Shown in pieces: positions 1-64,000 of a stretch of 64,000 bases of DNA. The notes beneath the pieces are model-generated. The model was not told the origin of the DNA. It worked only from the letters and a program-made list of their open reading frames with translations, and made no database searches. Made by a program: the position numbers and the translations under genes. This DNA is from Marsupella aquatica (taxonomy: Eukaryota > Plantae > Marchantiophyta). Positions within the stretch are counted from its first letter, which is position 1. Every line of letters begins with the position of its first letter. Where the stretch lies: contig OZ316899.1 in NCBI GenBank assembly GCA_973895155.1, positions 5,211,241 to 5,275,240 on the forward strand. The letters are read 5' to 3'.

Positions 1-3000
1 GTTAAAGAAAATTTACAAGCTTACCCTTTAGGATACTATGCAACTCGAACTCAATGCTACCATGTTCAGACTGAATCACAGAACCTCACAGAGATCTGGC
101 ATAGACGATTGGGACATCCTGGAACAAGCATGTTCCACAGAATTGTCAATAACTCTAAAGGAGTATCAAAAGAAGTACATCCTAGAGCATTCAAAGGACC
201 ATGCCTTGCCTGCTCACAGGGCAAGATGATTACTGCTCCCTCCAATTCCAAAACCGAAAACCACATACCTGCATTTCTTGAGAGACTTCATGCAGATGTT
301 TGCGGACCCATCGATCCTCCCAGTGGCCCATTTTGCTATTTTCTGGTCGTCATAGACGCAAGCTCCAAGTGGTCAAGGGTTTCCCTATTATCAACCCGGA
401 ACCTCGTTTTCTCTCGGATTCTGGCCACATTATACGACTGAGAGCTCAATTCCCAGAATATCCAATTCGAACCCTTAGGACTAATGGAGCTGGAGAGTTT
501 ACATCAAAAACTTTTGATGAATTTTGTCTCATCAACGGCATTGATTCACAATACAATGTCCCATATGTACATTTTCAAAATGGTATGACCGAGTCACTTA
601 TTAAACGTATACAACTGATCTCTTGACCTTTATTAATGCAATCCTCTCTTCCAGCGACTGCATGGGGACATGCAGTCCTACATGCTGCGTCTCTCCTTTT
701 ATACAGACGATCAACCTACAATAGCACTACACCTCATCAATTGGCATTTGGAAATTCTCCAAACATTTCACACTTGAGAATATTCGGATGTCAGTCCTCG
801 TACCCATCCTAGGTCCCAAACGGACAAAATTAGGACTTCAGAGAAGAAAAGGTATCTATGTGGGATTCGACTCTACATCGATCATCCGATACATGGAACC
901 TACCACTGCAGATATATTCAAAGCCCGCTTTACTGATTGTCATTTTTATGAAACCATTTTTCCAACTTTAACATCACCAGAGGGAAAACAGAAAACATTA
1001 CCAAATATATTCACCTGGCACGCTAGTCCTGAACTATGTCCAGATCCACGCACAGAACAGGCTGAATTAGAAGTCAGAAGAATTATCCAACTCACAAAGA
1101 TTATGGAAGTTATACCTGAGTCATTCGCAGATGCAACGAATGTAACTAAATCTCATATACCAACAATGAATACCCCATCCTGGATACAAATCGGACCTCA
1201 GTTAGCGTCTGATCAACAATTAAAACCAAAGAGAGGACGCCCTCTAGGGGCTGTTGACAAACAACTCAGACAAAGGCGAAAGCTTCCAACATCACCTGAA
1301 ACAAGACCACAAGCTCATACTTATATTTCAGAATCATATCACCCAGAGACAGCCATACATTATAATACCACTGGCCACATCTTAGATAGAACCTGAGTAA
1401 TACCTGATGATCAATTTGCTTTTCATATATCACAGGATATTACTAACTTACCTGACCCAAAATCTGTCAAAGAAGCACAAAACCAAACAGATTGGCCTAA
1501 ATGGCAAATAACAATGAACTCCGAGTTAGATTCTTTGATATCTAGAAAAGTATTTGGTCCTATAACCATTGCTTCTCCAGACCAACACCTTACAGGATAC
1601 AAAATCATATTTAACAAAAAAAGGAATTCCCAAGGAGAAATTGTGAGGTATAAAGCTTGACTCGTTGCAAAAGGTTATACTCAAATCTATGGCACAGATT
1701 ATGACCTAACATATTCTCTAGTCATGGATGTAACTACTTACCGATACTTGATAGCATTTGCAATCCAGCACAAACTTCTCATGCATCAACTTGATGTGGT
1801 GACCGCTTACCTTTACGGTCAACTTGACACTGTGATATATATGGAAGTTCCACCAGAGCTTATAGAGCGTGTCAATTTCCATGCAAATTCAAATCATGAT
1901 GCAGATATGCATAGTAGCAAACATGCAAATGAATTTGACTACGTAAATAAGCTGGTACTTCACAATGCTTCTAAAGCAATTGCATTCCAGGAAACTCCTG
2001 GAAAATACAGTACAAAGACCAAAGCAACCGATAGAAAGACTCGGTTTGCTATTCAGGTTCTTCGTTCACTTTACGGCCTAAAACAAAGTGGACGTACCTG
2101 GTACCAACATTTTAAAACAGAGATGATATCCATGGGATACAAACATTCAGAGATTGCACCTTGTCTATTCATAAAGAATGAAGAGTCTGAATTCATCATA
2201 ATTGCTATTTATGTTGATGACCTAAACTTGTTTGGTACCCACAAGATGATGCAAGAATCTATACAAACGCTTAAACGCGTATTTGAAATGAGGGATTTAG
2301 GAAGAACTTCCTACTGCATTGGACTTCAGTTTGAACATTTGAAGTCAGGCATTCTCCTGCATCAAGAGACTTACACACAAAAGGTGTTAAAACATTTCCG
2401 CATGGATTCGTTAAAAGCTGTGAAGTCCCCCATGGATATACATACCTTGGACATACAGAAAGATATGTTCAGGAAGAGAGAAGATTTTGAACCTTTACTA
2501 GGTTCAGATATGCCATACCTTTCGGCTATCGGTGCTCTAATGTTTCTATCTAATCAAACTTGACCGGACATAGCATTCGCGGTCAACTTACTCGCAAGAC
2601 ATAGCGCACAGCCCACTATCAGACACTAGAATGGTATTAAAAGGATACTCCGTTATCTAATTGGTACATCAGACTTTGGTTTATACTTTCCTTATGATGC
2701 AGATTATAATTTAACAGGATATGCTGACGCTGGCTATCTATCCAATCCACAAGATGGTAAATCTCAAACTGGATATATTTTCTTGATGGGCCCGACACCA
2801 ATTTCATGGCGCAGCACCAAACAGACTCTTACTACTACTTCTTCCAATCACTCTGAAATAATTGCTCTCTACAAAGCAAGTCGTGAGTGTTTATGGTTAC
2901 GAAAAGTCTTAGATCACATTCTGATCAACACAGGTAAATCAAAGTTAACAGAACCTACTACATTATTCGAAGATAACATGCCCTGCATCACTCAAATCAA

Positions 3001-3250
3001 AACCGGATTCATCAAAGGCGAACGTACAAAACACATTGCACCTAAGTTCTTTTTCTCACATGAACAACAAGGAAAAGAAATTGATGTACAATGGGTTCCA
3101 AGAAATCAGAACTTGGCAGATCTTCTTACAAAGTCACTACCAGCATCACTTCATCAATCACTAACTTATTCAATAGGTATATACAGCAAGACAAAACTTT
3201 TGCAGGATGCACACATAGAGGCGAACATTCTGTTTTCAGGGGGAGCATGA
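1..3250 (+). pseudogene. copia pol pseudogene (GAG-pre-integrase/integrase, RT, RNase H)
   Basis: Fragments contain GHPG..CLAC, HQLDVVTAYLYG, SLYGLKQSG, IYVDDL, ISWRSTKQ and NLADLLTK. Multiple stops and frameshifts. Confidence 0.9.
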
Positions 3251-4193
3251 ACTCACCTGGAAATCCGAAATCAACAAAACGGGACTGGCAGACAGCATCT
3301 GCAGCAACAACTTCTCACACAGTTTTGAGCAAGAAAATATGAAGCAATGCACTCACCTCCAACATGATCTGACTGATGGCACAACAACGTATGATGCAGC
3401 AATACATTACGCAACAGTTCATGACACAAATCCATGATGACATAGCAACAATCAATGCAGATCTACAACCAACATCTCCACAAGAATTCATTTGAACTCC
3501 ACAGAAAGCAAGCGCGAACGGTAGTCGATATTTCTACTTTACACTCCACGAAGACAACAATCGTGAGCAGCAGCAGCGCGCAACAGTCACGAGCAATCGC
3601 AAACACCCTTTAACATCCCTAAATCTTTTTCAACATTGCAAGAACAAACAGCAAATGATTATGACCTGCTGTCGACTCCGAGCAGCAATCGATTGCTCAC
3701 CTCCCGATCTCCGAATAGTCGACCTCAACCTACTATCAACTTCAACCAGCAGTCGACATTTTTAGTCAACGTTTCTACCTCTCACATGTCACGATTTTCC
3801 TTACACCACTTACTTCCGAAAAGCCACAGGAAACCTAATTTTTCTTTACACTATTACTCCCGAACACTCCTTAAGGATCATCTTACCATTAGACCACGTA
3901 AGATAGAATTATTAGTAATCTTGCAGATCAATACCACACACTAGAATACAAACCTAAAACAAAATTACTCTAACCATACTTCTAGAACAGTAAAGAGTAG
4001 ACAAACACAAATATAGATTACTTTAGAAAGACATAAATTTATTTTGACATTTAAAGGGATGCAGGGTGGCAATACTCTTTCCTTCCACAAAAGAAAGTAG
4101 GGAAGGTTTTAATGAGGTTGCACCTCCATCACCTAACTTCACATACATTAGTAGAAGATTGGTTGTCACATTTTTCTTAAAATGATAACACCC

Positions 4194-4202
4194 AAGGGGG
4201 AG
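4194..4202 (+). promoter_or_regulatory. polypurine tract of the Bianca-like element
   Basis: AAGGGGGAG immediately followed by TG. Confidence 0.75.
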
Positions 4203-4407
4203 TGCTATACCCTAATTATGATTGGGTATACTAACTATAGTTAGAACCCATGGTTAACTCCAACCAGAGTTACCATATGTATATATTCTCTCCTTGAAAT
4301 AGAAGATCATATCATTGTTGGTGTATTTTAGTTTGTAACAGATTGGAACTATTAGTAAATGTTGGAGGTTGGAGCAACTTGTCGGCTATGGTATCCTCCT
4401 TGTAACA
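4203..4407 (+). repeat. 3' LTR (~205 bp) of the Bianca-like element
   Basis: TGCTATA...TGTAACA following the PPT, with an internal TATATA. The right end abuts an interrupted RT fragment. The second LTR is not in the window, so the boundary cannot be confirmed. Confidence 0.6.
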
Positions 4408-4634
4408 CTTTTCTCTGTCCAAGGATCGTAAGTCCATTGGTGATTTGATTGCTATTGCTTTTTGCATATTAAATTGCTTTAGCATTCTACGTGTGTATGT
4501 AGATTGATGGAGTAGTATTCCGTCATGTAAGTGTTCAAACTGTAGTCCGAGGAGAAAGCAGTCTTGCCTAGGTCTCATATTTTGAATGGACGTTTCAACA
4601 ATGTAATGGTTTCCAACATTATCTTTGTAGTGCC
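4408..4634 (-). pseudogene. RT fragment of an older Bianca-like copia in the opposite orientation
   Basis: DLGKT..LGLQFEHLHDGILLHQSTYT..KSPMD is homologous to the RT at ~2290-2450. Confidence 0.8.
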
Positions 4635-4833
4635 TGTTAGGTATTTACTCAAGGTCTAGGGTTACGACATGTAACCGTGGTTAGGCTAACCATAGTCGGA
4701 GACATGGTTAGGTTAACTAGGATGCACACTGTATGCCAAGCGGTGTTTGCTTGGATAAGTGGAACTTAGGCTCATTGTTATGGAGCCACTTGAGAGATGA
4801 GGAGAGCTTACACTGTGGAGACTTGGTATAGTT
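4635..4833 (+). repeat. truncated copia LTR, same family as the LTR at 59728-60050 (inverted)
   Basis: TGTTAGGTATTTACTCAAGG...GGAGACTTGGTATAG matches the reverse complement of ~59855-60050. Confidence 0.85.
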
Positions 4834-5819
4834 GAGCTACCGCCACCTATGACCGGCTGAATTCCCCTGCTCTCCTCCGAATCTTGCTTGGCATCCTGAG
4901 CCAAGAATCGCTCCCGCAACCCCCCATTTTTGTCCCCCAAATGCTCCCTGCTTCCAAGGTCCCCTGCCTCGCCAAAGCCGCCTTTCTGAAGCTCCGCGGT
5001 CCCCCTCTCTAGATGCCTCCCAAACTCTCCCATTTCCCTACCCATCATAGGAATGTGTCCGCCATGCACCCCTCTAGCCCGCACAAAAGGTTCCACCTTT
5101 CTGTAGTAATCCATTGCTGCCATAGTTCCTTCCCTTCTTCCACGATCGAAAGGTAACAGCAATGCAACCAAGAAAAAGGTAAGAAAGCAAATAGGACTTA
5201 CCTTCTCCCACTTCTGAGCGACTCCCAAGCAGAATCCCCATAGCTCCCAATCAATCACATGCATATAATCCCCGTAGTCACTATGAGCTGCTCCACCACA
5301 ATTTCAGAGTGACACCGCAATAGTACTCCTCTGAGATCCTAGTGAAGAATCCCATGGACCAGCGCAAAGTTCCACCTAACTTCCAGAGTTAGAAGCCACT
5401 AGAACACTTCTCCCGCTTTGACTCCCGTATTAAGGTGTGGTAGAGCAGCCTCCTTGGGGAGTGGCACCTTGCCAATGTCACTCTTAAACCCAGCCAAATA
5501 CAATCCACGAGGACCAACCTCTGCAAGAAAGTGCGCCCTCATCCACCTCCTTGATGCGGCAAAGTCCACCGTTGCGTTATTTCCTCACTGGCACAACCTA
5601 AATTTTGCTTTAGCCGAGATATCACCCAGCCATGATGCCTTGATCAAATCCACCCCAACTTTTCACCGCCTATATAAGCGCTCATGCCTTATCTTCCTGA
5701 GCAGCATAGCACAAATTTACGCATCCTAGTTTGGATCCCTTCCTACCTCTCGTTAAGTGTAAACATAGCCCGCACCGCCAGTGCGCCTTTTTTAGTTCCT
5801 GTCAGTTCCTCCAAGTCTC

Positions 5820-8800
5820 CTTCCTTTTCCTATCCTTGTTGCCCTCACACCAGTAAACAGTCCAGATGCTATTATCCTCCACAAAAAGGTCTTGGCCCTC
5901 ATGGACAGTCCAAAACTCCATATTCCAGTCCATCTAGTACTCCACTCTCCCGCTTTCCTGAGAATCCCCCACATCCGGTTCAAACTGAGGGTGTCACTGT
6001 ACTCAGTCCGAATCATCCTATACACTCTTCTATTCTGAATTTGCGAAGCTCTTCAGTGAATCCAGACAGTCTGCCCAGCACCAACAATGAGGACCAGGCT
6101 CATAGCTCCATACACATTGCCTGATGCTCACCAGAGCATCCAGGAATTTCCTACCCATATCCCGGTGTTCCAGCAAGAATCCCCGAATGTTCTCCCATCT
6201 CTCACTGTTCTCCATCCTTGTCTCTCCTCTGCCCACAAATCCTGTACACACTGAATACCCAATCGCCCATAGAATCTTGTGGCAGCAGCCATGTCCTCAT
6301 GACTCCATGCCTAAAAGCCTTTCAAGCACCTAATTGTGTCTCCCACTGCCCATCTTCTTGGCACTTGGTTCATGGAACAGAATATCAAATTCGCCCGTAG
6401 CTGTTCCCATGCCTTCCAAAGCCAACCTGTATATGCTAGTCCATGAAGTGCTCGCGGGCAGGAGAGCAGCATCTTGTCCTTAAATGTGTAGTTGTTTCTC
6501 CTTACTATCTTGTAGTTGGCCCAACCAATCAATTTCAAATTTGCAGCAAAAAACATGCCCATTCCAAGCAGGGAGAATCCAGCGCCCCAGTGAACCATTT
6601 GGCAAGTAGTGCATCCAAATGGCTTATGAAATCCTTAGTTCCAAGTCCCCCCTCTGCCTTAGGACGAGAGATGCTAGCCCAAGAGACCAGTGGCACTCGT
6701 CTTCCACCTTCTTTATTATACCCCCACAAAAAATCTCTACATAGTGCAATCATTTTTCTTGCCAGCACATTAGAAACTTTTAGAAACATTGAGTGGTATA
6801 CAGGTATTGGCTGTAAAATATGCCTTATAAGCAGAGTTCTGCCTGTGAATGTCAGCATCTTGTTGGTCCAAGATGAAAGCCGTTGTCCAATTTTATCCAG
6901 GACAAAGCTGTGCAGCTGTTCCATTTTCAGGTCCACCCCCAGTGGAGCTCCAAGATATTTCTGTAGGTCCCCCCTGCCACTGATCACGCATCCAGTATCA
7001 CTGAGCCACAGTGGCGTAGTCGTTACTAGTGGTATCACAGTGGATTTCTGTAAGTTAAGTCGAACCCCTGTTGCCAATTCGTAGCATTTCACCCCTTCTA
7101 TTACCTGTTGAAAGTTTCTCTCCTTTGCCGGGATAAACATCCCCAAGTCATCCGCGAACATACGGTAACAGATGGTTAGTATCTTTGAGACTTGTATTCC
7201 TTCTAACCTGCCTGCAACCAGTTTTGCATCCATAAAATCCATCAGTGGCTGTGTTGAGATCACAAAAAGGAGAGGAGAGAAGGGGCATCCTTGTCTGACC
7301 CCCCGTTTGAGCCCAATATCAGATGAGAGCATTCCATTCAGGTGTATCCTTGATGTAGCGTGTTGCATCAATGCCTGCACCAGCTTAATGAAATTGCTGC
7401 TTATACCAAGCAAGTGCATAGTTTCCCAAATGTATCCCTGGTCTACCTAGTCAAATGCCTTCTCAAAGTCAAGTTTAAGAGAAAGTGCCTCATACTTCCT
7501 ATTTTTCACCTAGTCAAACGTCAACCATGCCAGTGATATATTTTCCAGTATATTTTGGCCAGGGATAAACCCTGTCTGCTGGGGGCTTATTAGCCAGGGC
7601 AAAATACATATCAGCCTACGAGCCAAGATTTTGGCAATCAACTTATATACTGTGTTAAGCATGGTTAGTGGCCGCCAGTCCTTTAGCATCCTTTTATCCG
7701 CCTTCTTGGGGATGAACTTGATGATCCCCTCTTTGACCCCACTCGCCAGCTTTCTTGTCAACCAGAATTCCTGTATCATGGCCACCAAGTCCTCGTGCAA
7801 GAATTCCCAACAAGCCTGGTATACCTCTGCAGACAGCCCATCTGGTCCCGGTGCCTTGTCCTTTGGGAGCATCCAAAGGGCCTCTTTAATTTCCGTGTTT
7901 GTGGGCAGCTTCTCCAACTTGGTTCTCTCTGCTGTGGTTAGTGCCGCCCTAGTATGCTCAAGCAGTCTACTACGTTCGTTTAGTGAAATCAATCGCTCCC
8001 CCTGTAATGGGTCCCCAGGAGCAAACAATTCTAGGCAAATTTGTTCCACCTACTTCATTATGTGCACCAAATCTGTAATCACCGTCCCACCTTCCAACAG
8101 CAGACCCCGCAGCAGACTCTTCATTGCTTCTTGTTCTCTCTTAGCCTTAACAGTTGCAAAGTAGAAGTGAGATGGTTCATCTCCCTCCCCCAGCCATTTG
8201 ATTTGCGCCAATCTTCTTCCTCTATGTGCCTCCTCTAGCTCCGCAGCATGTAGTAAGTCCTCACTGTCGACGTACTCTCTAAGTTTGTTTTCAGAGTATT
8301 CCTCCATTATTGTCGTCTTCAGCACCCTTAATTTATCCCGCAACAACAACAGTTCTTCCTCTCTTCGCTTAGGTGACCCTTGCTTCTCAATGATTGTACA
8401 TTTTCCTCATATTGCGACTGGCCTTATCGAAAGCCATTATTGGTTCAGTACACCCCCCTTTTCCTTCCATCCATGCCCGCTTAAGTGCTTCCACCGTTCC
8501 TTCCATTTTCACCAGGGTCGGGTTTGCTTTGAAGAGTGTCAGTCGCACCCTTCCTCCCACAGCCTATACACCATTCGTAAGTTGCACACTCAGGACCACC
8601 GGATCGTGGTCCGAGAGGGCCGAGCACCCATCATGCTCAAGTTCCCCCGTCAATTTGATCCATTCCCCATTGTTACTAAAGTAGAATCTGCCCAGCCGGG
8701 ACTGTGTTAGTATCCCATTCCTGCTTCTGCGCCATGTGTATCTAGACCCCTTGTCAATTCCTTTGAATTGTATAGCATCCACCAGGTTGAATTGCACCTT

Positions 8801-9247
8801 CAAAAAGCTCTAAAATTTGGCCTCACGTCCTTTTATCAAGGGAGAGTTGCCTGTGGAATCCTCCCGCATCTCCGTCATGTTAAAGTCCCCGCATGCAATC
8901 CAGTAGGCCGGGGGCAATCCCAGTGTAAGCTCATTCCAGAGGATTGCCCTCCTCCTGGGCAAATTGGGTGCATAGACAATGATTATTCCAAAGTTACATT
9001 CTTCATAAGCTAGAAGCGCCCATACAACTCTTCCAAGATCAAACACACCTGAATCCACAATTTTGATCCCCGGATGTATTAGTAGCAATGTGCCCCCACG
9101 CCCCTCGTCCGGGGCCAATGTAATACACTGATACAATGGCAGTATCACCCTCATAGCCACGTCAAGCCTGAACTGATCTGCCTTAATCTCCTGCAAGGCC
9201 AGAATTTCCACCCTTCCCTTTCTGGACTCAATCCGGTTTTTAACTAC
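5820..9247 (-). pseudogene. L1-clade LINE (LINE-1a) ORF2: APE endonuclease, RT and start of the C-terminal region; degenerate
   Basis: ILALQE, CGDFN, ALSDHDP, KAPGPDG, DWRPLTMLN, GVRQGCPFSP, MFADD, KYLG, KTFLWR. Continues seamlessly at 49164 once element A is removed. Confidence 0.9.
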
Positions 9248-9607
9248 TGTGACGCCGCCGGTACGGCGAGTAATGAGTAATTTGGTCTAAACCGCGCTTA
9301 GCACGCGCATTAGGGGTATATTAGGCCGCTATTATTAGCATAACGACAGTATTTAGGTAACCATTATGAGTAGGAAATCATTAGTCAATAAGGGGAATTC
9401 ATGTTCGAACTGGCGGCGTGTCGCCATTCGCACGCCCGAGTTGCGAGCGTGGAGGCCCCCCCCCCCTCGGGTCCGTATAACGAACTTAGGGAAGTGGCCA
9501 CTGACACGCGCTGACTCAGACCGGCGGAGTGCCCGGTACACTACAAGCGTGAACGGTTCAGCCTATAAGCAACGAGGAGACGTCGGGTGATCGATGAGCC
9601 CTCAAGG

Positions 9608-9615
9608 TATAAAAA
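9608..9615 (+). promoter_or_regulatory. TATA box in LTR A upstream of the LTR-encoded ORF (also at 41324-41331)
   Basis: TATAAAAA ~108 nt upstream of the ORF start codon in both LTRs. Confidence 0.55.
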
Positions 9616-9715
9616 GGGAGCCGACCCTTTGTAGTGCACCAGTCCATCAGTCCACGCGCCAACTTTGACCCCAGCTCTCTTGTTTGCTCTTAGTTGCCAC
9701 TGCTATCTCCTCTGA

Positions 9716-12096
9716 ATATCGCACACGATCCTCTCCAATTCGACCATTTGATTCTGGACGCAATTCCTATCTACCGGAAGACACTTGGCCGACTCATTGA
9801 AACACGCCAACCGGCCCCGATACGAAATCGAACACGAGTATGAGAGAGCCATCCGCCTAGCAGGACAACACCACTATATCCTTAACTTTGACTACCCATC
9901 TCAGAGCGAGCTTTACCGACCAGCAGAGGTATCAGGGTACTTCTTCAACGGAGACAAATATATTGGTTTCTGGGAAGCATTGCTTCGGCTTTCGGACGAG
10001 GTCTTCAATATCCTGAGTACGATCGACTTGCAACGGCATCACTTTGACCACATCCCGGCTCAGGTTCGGGCTATCATCAACAGCGAGTCCAGCACTACCC
10101 GTTCGACAAGGCCGTCTGCACTTGCTTCAAAGAACTTATACGAGCACCTGCAGAGCTTCATGGGAACTAGACCCTCAACCGCCGGCGCCGACCCAGTTGA
10201 TCCCATACCTGTACCCGCGCCAACACAGACTCAGGCTCAGCCTCAGTCTCAGCCTCAGCCTAGCCAACCCCCCACCGCCAATCGCCCCGCCAGTACAAGT
10301 ACGCTCCGTCATCAACGTTGTGGACCTTAGCGACGACGACGAGACTACCCCACCCTTGCTCAGGCGGCCTAGAGGAGCAAACACTCAAGGGGCCAACACT
10401 ACATCGTCCCCTCCCCATGTCCGGACCCAAGGAGTGGCTCCAGCAGACAACACGGTGACCGTGGCCGCCCCCGGCCCAATACTAACGGCGGTAGCACTAC
10501 CTATGGCCGATCGAGAGGATGGGGAGGTGTCACCCTCCTCGAGCCAGTCATGAGGGAAGAAGAGGAAGGAACCCGCTGCTGCATCCGGGTTACCAATGGC
10601 CACGGTAGCCGCGGCCAAGGTGACAATGCACCGCATGGGGGAAAACGTGCATAAAAAATCCTCCATCCCAAACATGCGGTGTACCTGAAAACTCAGGGAT
10701 TTGAGCACCTCGCCTCTCTCCCCTGGAACACTTGCAGGTACTACGGGGAGGACATGATGGAATTCGTCAAGAATTATGACGACGCACGTCAACACACTCG
10801 GCTGCGGGGAAGGAATATGTCCCTCACGGAAGAACGGCTCAGGATGATCTTTGGGTTACCCAAAGGTGACCACCGAGTCGAATCACGGGCTCCCGGGGGC
10901 AAGGGAGCCAAGTACCAATCCTTGAGTTTTCCCTCCGAGGGATCAGTGGACAACGGGTTCGTGATGAGGACCTGCCTCATCCCCGAGATAGCTGAGCGAC
11001 TGGAGTTCCAAAGGTACGCCCTCCACATGATGGAACCCCGGGGGCAGATCTCCGCTGTCCAGGTTATCCAGGTTGAGAACTATCGACCTAGGAAGTGGGC
11101 GTCGTACTTTGCTAAAAATTTCCATGAAGAGATGGAGCGGCGAAGAAAAACACTATACATTGGTGGGAAGTCGTATTTTGCTAGCCACATCAAGATCATT
11201 CTCGAGTGGTACGCTCAATTTGATTGACGAACCCTTCCCCGTGTCAACGTAACAAAGCTGGTCCCAGCTAGGTGGGTTTTCCCGGCCTTGGAGAGACGGC
11301 CCCAACCCGAGGCCCGAAGTCCAGCGGCCATACAGGCTTCACCCACCCCACCTCCACAAGTAGCTGTAGCCGTGGTCGAGGAGGTACCGGAGGAGGTACC
11401 GGATGGGTCGGTACATTTCTGATCGGACTTCTGGGAGATTTCTCTCATCAAATTGCCCAGGATACCGGGGAGTTCATGGCCCGGAAGGTAGCCTATTTCT
11501 TCAATCAGGAGTTGGTTGCCGCAGTAAAGGCAGGTCGGGCCCAGTCAGAGGCCTTTCAGAGGATAGAGCGGTACCAGGTGGAGTCCGTATACTTAAAGAA
11601 TGAAGTTGCAGCTCAAGAGGCTGAGCTTATGGAACTACGACCCAAGGTTGCAGCCACCGATGAGTTGTTAGCAAAGGCGCACGCCCTTACCTCCCTAGTC
11701 GAACAGGCCAAAGTTGGGAACGAGGCCAAGATTGCACGACTCCGGAACTAGATTGACAGTTTGAAGAATCAAACTGTCATCTGGCAGAAAGACCTGGAGG
11801 AGGCCGAAGAACGGGCCCAACGGGACACTACGGAGATAGCCACGCTACAGGCCGAAGTAGCGCGGCTCCAAACCGAAGCCGAGAAGCAGGACCAGTTGGC
11901 TGGCAAGCTGACGAGCGACGCCCAGCGGCTGGAGGAGGCATGCCAGGAGGCAGCGGAGGAGACGGACGCGGCGAAGCGAGAGAACGAATCTCTTCTAGAC
12001 CAGGTCCAGCTCCTCAAGGTGGACAACGACAGACTTCGTAAGGAGCGGGATGGCCGCTCCCACTCGGGCGGCTGTGGCAAGCGTGCCAGGCATTAG
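9716..12096 (+). pseudogene. LTR-encoded accessory ORF, 5' LTR copy (degenerate)
   Basis: Joins ORF-track pieces 9785-10330, 10044-10553, 10679-11227, 11272-11751 and 11761-12096. The start codon is ATA here and ATG at 41432. Carries a 268-bp deletion relative to the 3' LTR. Confidence 0.8.
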
Positions 12097-13003
12097 CGGT
12101 GGAGTATGAATAGAATAGGGTTAGGAATAGCTAAATCAGGCTATGGGGACAGGAACCTGCCCTAGTTAGAGCAGCATCGCCATGCTGTCCAACATTCGTA
12201 GGTTAGGATCTTCTAATAAGACACAGCCGTTTTTCGGCCTGACAGTCAGATTAGTTAGGACCTAAGTCACCAAATTTTTGGGCGGGAGGACACTCCGTTC
12301 CTCGGCCCTTAGTATTTAGTGACCCCTCGATAGAGGAGGGGGGGGGGTTTAGTCTCAGTATTGGACGTCCGTAGTATGTGCGAGGAGTCCCAACCTCTGG
12401 AGTGAAAGAGTACCAAGGGGAGGGTGTAAGACTAAGCTTGTTGGGCGAGTGCGGAGCCGGGCTCCGTTGTAGTGTACACCCTCGGCCTTGGACCTGTTCA
12501 CTCCAGAGCATTTGTGTCAACTAAGTGTACGCGTATGTCTCTTATGGAGTAAAATCCCTTCCCGTTATTTCCTTCGTGTAAATCGAGATTTTATGCTTGT
12601 GCGTATGTATGTGTGTGAATCTCGTGTATAGGTGCCAATGCTTGGCCGAACGCACTACCCAAGTAGTGCATGGGGTGCAGCTTGCGTGTACGTGGTTGCG
12701 AGCCCGGGTTGAGCACCCATATCATCAAAATCCGGATCAAAGGCGGACAATACGAAGGCTTAGAAGCCCTTAAGCCAGGGTCGATCCTGCTATCGATTGA
12801 GGTACGTTCCGGCGGCGGAACACAAATCATACCTAGGAGGTGTCCGTATATGACGATAGGTGCACTTAGCGCTATTTTACATAAGTTGGGTGCATTCCGT
12901 GCCTCCCTCCCTGCCCGAACCCTCATTTTGACAAAGGATGTGCCTGTTTAAGCCGAAGCCCGGAGTAAGGCCAAGGCTGACGACGTGACATAGCCTTTGT
13001 TTT

Positions 13004-13021
13004 TGGCGCTAGATGGAGGGG
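13004..13021 (+). promoter_or_regulatory. primer binding site, tRNA-Asn type
   Basis: TGGCGCTAGATGGAGGGG has one mismatch to the complement of the plant tRNA-Asn 3' end (from memory). It lies 13 nt after the LTR. Confidence 0.8.
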
Positions 13022-13119
13022 GCACTCTACGTGTAGTAGAGGGGAGACATGTGCGGGTGCACCTGGGCTGAATACACCAGGCCCGTGTGAGTTACTAACC
13101 ATCGCATGTATATGAGTAA

Positions 13120-15661
13120 ATGCCTGTCACTCGTTCTCAAGCAGCTTACTTGAGGAGATTGACTAGTGAACGAGAGAGTGCAATCACAGCAAGCTCCGAC
13201 TCTTCAGGATCGGAGGATTCGCAATCACCTTGGCAAATGAACATACCACCAGGACCCTCGGGGTCTGGTCCAACCGGTCCTGCTGCACCACCGCCAGCAC
13301 CGCCACCGCCACTAGTACCTATGGCAGCCGCCCCACCGATGGCCCGCGCTGCCCAAGCTCCTCCACAAATATCGCAATGATCGCGGTTTCATTATCGACC
13401 TTTCAAAGGGCGTCATGGGGATGATCCGGATGAATGGTTGGATGAGGTTGAAGCCACTGCTAAGGCTAACGGGGAAGACGCCATTAAGCTAACCATCCTC
13501 CCTGGAGTGATGCGGGGAGAATCTTGTTCATGGTACAACTCGCTGCCACCCGGTACTACATGGGCACAATTCCAAGCTGCGTTGCTGCAAGAATTTTGTG
13601 CTATTGGATCCGAGCAACGCTCTTTATTAAAGATCGGCCAACTTTGCATGGGAAAAAAAGAGTCCCTACGAAAGTTCATTCAGAAGTTTCAGAAACTTGC
13701 TGCCAAGATACGGCCCAGGCCGGGTGACGCACTCCAGCTTACATGGTTCCTCCATGGTTTGCCCACGAATATGCAATTTTGGGTGCGCCAGAATAACCCA
13801 ATTTCAATGCAAGCAACCATAGCGTGCGCCAAAACCTACCGGGAGTCCACCTATAACTCCCGGCGAAGCCAGCGGGCACGCCGCAAGAAGGGCAAGTACG
13901 AGACCTTCAGTGACAGTGACTCCAAATCAGACGACGAGAAGAAGAAGAAACGCAAGAAGAAGAAGAAACATTGTTTGACCTCGTCCAGTTTGGAGACAAA
14001 ATCTAGTTTGGATTTAACTTCGAACAGCGAGTCCTCCACCTCCAGCTCATCGGGAAGTGATTCGGAGAGCAAGAACCGGAGCAAGAAGAAGAAAAGGAGA
14101 GTTAAGGAGGGGAAAATCAAATCCCGTGCTCAAAGAACGATACCCGATCTGAAGGCTGCCAAAGCAGACAAGCTTAACAAAATCACAGATCGCCTCAAAG
14201 CACTGTCAGTACATCTCGCGGAAAAGCCGGTGGAGAAGAAGAAGCCATCTGAGATTCGAGCCCATGCGTGATGTTCAAAGTGCTTCCAATCCAGGCATGT
14301 CGTGCAAGAATGCCCAAGATGGAAGAACCGAGTTCACCAGGTGGAATTAGATGATGTCGACAACCCGAGACCTGAAGCGGAGTCCACGGAGTATTTCTTT
14401 GAAGACCCTCCTGATTTGGTGTACCAGATTTCAACGGTGGGTCCGCGTAACTTAGCAGGTAGAATTGCATACCCCTACCCAAACAATGGCCAAAGTTTCC
14501 AAGTTATCAGTAACCCTAGCATTCCCCCTAAACCAGGGATTTGGCGATCCCCGGTTTATTACAACTGTGAGAAACCAGGCCACTTTGCGAGGGAATGCAC
14601 ATAACCAAGATGCCAGGGGGATGGCCGTGGCATGCCACTATGTCAAGTCTGCAAAATGGAAGCTCATTCCACGGCCAATTGTCCATTGGTAATAGCGGCT
14701 CGAACAAATGGAGCAAGACCAGCCCAGGGCGGACCGGCCACAAGCGATGCAGTCATCCAAATGATTGATGTGGAATGACAAGATGACAACACCGAGTGGG
14801 TGAATCTGGTGGACGTGGCAGAGCACCCTAATCCATCTGACGAGGCTGAGTGCTACCAAGTGTCAACAAGAGCCGAACGGAAGGAAGAGAAGCAAGAGGA
14901 GAAATGCAAGAAAAAGCAAGATACTACTCCGGTGCAGCCAGCGATAGACATACCCCCAGAGAAAGACGATGACTATCGTCGGGACGACCCGAAGCTATTT
15001 TTCCCCCGCATCGAAGAAATGGTAAAGAAACAGCTGGAGGCCTACGAAGCTCAGGAATACCAGAAGGCAATCGATAAGGACATCAAAGCAGCTGAAGCCG
15101 CCCGACGACAGGAGCAAGAAAAGCAAGAAAAGCAGGAGGAGGAACTCCAGCAACAGCCAAAGGAAGAAAAGAAGGAGGACTATGATATTAAGGAAGACGT
15201 GAAGAGTTGCCCGGTTACAGCAACAGTAGGACAACTGCTACAAAACAATCCACAGTACCGACGGCAACTGAGGGAGTTGCTTACGGGTCGACGACGGAGG
15301 CGACTACCCCGTGTTGGGATCGCGGATTGCAACATGATATGCGAGGACCTGGGAGCGCCGGACATCTCGATTGAGATTAATAATTGTACCATCAAGATGG
15401 TTCTCGTGGATGGAGGAGCGGGCGTCAACATCATGACTGAAGAAACATCAGTCAAGTTAGGATACCTCACGTATCAACCCACGGCACGAGCTATCAGATT
15501 AGCAAACGGGGCAAGGGTCCTTCCATTAGGCACACTCACACGGGTGCTCACTCTGGTGGGAGGGGTGGAGTTCTATCTCAACTTCCTAGTCATGAGGCCG
15601 GTTCGGCCCTCCTCTTATCCGGTCCTCCTAGGCAGGCCGTGGCTGTACGGTGGCCGTGTAG
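13120..15661 (+). pseudogene. element A gag-protease (degenerate), interrupted by element B
   Basis: MPVTRSQ start, gag core, Ser/Lys-rich tract, zinc knuckles, protease VLVDGGAGVN..LLGRPWL. Colinear with the B polyprotein. Confidence 0.9.
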
Positions 15662-18600
15662 TGTCAAACACTTGCCAAGGAGCTTAAGCGGCTTTTCTCC
15701 CCAAAAGACTACCTAATACCTGCTCCATGTCATACCAGGGTCACAAAGGATTGACAAAACTTCTGAAGTGTGCTTACAATGTCCAATCACTCCATACATA
15801 AGTAGTTTCAACTCTCCACTTCTAGAGAGGTAGTCCCCTTGACTACTTTTGTACTCACCCCTTCCCCTCTCCTCTACTCCAAGGATCAGCAAGGGGGATC
15901 TCCGCTCCAAGCTGTCACCTTAGAGTAGATTCTCACACAAACACCCAAGAACCCAAAGTACTTTCCTCTTCAAGCTTAAGTCTCCTCAAGACCCTCAAAG
16001 TAGTGTTACCCCTCAACCTTGCCCCCCTGGCCTTGGTTTGGGTCCACACATCCCCTTTGAGCCCTAGAGAAGGCTCCTCTATCTAAGGACTCTTCCTCTT
16101 GTTCTTACTTCTTGTTAACACCACACACCAAGCAAAGTACTTTCCACCCTCAAGCTATAATCCTCTCTAAGTCTCAAAGTAATGCTATACCTTAACCTTG
16201 CCTCCTTGGCCTTGGTTTTGTACTAGCACATCCCCTTCAAGCTTAGACCAAGATTATACCATAGCATGGACTCTTCTCTTGCTCTCATATACTTCAAATG
16301 CACTCACACTTAATGGTCACAATGAAGATTGGTAAGTCTCCTTTTATTGCATCACCTTTACAACAAAAGTTCACTACACATTCTCCACACTAAGCATGGA
16401 CCACCTCTCCTTTCTCAAGCTTAGCCCTACCTTGGCAAGGTAGAGATTTCACTTAAGAGATGAGACTCCCGGTCCCTAACAAATGAAAACTTCCTCCTTA
16501 TATACTATCTCCTTCCACATCACACCAAGCTTGACCTGGGGTCCAACTATACCTCCCCCAAGTCCTCCTAACACACAAAGTCCAACTCTATAGTTCATAG
16601 CCCACCCTACTACTTGCTATTTTGCCTCCTTCCAAGCCCTGGAATATGCCACACATGAGTGGTATGCTTTGACTTCCAAACCTACTCCCACTTATGGTCC
16701 TCCTCACCAGCTTACCAACCCACTTGAAATCTCGCAAAAAGAGTGAGTGAGTCTCAAGTTGTGCCTAGTCAAAGTTGGCCTTATTTTACTTGTAACCCCT
16801 TTACTACCCTAAGTAAACTACCCCCTATATTTACTTTTCTTAACTTGATGGCCTTACACCTTTGGCCAAAGGTAAGTACCCTTCTCTAGAGCCTAACTCA
16901 AGTGGTATGGGTGCAAGAAAGGTCAGCCCCTAAATCTGGTATTCATTCCCCTATGCCGACTTTGGTTTGCAAGTTGTCGGGACTCCCTCGTGGCCTCGGT
17001 TAAAAATATATTTGAGTGATTACTTTTCTGGGGTTCCACCTTCACCAGGGGGTGCCTTATCTTCCCCTAACTCAGCACAAAAAAATTTGGGCCCCAACGG
17101 ATACCTCTAGCCAAAGTTATGCCCATTCTCCCAAGGCCTGTTTTTGGTGTAAAGCGGGTGTAAGCGGCGGCCCGATTACACTTACCTTACATGCCCCTTA
17201 TGGGGATTCCACGTGTCATGAGGGGAGAGCACTCTCATTATACTCATGTTTCTTATGAAGAAATTGTAAGGACAGCAATGTTTGCAGCCATTTCTCTCTC
17301 GTGAATTCAATCTAAAACCACAGCATTCTCTATTGGATTCTTTCTTGTGCAGCAGTCCAGCTGATCAGCCGCCAGCCCCTCAATTTCACAGCCACCATAG
17401 CTCACAGCCAGCCTAGTCAATTTCGCAGCTAGCCCACCTCTTCAATTTTGCCGCTAGCAACACAGTCAATTTCGCAGCTAGCAGCACAGTCACATCAGCG
17501 CATTTACAGCACAACAACAGCAGATTTGAAGCACAGCAGCAGCAACCATAGCTTGATTCCTTCTCAGTCAAGCAGGTCTCTCTTCTCAATTTCGTAGCTG
17601 CCCACCTTTGCAATTTCGCAGCTAGCAGCAGCATCATTCAATTCAGCAGCATCAAGGCAGCAGCCAGCCAATTCTCATGAGCATCTCGTGCCTGATTAGT
17701 AGGAGCACCTCTAATCTAGTGTGCAGCTGTCATAGCAGCAAGCAGCCTTCCCAATTCAAAGCCAGCAGCGATCCTAATTTGCAGCCATAGCTCTTTTCCT
17801 TCTCAGCAGCCATAGCTTCTTCAATCAGCAACAGCCCTTGCTTCTTCAATCAGCAGCAGCCATTTCAATTCAGCCGCCCTTCCTTCAATTCAGCCGCCCT
17901 TCCTTCAATTCAGCCGCCCTTGTGCTCAATTGATTCCTCAAGTAATCATGCAGCACCTTTGGACAGCCTCCCGGTGCTTGACGTCCTCACCAGCCTCGTG
18001 CTTGCTCCTCCTTGCCTCGTGCTCGCTCCTCCTTGCCTCGTGCTCGCCGCGTGATCGTCGCCCACGCGGTTTACACTTAGAAAAAAATACATTTTTTTTT
18101 GGAAAAACAGCATTTTGGGGCGATTTTGGACCCCCCTCCAAAACTCACACATAAGTCCAAAAGGACTTCTGAGTAGCTCCACTGATTCTATGGACATAGG
18201 ACTATGTCCGGGTTTACTAAGATATAAACAAAACCCTATAACAACTTTTCTAAAATTAGGCAAAGAGGGTCAAGTCTTTATGTCTTCCAAAATTCTTCTC
18301 AACTTTGAGATGCTCCCAAAAAGTAACCAAGTGTGACAAAGTTGTCCCACAAGTTTCTAGGGATAGAGGGGACCATACTTAACCCACTTCCAAACTTGGA
18401 ACCCCTACATTTACCCATCAGCTATTTTTCCCGGGACCCGCTATTTGGTAACTTTGATTTTTGCCAAAATACTTATAACTCCTAGGTTAAGACCCCACTT
18501 GACTTCATACTTTTTCAGGGTTCCCTAGGGACCTCCCAGCACCCATGGGAGAAATATCAGCCAAAAATAAGATGTCCGGTGTCGGGTCATTTTTCGGTCC

Positions 18601-18844
18601 CGACTTAGTCGCCTATTATAACTAAGGACGGACTAGTTTCCTGCCCCTCCTATAGTAACTTGCTTACCCCTAGATAACTTTGCATAACTAAATTCCCTCT
18701 TACCTCTACTAAGCTTCCCTTCTTACTTAAGTGCCCTAAACCTAGCTACTCTGATAGCACTAAAACTTTTTCCCTAACTATTTCCTCTTCTAAACGAAAG
18801 AATGTCATGTTTCTCTACACTAGCTGACACTGAGCCATCCCACA
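15662..18844 (-). repeat. element B LTR (3183 bp), 3'-most copy
   Basis: Minus strand TGTGGGATG...TTTGACA, preceded by the PPT. Candidate TATATAA at 16498-16504 (-) and AATAAA near 16345 (-). Confidence 0.97.
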
Positions 18845-18857
18845 TAGCCCCCTACTT
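18845..18857 (-). promoter_or_regulatory. PPT of B (second copy at 28191-28203)
   Basis: AAGTAGGGGGCTA directly before TG on the minus strand. Confidence 0.85.
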
Positions 18858-18884
18858 AAGTGTGCAGCGTCCCCGCAAACACAC

Positions 18885-21800
18885 TTATTCCTGATTAAAG
18901 TACCTTTTCAACCTATCATGATGCACTCTAGTAGGGAACACCTCTCCTTCAAGAGTAGCAAGCTGAATTGACCCATTAGCATAAACCTGGTGAACAACAT
19001 AAGGACCCAACCACCGAGTATGCAACTTGCCTGGAAAATGAGCATACCTACTGTCATAGAGTAATACCAGTTGTCCAGCAAGTAAAGAAGTTGGCTTCTT
19101 CAACTTCTTGTCATGATGTTGCTTCACTTGAGCTTGCTTCTTCTTCACTTGCTTGCTTGCCTCTTCCCGGATTTCCTCCAACTCCTCCAGCTGGTAAGCT
19201 CTCTCCATTAAACTCTGGTCAGCCTCCATTCTCTCCTCCACACTTACCCTCAAAGTAGGCACTTCAAACTCAACAGGTACAAGGGAGTGTTGTCCAAATA
19301 CTAGGTAGAAAGGACTATGGCCGGTTGTGGTCTTGAAAGCAAGGTTGTAGGAGTACACAGCTGAGTATAATTTGTCATCCCAATCAGTCTTGTGTGCCGC
19401 CACGGTTTTGTTCAAGATCTTGCCAATGATGCCATTAGCTCTCTCCGTTAATCCATTGGCCTTGGGGTGATAGGGGGTGGTCTTCCTATGCTTAATCAAG
19501 TAATGGTTAGTGAGCTCCTCCACAACTTCATTCAAGAAGTGAGTCCCCCTATCACTAACCAGCTCTAGAGGTGGCCCAAATCTGGTAAAAATCTGTTGAT
19601 ACATGAACCTTGCTACTGTGAGAGCATTATCCTTGCTGGTTGGTCTTGCCTCTACCCACTTAGTAGCATAATCAGTTGCAAGAAGGATGTATCGATTCCT
19701 TCTAGACCTGGTCACAGGAGTGATGGGACCTATGAAATCTATACCCCACTTCTCAAAAGGTGCAAGAGGTAAGATGGTGGTAAGAGGGTGATGCCTTGAG
19801 TGAGCTGGCTTACCTGTCCTTTGGCAAGGGTCACATCCCCTCACAAAAAGACTTACATCCTTATGAAGTGTTGGCCACCAATACCCTGCATCAAGAATTT
19901 TCCTTGCTGTTGTTGCACTTGCATAATGGCCACCAGCCTCCTCCTCATGCATAGCTCTCATCACAATGGAGATTTCCTTCTTCTCCAAACACCTCCTTAG
20001 TCTCCCATCAACTCCTTCCTTGTGAAGGACACCCTTCACCAATAAGTAAGGTCTGATTTTTCTCAGGAAAACAGCAGCCTCCTCTTGGTTCAAATCTCTT
20101 GGTAGCCGGGTTGTGAGAAGAAATTGGATGATATCCAAATACCATGTATCTCCTCCACTTCCCACATGAAAGAGGTCTTCATCTGGAAACTGATCATCCA
20201 CCTCCTTCAAGTCCTCTTCTCCTTCAATCCTTGAGAAGAAGTCTGCATTCCCATGCTTCTTACCAGGCCTGACCCTCACCTCATAATCAAACTCTTGGAG
20301 CAACAAGATCCACCTTGCCACTCTACCAGTTACATCAGGTTTATTCACCATATACTTGAGAGCATTGTGATCAGTATGAAAGACCACCTTATAGCCCAAC
20401 AAGTAGTGCCTAAACTTCTTACAAGAGTAGATGATTCCTAGAGCTTCTCTATCGGTTGGTGAGTAATTCTTTTCAGCTGGTGCCAATAGTCTACTTGCAA
20501 AGTAGATAGGGTGATCCCTATTCTGGTCATCAAGTTGACTAAGCACCACACCAATACAAAAGCCAGACACATCCACATACACATGAAATTCTCTACTCCA
20601 ATCTGGTGCTATCAAGATAGGGGCTTCAACCAACCTGTTCTTCAACTCCTGAAAACTTGCTAGCCTCTCAACTGAGGGTTCAACCTCAGCCCCCTTCTTA
20701 AGCATGCTGGTTAGGGGTAAAGCTACTTTAGCAAAGTCCTTAATGAACCTTCTATAGTAGTTTAAACATCCCAAGAATCCCCTCAACTCTGTCACTGAAG
20801 TTGGAAACTTGACAGCCATCCAAACAGCAACCTTCTCTTGGTCCACTTCTATGCCCTTCTTGGATACCTTGTGGCCAAGTAGTATCCCTTCTTCCACACC
20901 AAAGAAGCACTTCCCTGGGTGAAGCTTCAAACCAACTTCCCTACATCTTTGGAAGGTCATCCTCAAATGTTCAACATGGTCCTTCCCCCTTCCAAAAACA
21001 GCAAAGTCATCTATGAATACTTCCAAGAACTTTCTCAAGTAGTCATGAAAGATATTCATCATCAACCTTTGGAACATACCAGGGGCATTACAAAGACCAA
21101 AAGGCATCCTCCGAAAGGCATAAATCCCCCACTCAGTAGTAAAGGCTGTCTTCAACTGGTCCTCCTTCCTTATCCAAATCTGGTTGTAACCTGAGTACCC
21201 ATCTAGGAAGCTATACACTTCCCAACCAGCTACTAAATCAAGTACCATATCAGTAAATGGAATGGGATAGTGGTCCTTCTTAGTGGCCTCATTGAGTTTC
21301 CTAAAGTCTTGGCAAACTCGGATCTTAGGCTTACCATCCAAGCCTGGTTTCTTTGGTACTATGACAATTGGAGAAACCCACTCACTATTCAACACAGGAT
21401 AGATGAAACCTGCTTCCAGCAATTTGTCTATCTCTTCCTTCACCATCAAGGAGTACTTGGGATTCATCCGATATTGCCTTTGTCTCACAGGTGAAGCTCC
21501 TAGCATCAAGTCGATTCTATGCTCACCAAGTTCAGGGTTTACACCAGTAAGATCCAAGTGACTCCAAGCAAACACATCCACATATTCACCTAGCAAATCT
21601 TGGATAGTTTTCTCTTCACCTGATCCCAGGGCATTTCCCAAGTTGAAGGTCTTGTCTTGCTGGACAGAGATGGTTCTGTACTGCTCAGCTCGAATCACCT
21701 CCATCTTGTTCCTCATTGTGGAGTCAAAAGTGCCCTCAAGTTGTGCCAACCTCATGCCTCCATAGACGGGTGCATTTTCAGCACTTAACTCCTCCTTCTC

Positions 21801-24800
21801 CTTGCTTGAATGCTGGTCTTCCTGAGTCTCATCCTCCTCTGAGTTTGCAGCCTTCAATTGGTCCTCTAGCTCCTTTATCTTGAGCTTTAACAAGGCTAAG
21901 TGCTTAGCCTTTAACCTCTGGTCATTACTCCTTGTCTTGATCTCAACTTGGGCAACACCCTTGCTGGTCTGATCAACCTCCTGAGCCATTGTGATAGTGT
22001 CTTCTTGGTTGCTCTCCTTGGCTGAGGTCTCAGCCTGCTTCACCTCCTCGAGACTGGTCACTTCACTGAGACTGGGCAGAGGTGAATGGCTGGTAAGAGC
22101 CTCCTGCTCTTGCTCCTCTCCAAACACTTCTTCTTCAGTCCATTGGCTCACCATGTTCAACATGTATACCTCATCCTCATCAGATTCAGATTTGGTACTC
22201 AACTCATCGGAAAGTTCAGAATCATATTCATCCAACTCATCAGTAGTCTCTCCTTGATGCTTGTCATGACCCCATGAAACTGAAGTGGCTGGTTTGCCAA
22301 ACCTAAACTCCTTCTTGCCCCAATCAGACACTACTTTGGCTCCATATAGCCAAGGCCTCCCAATCAAGATTGGGTAAGTAGATGGCCTTGCTGGTCTCAT
22401 CACCAAGTAATTCAACAAGAACTCCTGCCCCCCAATGAGAGTAGGTACTTGAGTAAGTGTCCCCACCGGTAGCACTCTTGCTCCATTTGCTAGCCTCATT
22501 GTCCTTGCTGTTGGCTGAAGTTTCTTGAAACCTAGTTGTTGGGCAGTAGCCTCAATCATGATATTCACACCTGAGCCTCCATCAACTGGTACATACGAGA
22601 GTACACACCCATTTACTTGAACATCAATCTCAGGTGCTCCAAGGTCTTCACAAACCATCATCACATCAGCTGGGGTACCAACCTTTGGAAGCTTCCTTCT
22701 TCTCCTTCCTACCAACATCTCCTTCAGTTGCCTCCTATACAAAGGGTTGTCTTTGATCAGCTGCCCCACTGTAGCAGTAACCAAACAATCTTTCACATCC
22801 TTCTTGATGTCATAAGAGGGTACCTTGCTGGTCTCTTTCTTCTCTTCCACCTCAGCTTTTTCCTTCAAAGCTTTAGCAACCTTCAGGTCTTTGTTGATGG
22901 CCTCTTGATGCTCCTTAGCCTCCATCTCCTCTAGTTGCCTCTTGACTTCCTCATTCACCTTGGGATAGAAGAGCTTCGGATGGTCTCTCTTGTAGTCACT
23001 ATCTTCAGCTGGTGGGACTTGAACTTCTGCTCCAACTTCAACTTCGATTGGTGACTCCGTTGAGTGCTCCTTTCTCTCCTTCCTCTTCTTCCTCTCTTCC
23101 ACTCTTTCCTTCTTTCTTGTGGACCTGGTAGACACCTTGTAACACACAGCTTCCTCCTCAGGTGTCTCCATTCCTGGTAGATCTGGCTGGTTCTCCCCAC
23201 CAGCAACTTGTGTCACTCCATCTTTGGCCTCCTCTTGCCACTCCATACTCAAGAAGTTCACTGTGGCTTCACCGGGAGCCTTGGCAACCGCTGGTGGTGG
23301 TGCTTCTATCCTTCCTATCATCATCTTGGCAGCAGATCCAATAGGACAGTTGGCTGTGGTATGACCCTCCCTTTTGCACACAGCACAAAGAGGATAGGGA
23401 GCTCCTTGTCCCTGCCTCCTTGGTTCGGGGCAACTGTTGGAATAGTGCCCTGGTTTTTGACAGTTCCAGCAGATCACCACGGTAGTTCTTGCCACTCCCC
23501 CAGGTCCTTGAGGTCCCATTTGATCCACCATCCTTGGTTGAAGACCAGGCATCAGTTGAGGTGCCATGGGTGGAGCTGGTCTTCCTTGCAAAGTTCTTGG
23601 GCCTCCTGAAATCTGGTACACCATCTCCGGGGCTTCTTCATAGAAGTAGTCCACCACTTCACTTGCTTGATAAACATCGTTGGACTCTTCATTGACATAC
23701 TGAACTTGATTCCTCCAACCTTGACACTCTTGAGGTGTATGGCCAAAACTCTTGCACTTGACACACCATACATGGGCTCTATTCACCGGCACTTTTCTCC
23801 TATCAGGTTGCACACCAGCAAAGTGAACTGATAGGGCCTTGAGTTGGTTGGTGATCTCACTCATCTTGTTATCCATCACCTTCTTCTCCTTGGTTGCTGG
23901 TGTAGAACCTTCCACCAAGTTGAAGGTTGCAGATTTGTGGTGCTTACCACCTGGCTTCTTCTTGCTGGCTCTCCTCTTCTGGTCGCTTTTTCTCTTTGCC
24001 TTCTTCTTCTTCTTCTTCTTCTTCTTCTCGGAGTCCTCCTCAGAATCAGATTCTGAATCAGAACTGGAACTACTCTCCTCAGATTCCGACTCAGAAGTAT
24101 CCTCAACTGAACTACTTGATTCACTTGAGCTAGAAGAAGAATCACTATAAGCAAATCGCTTCTTCTTTCTCCTACTCTTGGAACTAGAGATCTCAGCACT
24201 CCTATAAGACTGAGCCGCCTCAATGGCCTCATCCAACGTATTAGGGTGAGATTGCCTTACTGAGACACCCATCTTCTTGGGTAGGCTTGCCACAAACCAA
24301 GCCAACAACATGGAGTCTACTGGTCTGGGGTCAAGCTTGGTAGCTAACCTTTGAAACCTTTGCAGAAACCTCCTTACTGACTCCTTGGATCCCATTCTGA
24401 TCTCTCCCATCTTGATCAGAGCTTCCGATTCTTCTCCCACCTTCCTAAACTCCTGCAAGAATGCTAGCTTGAAGGCATCCCAATCATTCTTGATGGCATT
24501 TGATAGGCTATTGAACCAAGGTCTTGCTTCTCCTCTCAAGACCCCCGCCAAAGTGGTCAACTTAATATCAAACTCTCCATTGGCTTGGGCTGTCCCAATG
24601 AAGTCCTCCAACCAAGCATCAGGATCCTCCTTGGGCTTGCCATGGAATGTCTTGTACTGAAATCTTGCTCTTTGAGTCACCACCATGGCTGCTTCTTGAT
24701 CTTCACTTGTGTTGGTAGTGGAAGAAGATGTATCACTCCACCCTACACCAGGTTCCGCTTCAGCTTGCAAATGAATGTCCACCCAATCTGGTTGCTCCAA

Positions 24801-24863
24801 CTGGTCACCAAAGTTGAAACTAAGAGAGGCTTCTTTTAGTGCTTGACTCCTTGTAGTGGGCAT
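18885..24863 (-). CDS. intact Gag-Pol polyprotein of B, copy 1 (~1992 aa from ATG MPTTRSQ)
   Basis: Single ORF with gag, three CCHC knuckles, protease VDGGSG, RT MPFGL..FIDD, RNase H, and HHCC plus DDE integrase. The ATG was chosen by homology to MPVTRSQ in A. Confidence 0.97.
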   Translation of the reverse strand: MPTTRSQALKEASLSFNFGDQLEQPDWVDIHLQAEAEPGVGWSDTSSSTTNTSEDQEAAMVVTQRARFQYKTFHGKPKEDPDAWLEDFIGTAQANGEFDIKLTTLAGVLRGEARPWFNSLSNAIKNDWDAFKLAFLQEFRKVGEESEALIKMGEIRMGSKESVRRFLQRFQRLATKLDPRPVDSMLLAWFVASLPKKMGVSVRQSHPNTLDEAIEAAQSYRSAEISSSKSRRKKKRFAYSDSSSSSSESSSSVEDTSESESEESSSSSDSESDSEEDSEKKKKKKKKKAKRKSDQKRRASKKKPGGKHHKSATFNLVEGSTPATKEKKVMDNKMSEITNQLKALSVHFAGVQPDRRKVPVNRAHVWCVKCKSFGHTPQECQGWRNQVQYVNEESNDVYQASEVVDYFYEEAPEMVYQISGGPRTLQGRPAPPMAPQLMPGLQPRMVDQMGPQGPGGVARTTVVICWNCQKPGHYSNSCPEPRRQGQGAPYPLCAVCKREGHTTANCPIGSAAKMMIGRIEAPPPAVAKAPGEATVNFLSMEWQEEAKDGVTQVAGGENQPDLPGMETPEEEAVCYKVSTRSTRKKERVEERKKRKERKEHSTESPIEVEVGAEVQVPPAEDSDYKRDHPKLFYPKVNEEVKRQLEEMEAKEHQEAINKDLKVAKALKEKAEVEEKKETSKVPSYDIKKDVKDCLVTATVGQLIKDNPLYRRQLKEMLVGRRRRKLPKVGTPADVMMVCEDLGAPEIDVQVNGCVLSYVPVDGGSGVNIMIEATAQQLGFKKLQPTARTMRLANGARVLPVGTLTQVPTLIGGQEFLLNYLVMRPARPSTYPILIGRPWLYGAKVVSDWGKKEFRFGKPATSVSWGHDKHQGETTDELDEYDSELSDELSTKSESDEDEVYMLNMVSQWTEEEVFGEEQEQEALTSHSPLPSLSEVTSLEEVKQAETSAKESNQEDTITMAQEVDQTSKGVAQVEIKTRSNDQRLKAKHLALLKLKIKELEDQLKAANSEEDETQEDQHSSKEKEELSAENAPVYGGMRLAQLEGTFDSTMRNKMEVIRAEQYRTISVQQDKTFNLGNALGSGEEKTIQDLLGEYVDVFAWSHLDLTGVNPELGEHRIDLMLGASPVRQRQYRMNPKYSLMVKEEIDKLLEAGFIYPVLNSEWVSPIVIVPKKPGLDGKPKIRVCQDFRKLNEATKKDHYPIPFTDMVLDLVAGWEVYSFLDGYSGYNQIWIRKEDQLKTAFTTEWGIYAFRRMPFGLCNAPGMFQRLMMNIFHDYLRKFLEVFIDDFAVFGRGKDHVEHLRMTFQRCREVGLKLHPGKCFFGVEEGILLGHKVSKKGIEVDQEKVAVWMAVKFPTSVTELRGFLGCLNYYRRFIKDFAKVALPLTSMLKKGAEVEPSVERLASFQELKNRLVEAPILIAPDWSREFHVYVDVSGFCIGVVLSQLDDQNRDHPIYFASRLLAPAEKNYSPTDREALGIIYSCKKFRHYLLGYKVVFHTDHNALKYMVNKPDVTGRVARWILLLQEFDYEVRVRPGKKHGNADFFSRIEGEEDLKEVDDQFPDEDLFHVGSGGDTWYLDIIQFLLTTRLPRDLNQEEAAVFLRKIRPYLLVKGVLHKEGVDGRLRRCLEKKEISIVMRAMHEEEAGGHYASATTARKILDAGYWWPTLHKDVSLFVRGCDPCQRTGKPAHSRHHPLTTILPLAPFEKWGIDFIGPITPVTRSRRNRYILLATDYATKWVEARPTSKDNALTVARFMYQQIFTRFGPPLELVSDRGTHFLNEVVEELTNHYLIKHRKTTPYHPKANGLTERANGIIGKILNKTVAAHKTDWDDKLYSAVYSYNLAFKTTTGHSPFYLVFGQHSLVPVEFEVPTLRVSVEERMEADQSLMERAYQLEELEEIREEASKQVKKKQAQVKQHHDKKLKKPTSLLAGQLVLLYDSRYAHFPGKLHTRWLGPYVVHQVYANGSIQLATLEGEVFPTRVHHDRLKRYFNQE

Positions 24864-24969
24864 GCCACTCACAATCACCTTCTTATCTCCCTTCTTCTCT
24901 TGAACAGCAAACCTGCAAACACACCTCCAAGTCTTGTGGCTCCACTCCAACAAAAACTGTAAAGAGTTG

Positions 24970-24987
24970 TCCCCGGCAGCGGCGCCA
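24970..24987 (-). promoter_or_regulatory. PBS of B, tRNA-Asp type (second copy at 34316-34333)
   Basis: TGGCGCCGCTGCCGGGGA has one mismatch to the Athila-type tRNA-Asp PBS TGGCGCCGTTGCCGGGGA. It lies 20 nt from the LTR. Confidence 0.85.
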
Positions 24988-25007
24988 AAAACAAGGGTGG
25001 GACTCTA

Positions 25008-28000
25008 TGTCAAACACTTGCCAAGGAGCTTAAGCGGCTTTTCTCCCCAAAAGACTACCTAATACCTGCTCCATGTCATACCAGGGTCACAAAGGATTGA
25101 CAAAACTTCTGAAGTGTGCTTACAATGTCCAATCACTCCATACATAAGTAGTTTCAACTCTCCACTTCTAGAGAGGTAGTCCCCTTGACTACTTTTGTAC
25201 TCACCCCTTCCCCTCTCCTCTACTCCAAGGATCAGCAAGGGGGATCTCCGCTCCAAGCTGTCACCTTAGAGTAGATTCTCACACAAACACCCAAGAACCC
25301 AAAGTACTTTCCTCTTCAAGCTTAAGTCTCCTCAAGACCCTCAAAGTAGTGTTACCCCTCAACCTTGCCCCCCTGGCCTTGGTTTGGGTCCACACATCCC
25401 CTTTGAGCCCTAGAGAAGGCTCCTCTATCTAAGGACTCTTCCTCTTGTTCTTACTTCTTGTTAACACCACACACCAAGCAAAGTACTTTCCACCCTCAAG
25501 CTATAATCCTCTCTAAGTCTCAAAGTAATGCTATACCTTAACCTTGCCTCCTTGGCCTTGGTTTTGTACTAGCACATCCCCTTCAAGCTTAGACCAAGAT
25601 TATACCATAGCATGGACTCTTCTCTTGCTCTCATATACTTCAAATGCACTCACACTTAATGGTCACAATGAAGATTGGTAAGTCTCCTTTTATTGCATCA
25701 CCTTTACAACAAAAGTTCACTACACATTCTCCACACTAAGCATGGACCACCTCTCCTTTCTCAAGCTTAGCCCTACCTTGGCAAGGTAGAGATTTCACTT
25801 AAGAGATGAGACTCCCGGTCCCTAACAAATGAAAACTTCCTCCTTATATACTATCTCCTTCCACATCACACCAAGCTTGACCTGGGGTCCAACTATACCT
25901 CCCCCAAGTCCTCCTAACACACAAAGTCCAACTCTATAGTTCATAGCCCACCCTACTACTTGCTATTTTGCCTCCTTCCAAGCCCTGGAATATGCCACAC
26001 ATGAGTGGTATGCTTTGACTTCCAAACCTACTCCCACTTATGGTCCTCCTCACCAGCTTACCAACCCACTTGAAATCTCGCAAAAAGAGTGAGTGAGTCT
26101 CAAGTTGTGCCTAGTCAAAGTTGGCCTTATTTTACTTGTAACCCCTTTACTACCCTAAGTAAACTACCCCCTATATTTACTTTTCTTAACTTGATGGCCT
26201 TACACCTTTGGCCAAAGGTAAGTACCCTTCTCTAGAGCCTAACTCAAGTGGTATGGGTGCAAGAAAGGTCAGCCCCTAAATCTGGTATTCATTCCCCTAT
26301 GCCGACTTTGGTTTGCAAGTTGTCGGGACTCCCTCGTGGCCTCGGTTAAAAATATATTTGAGTGATTACTTTTCTGGGGTTCCACCTTCACCAGGGGGTG
26401 CCTTATCTTCCCCTAACTCAGCACAAAAAAATTTGGGCCCCAACGGATACCTCTAGCCAAAGTTATGCCCATTCTCCCAAGGCCTGTTTTTGGTGTAAAG
26501 CGGGTGTAAGCGGCGGCCCGATTACACTTACCTTACATGCCCCTTATGGGGATTCCACGTGTCATGAGGGGAGAGCACTCTCATTATACTCATGTTTCTT
26601 ATGAAGAAATTGTAAGGACAGCAATGTTTGCAGCCATTTCTCTCTCGTGAATTCAATCTAAAACCACAGCATTCTCTATTGGATTCTTTCTTGTGCAGCA
26701 GTCCAGCTGATCAGCCGCCAGCCCCTCAATTTCACAGCCACCATAGCTCACAGCCAGCCTAGTCAATTTCGCAGCTAGCCCACCTCTTCAATTTTGCCGC
26801 TAGCAACACAGTCAATTTCGCAGCTAGCAGCACAGTCACATCAGCGCATTTACAGCACAACAACAGCAGATTTGAAGCACAGCAGCAGCAACCATAGCTT
26901 GATTCCTTCTCAGTCAAGCAGGTCTCTCTTCTCAATTTCGTAGCTGCCCACCTTTGCAATTTCGCAGCTAGCAGCAGCATCATTCAATTCAGCAGCATCA
27001 AGGCAGCAGCCAGCCAATTCTCATGAGCATCTCGTGCCTGATTAGTAGGAGCACCTCTAATCTAGTGTGCAGCTGTCATAGCAGCAAGCAGCCTTCCCAA
27101 TTCAAAGCCAGCAGCGATCCTAATTTGCAGCCATAGCTCTTTTCCTTCTCAGCAGCCATAGCTTCTTCAATCAGCAACAGCCCTTGCTTCTTCAATCAGC
27201 AGCAGCCATTTCAATTCAGCCGCCCTTCCTTCAATTCAGCCGCCCTTCCTTCAATTCAGCCGCCCTTGTGCTCAATTGATTCCTCAAGTAATCATGCAGC
27301 ACCTTTGGACAGCCTCCCGGTGCTTGACGTCCTCACCAGCCTCGTGCTTGCTCCTCCTTGCCTCGTGCTCGCTCCTCCTTGCCTCGTGCTCGCCGCGTGA
27401 TCGTCGCCCACGCGGTTTACACTTAGAAAAAAATACATTTTTTTTTGGAAAAACAGCATTTTGGGGCGATTTTGGACCCCCCTCCAAAACTCACACATAA
27501 GTCCAAAAGGACTTCTGAGTAGCTCCACTGATTCTATGGACATAGGACTATGTCCGGGTTTACTAAGATATAAACAAAACCCTATAACAACTTTTCTAAA
27601 ATTAGGCAAAGAGGGTCAAGTCTTTATGTCTTCCAAAATTCTTCTCAACTTTGAGATGCTCCCAAAAAGTAACCAAGTGTGACAAAGTTGTCCCACAAGT
27701 TTCTAGGGATAGAGGGGACCATACTTAACCCACTTCCAAACTTGGAACCCCTACATTTACCCATCAGCTATTTTTCCCGGGACCCGCTATTTGGTAACTT
27801 TGATTTTTGCCAAAATACTTATAACTCCTAGGTTAAGACCCCACTTGACTTCATACTTTTTCAGGGTTCCCTAGGGACCTCCCAGCACCCATGGGAGAAA
27901 TATCAGCCAAAAATAAGATGTCCGGTGTCGGGTCATTTTTCGGTCCCGACTTAGTCGCCTATTATAACTAAGGACGGACTAGTTTCCTGCCCCTCCTATA

Positions 28001-28190
28001 GTAACTTGCTTACCCCTAGATAACTTTGCATAACTAAATTCCCTCTTACCTCTACTAAGCTTCCCTTCTTACTTAAGTGCCCTAAACCTAGCTACTCTGA
28101 TAGCACTAAAACTTTTTCCCTAACTATTTCCTCTTCTAAACGAAAGAATGTCATGTTTCTCTACACTAGCTGACACTGAGCCATCCCACA
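25008..28190 (-). repeat. element B shared middle LTR
   Basis: Flanked by a PPT on one side and a PBS on the other, with no TSD. Confidence 0.97.
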
Positions 28191-28230
28191 TAGCCCCCTA
28201 CTTAAGTGTGCAGCGTCCCCGCAAACACAC

Positions 28231-31200
28231 TTATTCCTGATTAAAGTACCTTTTCAACCTATCATGATGCACTCTAGTAGGGAACACCTCTCCTTCAAGA
28301 GTAGCAAGCTGAATTGACCCATTAGCATAAACCTGGTGAACAACATAAGGACCCAACCACCGAGTATGCAACTTGCCTGGAAAATGAGCATACCTACTGT
28401 CATAGAGTAATACCAGTTGTCCAGCAAGTAAAGAAGTTGGCTTCTTCAACTTCTTGTCATGATGTTGCTTCACTTGAGCTTGCTTCTTCTTCACTTGCTT
28501 GCTTGCCTCTTCCCGGATTTCCTCCAACTCCTCCAGCTGGTAAGCTCTCTCCATTAAACTCTGGTCAGCCTCCATTCTCTCCTCCACACTTACCCTCAAA
28601 GTAGGCACTTCAAACTCAACAGGTACAAGGGAGTGTTGTCCAAATACTAGGTAGAAAGGACTATGGCCGGTTGTGGTCTTGAAAGCAAGGTTGTAGGAGT
28701 ACACAGCTGAGTATAATTTGTCATCCCAATCAGTCTTGTGTGCCGCCACGGTTTTGTTCAAGATCTTGCCAATGATGCCATTAGCTCTCTCCGTTAATCC
28801 ATTGGCCTTGGGGTGATAGGGGGTGGTCTTCCTATGCTTAATCAAGTAATGGTTAGTGAGCTCCTCCACAACTTCATTCAAGAAGTGAGTCCCCCTATCA
28901 CTAACCAGCTCTAGAGGTGGCCCAAATCTGGTAAAAATCTGTTGATACATGAACCTTGCTACTGTGAGAGCATTATCCTTGCTGGTTGGTCTTGCCTCTA
29001 CCCACTTAGTAGCATAATCAGTTGCAAGAAGGATGTATCGATTCCTTCTAGACCTGGTCACAGGAGTGATGGGACCTATGAAATCTATACCCCACTTCTC
29101 AAAAGGTGCAAGAGGTAAGATGGTGGTAAGAGGGTGATGCCTTGAGTGAGCTGGCTTACCTGTCCTTTGGCAAGGGTCACATCCCCTCACAAAAAGACTT
29201 ACATCCTTATGAAGTGTTGGCCACCAATACCCTGCATCAAGAATTTTCCTTGCTGTTGTTGCACTTGCATAATGGCCACCAGCCTCCTCCTCATGCATAG
29301 CTCTCATCACAATGGAGATTTCCTTCTTCTCCAAACACCTCCTTAGTCTCCCATCAACTCCTTCCTTGTGAAGGACACCCTTCACCAATAAGTAAGGTCT
29401 GATTTTTCTCAGGAAAACAGCAGCCTCCTCTTGGTTCAAATCTCTTGGTAGCCGGGTTGTGAGAAGAAATTGGATGATATCCAAATACCATGTATCTCCT
29501 CCACTTCCCACATGAAAGAGGTCTTCATCTGGAAACTGATCATCCACCTCCTTCAAGTCCTCTTCTCCTTCAATCCTTGAGAAGAAGTCTGCATTCCCAT
29601 GCTTCTTACCAGGCCTGACCCTCACCTCATAATCAAACTCTTGGAGCAACAAGATCCACCTTGCCACTCTACCAGTTACATCAGGTTTATTCACCATATA
29701 CTTGAGAGCATTGTGATCAGTATGAAAGACCACCTTATAGCCCAACAAGTAGTGCCTAAACTTCTTACAAGAGTAGATGATTCCTAGAGCTTCTCTATCG
29801 GTTGGTGAGTAATTCTTTTCAGCTGGTGCCAATAGTCTACTTGCAAAGTAGATAGGGTGATCCCTATTCTGGTCATCAAGTTGACTAAGCACCACACCAA
29901 TACAAAAGCCAGACACATCCACATACACATGAAATTCTCTACTCCAATCTGGTGCTATCAAGATAGGGGCTTCAACCAACCTGTTCTTCAACTCCTGAAA
30001 ACTTGCTAGCCTCTCAACTGAGGGTTCAACCTCAGCCCCCTTCTTAAGCATGCTGGTTAGGGGTAAAGCTACTTTAGCAAAGTCCTTAATGAACCTTCTA
30101 TAGTAGTTTAAACATCCCAAGAATCCCCTCAACTCTGTCACTGAAGTTGGAAACTTGACAGCCATCCAAACAGCAACCTTCTCTTGGTCCACTTCTATGC
30201 CCTTCTTGGATACCTTGTGGCCAAGTAGTATCCCTTCTTCCACACCAAAGAAGCACTTCCCTGGGTGAAGCTTCAAACCAACTTCCCTACATCTTTGGAA
30301 GGTCATCCTCAAATGTTCAACATGGTCCTTCCCCCTTCCAAAAACAGCAAAGTCATCTATGAATACTTCCAAGAACTTTCTCAAGTAGTCATGAAAGATA
30401 TTCATCATCAACCTTTGGAACATACCAGGGGCATTACAAAGACCAAAAGGCATCCTCCGAAAGGCATAAATCCCCCACTCAGTAGTAAAGGCTGTCTTCA
30501 ACTGGTCCTCCTTCCTTATCCAAATCTGGTTGTAACCTGAGTACCCATCTAGGAAGCTATACACTTCCCAACCAGCTACTAAATCAAGTACCATATCAGT
30601 AAATGGAATGGGATAGTGGTCCTTCTTAGTGGCCTCATTGAGTTTCCTAAAGTCTTGGCAAACTCGGATCTTAGGCTTACCATCCAAGCCTGGTTTCTTT
30701 GGTACTATGACAATTGGAGAAACCCACTCACTATTCAACACAGGATAGATGAAACCTGCTTCCAGCAATTTGTCTATCTCTTCCTTCACCATCAAGGAGT
30801 ACTTGGGATTCATCCGATATTGCCTTTGTCTCACAGGTGAAGCTCCTAGCATCAAGTCGATTCTATGCTCACCAAGTTCAGGGTTTACACCAGTAAGATC
30901 CAAGTGACTCCAAGCAAACACATCCACATATTCACCTAGCAAATCTTGGATAGTTTTCTCTTCACCTGATCCCAGGGCATTTCCCAAGTTGAAGGTCTTG
31001 TCTTGCTGGACAGAGATGGTTCTGTACTGCTCAGCTCGAATCACCTCCATCTTGTTCCTCATTGTGGAGTCAAAAGTGCCCTCAAGTTGTGCCAACCTCA
31101 TGCCTCCATAGACGGGTGCATTTTCAGCACTTAACTCCTCCTTCTCCTTGCTTGAATGCTGGTCTTCCTGAGTCTCATCCTCCTCTGAGTTTGCAGCCTT

Positions 31201-34200
31201 CAATTGGTCCTCTAGCTCCTTTATCTTGAGCTTTAACAAGGCTAAGTGCTTAGCCTTTAACCTCTGGTCATTACTCCTTGTCTTGATCTCAACTTGGGCA
31301 ACACCCTTGCTGGTCTGATCAACCTCCTGAGCCATTGTGATAGTGTCTTCTTGGTTGCTCTCCTTGGCTGAGGTCTCAGCCTGCTTCACCTCCTCGAGAC
31401 TGGTCACTTCACTGAGACTGGGCAGAGGTGAATGGCTGGTAAGAGCCTCCTGCTCTTGCTCCTCTCCAAACACTTCTTCTTCAGTCCATTGGCTCACCAT
31501 GTTCAACATGTATACCTCATCCTCATCAGATTCAGATTTGGTACTCAACTCATCGGAAAGTTCAGAATCATATTCATCCAACTCATCAGTAGTCTCTCCT
31601 TGATGCTTGTCATGACCCCATGAAACTGAAGTGGCTGGTTTGCCAAACCTAAACTCCTTCTTGCCCCAATCAGACACTACTTTGGCTCCATATAGCCAAG
31701 GCCTCCCAATCAAGATTGGGTAAGTAGATGGCCTTGCTGGTCTCATCACCAAGTAATTCAACAAGAACTCCTGCCCCCCAATGAGAGTAGGTACTTGAGT
31801 AAGTGTCCCCACCGGTAGCACTCTTGCTCCATTTGCTAGCCTCATTGTCCTTGCTGTTGGCTGAAGTTTCTTGAAACCTAGTTGTTGGGCAGTAGCCTCA
31901 ATCATGATATTCACACCTGAGCCTCCATCAACTGGTACATACGAGAGTACACACCCATTTACTTGAACATCAATCTCAGGTGCTCCAAGGTCTTCACAAA
32001 CCATCATCACATCAGCTGGGGTACCAACCTTTGGAAGCTTCCTTCTTCTCCTTCCTACCAACATCTCCTTCAGTTGCCTCCTATACAAAGGGTTGTCTTT
32101 GATCAGCTGCCCCACTGTAGCAGTAACCAAACAATCTTTCACATCCTTCTTGATGTCATAAGAGGGTACCTTGCTGGTCTCTTTCTTCTCTTCCACCTCA
32201 GCTTTTTCCTTCAAAGCTTTAGCAACCTTCAGGTCTTTGTTGATGGCCTCTTGATGCTCCTTAGCCTCCATCTCCTCTAGTTGCCTCTTGACTTCCTCAT
32301 TCACCTTGGGATAGAAGAGCTTCGGATGGTCTCTCTTGTAGTCACTATCTTCAGCTGGTGGGACTTGAACTTCTGCTCCAACTTCAACTTCGATTGGTGA
32401 CTCCGTTGAGTGCTCCTTTCTCTCCTTCCTCTTCTTCCTCTCTTCCACTCTTTCCTTCTTTCTTGTGGACCTGGTAGACACCTTGTAACACACAGCTTCC
32501 TCCTCAGGTGTCTCCATTCCTGGTAGATCTGGCTGGTTCTCCCCACCAGCAACTTGTGTCACTCCATCTTTGGCCTCCTCTTGCCACTCCATACTCAAGA
32601 AGTTCACTGTGGCTTCACCGGGAGCCTTGGCAACCGCTGGTGGTGGTGCTTCTATCCTTCCTATCATCATCTTGGCAGCAGATCCAATAGGACAGTTGGC
32701 TGTGGTATGACCCTCCCTTTTGCACACAGCACAAAGAGGATAGGGAGCTCCTTGTCCCTGCCTCCTTGGTTCGGGGCAACTGTTGGAATAGTGCCCTGGT
32801 TTTTGACAGTTCCAGCAGATCACCACGGTAGTTCTTGCCACTCCCCCAGGTCCTTGAGGTCCCATTTGATCCACCATCCTTGGTTGAAGACCAGGCATCA
32901 GTTGAGGTGCCATGGGTGGAGCTGGTCTTCCTTGCAAAGTTCTTGGGCCTCCTGAAATCTGGTACACCATCTCCGGGGCTTCTTCATAGAAGTAGTCCAC
33001 CACTTCACTTGCTTGATAAACATCGTTGGACTCTTCATTGACATACTGAACTTGATTCCTCCAACCTTGACACTCTTGAGGTGTATGGCCAAAACTCTTG
33101 CACTTGACACACCATACATGGGCTCTATTCACCGGCACTTTTCTCCTATCAGGTTGCACACCAGCAAAGTGAACTGATAGGGCCTTGAGTTGGTTGGTGA
33201 TCTCACTCATCTTGTTATCCATCACCTTCTTCTCCTTGGTTGCTGGTGTAGAACCTTCCACCAAGTTGAAGGTTGCAGATTTGTGGTGCTTACCACCTGG
33301 CTTCTTCTTGCTGGCTCTCCTCTTCTGGTCGCTTTTTCTCTTTGCCTTCTTCTTCTTCTTCTTCTTCTTCTTCTCGGAGTCCTCCTCAGAATCAGATTCT
33401 GAATCAGAACTGGAACTACTCTCCTCAGATTCCGACTCAGAAGTATCCTCAACTGAACTACTTGATTCACTTGAGCTAGAAGAAGAATCACTATAAGCAA
33501 ATCGCTTCTTCTTTCTCCTACTCTTGGAACTAGAGATCTCAGCACTCCTATAAGACTGAGCCGCCTCAATGGCCTCATCCAACGTATTAGGGTGAGATTG
33601 CCTTACTGAGACACCCATCTTCTTGGGTAGGCTTGCCACAAACCAAGCCAACAACATGGAGTCTACTGGTCTGGGGTCAAGCTTGGTAGCTAACCTTTGA
33701 AACCTTTGCAGAAACCTCCTTACTGACTCCTTGGATCCCATTCTGATCTCTCCCATCTTGATCAGAGCTTCCGATTCTTCTCCCACCTTCCTAAACTCCT
33801 GCAAGAATGCTAGCTTGAAGGCATCCCAATCATTCTTGATGGCATTTGATAGGCTATTGAACCAAGGTCTTGCTTCTCCTCTCAAGACCCCCGCCAAAGT
33901 GGTCAACTTAATATCAAACTCTCCATTGGCTTGGGCTGTCCCAATGAAGTCCTCCAACCAAGCATCAGGATCCTCCTTGGGCTTGCCATGGAATGTCTTG
34001 TACTGAAATCTTGCTCTTTGAGTCACCACCATGGCTGCTTCTTGATCTTCACTTGTGTTGGTAGTGGAAGAAGATGTATCACTCCACCCTACACCAGGTT
34101 CCGCTTCAGCTTGCAAATGAATGTCCACCCAATCTGGTTGCTCCAACTGGTCACCAAAGTTGAAACTAAGAGAGGCTTCTTTTAGTGCTTGACTCCTTGT

Positions 34201-34209
34201 AGTGGGCAT
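28231..34209 (-). CDS. intact Gag-Pol polyprotein of B, copy 2
   Basis: Translation identical to copy 1. Confidence 0.97.
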   Translation of the reverse strand: MPTTRSQALKEASLSFNFGDQLEQPDWVDIHLQAEAEPGVGWSDTSSSTTNTSEDQEAAMVVTQRARFQYKTFHGKPKEDPDAWLEDFIGTAQANGEFDIKLTTLAGVLRGEARPWFNSLSNAIKNDWDAFKLAFLQEFRKVGEESEALIKMGEIRMGSKESVRRFLQRFQRLATKLDPRPVDSMLLAWFVASLPKKMGVSVRQSHPNTLDEAIEAAQSYRSAEISSSKSRRKKKRFAYSDSSSSSSESSSSVEDTSESESEESSSSSDSESDSEEDSEKKKKKKKKKAKRKSDQKRRASKKKPGGKHHKSATFNLVEGSTPATKEKKVMDNKMSEITNQLKALSVHFAGVQPDRRKVPVNRAHVWCVKCKSFGHTPQECQGWRNQVQYVNEESNDVYQASEVVDYFYEEAPEMVYQISGGPRTLQGRPAPPMAPQLMPGLQPRMVDQMGPQGPGGVARTTVVICWNCQKPGHYSNSCPEPRRQGQGAPYPLCAVCKREGHTTANCPIGSAAKMMIGRIEAPPPAVAKAPGEATVNFLSMEWQEEAKDGVTQVAGGENQPDLPGMETPEEEAVCYKVSTRSTRKKERVEERKKRKERKEHSTESPIEVEVGAEVQVPPAEDSDYKRDHPKLFYPKVNEEVKRQLEEMEAKEHQEAINKDLKVAKALKEKAEVEEKKETSKVPSYDIKKDVKDCLVTATVGQLIKDNPLYRRQLKEMLVGRRRRKLPKVGTPADVMMVCEDLGAPEIDVQVNGCVLSYVPVDGGSGVNIMIEATAQQLGFKKLQPTARTMRLANGARVLPVGTLTQVPTLIGGQEFLLNYLVMRPARPSTYPILIGRPWLYGAKVVSDWGKKEFRFGKPATSVSWGHDKHQGETTDELDEYDSELSDELSTKSESDEDEVYMLNMVSQWTEEEVFGEEQEQEALTSHSPLPSLSEVTSLEEVKQAETSAKESNQEDTITMAQEVDQTSKGVAQVEIKTRSNDQRLKAKHLALLKLKIKELEDQLKAANSEEDETQEDQHSSKEKEELSAENAPVYGGMRLAQLEGTFDSTMRNKMEVIRAEQYRTISVQQDKTFNLGNALGSGEEKTIQDLLGEYVDVFAWSHLDLTGVNPELGEHRIDLMLGASPVRQRQYRMNPKYSLMVKEEIDKLLEAGFIYPVLNSEWVSPIVIVPKKPGLDGKPKIRVCQDFRKLNEATKKDHYPIPFTDMVLDLVAGWEVYSFLDGYSGYNQIWIRKEDQLKTAFTTEWGIYAFRRMPFGLCNAPGMFQRLMMNIFHDYLRKFLEVFIDDFAVFGRGKDHVEHLRMTFQRCREVGLKLHPGKCFFGVEEGILLGHKVSKKGIEVDQEKVAVWMAVKFPTSVTELRGFLGCLNYYRRFIKDFAKVALPLTSMLKKGAEVEPSVERLASFQELKNRLVEAPILIAPDWSREFHVYVDVSGFCIGVVLSQLDDQNRDHPIYFASRLLAPAEKNYSPTDREALGIIYSCKKFRHYLLGYKVVFHTDHNALKYMVNKPDVTGRVARWILLLQEFDYEVRVRPGKKHGNADFFSRIEGEEDLKEVDDQFPDEDLFHVGSGGDTWYLDIIQFLLTTRLPRDLNQEEAAVFLRKIRPYLLVKGVLHKEGVDGRLRRCLEKKEISIVMRAMHEEEAGGHYASATTARKILDAGYWWPTLHKDVSLFVRGCDPCQRTGKPAHSRHHPLTTILPLAPFEKWGIDFIGPITPVTRSRRNRYILLATDYATKWVEARPTSKDNALTVARFMYQQIFTRFGPPLELVSDRGTHFLNEVVEELTNHYLIKHRKTTPYHPKANGLTERANGIIGKILNKTVAAHKTDWDDKLYSAVYSYNLAFKTTTGHSPFYLVFGQHSLVPVEFEVPTLRVSVEERMEADQSLMERAYQLEELEEIREEASKQVKKKQAQVKQHHDKKLKKPTSLLAGQLVLLYDSRYAHFPGKLHTRWLGPYVVHQVYANGSIQLATLEGEVFPTRVHHDRLKRYFNQE

Positions 34210-34353
34210 GCCACTCACAATCACCTTCTTATCTCCCTTCTTCTCTTGAACAGCAAACCTGCAAACACACCTCCAAGTCTTGTGGCTCCACTCCAACAAA
34301 AACTGTAAAGAGTTGTCCCCGGCAGCGGCGCCAAAAACAAGGGTGGGACTCTA

Positions 34354-37300
34354 TGTCAAACACTTGCCAAGGAGCTTAAGCGGCTTTTCTCCCCAAAAGA
34401 CTACCTAATACCTGCTCCATGTCATACCAGGGTCACAAAGGATTGACAAAACTTCTGAAGTGTGCTTACAATGTCCAATCACTCCATACATAAGTAGTTT
34501 CAACTCTCCACTTCTAGAGAGGTAGTCCCCTTGACTACTTTTGTACTCACCCCTTCCCCTCTCCTCTACTCCAAGGATCAGCAAGGGGGATCTCCGCTCC
34601 AAGCTGTCACCTTAGAGTAGATTCTCACACAAACACCCAAGAACCCAAAGTACTTTCCTCTTCAAGCTTAAGTCTCCTCAAGACCCTCAAAGTAGTGTTA
34701 CCCCTCAACCTTGCCCCCCTGGCCTTGGTTTGGGTCCACACATCCCCTTTGAGCCCTAGAGAAGGCTCCTCTATCTAAGGACTCTTCCTCTTGTTCTTAC
34801 TTCTTGTTAACACCACACACCAAGCAAAGTACTTTCCACCCTCAAGCTATAATCCTCTCTAAGTCTCAAAGTAATGCTATACCTTAACCTTGCCTCCTTG
34901 GCCTTGGTTTTGTACTAGCACATCCCCTTCAAGCTTAGACCAAGATTATACCATAGCATGGACTCTTCTCTTGCTCTCATATACTTCAAATGCACTCACA
35001 CTTAATGGTCACAATGAAGATTGGTAAGTCTCCTTTTATTGCATCACCTTTACAACAAAAGTTCACTACACATTCTCCACACTAAGCATGGACCACCTCT
35101 CCTTTCTCAAGCTTAGCCCTACCTTGGCAAGGTAGAGATTTCACTTAAGAGATGAGACTCCCGGTCCCTAACAAATGAAAACTTCCTCCTTATATACTAT
35201 CTCCTTCCACATCACACCAAGCTTGACCTGGGGTCCAACTATACCTCCCCCAAGTCCTCCTAACACACAAAGTCCAACTCTATAGTTCATAGCCCACCCT
35301 ACTACTTGCTATTTTGCCTCCTTCCAAGCCCTGGAATATGCCACACATGAGTGGTATGCTTTGACTTCCAAACCTACTCCCACTTATGGTCCTCCTCACC
35401 AGCTTACCAACCCACTTGAAATCTCGCAAAAAGAGTGAGTGAGTCTCAAGTTGTGCCTAGTCAAAGTTGGCCTTATTTTACTTGTAACCCCTTTACTACC
35501 CTAAGTAAACTACCCCCTATATTTACTTTTCTTAACTTGATGGCCTTACACCTTTGGCCAAAGGTAAGTACCCTTCTCTAGAGCCTAACTCAAGTGGTAT
35601 GGGTGCAAGAAAGGTCAGCCCCTAAATCTGGTATTCATTCCCCTATGCCGACTTTGGTTTGCAAGTTGTCGGGACTCCCTCGTGGCCTCGGTTAAAAATA
35701 TATTTGAGTGATTACTTTTCTGGGGTTCCACCTTCACCAGGGGGTGCCTTATCTTCCCCTAACTCAGCACAAAAAAATTTGGGCCCCAACGGATACCTCT
35801 AGCCAAAGTTATGCCCATTCTCCCAAGGCCTGTTTTTGGTGTAAAGCGGGTGTAAGCGGCGGCCCGATTACACTTACCTTACATGCCCCTTATGGGGATT
35901 CCACGTGTCATGAGGGGAGAGCACTCTCATTATACTCATGTTTCTTATGAAGAAATTGTAAGGACAGCAATGTTTGCAGCCATTTCTCTCTCGTGAATTC
36001 AATCTAAAACCACAGCATTCTCTATTGGATTCTTTCTTGTGCAGCAGTCCAGCTGATCAGCCGCCAGCCCCTCAATTTCACAGCCACCATAGCTCACAGC
36101 CAGCCTAGTCAATTTCGCAGCTAGCCCACCTCTTCAATTTTGCCGCTAGCAACACAGTCAATTTCGCAGCTAGCAGCACAGTCACATCAGCGCATTTACA
36201 GCACAACAACAGCAGATTTGAAGCACAGCAGCAGCAACCATAGCTTGATTCCTTCTCAGTCAAGCAGGTCTCTCTTCTCAATTTCGTAGCTGCCCACCTT
36301 TGCAATTTCGCAGCTAGCAGCAGCATCATTCAATTCAGCAGCATCAAGGCAGCAGCCAGCCAATTCTCATGAGCATCTCGTGCCTGATTAGTAGGAGCAC
36401 CTCTAATCTAGTGTGCAGCTGTCATAGCAGCAAGCAGCCTTCCCAATTCAAAGCCAGCAGCGATCCTAATTTGCAGCCATAGCTCTTTTCCTTCTCAGCA
36501 GCCATAGCTTCTTCAATCAGCAACAGCCCTTGCTTCTTCAATCAGCAGCAGCCATTTCAATTCAGCCGCCCTTCCTTCAATTCAGCCGCCCTTCCTTCAA
36601 TTCAGCCGCCCTTGTGCTCAATTGATTCCTCAAGTAATCATGCAGCACCTTTGGACAGCCTCCCGGTGCTTGACGTCCTCACCAGCCTCGTGCTTGCTCC
36701 TCCTTGCCTCGTGCTCGCTCCTCCTTGCCTCGTGCTCGCCGCGTGATCGTCGCCCACGCGGTTTACACTTAGAAAAAAATACATTTTTTTTTGGAAAAAC
36801 AGCATTTTGGGGCGATTTTGGACCCCCCTCCAAAACTCACACATAAGTCCAAAAGGACTTCTGAGTAGCTCCACTGATTCTATGGACATAGGACTATGTC
36901 CGGGTTTACTAAGATATAAACAAAACCCTATAACAACTTTTCTAAAATTAGGCAAAGAGGGTCAAGTCTTTATGTCTTCCAAAATTCTTCTCAACTTTGA
37001 GATGCTCCCAAAAAGTAACCAAGTGTGACAAAGTTGTCCCACAAGTTTCTAGGGATAGAGGGGACCATACTTAACCCACTTCCAAACTTGGAACCCCTAC
37101 ATTTACCCATCAGCTATTTTTCCCGGGACCCGCTATTTGGTAACTTTGATTTTTGCCAAAATACTTATAACTCCTAGGTTAAGACCCCACTTGACTTCAT
37201 ACTTTTTCAGGGTTCCCTAGGGACCTCCCAGCACCCATGGGAGAAATATCAGCCAAAAATAAGATGTCCGGTGTCGGGTCATTTTTCGGTCCCGACTTAG

Positions 37301-37536
37301 TCGCCTATTATAACTAAGGACGGACTAGTTTCCTGCCCCTCCTATAGTAACTTGCTTACCCCTAGATAACTTTGCATAACTAAATTCCCTCTTACCTCTA
37401 CTAAGCTTCCCTTCTTACTTAAGTGCCCTAAACCTAGCTACTCTGATAGCACTAAAACTTTTTCCCTAACTATTTCCTCTTCTAAACGAAAGAATGTCAT
37501 GTTTCTCTACACTAGCTGACACTGAGCCATCCCACA
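34354..37536 (-). repeat. element B LTR, 5'-most copy
   Basis: Same sequence as the other two LTRs, followed by the TSD TGTAG. Confidence 0.97.
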
Positions 37537-37541
37537 TGTAG

Positions 37542-40500
37542 TCACGGATTGGGGAAAGAAGGAGCTACGGTTCGGGACACCCACAGTACGGGTATCATGG
37601 GCAATGGACGATTACCAGGGCAAAACTCCACAGGGACCCGAGGAATATGATTTGGAGACCTCGGAGGAAGAGGAACTCAATATGATTGAACTCATCTCGT
37701 CCCTGTCCGAGGAAGATGTCTTTGGAGTTGAGGCAACCCGGGAAACACATCTCCTGAATTACCCGAAGGCTACTATTGAGTCCACCCCGAGCACCTCCAC
37801 CGCCCGGGATGAGGAAACACAAAAACAACCGATCAATACGGAGGACACGGATCCAACTAAGCAGGGCACCGATGCTGCTTCTACCAGTGCAGAGCCTCGT
37901 GACCACGAACCGGCCAAACAACCACCCGAGGCCGAAAACCTGAGACCAAGACATAAGAAACAAGTCTCCTGGGATCCGTCCATCCCACAATTGGAGGAAG
38001 TAACTCCAATCCCAAAACCAATCCCGGTTCCACCCATGTACAGAGGAGTTTGATTAGCTGAACTTGATGCGAGCCTGGACCCGAGCTTGCGGAACCAGGT
38101 TGAAGTCATCAGGAAGGAGCACTACCGGAAGTACACCATGGGGATGGATAAGTCTTTTAACCTGAGCCATGCTCTGACGGGGGAGGCGGAAAAATCTATC
38201 CAAGCTTTGCTCAAGGAATATGAAGATGTGTTTGCATGGAGCCATCACGATTTAACAGGAGTCTCCCCCGAGTTAGGAAAACACACGATCAATTTGAATC
38301 TGAGGGCCCATGCAGTACGGCAGCAACAACGTCGCATGAACCCGAGGTACTCCATCTTAGTGAACGAGGAACTTGATTGTCTCCTTGCCGCAGATATCAT
38401 CTACCCGGTAATGGCCAGCAATTGGGTCTCTCCCATCGTCATTGTACCAAAAAAGGGAGGTACGGACGGAAAACCTAAGATCCGGATCTGTCAGGACTAT
38501 CGTAAGCTGAACGACGCGACCCGAAAAGACCATTACCCGTTACCATTCACGGATATGGTTCTAGATATGGTAGCCCGAAATGAAATTTATACATTCCTTG
38601 ACGGGTATTCGGGTTATAACCAAATTTGGATTCGCCTCTCAGATCAGCTCAAAACAACGTTCACTATAGAATGGGGGACTTTCACATTTCGGAGAATGCC
38701 GTTTGGACTGTGTGACGCTCCGGCCATGTTTCAGCAACTCATGATGAATATCTTCCACGATTTCCTACGGGAATTTCTGGAGATATTTATCAACGACTTT
38801 GCCATCTTTGGAACCGTCGCCATGCACCCCGAACACCTAAGACGTACATTGCAACGATGCCGAGAGGTTAACCTCAAACTACATCCCGCCAAATGCTTTT
38901 TTGGGGTGGAGGAGGGAGTGTTACTTGGGCATCGTGTGTCCAAACGGGGTATCGAGGTGGACCAAGAGAAGGTCGCGGCCTAGATGGCGGTGGTGTTCCC
39001 GGTGGATCAAAAAGTGGTACGATCCTTCTTGGGCTGTGTAAGGTATTACCATCGGTTCATTAAAGACTTTGCTAAAATTGTGTTGCCCTTAACTGAGATG
39101 ATGAAGAAGGACGCGGTGATCGAGGAGACACCCCGAAGACGGATTGCTTTCGAAGAACTCCGTAAATGACTCACCACCGCACCTATCATGGTCACTCCGG
39201 ACTGGAATAAGGAGTTCCACGTGTATGTCAATGTGTCAGGGTTCTGTATCGGATCCGTGCTCAGTTAGCTTGACGAGGACAGACGCGACCACCCCATCTA
39301 CTTTGCTAGCCGTCAATTATTCACAACCGAAAAGAATTATTCCCCCATTGATCGAGAAGCTCTGGGAATAATCTACTCGTGTAAAAATTTCCGACACTAT
39401 CTGCTCGGCTACAAGGTCATATTCCACACGGATCATGATAGCCTGAAGTACATGGTCAACAAAGCAGACGTGACGGGACGGATAGCCCGGTGGGTGCTAC
39501 TTCTCTAGGAATTTAACTACAAAGTTCGGGTTCGGCCAGGAAAGGCACACCTCAACGCCGACTTCTTTTCAAGGCTGGGCGGCGTACCAGTCGATCAGCC
39601 AATTAATGATATTTTTCCGGATGAGGAATTGTTCCACATAGGGGCGGGGACGCCAACGTGGTACGGCTCAATAATCACCTTCCTCTTAACGGGCCGCATC
39701 CCTGATGGCATCAATCAGGAAGCCACCACTGTGTTTTTAAGGAAAGCCGGGCCTTATGTCATGATACAGGGTCACCTACATAAGGAAGGAGTTAATGGGA
39801 AGTTACAACGCTGCTTAGAGTATAAGGAAACACTTATCGTGATGCGGGCCTTGCATGAAGAAGAAGCTGGAGGCCATTTTGCGGCTATCACGACAGCCCA
39901 AAAGATTCTGGACTCGGGGTATTGGTGGCCTACGTTGCATCGGGATGTACAACGCTTCATCAAGGGTTGTGACCTGTGTCAACGGGCTGGGGCCCCGAGA
40001 CGAGCTCATCATCACCCTCTCACGTCTGTGCTTCCCTTAGCACCTTTCGAAAAGTGGATTATTGATTACATCAGGCCGTTCACTCCCGTTACCCAAAGGC
40101 GAAGATGCAGGTACATCCTGCTAGCTATAGATTACTCCACTAAGTGGGTCGAAGCGCAGGCTACGGTGAAGGACGACGCCGCAACCAGCGCCAGGTTCTT
40201 ATATGAACAGATTTTCACCCGGTTCGGACCGCCCTTAGAATTGGTAAGCGACCGTGGAACACACTTCCTCAATGACACTGTAGCCGAGCTTACGGAGCGT
40301 TACCTAGTCAAGCACCGCAAGACTACCCCGTATCATCCTAAAGCCAACGGGATGGCAGAGAGAGCCAATGGTATCATTGGGAAGATCCTCAACAAAACTG
40401 TAGCTGCGCACAAAACGGATTGGGATGATAAGTTGTACGCAGCGGTGTACTCGTATAATCTAGCTTACAAAACTACTACGAGTCACAGCCCGTACTTTCT

Positions 40501-40999
40501 CGTGTTTGGCCAACATTTGTTGGTGCCCGTCGAGTTTGAAGTACACACTCCACGGGTCAGCATTTGGGATTGCTTGCCCAAACCTGAAAGTTCGTCAGAC
40601 CGAGCTTATCAGATTGAAGCCTTAGAAGAGGCACGGCTACTAGCATCTCAACACGCCGTAAACCAGCAAGCAACTTCTAAGAAGCAGCACGACAAAGGAC
40701 TACGAAAGGTTGATGTCGTGACAGGCGACCTGGTCCTTCTGTACGATAGTAGGTACATGCAGTTTCTAGGGAAGCTTCATACCCGTTGGTTAGGGCCCTT
40801 CCTAGTCAATCAGATCTACCCTAACGGATCTTTGGAGCTTGCGACGTACGCCGGTGATTTAGTCCCCACACGAGTCAGTTACGATCGTGTAAAGAAGTAC
40901 CACCATCAAGACGACGACGCCGAAAGTGATGTTCACGAGGACGCTTCACAGTTAAGCAGGGAGCTATGTGACGCCGCTGGTACGGCGAGTAATGAGTAA
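37542..40999 (+). pseudogene. element A pol (RT, RNase H, integrase) with several premature stops
   Basis: Resumes as GGRVV|TDWGKKELRFG across the B insertion. Contains RMPFGL, HHCC and the DDE integrase. The ORF ends inside the 3' LTR. Confidence 0.92.
40954..40966 (+). promoter_or_regulatory. PPT of element A
   Basis: AAGCAGGGAGCTA before TGTGACG, aligning with the PPT region of B. Confidence 0.75.
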
Positions 41000-43990
41000 T
41001 TTGGTCTAAACCATGCTTAGCACGCGTGTTAGGGGTATCTTAGGCCGCTATTATTAGCATAATGACAGTATTTAGGTAACCATTATGAGTAGGAAATCAT
41101 TAGTCAATAAGGGGAATTCATGTTTGGACTGGCGGCGTGTCGCCATTCGCACGCCCGGGTTGCAAGCGTGGAGTCCCCCCCCCTCAGGTCCTATAACAAA
41201 CTTAGGGAAGCGGCCACTGACACGCGCTGACTCAAACCGGCGGAGTGGCCAGTACACTACAAGCGTGAACGGTTCAGCCTATAAGCAACGAGGAGACGTC
41301 GGGTGATTGACGAGCCCTCAAGGTATAAAAAGGGAGCCGACCCTTTGTAGTGCACCAGTCCATCAGTCCACGCGCCAGCTTTGACCCCAGCTCTCTCGTT
41401 TGCTCTTAGTCGCCACTGCTATCTCCTCTGAATGTCGCACACGATCCTCTCCGGTTCGGCCATTTGATTCTGGACGCAGTTCCTATCTATCGGAAGACAC
41501 TTGGCCGACTCATTGAAACACGCCAACCCGCGCCAATATGAAATCAAACGCTAGTACGAGAGAGCCATCCGCCTAGCAGGACGACACCACTATATCCTTA
41601 ACTTTGACTACCCGTCTCAGAGCGAGCTTTACCGACCAGCAGAGGTATCAGGGTACTTCTTCAACGGAGACAAATATATCGGTTTCTGGGAAGCATTGCT
41701 TCGGCTTCCGGACGAGGTCTTCAATATCTCGGGTACGATCAACTTGCAACGACATCACTTCGACCACATCCTGGCTCAGGTTCGGGCTATCATCAACAGC
41801 GAGTCTAGCACTACCCGTTTGACAAGGCTGTCTGCACTTGCTTTGGAGAACTTATACCAGCACCTGCAGAGCTTCATGGGAACTAGACCCTCAACCGCCG
41901 GCGCCGACCCACTTGACCCCATACCCGTACCCGCGCCAACGCAGACTCAGGCTCAGCCTCAGTCTCAGGCTCAGCCTAGCCAACCCCCACCGCCGATCGC
42001 CCCGCCAGTACAAGTACGCTCTGTCATCAACGCTGTGGACCTTAGCGACGATGACGAGGCTACCCCACCCTTGCTCAGGCGGCCTAGAGGAGCAAACACT
42101 CAAGGGGCCGACACTACATCATCCCCTCCCCATGTCCGGACCCAAGGAGCGGCTCCAGCAGACAACACGGTGACCGTGGCCGCCCCGGGCCCAATACTAA
42201 CGGCGGTAGCACTACCTATGGCCGATCGAGAGGATGGGAAGGTGTCACCCTCCTCGAGCCAGTCACGAGGGAAGAAGAGGAAGGAACCCGCTGCTGCATC
42301 CGGGTTACCAATGGCCACGGTAGCCGCGGCCAAGGTGACAATGCACCGCATGGGGGAAAACGTGCATAAAAAATCCTCCATCCCAAACATGCGGTGTACC
42401 TGAAAACTCAGGGATTCGAGCACCTCGCCTCTCTCCCCTGGAACACTTGCAGGTACTACGGGGAGGACATGATGGAATTCGTCAAGAATTATGACGACGC
42501 ACGTCAACACACTCGGCTGCGGGGAAGGAATATGTCCCTCACGGAAGAACGGCTCAGGATGATCTTTGGGTTACCCGAAGGTGACCACCGAGTCAAATCA
42601 TGGGCTCCCGGGGGCAAGGGAGCCAAGTACCAATCCTCGAGTTTTCCCTCTGAGGGATCAGTGGACAATGGGTTTGTGATGAGGACCTGCCTCGTCCCCG
42701 AGATAGCTGAGTGACTGGAGTTCCAAAGGTACGCCCTCCACATGATGGAACCCCGGGGGCAGATCTCTGCTGCCCAGGTTATCCAGGTTGAGAACTATCG
42801 ACCTAGGAAGTGGGCGTCGTACTTCGCTAAAAATTTCCATGAAGAGATGGAGCGGCGAAGAAAGACGCTATACATTGGCGGGAAGGCGTATTTCGCTAGC
42901 CACATCGAGATCATTCTTGAGTGGTACGCTCGGTTTGATCGACGATATCGTATGCTAACAAAAGCAAATATCATCGAATATATGCTAAAAACTCGGTGTT
43001 CGTTCCTGTGAAAGAACAAGAATGGGATGAAAAGATGTTTTAAAGTGTTTTGAGTGGTTTAGAGATGGTACTCAACATCTATAAGAAAAATAGAATCTTA
43101 AACAAAACACAAGGAATTAAAAAAATAAGAACAAAGTGACGTTTGCTATATAACAAAATCTTAGAGCTTTTAGAGGTATAGTTTAGCAATATTTAACTCC
43201 GTCACCATGTCTTAAGAAAGAGCTATGGCATTATTTGAGACGTTGATAAGTCAAATATAACCTTGCTATAACTGCTCTCTAGGTTTCCATCATAAATCTA
43301 AGTTTAAGAAGTGTCTATGCGCACAAAACCCAAGATAAGTTTCAGATTGTGTGTATAGTAGTGTGTCATTAAAATGCCTGCAACATGTTTCCTTCTTCAG
43401 CGATGCGCAATTCCAAAGAAAAACTAATGCACATTCAGTATACCACAATGGTACTTCAAATCCGTGAATTAAGAATGTCGCTACTTCTTAATCATATAGA
43501 TTTCTATTTCTTGATTTCATGCAATACTTATCTTCCAAAGATAAGTCCTTCATGTAAATACAGAAATGGACAACAAATGTTGTAGTTTGGATTAGGCACC
43601 GACCAACGGATCTTCTAATACATTCCACAAACTATATTTTTATGGGTTTTACTTCTTACGGTAATTGCAACATGCATTACCATACGAAGGAGGGGTAGAC
43701 TCCTAGCACAAGTAATCAAATTCCAAGGTATGCAAATCTTCCTTGCAAAATTGCATTACACGTACAAGGGACAAAACTCCAAGATGAGGAGATGCAAATA
43801 ACTATCCACACTGTCTCAAAATGAGACTGGTATCACAATAAGTACATGAGATCGCCCACGAGCTAAGGAGAATGAAGAGACATGCCTCTTCATTTCCTAA
43901 GTCTAAACTAAGTAAAGTAAAAGTCAACTTTGACTAAGGGCTATCAAATGGTCAAAGCTAAGTAAAAGTCTACAAAATAAAATACTAATC

Positions 43991-46239
43991 TCATACTGTA
44001 ATAGGAGGAGGGTCGACTACAAGTAGAGGGAGGCGAGCTACATAACCAAGGGCTATCTTCCCTTTGGTCCTCTGTCCCTTCAAATACTGTCGACGGAAAA
44101 GGTCCTCACGGTAACAAATCAAACAAGGCTCACTGGTCTTCTGGATGGGATGTCCATCTGGTCCGATCCAAACAAAGTAATCTGATGGCCATGGAATGTC
44201 TGGAGCTGGAAGAGGGAAAGGTGCTATGACCTTTCTACAATGATAAACCCAACTCCAACGGTTAGGAGTCTCAATCGTGGGTAATCTCAGCTTGTCGATA
44301 GGTAGCCATAGAATACCACGAGAAATCGGAACCATGTCGTAGGTGTGTGGAAAAGGGAAAGACTCACGACCAAACATAAGTGGAGGTAAAGGAGGTGCAA
44401 GGGGAGTGTGTGCGTCGATGAGTGACGTAATCATCCTATCAAACTGGGCGGGAAAGACAAAAAGAGGCTCAATGTCGGCAACAGAAGAGACAATAGGAGG
44501 CTGAGACATCAAAGGAGTAGGAGCTATAAATGGTACACTGGGAGGCTCTATAGTCTCAGGCTCAGGCTCAGTCTTGGGAATAGGCTCAGGAATAGGTTCA
44601 TCTCCTTCCATGGTAGGAGAGGGAAATGAATCATCAAGGGGTGATAGGGTGGTATCCTCAATAGAGAAAAATGGATCTGGAGGGGGTACGGATGAAGGGG
44701 GTAAAGGCTCAGGGGTATGAGATGGAGGGTGCTCAGGTGAAAATGTAGGAGGGATAGGGGAATCGAGAATAGGGGAAAGAATGGGATCAGGTAGAGGGGG
44801 TGTAGGTGAGGATGGAGGAGGGAGTGAAGGGTCAGCAATAGGTAGCTCCGGCTCATCCACATCCATAGGGTGATCAGGCTGTGGTGAAGGTGTAAGGGGT
44901 GAAACATGAGGGGGTGGGACGGTACGAGACTTGGAAAGCAAAGCACGAATGCAGTCTTGGGAATAGGCTCAGGAATAGGTTCATCTCCTTCCATGGTAGG
45001 AGAGGGAAATGAATCATCAAGGGGTGATAGGGTGGTATCCTCAATAGAGATAAATGGATCTGGAGGGGGTACGGATGAAGGGGGTAAAGGCTCAGGGGTA
45101 GGAGATGGAGGGTGCTCAGGTGAAAATGTAGGAGGGATAGGGGAATCGAGAATAGGGGAAAGAATGGGATCAGGTAGAGGGGGTGTAGGTGAGGATGGAG
45201 GAGGGAGTGAAGGGTCAGCAATAGGTAGCTCCGGCTCATCCACATCCATAGGGTGATCAGGCTGTGGTGAAGGTGCAAGGGGTGAAACATGAGGGGGTGG
45301 GATGGTACGAGACTTGGAAAGCAAAGCACGAATGCAGTCAAGTAACTGTAGAGGGGTACAACTCAAGAGTCTAGTGGCCTCATCTACCAAATGCTGGTTG
45401 AAACCAGCCACACTAGCTAGTCGCTCAGCATCACCAACAAAATCAGTCCATGGCGTGTAAGAAGTGGAAGCAACAAAAGAGGGAGAAGTCATCCCTGGTA
45501 GATCTGGTGCTGTCGTTTGCTCCACTGGAGGGGGTCTCGGAGATGTCATTGGTGGTGGAGTCAACTCTCTTGCTAACTCTGGCTGAGGTAGCTCAAAGTG
45601 TCTCGCTCTCCTCCTCCAATCGCTCAGCTCCACTGGTAACAAGCAGCCTCTCAAAAAGTAAATGTGCGCCAAGTAGGGTGTCAGATAGGTATCATCGGTA
45701 GTAGACAAGACAGCCACCTGCTTGGCAATCACCTCCAAAAGAGCTAAGGCCCAGTTGATCCTCCTCTTGCCGGTCCATGATACAATGATAGAGCTGGTCA
45801 AGTAAACCATAGCCCTGGTGGGTTTGGTCGGATGAAAGATAGGTACAAGGAATCAGAGTAGATGAGCTAACTCCCGGTTCCTGCACTGATCAATCTTCCA
45901 ACCAGACCTCCGGTCCCTGGTACCTCTAAAATAGGGGACAGTCAAGTCCTCTCCAACAGAGATAAGTCTCTCTCCCTCCTGGCTCAACTGGTACACCTCA
46001 GAAATAACGGCGGTGGTACACACATCAGCTGAACCTCTAGTAGAACTCCGAAAAGTGCCAGCTCAGGGTGGACGAAGAAAATCGGCAATGATGGACCCAT
46101 GCACTATATCCCAAGGAAGAAAAAGTAAGGAACTCAAGCCCATCTCTACCAGGTTACTAAGGAGTCTAAAGTAAGCCTTAGGACCTGGAGGTAAGGTCAC
46201 CCTGATGGCCTTACTAATTGGTAAGCTTCTGGTGGCCAT
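43991..46239 (-). pseudogene. ORF inside solo LTR C (621 aa when reconstructed)
   Basis: ATG at 46239 (MATRSLPISKAIRV) is in frame with ORF 44548-45810 through two TGA codons. Removing one 383-bp duplicate joins it to 43991-44941, giving 1866 nt = 622 codons. Confidence 0.8.
44569..45339. repeat. 383-bp tandem duplication in the Pro-rich linker of ORF C
   Basis: GTCTTGGGAATAGGCTCAGG recurs at 44571 and 44954, with CAGTC microhomology at the junction. Confidence 0.9.
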
Positions 46240-48680
46240 AGCTCAAAAAATCTGAGAAGGCTCTAGAGCTCTCCTCCTAAAAATGGTTAAGCATTGAGGC
46301 TCAAGAATGAAATCTCAGGGATCTAAGGCAGCTGCGCTACTATGGGAGAAAGAATGAACTGAAAAGAGATAGAAATGAAGGAGCTCTGATCAGGCCAAGC
46401 TCTTGAAATTGCAATTTCTTCAATTCCAAGAAATCAGAGAGCATCGATGACCCAATACTCCTCAATGTCTCATCAATAGCAGTTCAGAATCGGGGTGAAC
46501 ATTCTCTAGGCAGCTGCGCTCCTATAGCAATTGAAATGAGCTCGAATGGTGGTCCATCGAGTGAGCACTGAGGGTCGAAGCTCGCGCCCTACTGCCGGCC
46601 GCCATGGACGTCCCTCAAAGAAAAATGGAGAAAAAGGTTTGGTCCGGCGCGGTCGTCACATTAGGTTGTGGTGGGGTGGACGTCCTGGACGTCCCTACGT
46701 GGAGGCCGTCCAAGACGTCCTCAAGTTTTTCATGCGGGCCGGCGCGGAAGGAGTTGGCCGTCCTTGGCGAAAAATGGGTGCCGTCCCTGTGTAGAAGCTG
46801 TCCGAGCCGGCGCCATCTTTGTCGTCTTTGTGAGGAGGCCGTCCCGGCCGTCACCTCATTTTTGAAGCTCCTTTCAACTTCTTGCCATCTTGACGTCTAA
46901 TATGTGAAAACCAGAGTAGCCTTGACGTCTTCCAATGGTATCCTTACCCATTTGAGCTTATACTAACTTAAATTTGCTTAAAGAGCCTTATAGAAACTTT
47001 AAAATTTTAAAATTTTATGGTTTTGATACTTTAACTCTCTTTTTTAGAATAATCACCTAATTACAGACGAACCCTTCCCCGTGTCAACGTAACAAAGCTG
47101 GTCCCAGGTAGGTGCGTTTTCCCGGCCTTGGAGAGATGGCCCCAATCCAAGGCCCGAAGTCCAGCGGCCACGCAGGCTTCACCCACCCCACCTCCACAAG
47201 TAGTTGTAGCCGTGGTCGAGGAGGTACCGGATGGGTCGGTAATCGCAACCGTAGATGCAATCAACCAGGCCGGGCCAAGTATAGAAGTCGGGACAGCGGA
47301 GGCCTTACTTGAGCCCGGGTCTCCCAAAGACCCACCGGTGGCTATTCCGGAGGACCGAACATTGCTGGAGAAGGACACTCCAACCCCTTCCAACACTACG
47401 TCCCCAGGGTTGGATGTCACTGCCCCGGCCCCCGCACGTGTTGACGTCTACCCGTGCCCAACTCCGGACAGGCACAACCTGGACCACCCGGAACTCTTTG
47501 TACCGGGTACATTTCTGAATGGACTTCTGGGAGATTTCTCTCATCAAATTGCCTGGGATACCGGGGAGTTCATGGCCCGGAAGGTAGCCTATTTCTTCAA
47601 TCAGGAGTTGGTTGCCATAGTAAAGGCAGGTCGGGCCCAGTCAGAGGCCCTTCAGAGGATAGAGCGGTACCGGGTGGAGTCCGTATACTTAAAGAACGAA
47701 GTTGCAGCTCAAGAGGCTGAGCTTCTGCAACTACGACCCAAGATTGCAGCCACCGATGAGTTGTTAGCAAAGGCGCACGCCCTTACCGCCCTAGCCAAAC
47801 AGGCCAAAGTTGGGAACAAGGCCGAGATTGCACGACTCCAGAACCAGATTGATAGTTTGAAGAATCAAACCGTCATCTGGCAGAAAGACCTGGAGGAGGC
47901 CGAAGAACGAGCCTAGCGGGACACTACGGAGATAGCCACACTACAGGCCGAAGTAGCGCGGCTCCAAACCAAAGCCGAGAAGCAGGACCAGTTGGCGGGC
48001 AAGCTGACAAGCGATGCCCAGCAGCTAGAGGAGGCAGCGGAGGAGACGGACGCGGCGAAGCGAGAGAACAAATCTCTTCTAGACCAGGTCCAACTCCTCA
48101 AGGCGGACAATGACAGACTTCGTAAGCAGCGGGATGGCCGCTCCCACTCGGGCGGCTCTGGCAAGCGTGCCAGGCATTAGCGGCATAGTAGGAATAGAAT
48201 AGGGTTAGGAATAGCTAGATCAAGCTATGGGGACAGGAACCTGCCCTAGTTAGAGCAGCACCGCCATGCTGTCCAGCCTGCGTAGGTTAGGATCTTCTAA
48301 TAAGACACAGCCATTTTTTGGCCTGACAGTCAGATTAGTTAGGACCTAAGTCAGCAAATCTTCGGGCGGGAGGACACTCCATTCCTCGGCCCTTAGTATT
48401 TAGTGCACCCCTTGGTATAGGAGGGGGGGGGTTTTAGTCTCAGTATTGGACGTCCGCAGTATGTGCGGGGAGTCCCGACCTCTGGGAGTGAAAGAGTACC
48501 AAGGGGAGGGTGTAAGACTAAGCTCTCTGGGCGAGTGCGGAGCCGGGCTCCGTTGTAGTGTACACCCTCGGCCTTGGACCTGTTCACTCCAGAGCATTCG
48601 GGTCAACTAAGTGTACGCGTATGTCTCTTATGGAGTAAAATCCCTTCCCGTTATTTCCTTCGTGTAAATCAAGATTTTAT

Positions 48681-48844
48681 GCTTGTGCGTATGTATGTGT
48701 GTGAATCTTGTGTATAGGTGCCAACGCTTGGCCAAACGCACTACCCAAGTAGTGCACGGGGTGCTTGTGCGTATGTATGTGTGTGAATCTCGTGTATAGG
48801 TGCCAACGCTTGGCCAAACGCACTACCCAAGTAGTGCACGGGGT
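48681..48844. repeat. 82-bp tandem duplication in A 3' LTR only
   Basis: GCTTGTGCGTATGTATGTGTG at 48681 and 48763; single copy in the 5' LTR (~12596). Confidence 0.85.
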
Positions 48845-49158
48845 GCAGCTTGCGTGTACGTGGTTGCAAGCCCGGGTTGAGCACCCATATCATCAAAATC
48901 CGGATTGAAGGCGGACAATACGAAGGCTTAGAAGCCCTTAAGCCAGGGTCGATCCTGCTATCGATTGAGGTACGTTCCGACGGTGGAACACAAATCATAC
49001 CTAGGAGGTGTCCGTATATGACGATAGGCGCACTTAGCGCTATTTTACGTAAGTTGGGTGCATTCCGTGCCTCCCTCCTTGCCCAAACCCTCATTTTGAC
49101 AAAGGATGTGTCTGTTTAAGCCGAAGCCTAGTGTAAGGCCAAGGCTGACGACGTGACA

Positions 49159-51810
49159 ACTACGTTCTTCCTATTGGCCTCACACAGCCCGCACACGTTC
49201 CAGGATGCAATTCTCAATAGTTCCCCCATCTCTCCCTGGTTCTTCCCCTGATTTAGATACGAGCATGTCCACCATACAAAGTACCAGAGCCTGCACTCCC
49301 TTGCCTCCGGTGGGTTGGAGTAGCCATTACAATTTCACCTATCTCCTCCATTTGATAATCCACGTTCAGCTCCACAAGGTGTCTCTTACCAGTCCAAACC
49401 TCTGGTCCTGGTGTGTTGGCGATGTCAATTGTCAGTCCCTCAGTCACGTCTGCAGAGTCTGGCCTCTCAATTTCTGCAGTAGGGACAAAAGAGTGTGAGA
49501 ATTTCATAGATCGTTGGTTTTTAGGTTCTTGGGAAACTCTATCCTTCTTAGCTATCGGAGGTGTCCTTTTGTCTAGCTTCCTTGCTCTTTCTTTCCCCTT
49601 ACTTGAGACGTATGCTTCATATTCCGACATATCTACGTCAGTATCCCCATGATAGGAAGATCCGTTCAGCTCAGCACTTTTGCTGCGGGAATCCAGCAAT
49701 GCTACTAGCTCGTCCGTGGCCGCCCCCACTTCATCAGGAGTAAAACTCGTTGCCCCAGCATCCAGAGGAATTAGGGGCAAGGTTTCAATGGTCACTGCAA
49801 TAAGGGACTCTACCCGGCCTGGCTCATTTAGCGTCGTCTGCTTCTCTTTGTTCGCATCCACCACTCGCCTAGAGTTCTTCAGTCCCTCCAGCCTAGGGTC
49901 GGCCGGAGGGGAATCATCTTCAGCTCGCATAAGAGCTTCAACAGCTTGAATATCTGCAGCCACCTTGCCTTCCTCTCTACTGGCAATTGGGCCTGCTCCC
50001 ATCCTTACTCTTAAGTTCATGGCTAATTGCGTCCTAAGCACCTCTTTTGGGTCTCCTTCGGCAACCACATCCAATTCCTCCGGAGTGTCATCAATATCCT
50101 CCCCATTGTTTTCTTTGTCCGCTTCCGCCACTACATTTCTCCCTTCTCTACACTCCCAAGCCAAGTGGCCCCGCTTGTTACACTTGAAACAGTCGTAGGG
50201 TATGTTCTTGAATAGTATCGGCTGCCAGATGACAATGTCATCCTTGATCCTCACACGAGCACTCTTTGGCACTTCTTGTTCTGTATCCCAGAGAATACAG
50301 GCTCTATCATGGGGATACGAGCTATATTCAGCACCCTGAATGTAATGAAGCAACTTACCCAAGGACTTTGCAATCCTAATGCGGCACCCTTCCAACACCA
50401 GAGCTCGAAAAGGGAGCTCAATCCATACAGGGAGCTTAGTAAACTTTTCAGCCCGTATATCGAATGAGGGGTCCCAAGGAAATGTGTATACCAGCTTACG
50501 CTCAAGGAACCATGGTGCAAACAACAAGGCAAGGTCTCTGTGATCCGCATTTTCAAACACCACCAAGTAAAAACTTTTTCCAACAAATTTGATTTGTAGC
50601 ACCGGCCAATTTCTCCCCTCGACCATCCATTCTTCAATCCATGCTCAAAATCCCGGTAACATAGGAGTCCAATCCGTAAAGTAGCACAACATACCGCAGT
50701 TGTAAAGTTGCCTGACATTGCACGTAGCTTCCTCAAGATTCCAGTCTACAGCCGTGAACAGCTTAGTACTCCATTCTCCCTTGGAATTAGCTGCGATTTC
50801 TTTTAGAATTTTGATGCATTCCTTGGATACCTCAGGCCCCTCCTCTCCCTCCGGGTGTTTGCTTGCCCCCACCTCCTTGATCCTTGGCTCAGCACTGCGC
50901 TCCTGCTGAAGATCCAATTTGATTTCCTTCGCGCCTCAATCAATTGTAGCCCGAGAGTGGGTGTCCATGGACTTGCGGATCTCCCTTGTTTCTCGTGGCA
51001 GCTCAGTGTCTTTCCCTCTACGTCCTGTATCCACCTTGTCAAATAGATCATAAGGTTCCTGCGTCTTAAACTATGGCCGTCTGTAATAGGGACCAAGCAT
51101 GCCTCTTCCCGTGGGGGGAGCTGAACTCTGAGAGTCTTGATTACTTAATCTTTTGTTTGCCTGCCTAGCATGTGCACTGAGTCCTTCCCCGTTCCCCGGG
51201 GGAGCCAAGCCCGTGTGGGTGCTCAGTTGTTCTACCCTATTCTTCCCTACCTCAGCCCCGGTTCCAGTAATCGACATAACTTGGCTATGTCAGACAGTTA
51301 TATCAGAAAGTGAAACAGAGAGATGTCCCTTTTCACCTCCCACTTGAAGTATACTCAATTGCCTGTAGCTCCCCGCCAATCTTCAACCAGACTCCGTTGA
51401 AATCCCGTCTCCAGTTACTTGGATGGCTGCTGGTTTGGCCGAGTCTCCACTTTCACCACTTCCGCCAGTGCTCCTGCTTACCCAAATGTTTCCAAGTGCG
51501 ATCGATCCCTCCTTCCAAACCTTCCTTGCTTACCTCCCCTTCACCATTCGAACATTTACTGTTCTCTTATTCAGCAAACAACGGTTTTACCGTCTATACC
51601 CACTCTTCGGAGAGCCCTAATCCTCCCTTTTTCATGCCCTCGACCTTTCCTCAACCAAATCAATTACTGCTAATCACAAACAGTGGGGAATCACGACCGT
51701 CTTCACCAGTCAGATTACCAAGTCTGACAATGATCCAGAGTGATGACCCAGCCAAGAACATCCAACCTTCTCAAGTTCGTTGTGCTCCTCGGTTCCTTAG
51801 TCTCCTTTAG
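49159..51810 (-). mobile_element. 5' half of LINE-1a (ORF1 and start of ORF2)
   Basis: ORF2 ATG at 49229 reads MGELLRIASWNVCGLCEANRKNVV and continues as KNRIESRKGRVEILALQE at ~9240. The 5' boundary is approximate. Confidence 0.85.
49253..51277 (-). pseudogene. LINE ORF1 (DUF4283-like region plus CCHC zinc knuckle); N-terminus broken by stops
   Basis: PWFL..PWDPSF..PVWIELP..IAKSLGK and CFKCNKRGHLAWEC. Confidence 0.8.
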
Positions 51811-51811
51811 T

Positions 51812-53936
51812 GACCGCATTGCTTCCAGACAAGGTTTACCATATCCCGGGCATGATAGACTTGCAGCCGCACCACTACGACCATATCCCCGCCCAGGTTC
51901 AAGCCTCCATAGATAGTCAGTTTGGCCCTGCCCAAACAAGCGAGACTCCTATCTTAACGTCACTTGACTTCCCCAGGGACTTCCTGAATCTAATGGCGCC
52001 TTCCCAAGCTGCAACTGGCGCCAACCCATCCGTGTCTGCACCAACACCGCCTCGGCCTCAGCCGAGCCGATCTCCACCAACGGTCGCACCACCTCTCTGA
52101 GTGCAATCCATGGTGAATGCGGTGAACATTAGCTCCAAAGACAAGGAGGCCCATCCTCCCCTGAACCTGCAGCCCCTTTGGCCACGGTTGCGATGGCCAA
52201 GCTGACCATGCATCGCATGTGGGAGAATGTTCACAAGAACATCCTCCACCCCAAGCATGCATGCTACCTGAAGCCCCAAGGGTTTGAGCACCTTGCCTCT
52301 CTCCCTTGGAATGGAAGCAGGTACTACAGGCAGGATATGACAAAGTTCATTCAGAACTTCAACGAGGCCCGCCAACAAACCCGAGCGCATGGGAGAGTGA
52401 TGTGTCTCAATGAGGCACGTCTGAAGATGATTTTTGGCCTACCCAAGGGGCTAAACCGGGTAGAGTAGCGGGATCCTAGGGGCAAGGGAGCTAAATACTA
52501 GTCCTCTAGCTTCCCGACCCAAGGGAGCAGTGGACAACGGATTCTTGATGAGGACGTGCCTCACCCGGAGGTAGCAAAACATCTGGAGTTCCAGCGGTAT
52601 GCCCTCCACATGATGGAACCACGGGGCAAAATATCCGCCGCCCAGGTCATACAAGTAGAGAACTTTTGGCCTAGGAGGTGGGCGTCCTTTGTCAAGAAGT
52701 TCCACAAGGAGATGGAGTGGAGAAGGAAGACCTTATACCTTGGCGGAAAGGCGTACTTTGCAAGCCACATCGAGATCATCATCAAGTGGTACGCCCGTTT
52801 TGACCGCCAAAGCCTCCCCCGTAGCAACAAGACAGAATTGACCCCATCAAAGTGGGTATTCCTGGCTCAGGAGAGGCGACCATAGCCTAAAGCCCAAATC
52901 CTGGCAGCAGTAGGACCTGCTTCCCCGACCCCACAACCAGCCGCTACCGCCCCGCCAAGAGTACCCGTGGACGCAGTTTTTGCGACCTTGGACGCGATCA
53001 ATCAGGTCAATGCAATCAAAGTCGGATTGGCTGAGGCCATACCCGAATCCAATACTACGGTGGCCGAGGAGATCCTGCCACCCCCCATGGCTGTGCAGGA
53101 GAACCGCCTAGCTCCAGTGGAACCAGCCCCTTCGACCGACTTATCTCAAGGGCTGGATGTTTCCACTCCTACTCCCGCGCGGTCTGGGGTCTGCCCATAC
53201 CCAAATCCATATGGGCATAGTCTGGACCACCCAAAACTCTTTGCACCGGGCATGTTTTTTGAACGGGTTGTTGGGAGATTTCTCTATACAAATCGCACGG
53301 GATACCAGGGAACACATGGCACGGAAGGTGGCCTACTTCTTCAACCAGGAGTTGGTTGCGGCTGTAAAGGCAGGACATGCGCAGGCTGAGACAGTGCAGA
53401 GAATAGAGCGGTACCGGGTTGAGTCTGCCTACCTGAAGGACAAAGTGGTGGCCCTAGAGACTGAACTCCAACAACTGCGACCTCTGGTAACGGCCACGGA
53501 GGATCAGGTTGCCAAGGCCAAGGCCCGGGCAGCCTTAGCAGAGCAGGCCAGGCTCGGAAAGGATGTTGAGATCGCACGGCTTTGGACCAAGATTGACGGT
53601 TTGAAGGGACAAGCCATCATTTTGCAGAAGGATCTGGAGGAAGCTGACTCTCAGTCTCATTGAGACGCAACCGAGATAGACACCCTGAAGACAGAGGTGG
53701 CGTGGCTTCAAGGGGAAGCCACAAAGCAGGCCCAATTGGTGGATAAGCTGACGAGCAACGTCCAGCAACTGGAGGAGGCATGCCAGGAGACCACGGAGGA
53801 GACGGACGCGGCAAAGCGAGAGAACAAATCTGTGCTGGATCAGGTCCAGCTACTCAAGCAAGATGCTGACAGGCTCAAGAGGCAGCGGGATAGACGCTCC
53901 CACTCGGGCGGCTCTGGCAAGCGTGCCAAACATTAG
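51812..53936 (+). pseudogene. LTR-encoded accessory ORF, diverged copy in LTR D
   Basis: VHKNILHPKHACYLKPQGFEHLASLPWN, LEFQRYALHMMEPRG, MARKVAYFFNQEL and HSGGSGKRAKH-stop all match the A ORF. Confidence 0.85.
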
Positions 53937-54818
53937 CGGCGGAGTAGGATTAAAACAGAGTTAGGAGTAGCTAAATCGGGCTATAGGGACAAGCGCCTGC
54001 CCTAGTTAAAGCAACGATGCCATATTGTCCAACCTACGTAGATTAGAATCTTCTAATAAGACAAGCCATTTTCCGCCCTGACAACCAGCTTAGTTAGGAT
54101 CTTAGTTTTGGGCACGAAGCCACTCTGGTCCTCAACCCTTAGTATTTAGTGCACCCCTTGGTAGAGGCAAGGGGTTTTTAGTCTTAGAGTTGGGCATCCG
54201 CGGTATGTGCGGGGATTCCCGACCTCTGTGAGTGAAAGAGTACCAAGGGAAGGGGGTAGGACTAAGCTTGTTGAGCGAGTGCGGAGCCGGGCTCCGTTGT
54301 AGTGTACACCCTTGGCCTTGGACCTGTTCATTCAAGAGCTTTTGGGTCAACTAAGTGTATGTTTATGTCCACCTGTGTAGTAAAATCCTTTCCCATTATT
54401 TCCTTTGTGTAAATTGAGATTGTATGCTTGTGTGTGTGTATGTGTGAATCTCGTGTATGGGTGCCAACGCTTGGCCGAACGCACTACCCAAGCCGTGCAC
54501 GGGGTGCAGCTTGCGGGTAAGTGGTTGCGCGCCCGGGTTGAATGCCCGTATCATCAAATCCGGATCGAAGGCGGACCACACAAAGGCTTAGAAGCCCGTA
54601 AGCCGGGGTCAATTCCGCTATCGACTAAGGTACGTTCCGGCGGCAGAACACAAATCATACCTAGGAGGTGTCCGTAAGTAACAGTAGATGCACTTAGCGC
54701 TACTTTATGGGAGTTAGGTGCATTCTGTGCGTCCCTCCCTGCCCGAACCCTCATATTTACGAAGGATGTGTCTGTCTAAGCCGAAGCCCGGGTTAAGGCC
54801 TAGGTTGACAACGTGACA
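51812..54818 (+). mobile_element. LTR D: left-truncated, diverged A-family LTR
   Basis: Colinear with LTR A from ~9975 to its end, ending ACGTGACA. No PBS follows; copia RT sequence follows instead. Confidence 0.88.
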
Positions 54819-54941
54819 TCTACTTTCAAACAACAGACCATAGTCTATTGTGCCCTTAAGATACCCGAGAATCCATTTCACAGCCTCCCAATGTACCTTC
54901 CCTGGATTTGACATGAATCTACTCACTTTGCCCATTGCTAG
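54819..54941 (-). pseudogene. copia RT C-terminal fragment (element F)
   Basis: MGKVSRFMSNPGKVHWEAVKWILGYLKGTIDYGLLF. Confidence 0.85.
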
Positions 54942-55893
54942 GGATCAGGCCACTCCAAGTCCAACTCTGGCGGATCTAGCAAGTATGCCAGACATTAGCG
55001 GCGAGATAGGTTTAGGATAGAGTTAGGGATAGGATAGTTAGGCGATAAGGACAAGCGCCAAAACTAGTTAGCGATGCAGTCCTATCCAACCAATCTTCGT
55101 AGTTAGAATCTTAGAATAAGACACTCCGTTTTACGGCCTGACAGTTAGCAGAGTTTAGTATTTGGGATAGCTTAGATTTGAGCACGTGCTTGGTCCGGAC
55201 CCCGGCTCTTGGTATTTAGTGCACCCCCCAGTAGAGACAAGGGGGATTTTAGTTTCAAAACCAAGTATCCGCAGGATGTGCGGGGAGTCCCGGCCTTTGT
55301 GAGTAAAAGATACCAAGGAGGGAGGGTACGACTAAGCTCGTTGGGCGAGTGCGGAGCCGGGCTCCATTGTAGTGTATGCTGCTCTACCGTTGGGCCTATT
55401 TACTCAAGAGATGTCGAGTCAACCGTGTATATGTGTATGACAGATTCTGAAGTAAAGTCTTTTCCCACCATTTCCTTCGTGTAAACCAAGATTGTATTGC
55501 GTGAGTTCAGTTGCATTTATGAATCTTGTATATGGGTAGAGAATGCTTGGCCAAACGCATCATTCGAGCCGTGCATGGGGTGTAGGCTACGGATAGTGGT
55601 TGCGGGCCTAGGTTGGATACCCGTATTATTGGATTCGGATCGGAGGTGGACAGTACGAAGGCTTAGAAGCCCTTAAGCTAGGGTCGATCCAGCTATCGAC
55701 TTAAGGTACATTTCAGTGACAGAACACAAACTATACCCATGACATTTCTATATGAAGGAATAGGTGCACTTAGCGCTAGATTACGGAATAATGTTCAATT
55801 TGCACATCCCTTCTTGCCCGAACCCTCAAAACTAATGAAGATTATGCCCGTCTAAGCCAAAATCCTTGCAAGGACGAAGCTTATGGCGTGACA
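54942..55893 (+). repeat. LTR E: right part of a more diverged A-family LTR
   Basis: Begins with the ORF tail SNSGGSSKYARH-stop (54998). Shares GAGTGCGGAGCCGGGCTCC and GAAGGCTTAGAAGCCCTTAAGC with A and ends GCGTGACA. Confidence 0.85.
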
Positions 55894-56879
55894 AAATGTG
55901 AAAGGTACATGCACTATCTAGTATCCAGTCATCTTCACCTAGATGTGACACTACGTTGAGAGCAAAACCTCGGCATCATAAAATTTTATCATCGAATAAA
56001 TTGATCATATCAACATGAGTGGTTGTGTTTCCTGATGGTTGACGAGTCTGCTTGACTGAATAGTCTCTTGTCATGTGGCCAGTCTTGTCACATTTCCAGC
56101 ATGTAATCGGTTTCCTTTCTAGAGATTTCTCTTTAGACCTAGATCGACTTAGACCTAGCCTTGTCCTTGCCTCTATTTTATGAAGGGTACAATTGTGAAA
56201 ACAACCTATTTTCTCCAATCATCCATTGTTGAGTCCTCCCACGGTTCACATTCAACGCAGTGTCGGATAAAGATGGTGTCTGGGCATGACCCAATTTCTT
56301 TTGTGCATCATCTGACAACAAAGAGCTTACCACCTCGTCATATGAAATGGTTTTGAGGTCTCTATACAAGAGAACCTGCTTCAAACCTTGATATGATGGG
56401 GTAAGGAGCTGAGAAGAAGCAATGCCATATCTTCATCTTCCACTCCCTTGCTAAGATTTGATAAATCCACTGCTAAGCTATCAAATTCATCAAAGTGATC
56501 TCAAAGCTTGTCTCCTTCTTTGAGCCTCAAGCTCATTTGGAGAGACTTCTTGTACAATCAATCTAAGGCATCCTTGCGGTAGTACTTCTCTTCTAGGGCC
56601 TTGAACAAGGAAACCCAATCCTTGTAGTTGTCCAACTTCTTTATGATGTGCAGCTTCAGATGTAGCATTGTCGCATTAACAGTGATCACTTGCTCCTGCC
56701 TAGCTCCATTTCCTCAACGGGGTCTCCTCTTCCCTGTTAGACTCATCTTGAGTAGATAGCAGATGATCTAAGCCCATGGCACAAAAAATTCCCTTGACCT
56801 GCTTATCCCATAACAAGTAATCCATGCGTCCATCATACTTTTCCACCTCAAACTTGATACCTCCAAACTTGGATGCCAT
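55894..56879 (-). pseudogene. copia gag-protease (Tork/Tnt1-like, element F), degenerate
   Basis: MASKFGGIKFEVEKYDG start, CWKCDKTGH knuckle and WILDSACTFH protease motif. Confidence 0.85.
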
Positions 56880-58150
56880 CTCTATCCTCCCGAGGTTCTC
56901 TAGGTGCTATTTTTGCACTTTTTCCTATATAATTTTGTCACTTTTTCTTTTCTTCCGTCCCGCTGACTAAACTCCAAATCACAAAAAAATGTTGATTTTT
57001 GCAAATTCCAAAAAAACTTGAAACTTATCACCGCCATGTAGCCCACTAGCCTAGCAAGCCAACACTAAAATCCAAAATTGAAACCAAGTTCCAACGAAAA
57101 ACTTTTTCACGTTTTGGTCGGGGTGGGTAAAACTCAAAAATTCTCCCCCATTTTGACCACCTCGGGGAATAACAAAAATGCCAAGTACCACCCATTGTTG
57201 GAAATGCAAATCGATTGGTGCACCGCATTGCTAGCTTCAATGGCTACGTCCTCGCCAAAAAAGATCCAAAAAAAGTTATCGTTCGGACCTCAGAATCTTT
57301 GACTAAAGACCAAAAAACAACTCTTTATTTTTTCAAAATATTCCCCACACAATATAGCATGGCTCACAGGGGGCCGTTCCCCCTATTGGAGCGGTTAAAG
57401 TCGGGGGCGGCAAGTCCCAACAAAACGTTAGCCAATGGGAGTAAAGGAGAAACAAGAAAAAATGGTCTTAAAGGGGTCTAAAGGCCCCTTAGCAATAATA
57501 CCTCCTTCATGAACACTGCACTATGATAACCCCCATGGAAACTTGAGTGGCTTTGCATAGCCCATTGCCTATAAATTATTCTGGAGGCGGGCTTTCCTAT
57601 CCAAATCCGACGGTGTCTCGGGTCGCAACGGCTTCTCATTAATAATAATGGTCCGCTCCTTGGTCGATTGCTGTGGTCCAGTCCGGATTCCAGATTTGTC
57701 TGGGGAAAAATCCGGATCCTTTCTCTTCACCATGATGAGGCGATGGATAGAAAGAAATCAAATTAAAAACCCTTTACAAAACTCCAGAACTCTGATATCC
57801 AAAAATCTGAATCAAGACTTCTCTTCCCCTCTAAATTGAACGATCACCCACTTCCCCCGTAACCAATTCTTCTCACAACTAATGCCTCAAAATGGCAACC
57901 TCGTTTGGCTCTATTCTCTTTTGTATTATTGCGCTAAATATTTTAGCAGCAATTTGGTGGTGTGAGGAATGCCCGGTCCATAGTGGCCTTAAGAACTCGG
58001 ATGCCAACTTTCAGTCTTGGGTTGGATGTTCAACTTATGGTTTTAATCGTCATCCTTGTATGCCTTCTCTCATGGTGTGGTTGTACCAATGTTCTTTAAA
58101 TTTTGAAAAGAGTGCTATTCAGATATTTCCGGATCTCATACTTCAAACTA

Positions 58151-59601
58151 TCAGGAGGAACGGCTACTCTTTCTTGGACCGGCTCTTACTTTGCTACCCC
58201 CGTTCATTTAGTGGTCTGAGCTACACTGGCAACCTTTGGAAAGCCTGGGAAGTACTCCGCACTCATCTGATATTCTCACCTGCTGGTGCTGCTGTTGCTT
58301 CTTGGTGGAGCTTTGAGGATATAGTTCGGAGTCTGGAAGGATTCCAGGATCTATCAGAAGAGAGTAAAAGCACGTTAATTCGGACTCTTGGCCGGATTGG
58401 TCTGAGAAAGGTCGCTGACCTTAGACGGTGGGACGGCAACCCTCTGGAAGGCGTTCGACACAAGTTCAATAGGATTAGAGGTTTGGATCCTGTACTGGGA
58501 GCGAGGTGTATCTCTTTGGTGACAGAGATAAGGCGGATTACTGATGTTCGGGAAGCAGGTACTTCTGCTGCTGGCTGGATTTGGGTTGACAAAAGGGAGA
58601 GATTGACTCACTTTGCTCTCCCCAATGCCAGGGTTTATCAATTGCTCCGCACGAAGGGCAACAAATTCAACAGACTTAATAGAATTTGGTCCTTACATCT
58701 TTCTGACCGGGAATGGAGCCACCTTTTGCACTCATTGTGGTCTTCTGATATCCCTACAAAGTCTCACACCTTTATATGGCGAGTGATTGCGCAGGGCCTT
58801 TTCACTAACGTCAGGGCTTCCAAAATGGGGAAAAGTGATGGTACTTGTGGTCTTTGCAGTTCTATGCTTGAGACCATTCCACACATTTTTTTCACATGTA
58901 CGTTTGCACGCAAAGCTTGGGAACTAGTTGCCCAGACTTTTCCGGATCTGATCACTTGGCCTATTGTGGATCTGAAAGCTCTGATGGACGCTTTCTCTGG
59001 ACACAGTCTTGCCCGTTCATTGATAATCTTTATGGTGTTTCAAGTTCTTTGGCACTTGTGGCTAGCACGGAATGACAGTGTCTTCAATAATGGTAGAAGG
59101 CGCAGCTTTGACCTGCTTAGGATATTTTCGGAGATAATTGACCAGCTTCATAGCCTGTGTGAGGACTTTGGCCCCAGTAACCGGTGTACTCGGCTATTGC
59201 GGACTAAGGAGGAAACTATTAAGGAACGCTTGCTATGGGTTCCCCGTCCGACGGCTAGATTCTCAGTATCTTAGTTTTTAGTTACTTAGTTCCTTCTCTT
59301 AGTCTCTCTTGGCTTTAGGGCTTCTGCCCTTCTTGGTTCTTGCATCTTGGATGGGTTCCCTGGCTGTGACCTGCTGGCAGAACTGGAGTCGTGGGGTTAT
59401 GTTGTGAGACTGTCATCTTCTAAGGGTCTCAGGGCAGGCTGGTTCTAGAAGTAGTTTGGTTTATTCGCGTTGCTTCTCTTTGTCTTTCACTCCCTTGGCT
59501 TTTGGCCTTCCCTTCTGAGGGTCTCATTGTTGCCTTTTGGCCCCCTTTCCCATAGGGTTTGCGGGTTTTATTGGGAAAAAATAAAAATAATAAAAATAAA
59601 A
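58151..59601 (+). mobile_element. 5'-truncated L1-clade LINE (LINE-1b) with A-rich tail
   Basis: 13-bp TSD ATACTTCAAACTA at 58138-58150 and 59602-59614. The ORF2 C-terminus has TFIWR..CGLC..HIFFTC..WHLWLARND (zf-RVT-like) and is homologous to LINE-1a at 5820-6520. Confidence 0.92.
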
Positions 59602-59727
59602 ATACTTCAAACTAGCTTTTATGGCCATTTTTGGGCTTATTATGCTCCATTAACCCAATAATGAGAGAAAATTTTCAGAAATTTTCACTTTTTAATTTCT
59701 TTGGACATAGCCATGGTATCACGTAAC

Positions 59728-60935
59728 TGTTGAGCATAGATGACAATCGCAACGGTAAGCACATGACACATCCAATGCGCAAGTAGTTGACACAAGAGAT
59801 ACGTGGTCCACGGGAACACACAAAAGAACTTTATTGAACTCTAAGCCTGTCGGCTATACCAAGTCTCCATAGTGTAAGCTCTTCTCATCTCTCAAGTGGC
59901 TCCATAACAATGAGCCTAAGTTCCACTTATCCAAGCAAACACCATTTGGCATATAGTGTGCATCCTAGTTAACCTAACCACGTCTTTGACTACGGTTAGC
60001 CTAACTACGGTTACATGTCATAAGCCTAGACCTTGAGTAAATACCTAACAATCTCCCCCTTGATTCTGGTCTAGGGGAGGGTAATACTGCTAACCTATAT
60101 GATTCCTCAATGGGAGGTTCTGGACGAAAACCAAAATGGTTTCCGCTCTCTAACTAGAGCAAACCAGAACTAAGCCGTAGCCTACTAGTAGGAGTGAAGA
60201 AGAACATATATCAGTAATTACAGTGAATGTTAAAAAATCCCTACTTGTGACGCAATTGCAAAACCTGCAGCACGTCACGATGTCTAGAGAAACTTTCCAA
60301 AGGAATTATTTTGATAAATGCGTCAACTGGGTTGAGTTTACAGTCTATCTTGACTAGCTCAAACAAATTATCAGACAGTCTGCCTGATAAAATGGTACTT
60401 GATGTCTATGTGCTTCACTCTATTGTCCATCACCTGGTTCACAACAAGGTGGAACGCACTTTAACTATCACAATAGAGCTTAACATTCCCCTGTGGCAAT
60501 CCCATTTTAGTGAAAAGTCTATCCAACAGTAAATCCTTCAGTCAAGATCTTGTCCATAGTCATAATCTACATAGTCAATCAATGATCTAGAATTCTTTGC
60601 ATTCGCATCAAATAAAAGACCATGATCAATGGTACCCTTCAAGTACCTGATAATCCACTTCACTGCTTCCTAGTGTACCTTCCTTGGATTTGACATATAC
60701 CTGGTCACCTTGCCCATAGCCATGGCAAGATCAGGTCTAGTGCTCATCAAATACATGAGACTTTCCACTACCTTATCATAAGAAACCTTTGACATAAGCC
60801 CCTTTTCTGTCGTATATATGGGACAAAAAGTTGATGACAATTTGAAGTGTGCAGCCAAAGGGGTACTTACTGGCTTACTATCCCCCATGTTGAATCTAGC
60901 AATTACCTTCCTTGCATAACTGACTCAAAGCAAGA
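59728..60935 (-). mobile_element. 3' remnant of copia element G: RT/RNase H fragments, PPT (60051-60061) and 3' LTR (59728-60050)
   Basis: SKPVSTPLAAHFKLS..STRPDLA..MSNP; AGGGGGAGAT followed by TGTTAGG...CTCAACA on the minus strand. Confidence 0.85.
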
Positions 60936-61559
60936 TAGACCGGGTATTATTTGCTCCCAACTATGTCATACCATCAATACTTTTTGAAAGGTACTAATAC
61001 AAAGGGAGGACCACTAAGGACCATGGAATGGTGGAGATGTATTTAAGATTGTGTGGCCAAGATGAGAGGGAAATAATACGGTTGTACAAATGGATCACCT
61101 TTGACTGAAGGAAGTCTTATTCTTATCCTCTAAGTTATCATGGTATTGGTAGCAATGTCAGTACTTTCTTGGCCGCATTTCAAATGCCTGAGGAGCGTAG
61201 CATGGTATTGTTGTCTATTGGTACTTTCTTGGTACTTGAAATACTCGGGCCTTCTTGGTATTTGAAATGCACGTGGAGGGGGGAGGGGTAGGGGTGCGGG
61301 CCAGTTACTCCACGGGAAGCAGCCCTGGGGGCGGGGGGCGGGGGAGTACCATGTCAACTCGGTCCAAGTTACGATCGATTCTTTGAGAGGCAGTCTTGCA
61401 CGGTGTCATCGTGCACAATCCACTTGTCTTTAGTCGAGGCCTTTGAGCTCAGCTTTGAAGAAACAAAGCTCAGTCTTCAAGGAGCAGGTACTTGCTGAGA
61501 TTGTTGGCGAGACTGCTGCTGCACAAGGTCAAATTCATGAGCTCGAAACATGTCTGACT

Positions 61560-61661
61560 GATTTACAAGCTCAATTGAATGTTGAGGCTAGGCGTGCATC
61601 AAACAGAAGTGATTTACAAGCTCGATTGAATGTTGAGGCTAGGCGTGCATCAAACAGAAGT
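61560..61661. repeat. 51-bp in-frame tandem duplication
   Basis: DLQA(Q/R)LNVEARRASNRS encoded twice. Confidence 0.85.
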
Positions 61662-62322
61662 TCTCAACAACAATGTAGAGAAAAATGAGGACGTGTTGTT
61701 GCTGCGCTTATTAATCTTGATGACAACTCAGTGATTCCTAATAGAGGACGTAGAAGCAAAACATATGTGATTTTGCAAATTGTTCACACTTTCAGTAGTT
61801 TCACAACACACCATAACTTTGCCTCAAAGATGTCTATTATGAGGCGGTTTTGGCTCCACAAGGCTATGAAGCAATTTCATCCCACATCTTTTGGTTGCCC
61901 TAAACAAGACTTGTCATGGAGAACAGCAGCCATTGACATGAAGAAGGTATTGAACACTGTCAAATATGCTAGGCGAAAAGATCACAAAGCTGCTAAGGAT
62001 GTCATCTTGAGTTCGTTGACTGGCAAAGAGGTAGTGGGCAAAAGATATCAAAGCGCTCTAGCGAGAGCAATGTGTGCGAAGAGAGGGCCAATCTTTGCTG
62101 CAAGTAAGATTAGGAGCCTTTTGGATGGTGATGAAAACCTGAGGTTTCCTTTGGGACAGCGGAAACAGAGGTCTGATCGTCTTCTAAAGAGATTAGAGGT
62201 GAAGTAGCCTGGTTTTGGGAGGTGTTTACTAGAGCTCTCCAAACAAGGATGGCATTGCTCGAAAAAGGATTTCCAAGAATGAATATGACGTCCACATAGT
62301 TCATTGGCTCGAGGATACTGAG

Positions 62323-62525
62323 GTAAATCGATCCCATTGCTCATTCATTTAGTCATTGGGATTCATGTTGTTAACTTTATGCTCAATTTGGTCAAATTTC
62401 TTACGAAAGTTTATGATACGAGTACGATCTTTTGTTTCTCTTTTAATTAGTAGTAACAGAACTTTGTTCACATGATGTTGAATTGACGTTTTTGCCCTGG
62501 TATGTATTTTCACATTGTCATATAG
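62323..62525 (+). other. predicted GT-AG intron 1 in the transposase
   Basis: GAG|GTAAAT...CATATAG|GTG; splicing keeps the frame (WLEDTE|VEYFFK); AT-rich. Confidence 0.65.
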
Positions 62526-63723
62526 GTGGAATACTTCTTCAAGTTCTGAGATTGGTTGGAGAGTGAAGGGAAACGATACACAATTGGCTTGAGATCCTTT
62601 CAAGCAATGAAGCCTTATTTCATTTGAACTATGAAGGATAGGAACGTTTGTTGCTGTAAGCAACATGTAGAAATGCAATTGATTTGTAAAGCCTTTTTCA
62701 AGCAAAGGCAGACTTTGCATCCTACCGACTGTAGTTGTAGTTGTGGTGTTTGTATCCCTCAAGTTGTGATGCTTGGCCCTGTTGAAAGAGATGGAGCACC
62801 TCCTGTTATAGATTTACCTATAGAAGAGCCTGTAACATGCAAAGCCCACAAATGCTCACTACCTTCTACGAGAGCCTGGTGTGCTGGTACTTTATGCATG
62901 AAAACATAAATTGATGATCGTTGGTACCAAAGAAAGTGCTTGGTGGGCCTTTGTGAAGATTGTGGGCCTGACAGGTTGGATTTGTGTCCATGGGAAGAGA
63001 GGTTTGATCCTGCAGCATGTGTTACCTGGGAAACATATGAGTACGTGGTGCTTGATACTCTACCACAGCCACACAGAAGGAAGAAGAAAGCACATGTTAC
63101 TGATGATGGGCAGCCAGCAAAACCTAAGAAGAGGCTCCGGCTGGTGAAGAAAACCACATCAATGCAAGTTTTCTTGGAGAAGGTATACAGTACTGTAGGG
63201 GCTTTCATTAAACATGATTTCTATGCAAGATGGCAAGGAGAACAATACCAGAATTGCTTGAAGACGTTTCAGAAGGGTACAATCATTTCCTCCATAGATT
63301 TTGCCAAGAATTACACCTTTACAGTACATTGTTGAGGTGCAGAGTCTTCATTGGGACAATCGACAGATTACAATTCTTGTGCTGATCACATACCAACATC
63401 AGCACGATAAGGAGGAAGATGACCCCATTGTTTTTTACTCAAATGGTAAGAGAATTGCAAGGTTCATTGAAGCTGATTACCATTTCTTCATTTCTGACGA
63501 CAATAGTCATGACACCTTCTTTGTCCAGCATTGCTTGGACTTTCATTGGGAGTGGATGCAAGAGCAGGGTTTCCTTGTAAACAACCACATCATGTGGTCT
63601 GATGGGTGTGCGGCTCAATTCAAGGCTTGTCGGCCATTTTCGTATGTGGCCAAGTATTACCACAAATATAGAGCAAGGATGATGTGGTGTTTTCATGCCT
63701 CGGGGCATGGGAAAGGTGTACAG

Positions 63724-63893
63724 GTATATTTTTTCACTCTAACTAATTGGCAAGCCTAAGTTGTTTTATTTGTGCACTCTTCATTTATGCTTGATGTTTT
63801 TACATTTGCCCATGCATTTTGCATTAAGTTCTTGAGTTTGGTGATCTTACCATAATTTGTTTGGTACTGTCCTGCCCTTGTTTGATTGCACAG
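63724..63893 (+). other. predicted GT-AG intron 2 in the transposase
   Basis: CAG|GTATAT...GCACAG|GAT restores the motif GHGKGVQ|DGLGGGVK. Confidence 0.8.
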
Positions 63894-64000
63894 GATGGTC
63901 TTGGAGGTGGTGTGAAGAGTGCTCTTCAAAAGGAACAATTACGAACAGAAGGAGGGCATGCAATGGAGGGTGCAAAGGATGTTGTGGCATTCTTGAAGGA

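Follow-up and report, generated by a model that had tools for sequence, protein, structure and literature searches.

The window, by which we mean the whole stretch of 64,000 nucleotides analysed here, contains a nest of transposable elements. Self-comparison revealed long direct repeats at 9248-12990 and 40967-49158, the second of which is broken by an insertion. These repeats delimit element A (9248-49158), which is flanked at either end by the 5-bp target duplication ACTAC (9243-9247 and 49159-49163). The 5′ LTR (9248-12990, + strand) is 3743 nt long and has TG...CA ends, and the 3′ LTR (40967-49158, + strand) includes a foreign segment that we call insertion C. Across an alignment of 3727 nt, the two LTRs differ by 185 substitutions, of which 155 are transitions (K2P 0.052). 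The 5′ LTR lacks 256 nt that are present in the 3′ LTR copy, and the difference falls within the gene that is the subject of this report, near 11392-11410. The insertion point of A interrupts the endonuclease frame of a LINE, which resumes on the far side; this split LINE, with a DUF4283 ORF1, occupies 6535-9286 together with 49253-50644.

Between the LTRs lies a decayed gag-PR-RT-RH-INT region (13238-40999, + strand), which is itself interrupted by a further element, B (15662-37536). A purine-rich tract (40950-40966, + strand), near-identical to the corresponding tract of B, stands directly 5′ of the 3′ LTR. The original prediction held that integrase runs right up to this polypurine tract, and the frame in fact goes through it and terminates 33 nt into the 3′ LTR (region 40930-40999). 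At the other end, a primer-binding-site-like sequence beginning TGG (13005-13022, + strand) lies 14 nt past the end of the 5′ LTR. The offset (12991-13004 in A) is 22 nt in B, and in both elements the site comes directly after TTGTTTT. In the pol pieces of A as well as in the polyprotein of B, RH runs straight into INT. No additional archaeal-type RNase H, the mark of the Tat/Ogre/Retand clade, was found in the decayed pol pieces of A or in the complete 2039-aa polyprotein of B, and no chromodomain family matched at E ≤ 1 in 39509-40996. Based on the gag-PR-RT-RH-INT order, the direct TG...CA LTRs, the 5-bp duplication and the lack of a detectable chromodomain, the repeats of A are true LTRs of a Ty3/gypsy element outside the chromoviruses. 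The nearest named reverse transcriptases belong to the liverworts Calypogeia (62-65%) and Riccia (57-61%), with angiosperm enzymes at 37-53%, and the lineage of A is probably a liverwort one.

Each LTR of A contains one 875-codon sense frame. The prediction of one long sense ORF per LTR is borne out in this respect, but both copies are broken, with four in-frame stops each in addition to frameshifts. The 5′ copy (9716-12096, + strand) is a pseudogene without a start codon; it has stops at 9749, 10551, 11225 and 11749, two frameshifts near 10268 and 10654, and one large deletion, the 256-nt loss mentioned above. The 3′ copy (41432-48180, + strand) has kept its start codon, carries stops at 41465, 41552, 42712 and 47914 and a single frameshift near 42370, which is the same as that near 10654, and is split by insertion C. 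Once C and its duplicated target are removed, this copy measures 2624 nt, one base less than 875 codons including the stop. It had been proposed to close into a single 875-codon frame on exactly this correction; its length agrees with that, but the four stops remain. Both copies have the frameshift near 10654/42370 and a stop at codon 12. Most likely these two lesions predate the insertion of A at this site, the alternative being gene conversion between the LTRs.

The gene may be embedded in a transcription unit of its own. The sole canonical TATA(A/T)A(A/T) of the LTR (9608-9615, + strand; 41324 in the 3′ copy) is likely to be the accessory-gene promoter. It lies 108 nt upstream of the start position, as had been foreseen, and in the 3′ copy the first ATG downstream of it is the gene start. 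From the end of the frame at 12096 it is 894 nt to the end of the LTR (about 900 nt had been estimated), and this stretch is a non-coding tail (12097-12990, + strand) with AATAAG at 12215 as a candidate polyadenylation signal. At 9670-9695, about 25 nt upstream of the start position, a pyrimidine tract ending in TAG might act as a core-promoter element, or else as a splice acceptor enabling expression of the 3′ LTR copy from a spliced RNA.

Two more copies of the LTR lie downstream of A. The third (51822-54819, + strand) is diverged (70-79% identical), lacks its 5′ end and contains the same broken gene, and the fourth is a fragment (54960-55895, + strand; about 71% identical) consisting of the last gene codons and the LTR tail. 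In all four LTR copies of the window, the C-terminal end of the gene directly abuts the same conserved tail, and neither introns nor termini or a target duplication of its own were seen around the gene. The region is thus not a separate insertion, and the accessory gene lies wholly inside the LTR, as had been claimed.

For comparison with relatives of A, we used four related sequencing runs (two organisms, two studies), examined solely at the level of contigs, which cover the LTR in all of its 30 bins. The stop at 10551-10553 was absent from at least 99% of the depth in the four runs, and the frame at 10652-10657 was intact in some contigs of each. Judging from the 3′ copy and the homologous proteins, most members of the family may have the start codon and read through codon 12. 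A naturally intact gene was seen neither among the window copies nor among the contigs of the related runs, none of which spans the gene. In contigs of two of the four runs, position 12005 is joined to 9251, such that the coiled-coil region is fused to the start of an LTR, which suggests an element inserted in an LTR of its own family.

That the frame is not a product of chance is indicated by the comparison of the A gene with the third LTR copy. Over 570 codons (six codons were skipped because of stops), dS is 1.14 and dN 0.22, giving a dN/dS of 0.19 (bootstrap 0.14-0.25). The differences are distributed over the codon positions as 135/104/256, the third position thus accounting for 256 of 495. 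By part, the ratio is 0.12 in the core, 0.21 in the coiled coil, 0.30 in the linker and 0.16 in a 37-codon N-terminal piece. As controls, the two shifted frames gave ratios of 0.87-2.9 and the non-coding tail 0.62-0.91. The proposal that this is a protein-coding gene is therefore upheld: dN/dS is far from 1, even though no intact copy was seen. Since the in-frame ratio is low between two copies that are both LTR-borne and have the same tail, over a dS of 1.1, the substitution pattern indicates that the gene was held by purifying selection while residing in the LTR. The ratio of 0.51 between the two LTRs of A itself was rejected as a sign of selection; the differences there are spread 41/29/45 over the codon positions, the method is affected by the transition bias, and we read them as neutral decay under this bias. 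The tail is less diverged than the gene: 12097-12990 and 53940-54815 differ by about 15%, and synonymous sites of the gene by 54-68%. This would mean either strong constraint on the tail or an exchange of tails between subfamilies.

The predicted layout of the protein was recovered in full. An N-terminal domain of about 110 aa (9752-10075, + strand) belongs to no known family, but is conserved, with a BLASTP E of 4e-13 to the homologue P0003. Phmmer finds it in two of 40 homologues and a third aligns weakly; their starts agree with the ATG of the 3′ copy. Against PDB sequences, this domain gave nothing below E 0.4. It is followed by a Pro/Gln linker, by the basic motif GKKRK (10554-10568, + strand), a candidate nuclear localisation signal, and by a core of 190 aa (10655-11224, + strand). 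The C-terminal part is a coiled-coil region terminating in GKRARH (11416-12093, + strand), which matched only coiled-coil Pfam families, all of them below cut-off; a crude coiled-coil score was clearly above shuffles in just one of 17 long homologues. No hydrophobic segment of membrane length, such as an env-like extra ORF would encode, was found in the three pieces scanned, where the top 19-residue hydropathy was 1.49.

The core has relatives, but not in Pfam. A full HMMER search with it retrieved 41 proteins at E ≤ 0.001, one of which is a false match due to a G5 domain, leaving 40 homologues. A word-index search with the core gave no match, and homologue loci were sought in metagenome contigs and viral contigs and none found. 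Neither the N-terminal part nor the core is matched by any Pfam family. The PMD, Transposase_28, Transposase_32 and Athila ORF profiles that had been suggested for comparison were not reached: PF10536 (PMD), PF09331 (DUF1985), PF04195 (Transposase_28), PF20167 (Transposase_32) and PF03078 (Athila ORF-1) matched neither the core at E ≤ 1 nor any of the 41 retrieved proteins at E ≤ 0.05, and the related domain in insertion C matched none of them at E ≤ 5.

A structural model of the core points to a known fold. From an alignment of 40 rows (38 homologues plus two window pieces; P0026, P0027 and P0029 were left out), the core was modelled with a pLDDT of 93.9 and a pTM of 0.88, as compared to a pLDDT of only 33 from the single sequence. 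The first rank in Foldseek was the VANC21-DNA complex (TMq 0.50, E 0.93), and realignment of the model with VANC21 gave Z 7.2 and an rmsd of 3.9 over 178 of the 190 residues. When 48,161 chains were searched independently, VANC21 again came out first, at Z 7.1 (rmsd 4.0 over 178 residues), and the chain ranked after it had a Z of 2.4. Identity to VANC21 (residues 307-530) is 9-11%, and according to the structure tool a Z below 8 may reflect a common arrangement. The match nevertheless extends over the entire domain and has no close competitor. The model matched no viral structure and the core sequence nothing in the PDB; at the level of leads only, the ESM Atlas pointed to DUF1985 and PMD clusters with scores of 0.86-0.87. 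With a moderate Z and one solved relative, the core is thus predicted to belong to the VANC/PMD fold superfamily, of the DUF1985/PMD type.

A second instance of this domain family is found in insertion C itself (42946-47065, − strand; 4120 nt). It is flanked by a 5-bp duplication, GACGA, has TG at one end, the other end being decayed, and contains no terminal direct repeats. From these features we read it as likely the solo LTR of another family. Within it lies a broken ORF (43991-46239, − strand), whose N-terminal part appears to be a distant member of the core domain family: the upstream piece, with X at two stops, aligns to the family profile with an hhalign probability of 90.8 (E 1.2e-6, 137 columns, 18% identity), and the downstream open piece alone gave no match to that profile. 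Upstream of the ORF there is a cluster of GGACG(G/T)C motifs (46606-46844, − strand) that resembles a target array of the VANC type; it was noticed post hoc and exceeds shuffles at fractions of 0.005-0.01. Insertion C also contains an internal tandem duplication of 383 nt.

Element B (− strand), a relative of A, is different in this respect. It is a tandem LTR-internal-LTR-internal-LTR array with the target duplication TGTAG, is 100% identical over 12,530 nt, has identical LTRs and contains two open 2039-codon gag-pol frames; it reflects either a tandem event of very recent date or a duplication in the assembly. Its 3.2-kb LTRs contain no ORF of 150 codons. Since B has a fully open gag-pol without such an ORF, the gene is not required by every member of the lineage. 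We also considered whether the LTR of A grew by a shift of the polypurine tract, but rejected this because the ORF-less B has its tract at the same place. In the non-coding LTR of B, short tandem arrays (period 14-25 nt) follow one another at 17415-18047 and are possibly protein-binding arrays.

What might such a protein do? VANC contains a DUF1985 domain (Hosaka 2017, PMC5735166), binds short motifs and causes methylation loss in cognate elements, and VANC21 is predicted to dimerise via a coiled coil (PMC13547354). We consider it about an even bet (a probability of roughly 0.5) that the LTR-borne gene specifies a trans-acting nuclear DNA-binding factor with a VANC21-like core, which would keep its own family out of silencing. 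In such a mechanism, transcription would begin from the TATA box at 9608 and yield an mRNA with the accessory gene as its first ORF and a polyadenylation site in the LTR tail. With both ends of the mRNA inside the LTR, any LTR, and thus also a solo LTR, would constitute a whole transcription unit. The basic motifs would serve nuclear import and the coiled coil oligomerisation, and the core would bind short motifs in family members, such that methylation is lowered or transcription raised, as VANC does for VANDAL elements. As the protein would act in trans, an element whose own gene is dead could still transpose, in keeping with the two lesions common to both LTRs of A.

We count in favour of this mechanism the selection on the gene, the family of homologues, the confident model, the VANC21 match, the ESM Atlas leads, the lack of a membrane-length segment, the frames kept open at two lesion sites in the related runs and the presence of the domain in the second family C. 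Against it stand the moderate fold match, the Foldseek E of 0.93 and the low identity, as well as the failure to see an intact copy, the coiled-coil score of the homologues and the open gag-pol of B without the gene. Furthermore, a shared fold is no proof of function, and MAIN and MAIL1, with the same fold, promote silencing (PMC5418596). The non-coding LTR of A yielded no dense motif array of the kind that is the hallmark of VANC; one of six k-mer tests there reached 0.04. The VANC21 motif YAGTATT was rejected as the target in A, as 18 occurrences were found vs 12.7 expected. The nuclear anti-silencing or chromatin factor that had been guessed at gains independent support from the VANC21 match, to the extent that the predicted fold holds. 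As to where in the LTR the gene would lie, the absence of a second TATA from the tail favours a position in R, ahead of gag as in Ogre-type elements, and the TATA of B, at a distance of about 840 nt from the end of its LTR, speaks for a long U3.

A different role, which we regard as unlikely, would be that of a tether or chaperone for transposition, which rides with the particle or the pre-integration complex and aids nuclear entry or steers integration to repeat-rich chromatin, leaving methylation unchanged. The long coiled coil and the basic motifs would suit such a protein, A does sit within a nest of other elements, and nuclear-import roles have been proposed for additional ORFs of plants (PMC7264820). 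However, the sole clear fold match is to a DNA-bound anti-silencing factor, and B nests in the same region with an LTR that has no such gene. The parent of A also seems to have transposed when its gene was already dead, although a supply in trans would permit this.

The fold could also accommodate the opposite activity. Since the host proteins MAIN and MAIL1 are described as promoting silencing (PMC5418596, PMC13547354), the LTR gene might encode a comparable repressor, or a copy-number brake acting on its own or competing families, and its dose would then rise with the number of LTRs and so scale with copy number. We hold this to be rather improbable: the closest solved match is an anti-silencer, and the family looks abundant, with 4,652-10,834 contigs per related run, figures that do not amount to a copy number.

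Still less probable, in our view, is that the gene is a captured passenger or nested insertion without a role for the element, and that the signs of selection were earned before capture. Such an origin could account for every window copy being broken, for the absence of the gene from B and for two lesions being older than the insertion of A. It is difficult to reconcile with the low dN/dS, which was measured between two LTR-borne copies with a common tail at a dS of 1.1, with the lack of visible introns or termini, and with the homologue in a second LTR-like element. Finally, the notion that the repeats are a segmental or recombination duplicate of the element's 3′ internal region, which would make the gene an ordinary extra ORF between pol and LTR, is hardly credible: the integrase frame does extend 33 nt into the repeat, and the distance between the LTR end and the primer site is 14 nt, compared with the 0-5 nt used in PMC6317226, but the TG...CA ends with matching 5-bp duplications, the LINE frame interrupted at precisely this point and a purine tract placed as in B all speak for genuine LTRs.

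Returning to the reading of the gene as encoding an anti-silencing factor, its closest counterpart would be VANC21 of the VANDAL21 Mutator-like DNA transposons (9LNJ/9LNK). The two have in common the predicted fold of the core and, as far as the model can be trusted, the general character of a transposon-encoded accessory protein with a coiled coil that is selected and likely nuclear. Unlike VANC21, the gene of A is carried by a retrotransposon, in its LTR, and its product has an extra N-terminal domain, no match to the DUF1985 or DUF287 families of Pfam, and a search for a motif array in A revealed none. PMC13547354 describes VANC as dicot-specific and also reports a common fold for VANC and the PMD protein MAIN. 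Via this published match, the fold of MAIN and MAIL1 is likely the same as that of the A core; they are angiosperm host genes that promote silencing (Ikeda 2017, PMC5418596), unlike the gene studied here.

Among retrotransposons, the Tat/Ogre elements come closest. From gymnosperms onward, they have extra ORFs with PMD and coiled-coil domains, in the internal region and in one copy (Ustyantsev 2015, PMC4408406; Neumann 2019, PMC6317226). The host of the A gene is likewise a non-chromovirus gypsy element, its product would combine a globular domain of PMD-type fold with a following coiled coil, and the gene in the 5′ LTR is a sense ORF upstream of gag, as described for Tat lineage IV. Unlike in Tat/Ogre, the gene of A is in both LTRs, a second RNase H was not found, and PF10536 was not reached. 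The same two papers report moss Tat-like and Phygy elements as having no such extra ORFs. Additional ORFs of plants are placed in the internal region (PMC7264820), and extra ORFs of plant retrotransposons are stated to be of no known function (PMC7264820, PMC4408406). Our literature search, incomplete in coverage, found no report of a plant LTR-borne gene; the one plant match, PMC1560396, concerns a gene within an element.

Coding sequence in a terminal repeat has precedents in animal retroviruses, namely MMTV sag, the overlap of HIV nef and the bel region of foamy viruses. There, too, it is copied to both ends of the element; unlike the 875-codon gene of A, the proteins are much shorter, and they are unrelated animal-virus proteins. 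The class of accessory gene is already known, and what is new, as far as we have searched, is its location in a plant LTR, the probable liverwort lineage, a domain family invisible to Pfam and the predicted VANC21 fold.

These features bear on several questions. PMD is described as angiosperm-only in PMC8616336 and as first appearing in Tat elements of gymnosperms in PMC4408406, and its origin, from host genes or from gypsy elements, is stated as open in PMC5418596. A domain family that Pfam does not see, from what is probably a liverwort lineage, is of immediate relevance to this question. In the literature examined, sequence-specific anti-silencing has been demonstrated only for VANDAL DNA transposons, and a retrotransposon gene with a VANC21 fold would provide a concrete and testable hypothesis. 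The placement in the LTR would further mean that solo LTRs, commonly deemed inert remnants, could go on making a trans-acting chromatin factor. Taken to its widest extent, and here we are distinctly tentative, gypsy elements of early-diverging land plants, in at least two families (A and C), might carry a VANC-type gene for sequence-specific anti-silencing in the LTR, each insertion or solo LTR being a stand-alone cassette acting in trans, and the domain might be an older, retrotransposon-borne relative of the angiosperm PMD and VANC.

The remainder of the window contains several further features. Decayed transposase-like frames without a Pfam match lie at 61689-63759, and remnants that appear copia-like by inspection at 725-3250. 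A second LINE fragment, with a zf-RVT domain, is located at 57883-59274, and a sequence of 197 nt occurs in two copies of opposite orientation that are 94% alike, at 4635-4831 and 59854-60050.

Follow-up and report, generated by a model that had tools for sequence, protein, structure and literature searches.

A long open reading frame inside the LTRs of a Ty3/gypsy retrotransposon, with past purifying selection and a predicted VANC21/plant-mobile-domain fold

The closest described counterparts of the open reading frame (ORF) studied here are the extra ORFs of Tat retrotransposons that encode a plant mobile domain (PMD) followed by a coiled coil (Ogre, lineages III–V; Ustyantsev 2015, PMC4408406). 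The PMD is present in 57% of Ogre (PMC6317226); the first eORF was reported from lineage III of gymnosperms, and the Tat-like elements of mosses had none (PMC4408406). We analysed a 64,000-nucleotide stretch of DNA (the window), a nest of plant transposons, in which a Ty3/gypsy element (A) carries an ORF of ~875 codons wholly within its LTR. Like the Tat ORFs, it is an accessory ORF of a non-chromovirus-type element, encodes a globular domain with a PMD/VANC fold (predicted here) and then a coiled coil, and bears the mark of purifying selection. The Tat ORFs lie in the internal region, whereas this one lies inside the LTR, has an extra conserved N-terminal domain (N-domain) and gives no PF10536 match; element A also lacks an additional RNase H, and its host is likely a liverwort.

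The second counterpart is VANC of the VANDAL Mutator-like transposons (VANC21, PDB 9LNJ/9LNK; available text of PMC5735166), also a transposon accessory protein with a coiled coil and a conserved domain between fast-evolving linkers, whose structure is the closest found to the modelled domain, aligned over its whole length (Z 7.1, below 8). According to the same text, VANC proteins, which contain DUF1985, bind to short sequence motifs and render the elements that encode them hypomethylated. The accessible part of PMC13547354 describes VANC as dicot-specific and as a structural homologue of the PMD protein MAIN, with modelled oligomerisation through coiled coils. VANC is borne by a DNA transposon (VANDAL) and carries DUF1985/DUF287, whereas the present ORF sits in the LTR of a retrotransposon, shares 10% identity with VANC21 and has no DUF1985/DUF287 match. 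The target motifs of VANC are in tandem, and no such array of 8–9-mers was found in the LTR here; binding and demethylation by the LTR protein are putative.

Other systems resemble the locus in position. The Athila env-like ORF (PF03078) and the Putative plant transposon protein (PF20167) are sense ORFs at the RNA 3′ end, but here there was no PF03078 match and no transmembrane stretch, and a copy of the ORF occurs in each of the two LTRs. The U3 genes MMTV sag and HIV nef (available part of PMC12789967) are whole LTR ORFs downstream of the polypurine tract (PPT) and are copied to both ends, but they belong to animal retroviruses and encode unrelated proteins; the present ORF is much longer, and we infer its U3 position. 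ORF0 of Retrosat2/RIRE3/RIRE8 is an extra ORF of plant Ty3/gypsy elements with LTRs >3 kb, and its Retrosat2-type values (Ka 0.26, Ks 1.65) are near those of the LTR ORF, but it lies upstream of gag-pol, is grass-specific and has no VANC/PMD link reported in the available part of the source (PMC3485330). Additional ORFs of plants are described as internal in the accessible text of PMC7264820, and the accessible parts of PMC12885004 and bioRxiv 10.64898/2026.08.24.746577 added nothing on LTR ORFs. No case of a plant LTR-internal ORF was met in the literature searched, a partial coverage to which the element tables of Neumann 2019 could add some. On the modelled structure, the ORF protein resembles a VANC or PMD–coiled-coil accessory protein in fold and layout; judged by sequence profiles and element type, it is a member of neither VANC nor PF10536. 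Extra ORFs with a PMD and a coiled coil are already known; what is new is that this one lies within the LTR, is predicted to have a VANC-like fold and probably comes from a liverwort.

Element A and its LTR ORF

Element A (9248..49158, + strand) is a complete Ty3/gypsy LTR retrotransposon with TG..CA ends, target site duplication (TSD), primer binding site (PBS) and PPT. The 5-bp TSD, ACTAC, flanks both ends (9243–9247 and 49159–49163), and the LTRs, ~4 kb long, begin with TGTGACG and end with GTGACA. The 5′ LTR (9248..12990, +, 3743 bp) has an internal deletion in linker 2 of the ORF. The 3′ LTR (40967..49158, +) is split by an insertion, F; only this LTR has a ~82-bp tandem duplication in its non-coding tail (48680–48846). 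Both gag-PR (13381–15687, +) and RT-RH-INT (~38054–40940, +) are decayed, and the order gag, PR, RT, RH, INT is that of Ty3/gypsy. The PBS (TGGCGCTAGA..., 13004..13021, +) lies 13 nt behind the 5′ LTR and is of non-Met type, presumably tRNA-Arg. The PPT (40950..40966, +) abuts the integrase upstream of the 3′ LTR. A T-rich spacer of 13–20 nt separates the LTR end from the PBS in A (12991–13003) and in a nested element, B (34341–34353), and the PBS types differ, TGGCGCTAGA in A and TGGCGCCGCT in B.

A Pfam scan found no chromodomain in A, INT running up to the PPT, and translation with a Pfam scan found no additional archaeal-type RNase H (aRH), RH continuing straight into INT. By its sequence, lacking a chromodomain and having a non-Met PBS, A falls on the non-chromovirus side (OTA/Phygy/Selgy). 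It does not have the aRH by which Neumann 2019 recognises Tat; liverwort Tat Z1/Z2 elements without aRH are described in the available part of PMC10508981, and given such members it is possible that A belongs to Tat Z1/Z2. Among the 120 matches listed for the A integrase, the best named relatives were from Calypogeia fissa, Riccia sorocarpa and Marchantia, which makes a liverwort host likely.

Element A was inserted into a minus-strand LINE (~5700–9247 and 49159–~51815; ORF1 with DUF4283/zinc knuckle, ORF2 with endonuclease-RT), whose 5′ end adjoins the truncation point of an LTR described below (D). Nested inside A is element B (15662–37537, −; TSD CTACA), a tandem arrangement of two internal regions and three LTRs of 3184 bp. 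The repeated copies show 100% identity over 12.5 kb, and each holds an open 2039-aa gag-pol; either B is a tandem element that arose very recently, or the assembly has duplicated it. B is intact, its integrase is 69% identical to that of A, and its 3.2-kb LTR does not contain this ORF; therefore the gene is accessory and dispensable in the clade. Short dispersed repeats occur elsewhere in the window, one direct (78%, 54826–54938 and 60608–60720) and one inverted (94%, 4635–4831 and 59854–60050).

Because the PPT follows the integrase immediately and precedes the 3′ LTR, the ORF is inside the LTR, between the TG and CA ends and in both LTRs. The copy in the 3′ LTR (A3′, +) runs from an ATG at 41432 to 42945 and, beyond insertion F, from 47066 to a stop at 48178–48180. 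The copy in the 5′ LTR (A5′, 9716..12096, +) has a decayed start codon, stops and frameshifts, and its central domain (10655–11224, +) is stop-free. About 890 non-coding bases follow from the stop to the LTR end. The ORF comprises the N-domain (~125 aa), a low-complexity linker 1 with a basic RGKKRK motif at its end, a central domain (~190–240 aa), a Pro/Thr-rich linker 2 and a heptad-rich tail. No hydrophobic stretch of membrane length was found in four pieces covering the ORF (highest 19-residue hydropathy 1.49); the transmembrane segment by which env-like ORFs are recognised is missing. The best TATA match, TATAAAA (9608..9614, +), is ~360 bp into the LTR and ~105 nt upstream of the ORF start, and from this position we infer a promoter.

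LTR D (51816..54818, +) belongs to a sister subfamily, is 5′-truncated and ends in ..GTGACA as in A; no PBS was found behind it, and it is a solo LTR or a 3′ LTR remnant. Its ORF remnant (51816..53936, +) retains the end of the N-domain, linker 1 with a deletion, the central domain (~52177–52900, +), linker 2, the coiled coil and the stop codon (53934–53936, +). Everything 5′ of ~51816 is missing and was not found elsewhere within the window. A third subfamily is represented by the 3′ part of LTR E (54945..55893, +), which contains the last ORF codons and the stop and is 72–73% identical to A and D.

At 10654/42369, one base that D has is missing from both A LTRs, a common frameshift. The earlier note's remark that D is in frame at this site is true locally, but D is not intact: it has five in-frame stops (52098, 52466, 52499, 52883 and 53661), a ~220-nt frameshifting deletion in linker 1, a compensating pair of frameshifts (52516/52563) and one shift at 53253. 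Every ORF copy in the window, D included, is broken. Contigs from all four public runs, which cover two coded organisms and of which two may be from the source itself, mapped to the LTR in thousands and included the longer form at the shift site of A; therefore the ORF family is high-copy, and the shift appears from the sequences to be a lesion of A's sub-lineage, carried by A into both LTRs. Programmed frameshifting at the A-run of A was set aside because D, P0003 and contigs in the four runs read through the site.

Codon-level comparison of LTRs A and D

The excess of third-position changes reported in the earlier note was borne out: D and A differ at 165, 113 and 297 first, second and third positions (52% third, chi-square p = 4e-21). 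The five synonymous changes that it quoted (ATT/ATC, GCC/GCA, GTA/GTG, TAT/TAC and AAT/AAC) are present (A3′ 47545–47607 against D 53289–53351), and its quoted replacement, EFVKNYDDARQHTR against KFIQNFNEARQQTR, was located at A5′ 10760 and D 52343. A3′ and D were compared over 636 aligned codons, codons ≤3 nt from a gap being excluded. At the 481 of these that are alike in both A LTRs, the D differences were 108, 75 and 211 by position.

The NG86 method gave dN 0.236, dS 1.007 and dN/dS 0.23 for A3′ and D (bootstrap 95% CI 0.18–0.29), and dN/dS 0.25 for A5′ and D (555 codons). Between A3′ and D, dN/dS was below 1 in every part, ranging from 0.14 in the central domain and 0.23 in the coiled coil to 0.38 in linker 2 and 0.53 in linker 1. 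The N-domain remnant (35 codons) gave 0.23 with a wide interval (CI 0.08–0.62) and a non-significant position bias (p = 0.26). With CG/CHG sites masked, K was 0.174 at 0-fold sites (826 sites) and 0.945 at 4-fold sites (141 sites; Fisher p = 3e-19); transversions only gave 0.084 and 0.248, respectively (p = 2e-7). The linkers are the most variable parts, as had been proposed, with 62 of 138 residues identical, against 324 of 455 in the central and coiled-coil parts (p = 3e-8). The replacements had also been called conservative, which holds only on average (BLOSUM62 mean −0.15, against −1.17 and −0.78 in shifted frames): of the 223 replacements, only 38% have a positive score.

In the shifted sense frames of A3′ and D, dN/dS was 1.14 and 2.12, and in the antisense registers 1.17, 2.19 and 0.37; the register at 0.37 has its third positions in common with the ORF and contains 18 and 22 stops, against 2 and 6. 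Codon periodicity was absent from the non-coding LTR end (p = 0.5–0.6). In 100 neutral simulations with a methylation-biased spectrum derived from the A5′/A3′ differences, the ratio ranged from 0.61 to 1.00 and exceeded the observed 0.23 every time; none produced fewer than 35 stops, against 8 observed.

Since insertion, A5′ and A3′ have diverged by K 0.054 (masked, 0.016). The ratio of 0-fold to 4-fold divergence between them was 0.78 (p = 0.39), and 13 of the 100 neutral simulations gave a ratio no higher than the observed one; this divergence is compatible with neutrality. As D and A are constrained and A5′–A3′ shows no significant constraint, selection acted on transposing ancestors; on these comparisons, purifying selection on the ORF is historical. 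Selection at the protein level implies translation of the ORF in these ancestors of A and D. The earlier claim of a translated and selected ORF therefore applies to those ancestors, and on this evidence does not extend to any present copy. Homologues and fold provide further, independent evidence for a real gene.

Relatives and predicted fold of the central domain

A full HMMER scan found 41 representative relatives of the central domain at E ≤ 0.001, 20–61% identical; one of them, a G5-repeat protein, is spurious, and three also have the N-domain, in the same order. Conserved positions in the family are H7, W24, R78, N100-G-F/Y, C107, R115, F118, R120, W148 and H178. In Pfam, the central domain and N-domain of the query matched no family, including DUF1985, DUF287, PMD, Athila ORF1 and Transposase_28, and none of 39 aligned members matched PF10536. 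PF20167 matched two relatives weakly (E 0.059 and 0.0078), with scores well short of the 45-bit cut-off. A word-index search found no homologues among longer proteins, profile searches of PDB sequences found nothing relevant and missed VANC21, and central-domain patterns gave no loci in viral and metagenome contigs.

An AlphaFold2 model of the central domain, from an alignment of the query and 38 of the 41 relatives, reached pLDDT 94.1 and pTM 0.88; the N-domain model (4 sequences, pLDDT 50) was too poor for a fold search. Foldseek ranked VANC21 with DNA first (TM 0.50) at a non-significant E of 1.4, the other listed rows having TM ≤0.19. VIA-align superimposed 179 of 190 residues on VANC21 (rmsd 3.9–4.0, 10% identity) with a Z of 7.1, which is below 8, could arise by chance and lies in the range that the tool deems common for models without a clear match. 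A Foldseek-independent search of 48,161 solved chains also placed VANC21 first, the next row having Z 2.8, with no PMD structure among the listed rows. No match was found in a viral fold library at E ≤ 0.001. Language-model neighbour clusters at 0.87 contained DUF1985 (13% of members) and PMD (20%), as leads only. The central domain is thus predicted to have the VANC21/plant-mobile-domain fold, and a true remote relationship to VANC21 is, on the model, quite probable, because the match extends over the full domain, has no close second and fits the DUF1985/PMD leads. MAIN has the VANC/PMD fold and yet promotes silencing (available part of PMC5418596); therefore a shared fold shows no function. 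In a search for VANC-like target-motif arrays, no 8–9-mer was found at three or more copies in the non-coding parts of the LTR, except C runs.

Function, layout and entry into the LTR

We see an even chance that the ORF is an LTR accessory gene, once under purifying selection and with a predicted VANC21/PMD-like fold, whose product is likely a nuclear, oligomeric, DNA- or chromatin-binding trans regulator. The odds are similarly balanced that a nuclear oligomer made from LTR-internal transcripts would bind the DNA or chromatin of its own element and favour expression in trans. The ORF would lie in U3 with its own promoter (TATA at 9608), and the genomic RNA would begin after it, at a second TATA-like motif, TATTTAG (12313..12319, +), which follows the ORF stop, is the same in A, D and E (in D at 54143) and is from its sequence a candidate promoter of the genomic RNA. 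The ORF would remain the 3′-most gene of the RNA, the conserved ~880-bp tail would be the old LTR, and every LTR, even a solo one, would form a complete transcription unit. Individual copies, A among them, could transpose with a broken ORF, since other copies would supply the protein; this trans action is supported by the one frameshift common to both A LTRs and by the longer form in the contigs of the four runs. Judging from VANC, the protein would most likely act in anti-silencing, relieving the silencing of cognate LTRs.

The non-coding tail differs at 137 of 877 sites between D (53937..54818, +) and A3′, against 149 of 260 at 4-fold and 226 of 1168 at 0-fold sites. Within it lie poly(A)-like signals and a GT-rich tract, and the tails of A, D and E (12097–12990, 53937–54818 and 54999–55893) have invariant blocks in common, among them CGAGTGCGGAGCCGGGCTCC. 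No Rfam match was found in the LTR, and consensus folding of the three tails did not support a conserved RNA structure (covariation term +4.3). The nearer the 3′ end, the lower the synonymous divergence (rho −0.17, p = 0.001), and recombination between subfamilies could in part account for the conservation of the tail.

With a domain profile of 37 sequences (the query and 36 of the 41 matches, five short or spurious ones excluded), a search of the window and of 17 loci related in integrase gave two further full-length matches, insertion F and locus L002. Insertion F (42946–47065, −, 4.1 kb, 5-bp duplication GACGA) matched at 20.9 bits, against 2.6 for the best of 500 shuffles (HHalign 92%). 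Its ORF (from an ATG at 46239, −) contains a distant homologue of the central domain (~46146–45696), a Pro-rich linker with a 387-bp tandem duplication (44569–45339) and a different C-terminal part without a Pfam match. F has no gag or pol and is probably a solo LTR of another, unrelated family, with termini TG..TA rather than TG..CA; its sequence makes it probably a second LTR-like carrier of the domain.

L002, one of the 17 loci, matched at 14.8 bits, against 4.4 for the best shuffle (HHalign 59%). This Ty3/gypsy element, assembled as a circle of 10.3 kb, has a short LTR and an integrase 43% identical. From ~700 to 9740, its gag, pol and extra ORF form one stop-free frame of ~3000 codons, in which the domain and coil lie directly behind the integrase and ahead of the functional PPT at 9830. 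An identical 14-nt PPT is found at 7001, upstream of the ORF. This duplicated PPT suggests how the ORF might have entered the LTR: plus-strand priming could have shifted to a PPT upstream of a formerly internal ORF, which would draw the ORF into U3. The strong conservation of the non-coding tail relative to synonymous sites agrees with such a shift, as do its TATTTAG motif, poly(A)-like signals and GT-rich tract. The route is based on one of 17 loci and its direction is unrooted; a second copy of the PPT of A was not found at the proposed old LTR border (best 11/17).

The fusion to integrase in L002 also suggests the main rival to a trans regulator, namely that the same gene and fold had another job, as a chromatin tether of the integration complex or as an RNA or particle scaffold through the coiled coil. 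We hold such an integration or particle role to be possible, though on the unlikely side. The ORF of L002, in frame with gag-pol behind the integrase, is where a targeting domain would be expected, PMD function in Tat elements is left unsettled by PMC4408406, and no VANC-like array of 8–9-mers was found; but the ORF of A stands apart from pol with its own TATA box and start and is apparently dispensable in cis, and the sole structural match is a sequence-specific DNA-binding anti-silencer.

A different layout, compatible with either function of the protein, would have the genomic RNA start at the TATA box at 9608, so that the ORF is the first cistron in a very long R/U5, like a 5′ ORF of Ogre transferred to the LTR. 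That TATAAAA is the best match, ~360 bp into the LTR, and sense PMD–coiled-coil ORFs at the 5′ end are known in Tat lineage IV (PMC4408406). Against such a layout stand the strong-stop DNA that it would require, as long as ~3.6 kb, the presence in the tail of a separate conserved TATA-like motif together with poly(A)-like signals and a GT-rich tract, and the place of the L002 homologue, 3′ of pol; it is a tentative reading, of about the same low likelihood as the integration or particle role.

A true envelope-like membrane protein for cell-to-cell spread is very improbable: a sense ORF 3′ of pol on the RNA, with a coiled coil, has the position of env-like ORFs (available text of PMC7264820), but its hydropathy maximum, its basic RGKKRK motif, a fold matching a nuclear DNA-binding protein and the lack of a viral fold match at E ≤ 0.001 speak against it. 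There is next to no probability that the codon pattern arose artificially, from methylation-driven mutation, from the alignment or from an antisense frame overlapping the ORF: CG/CHG transitions make up 119 of the 174 A5′–A3′ changes, the naive A5′–A3′ ratio is 0.5–0.7 and one antisense register stands at 0.37, but the masking, transversion, simulation, antisense and non-coding controls refuted it, the signal surviving masking and transversion-only counts, simulations never falling below 0.61, the 0.37 register having the ORF's third positions plus its 18 and 22 stops and the non-coding control being flat, and 41 protein relatives and a confident fold stand against it as well.

Purifying selection on an extra ORF of a retrotransposon is by itself ordinary. 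The position of this ORF is unusual, since reviews and surveys otherwise place plant extra ORFs in the internal region; with a whole ~875-codon gene inside the LTR, solo LTRs retain the gene. The fold is unusual too. The function of PMD-type extra ORFs has been described as an open question (PMC4408406), as has which is older, the Gypsy PMD or the genic PMD (PMC4408406; available part of PMC5418596). A bolder version of the trans-regulator reading, to which we give a rather low probability, is that an early-land-plant Ty3/gypsy lineage brought a VANC-like, sequence-specific anti-silencing gene into its LTR, each LTR becoming a cassette of promoter, regulator and target; if true, the VANC/PMD fold was in retrotransposons long before angiosperm MAIN and VANC, and a retrotransposon origin would be favoured for both. 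As modelled, a profile-invisible domain of a likely liverwort element resembles VANC21, the one transposon anti-silencer with a solved DNA-bound structure, and this resemblance offers a direct test (DNA binding, methylome) and may give the question of PMD origin a much older branch.
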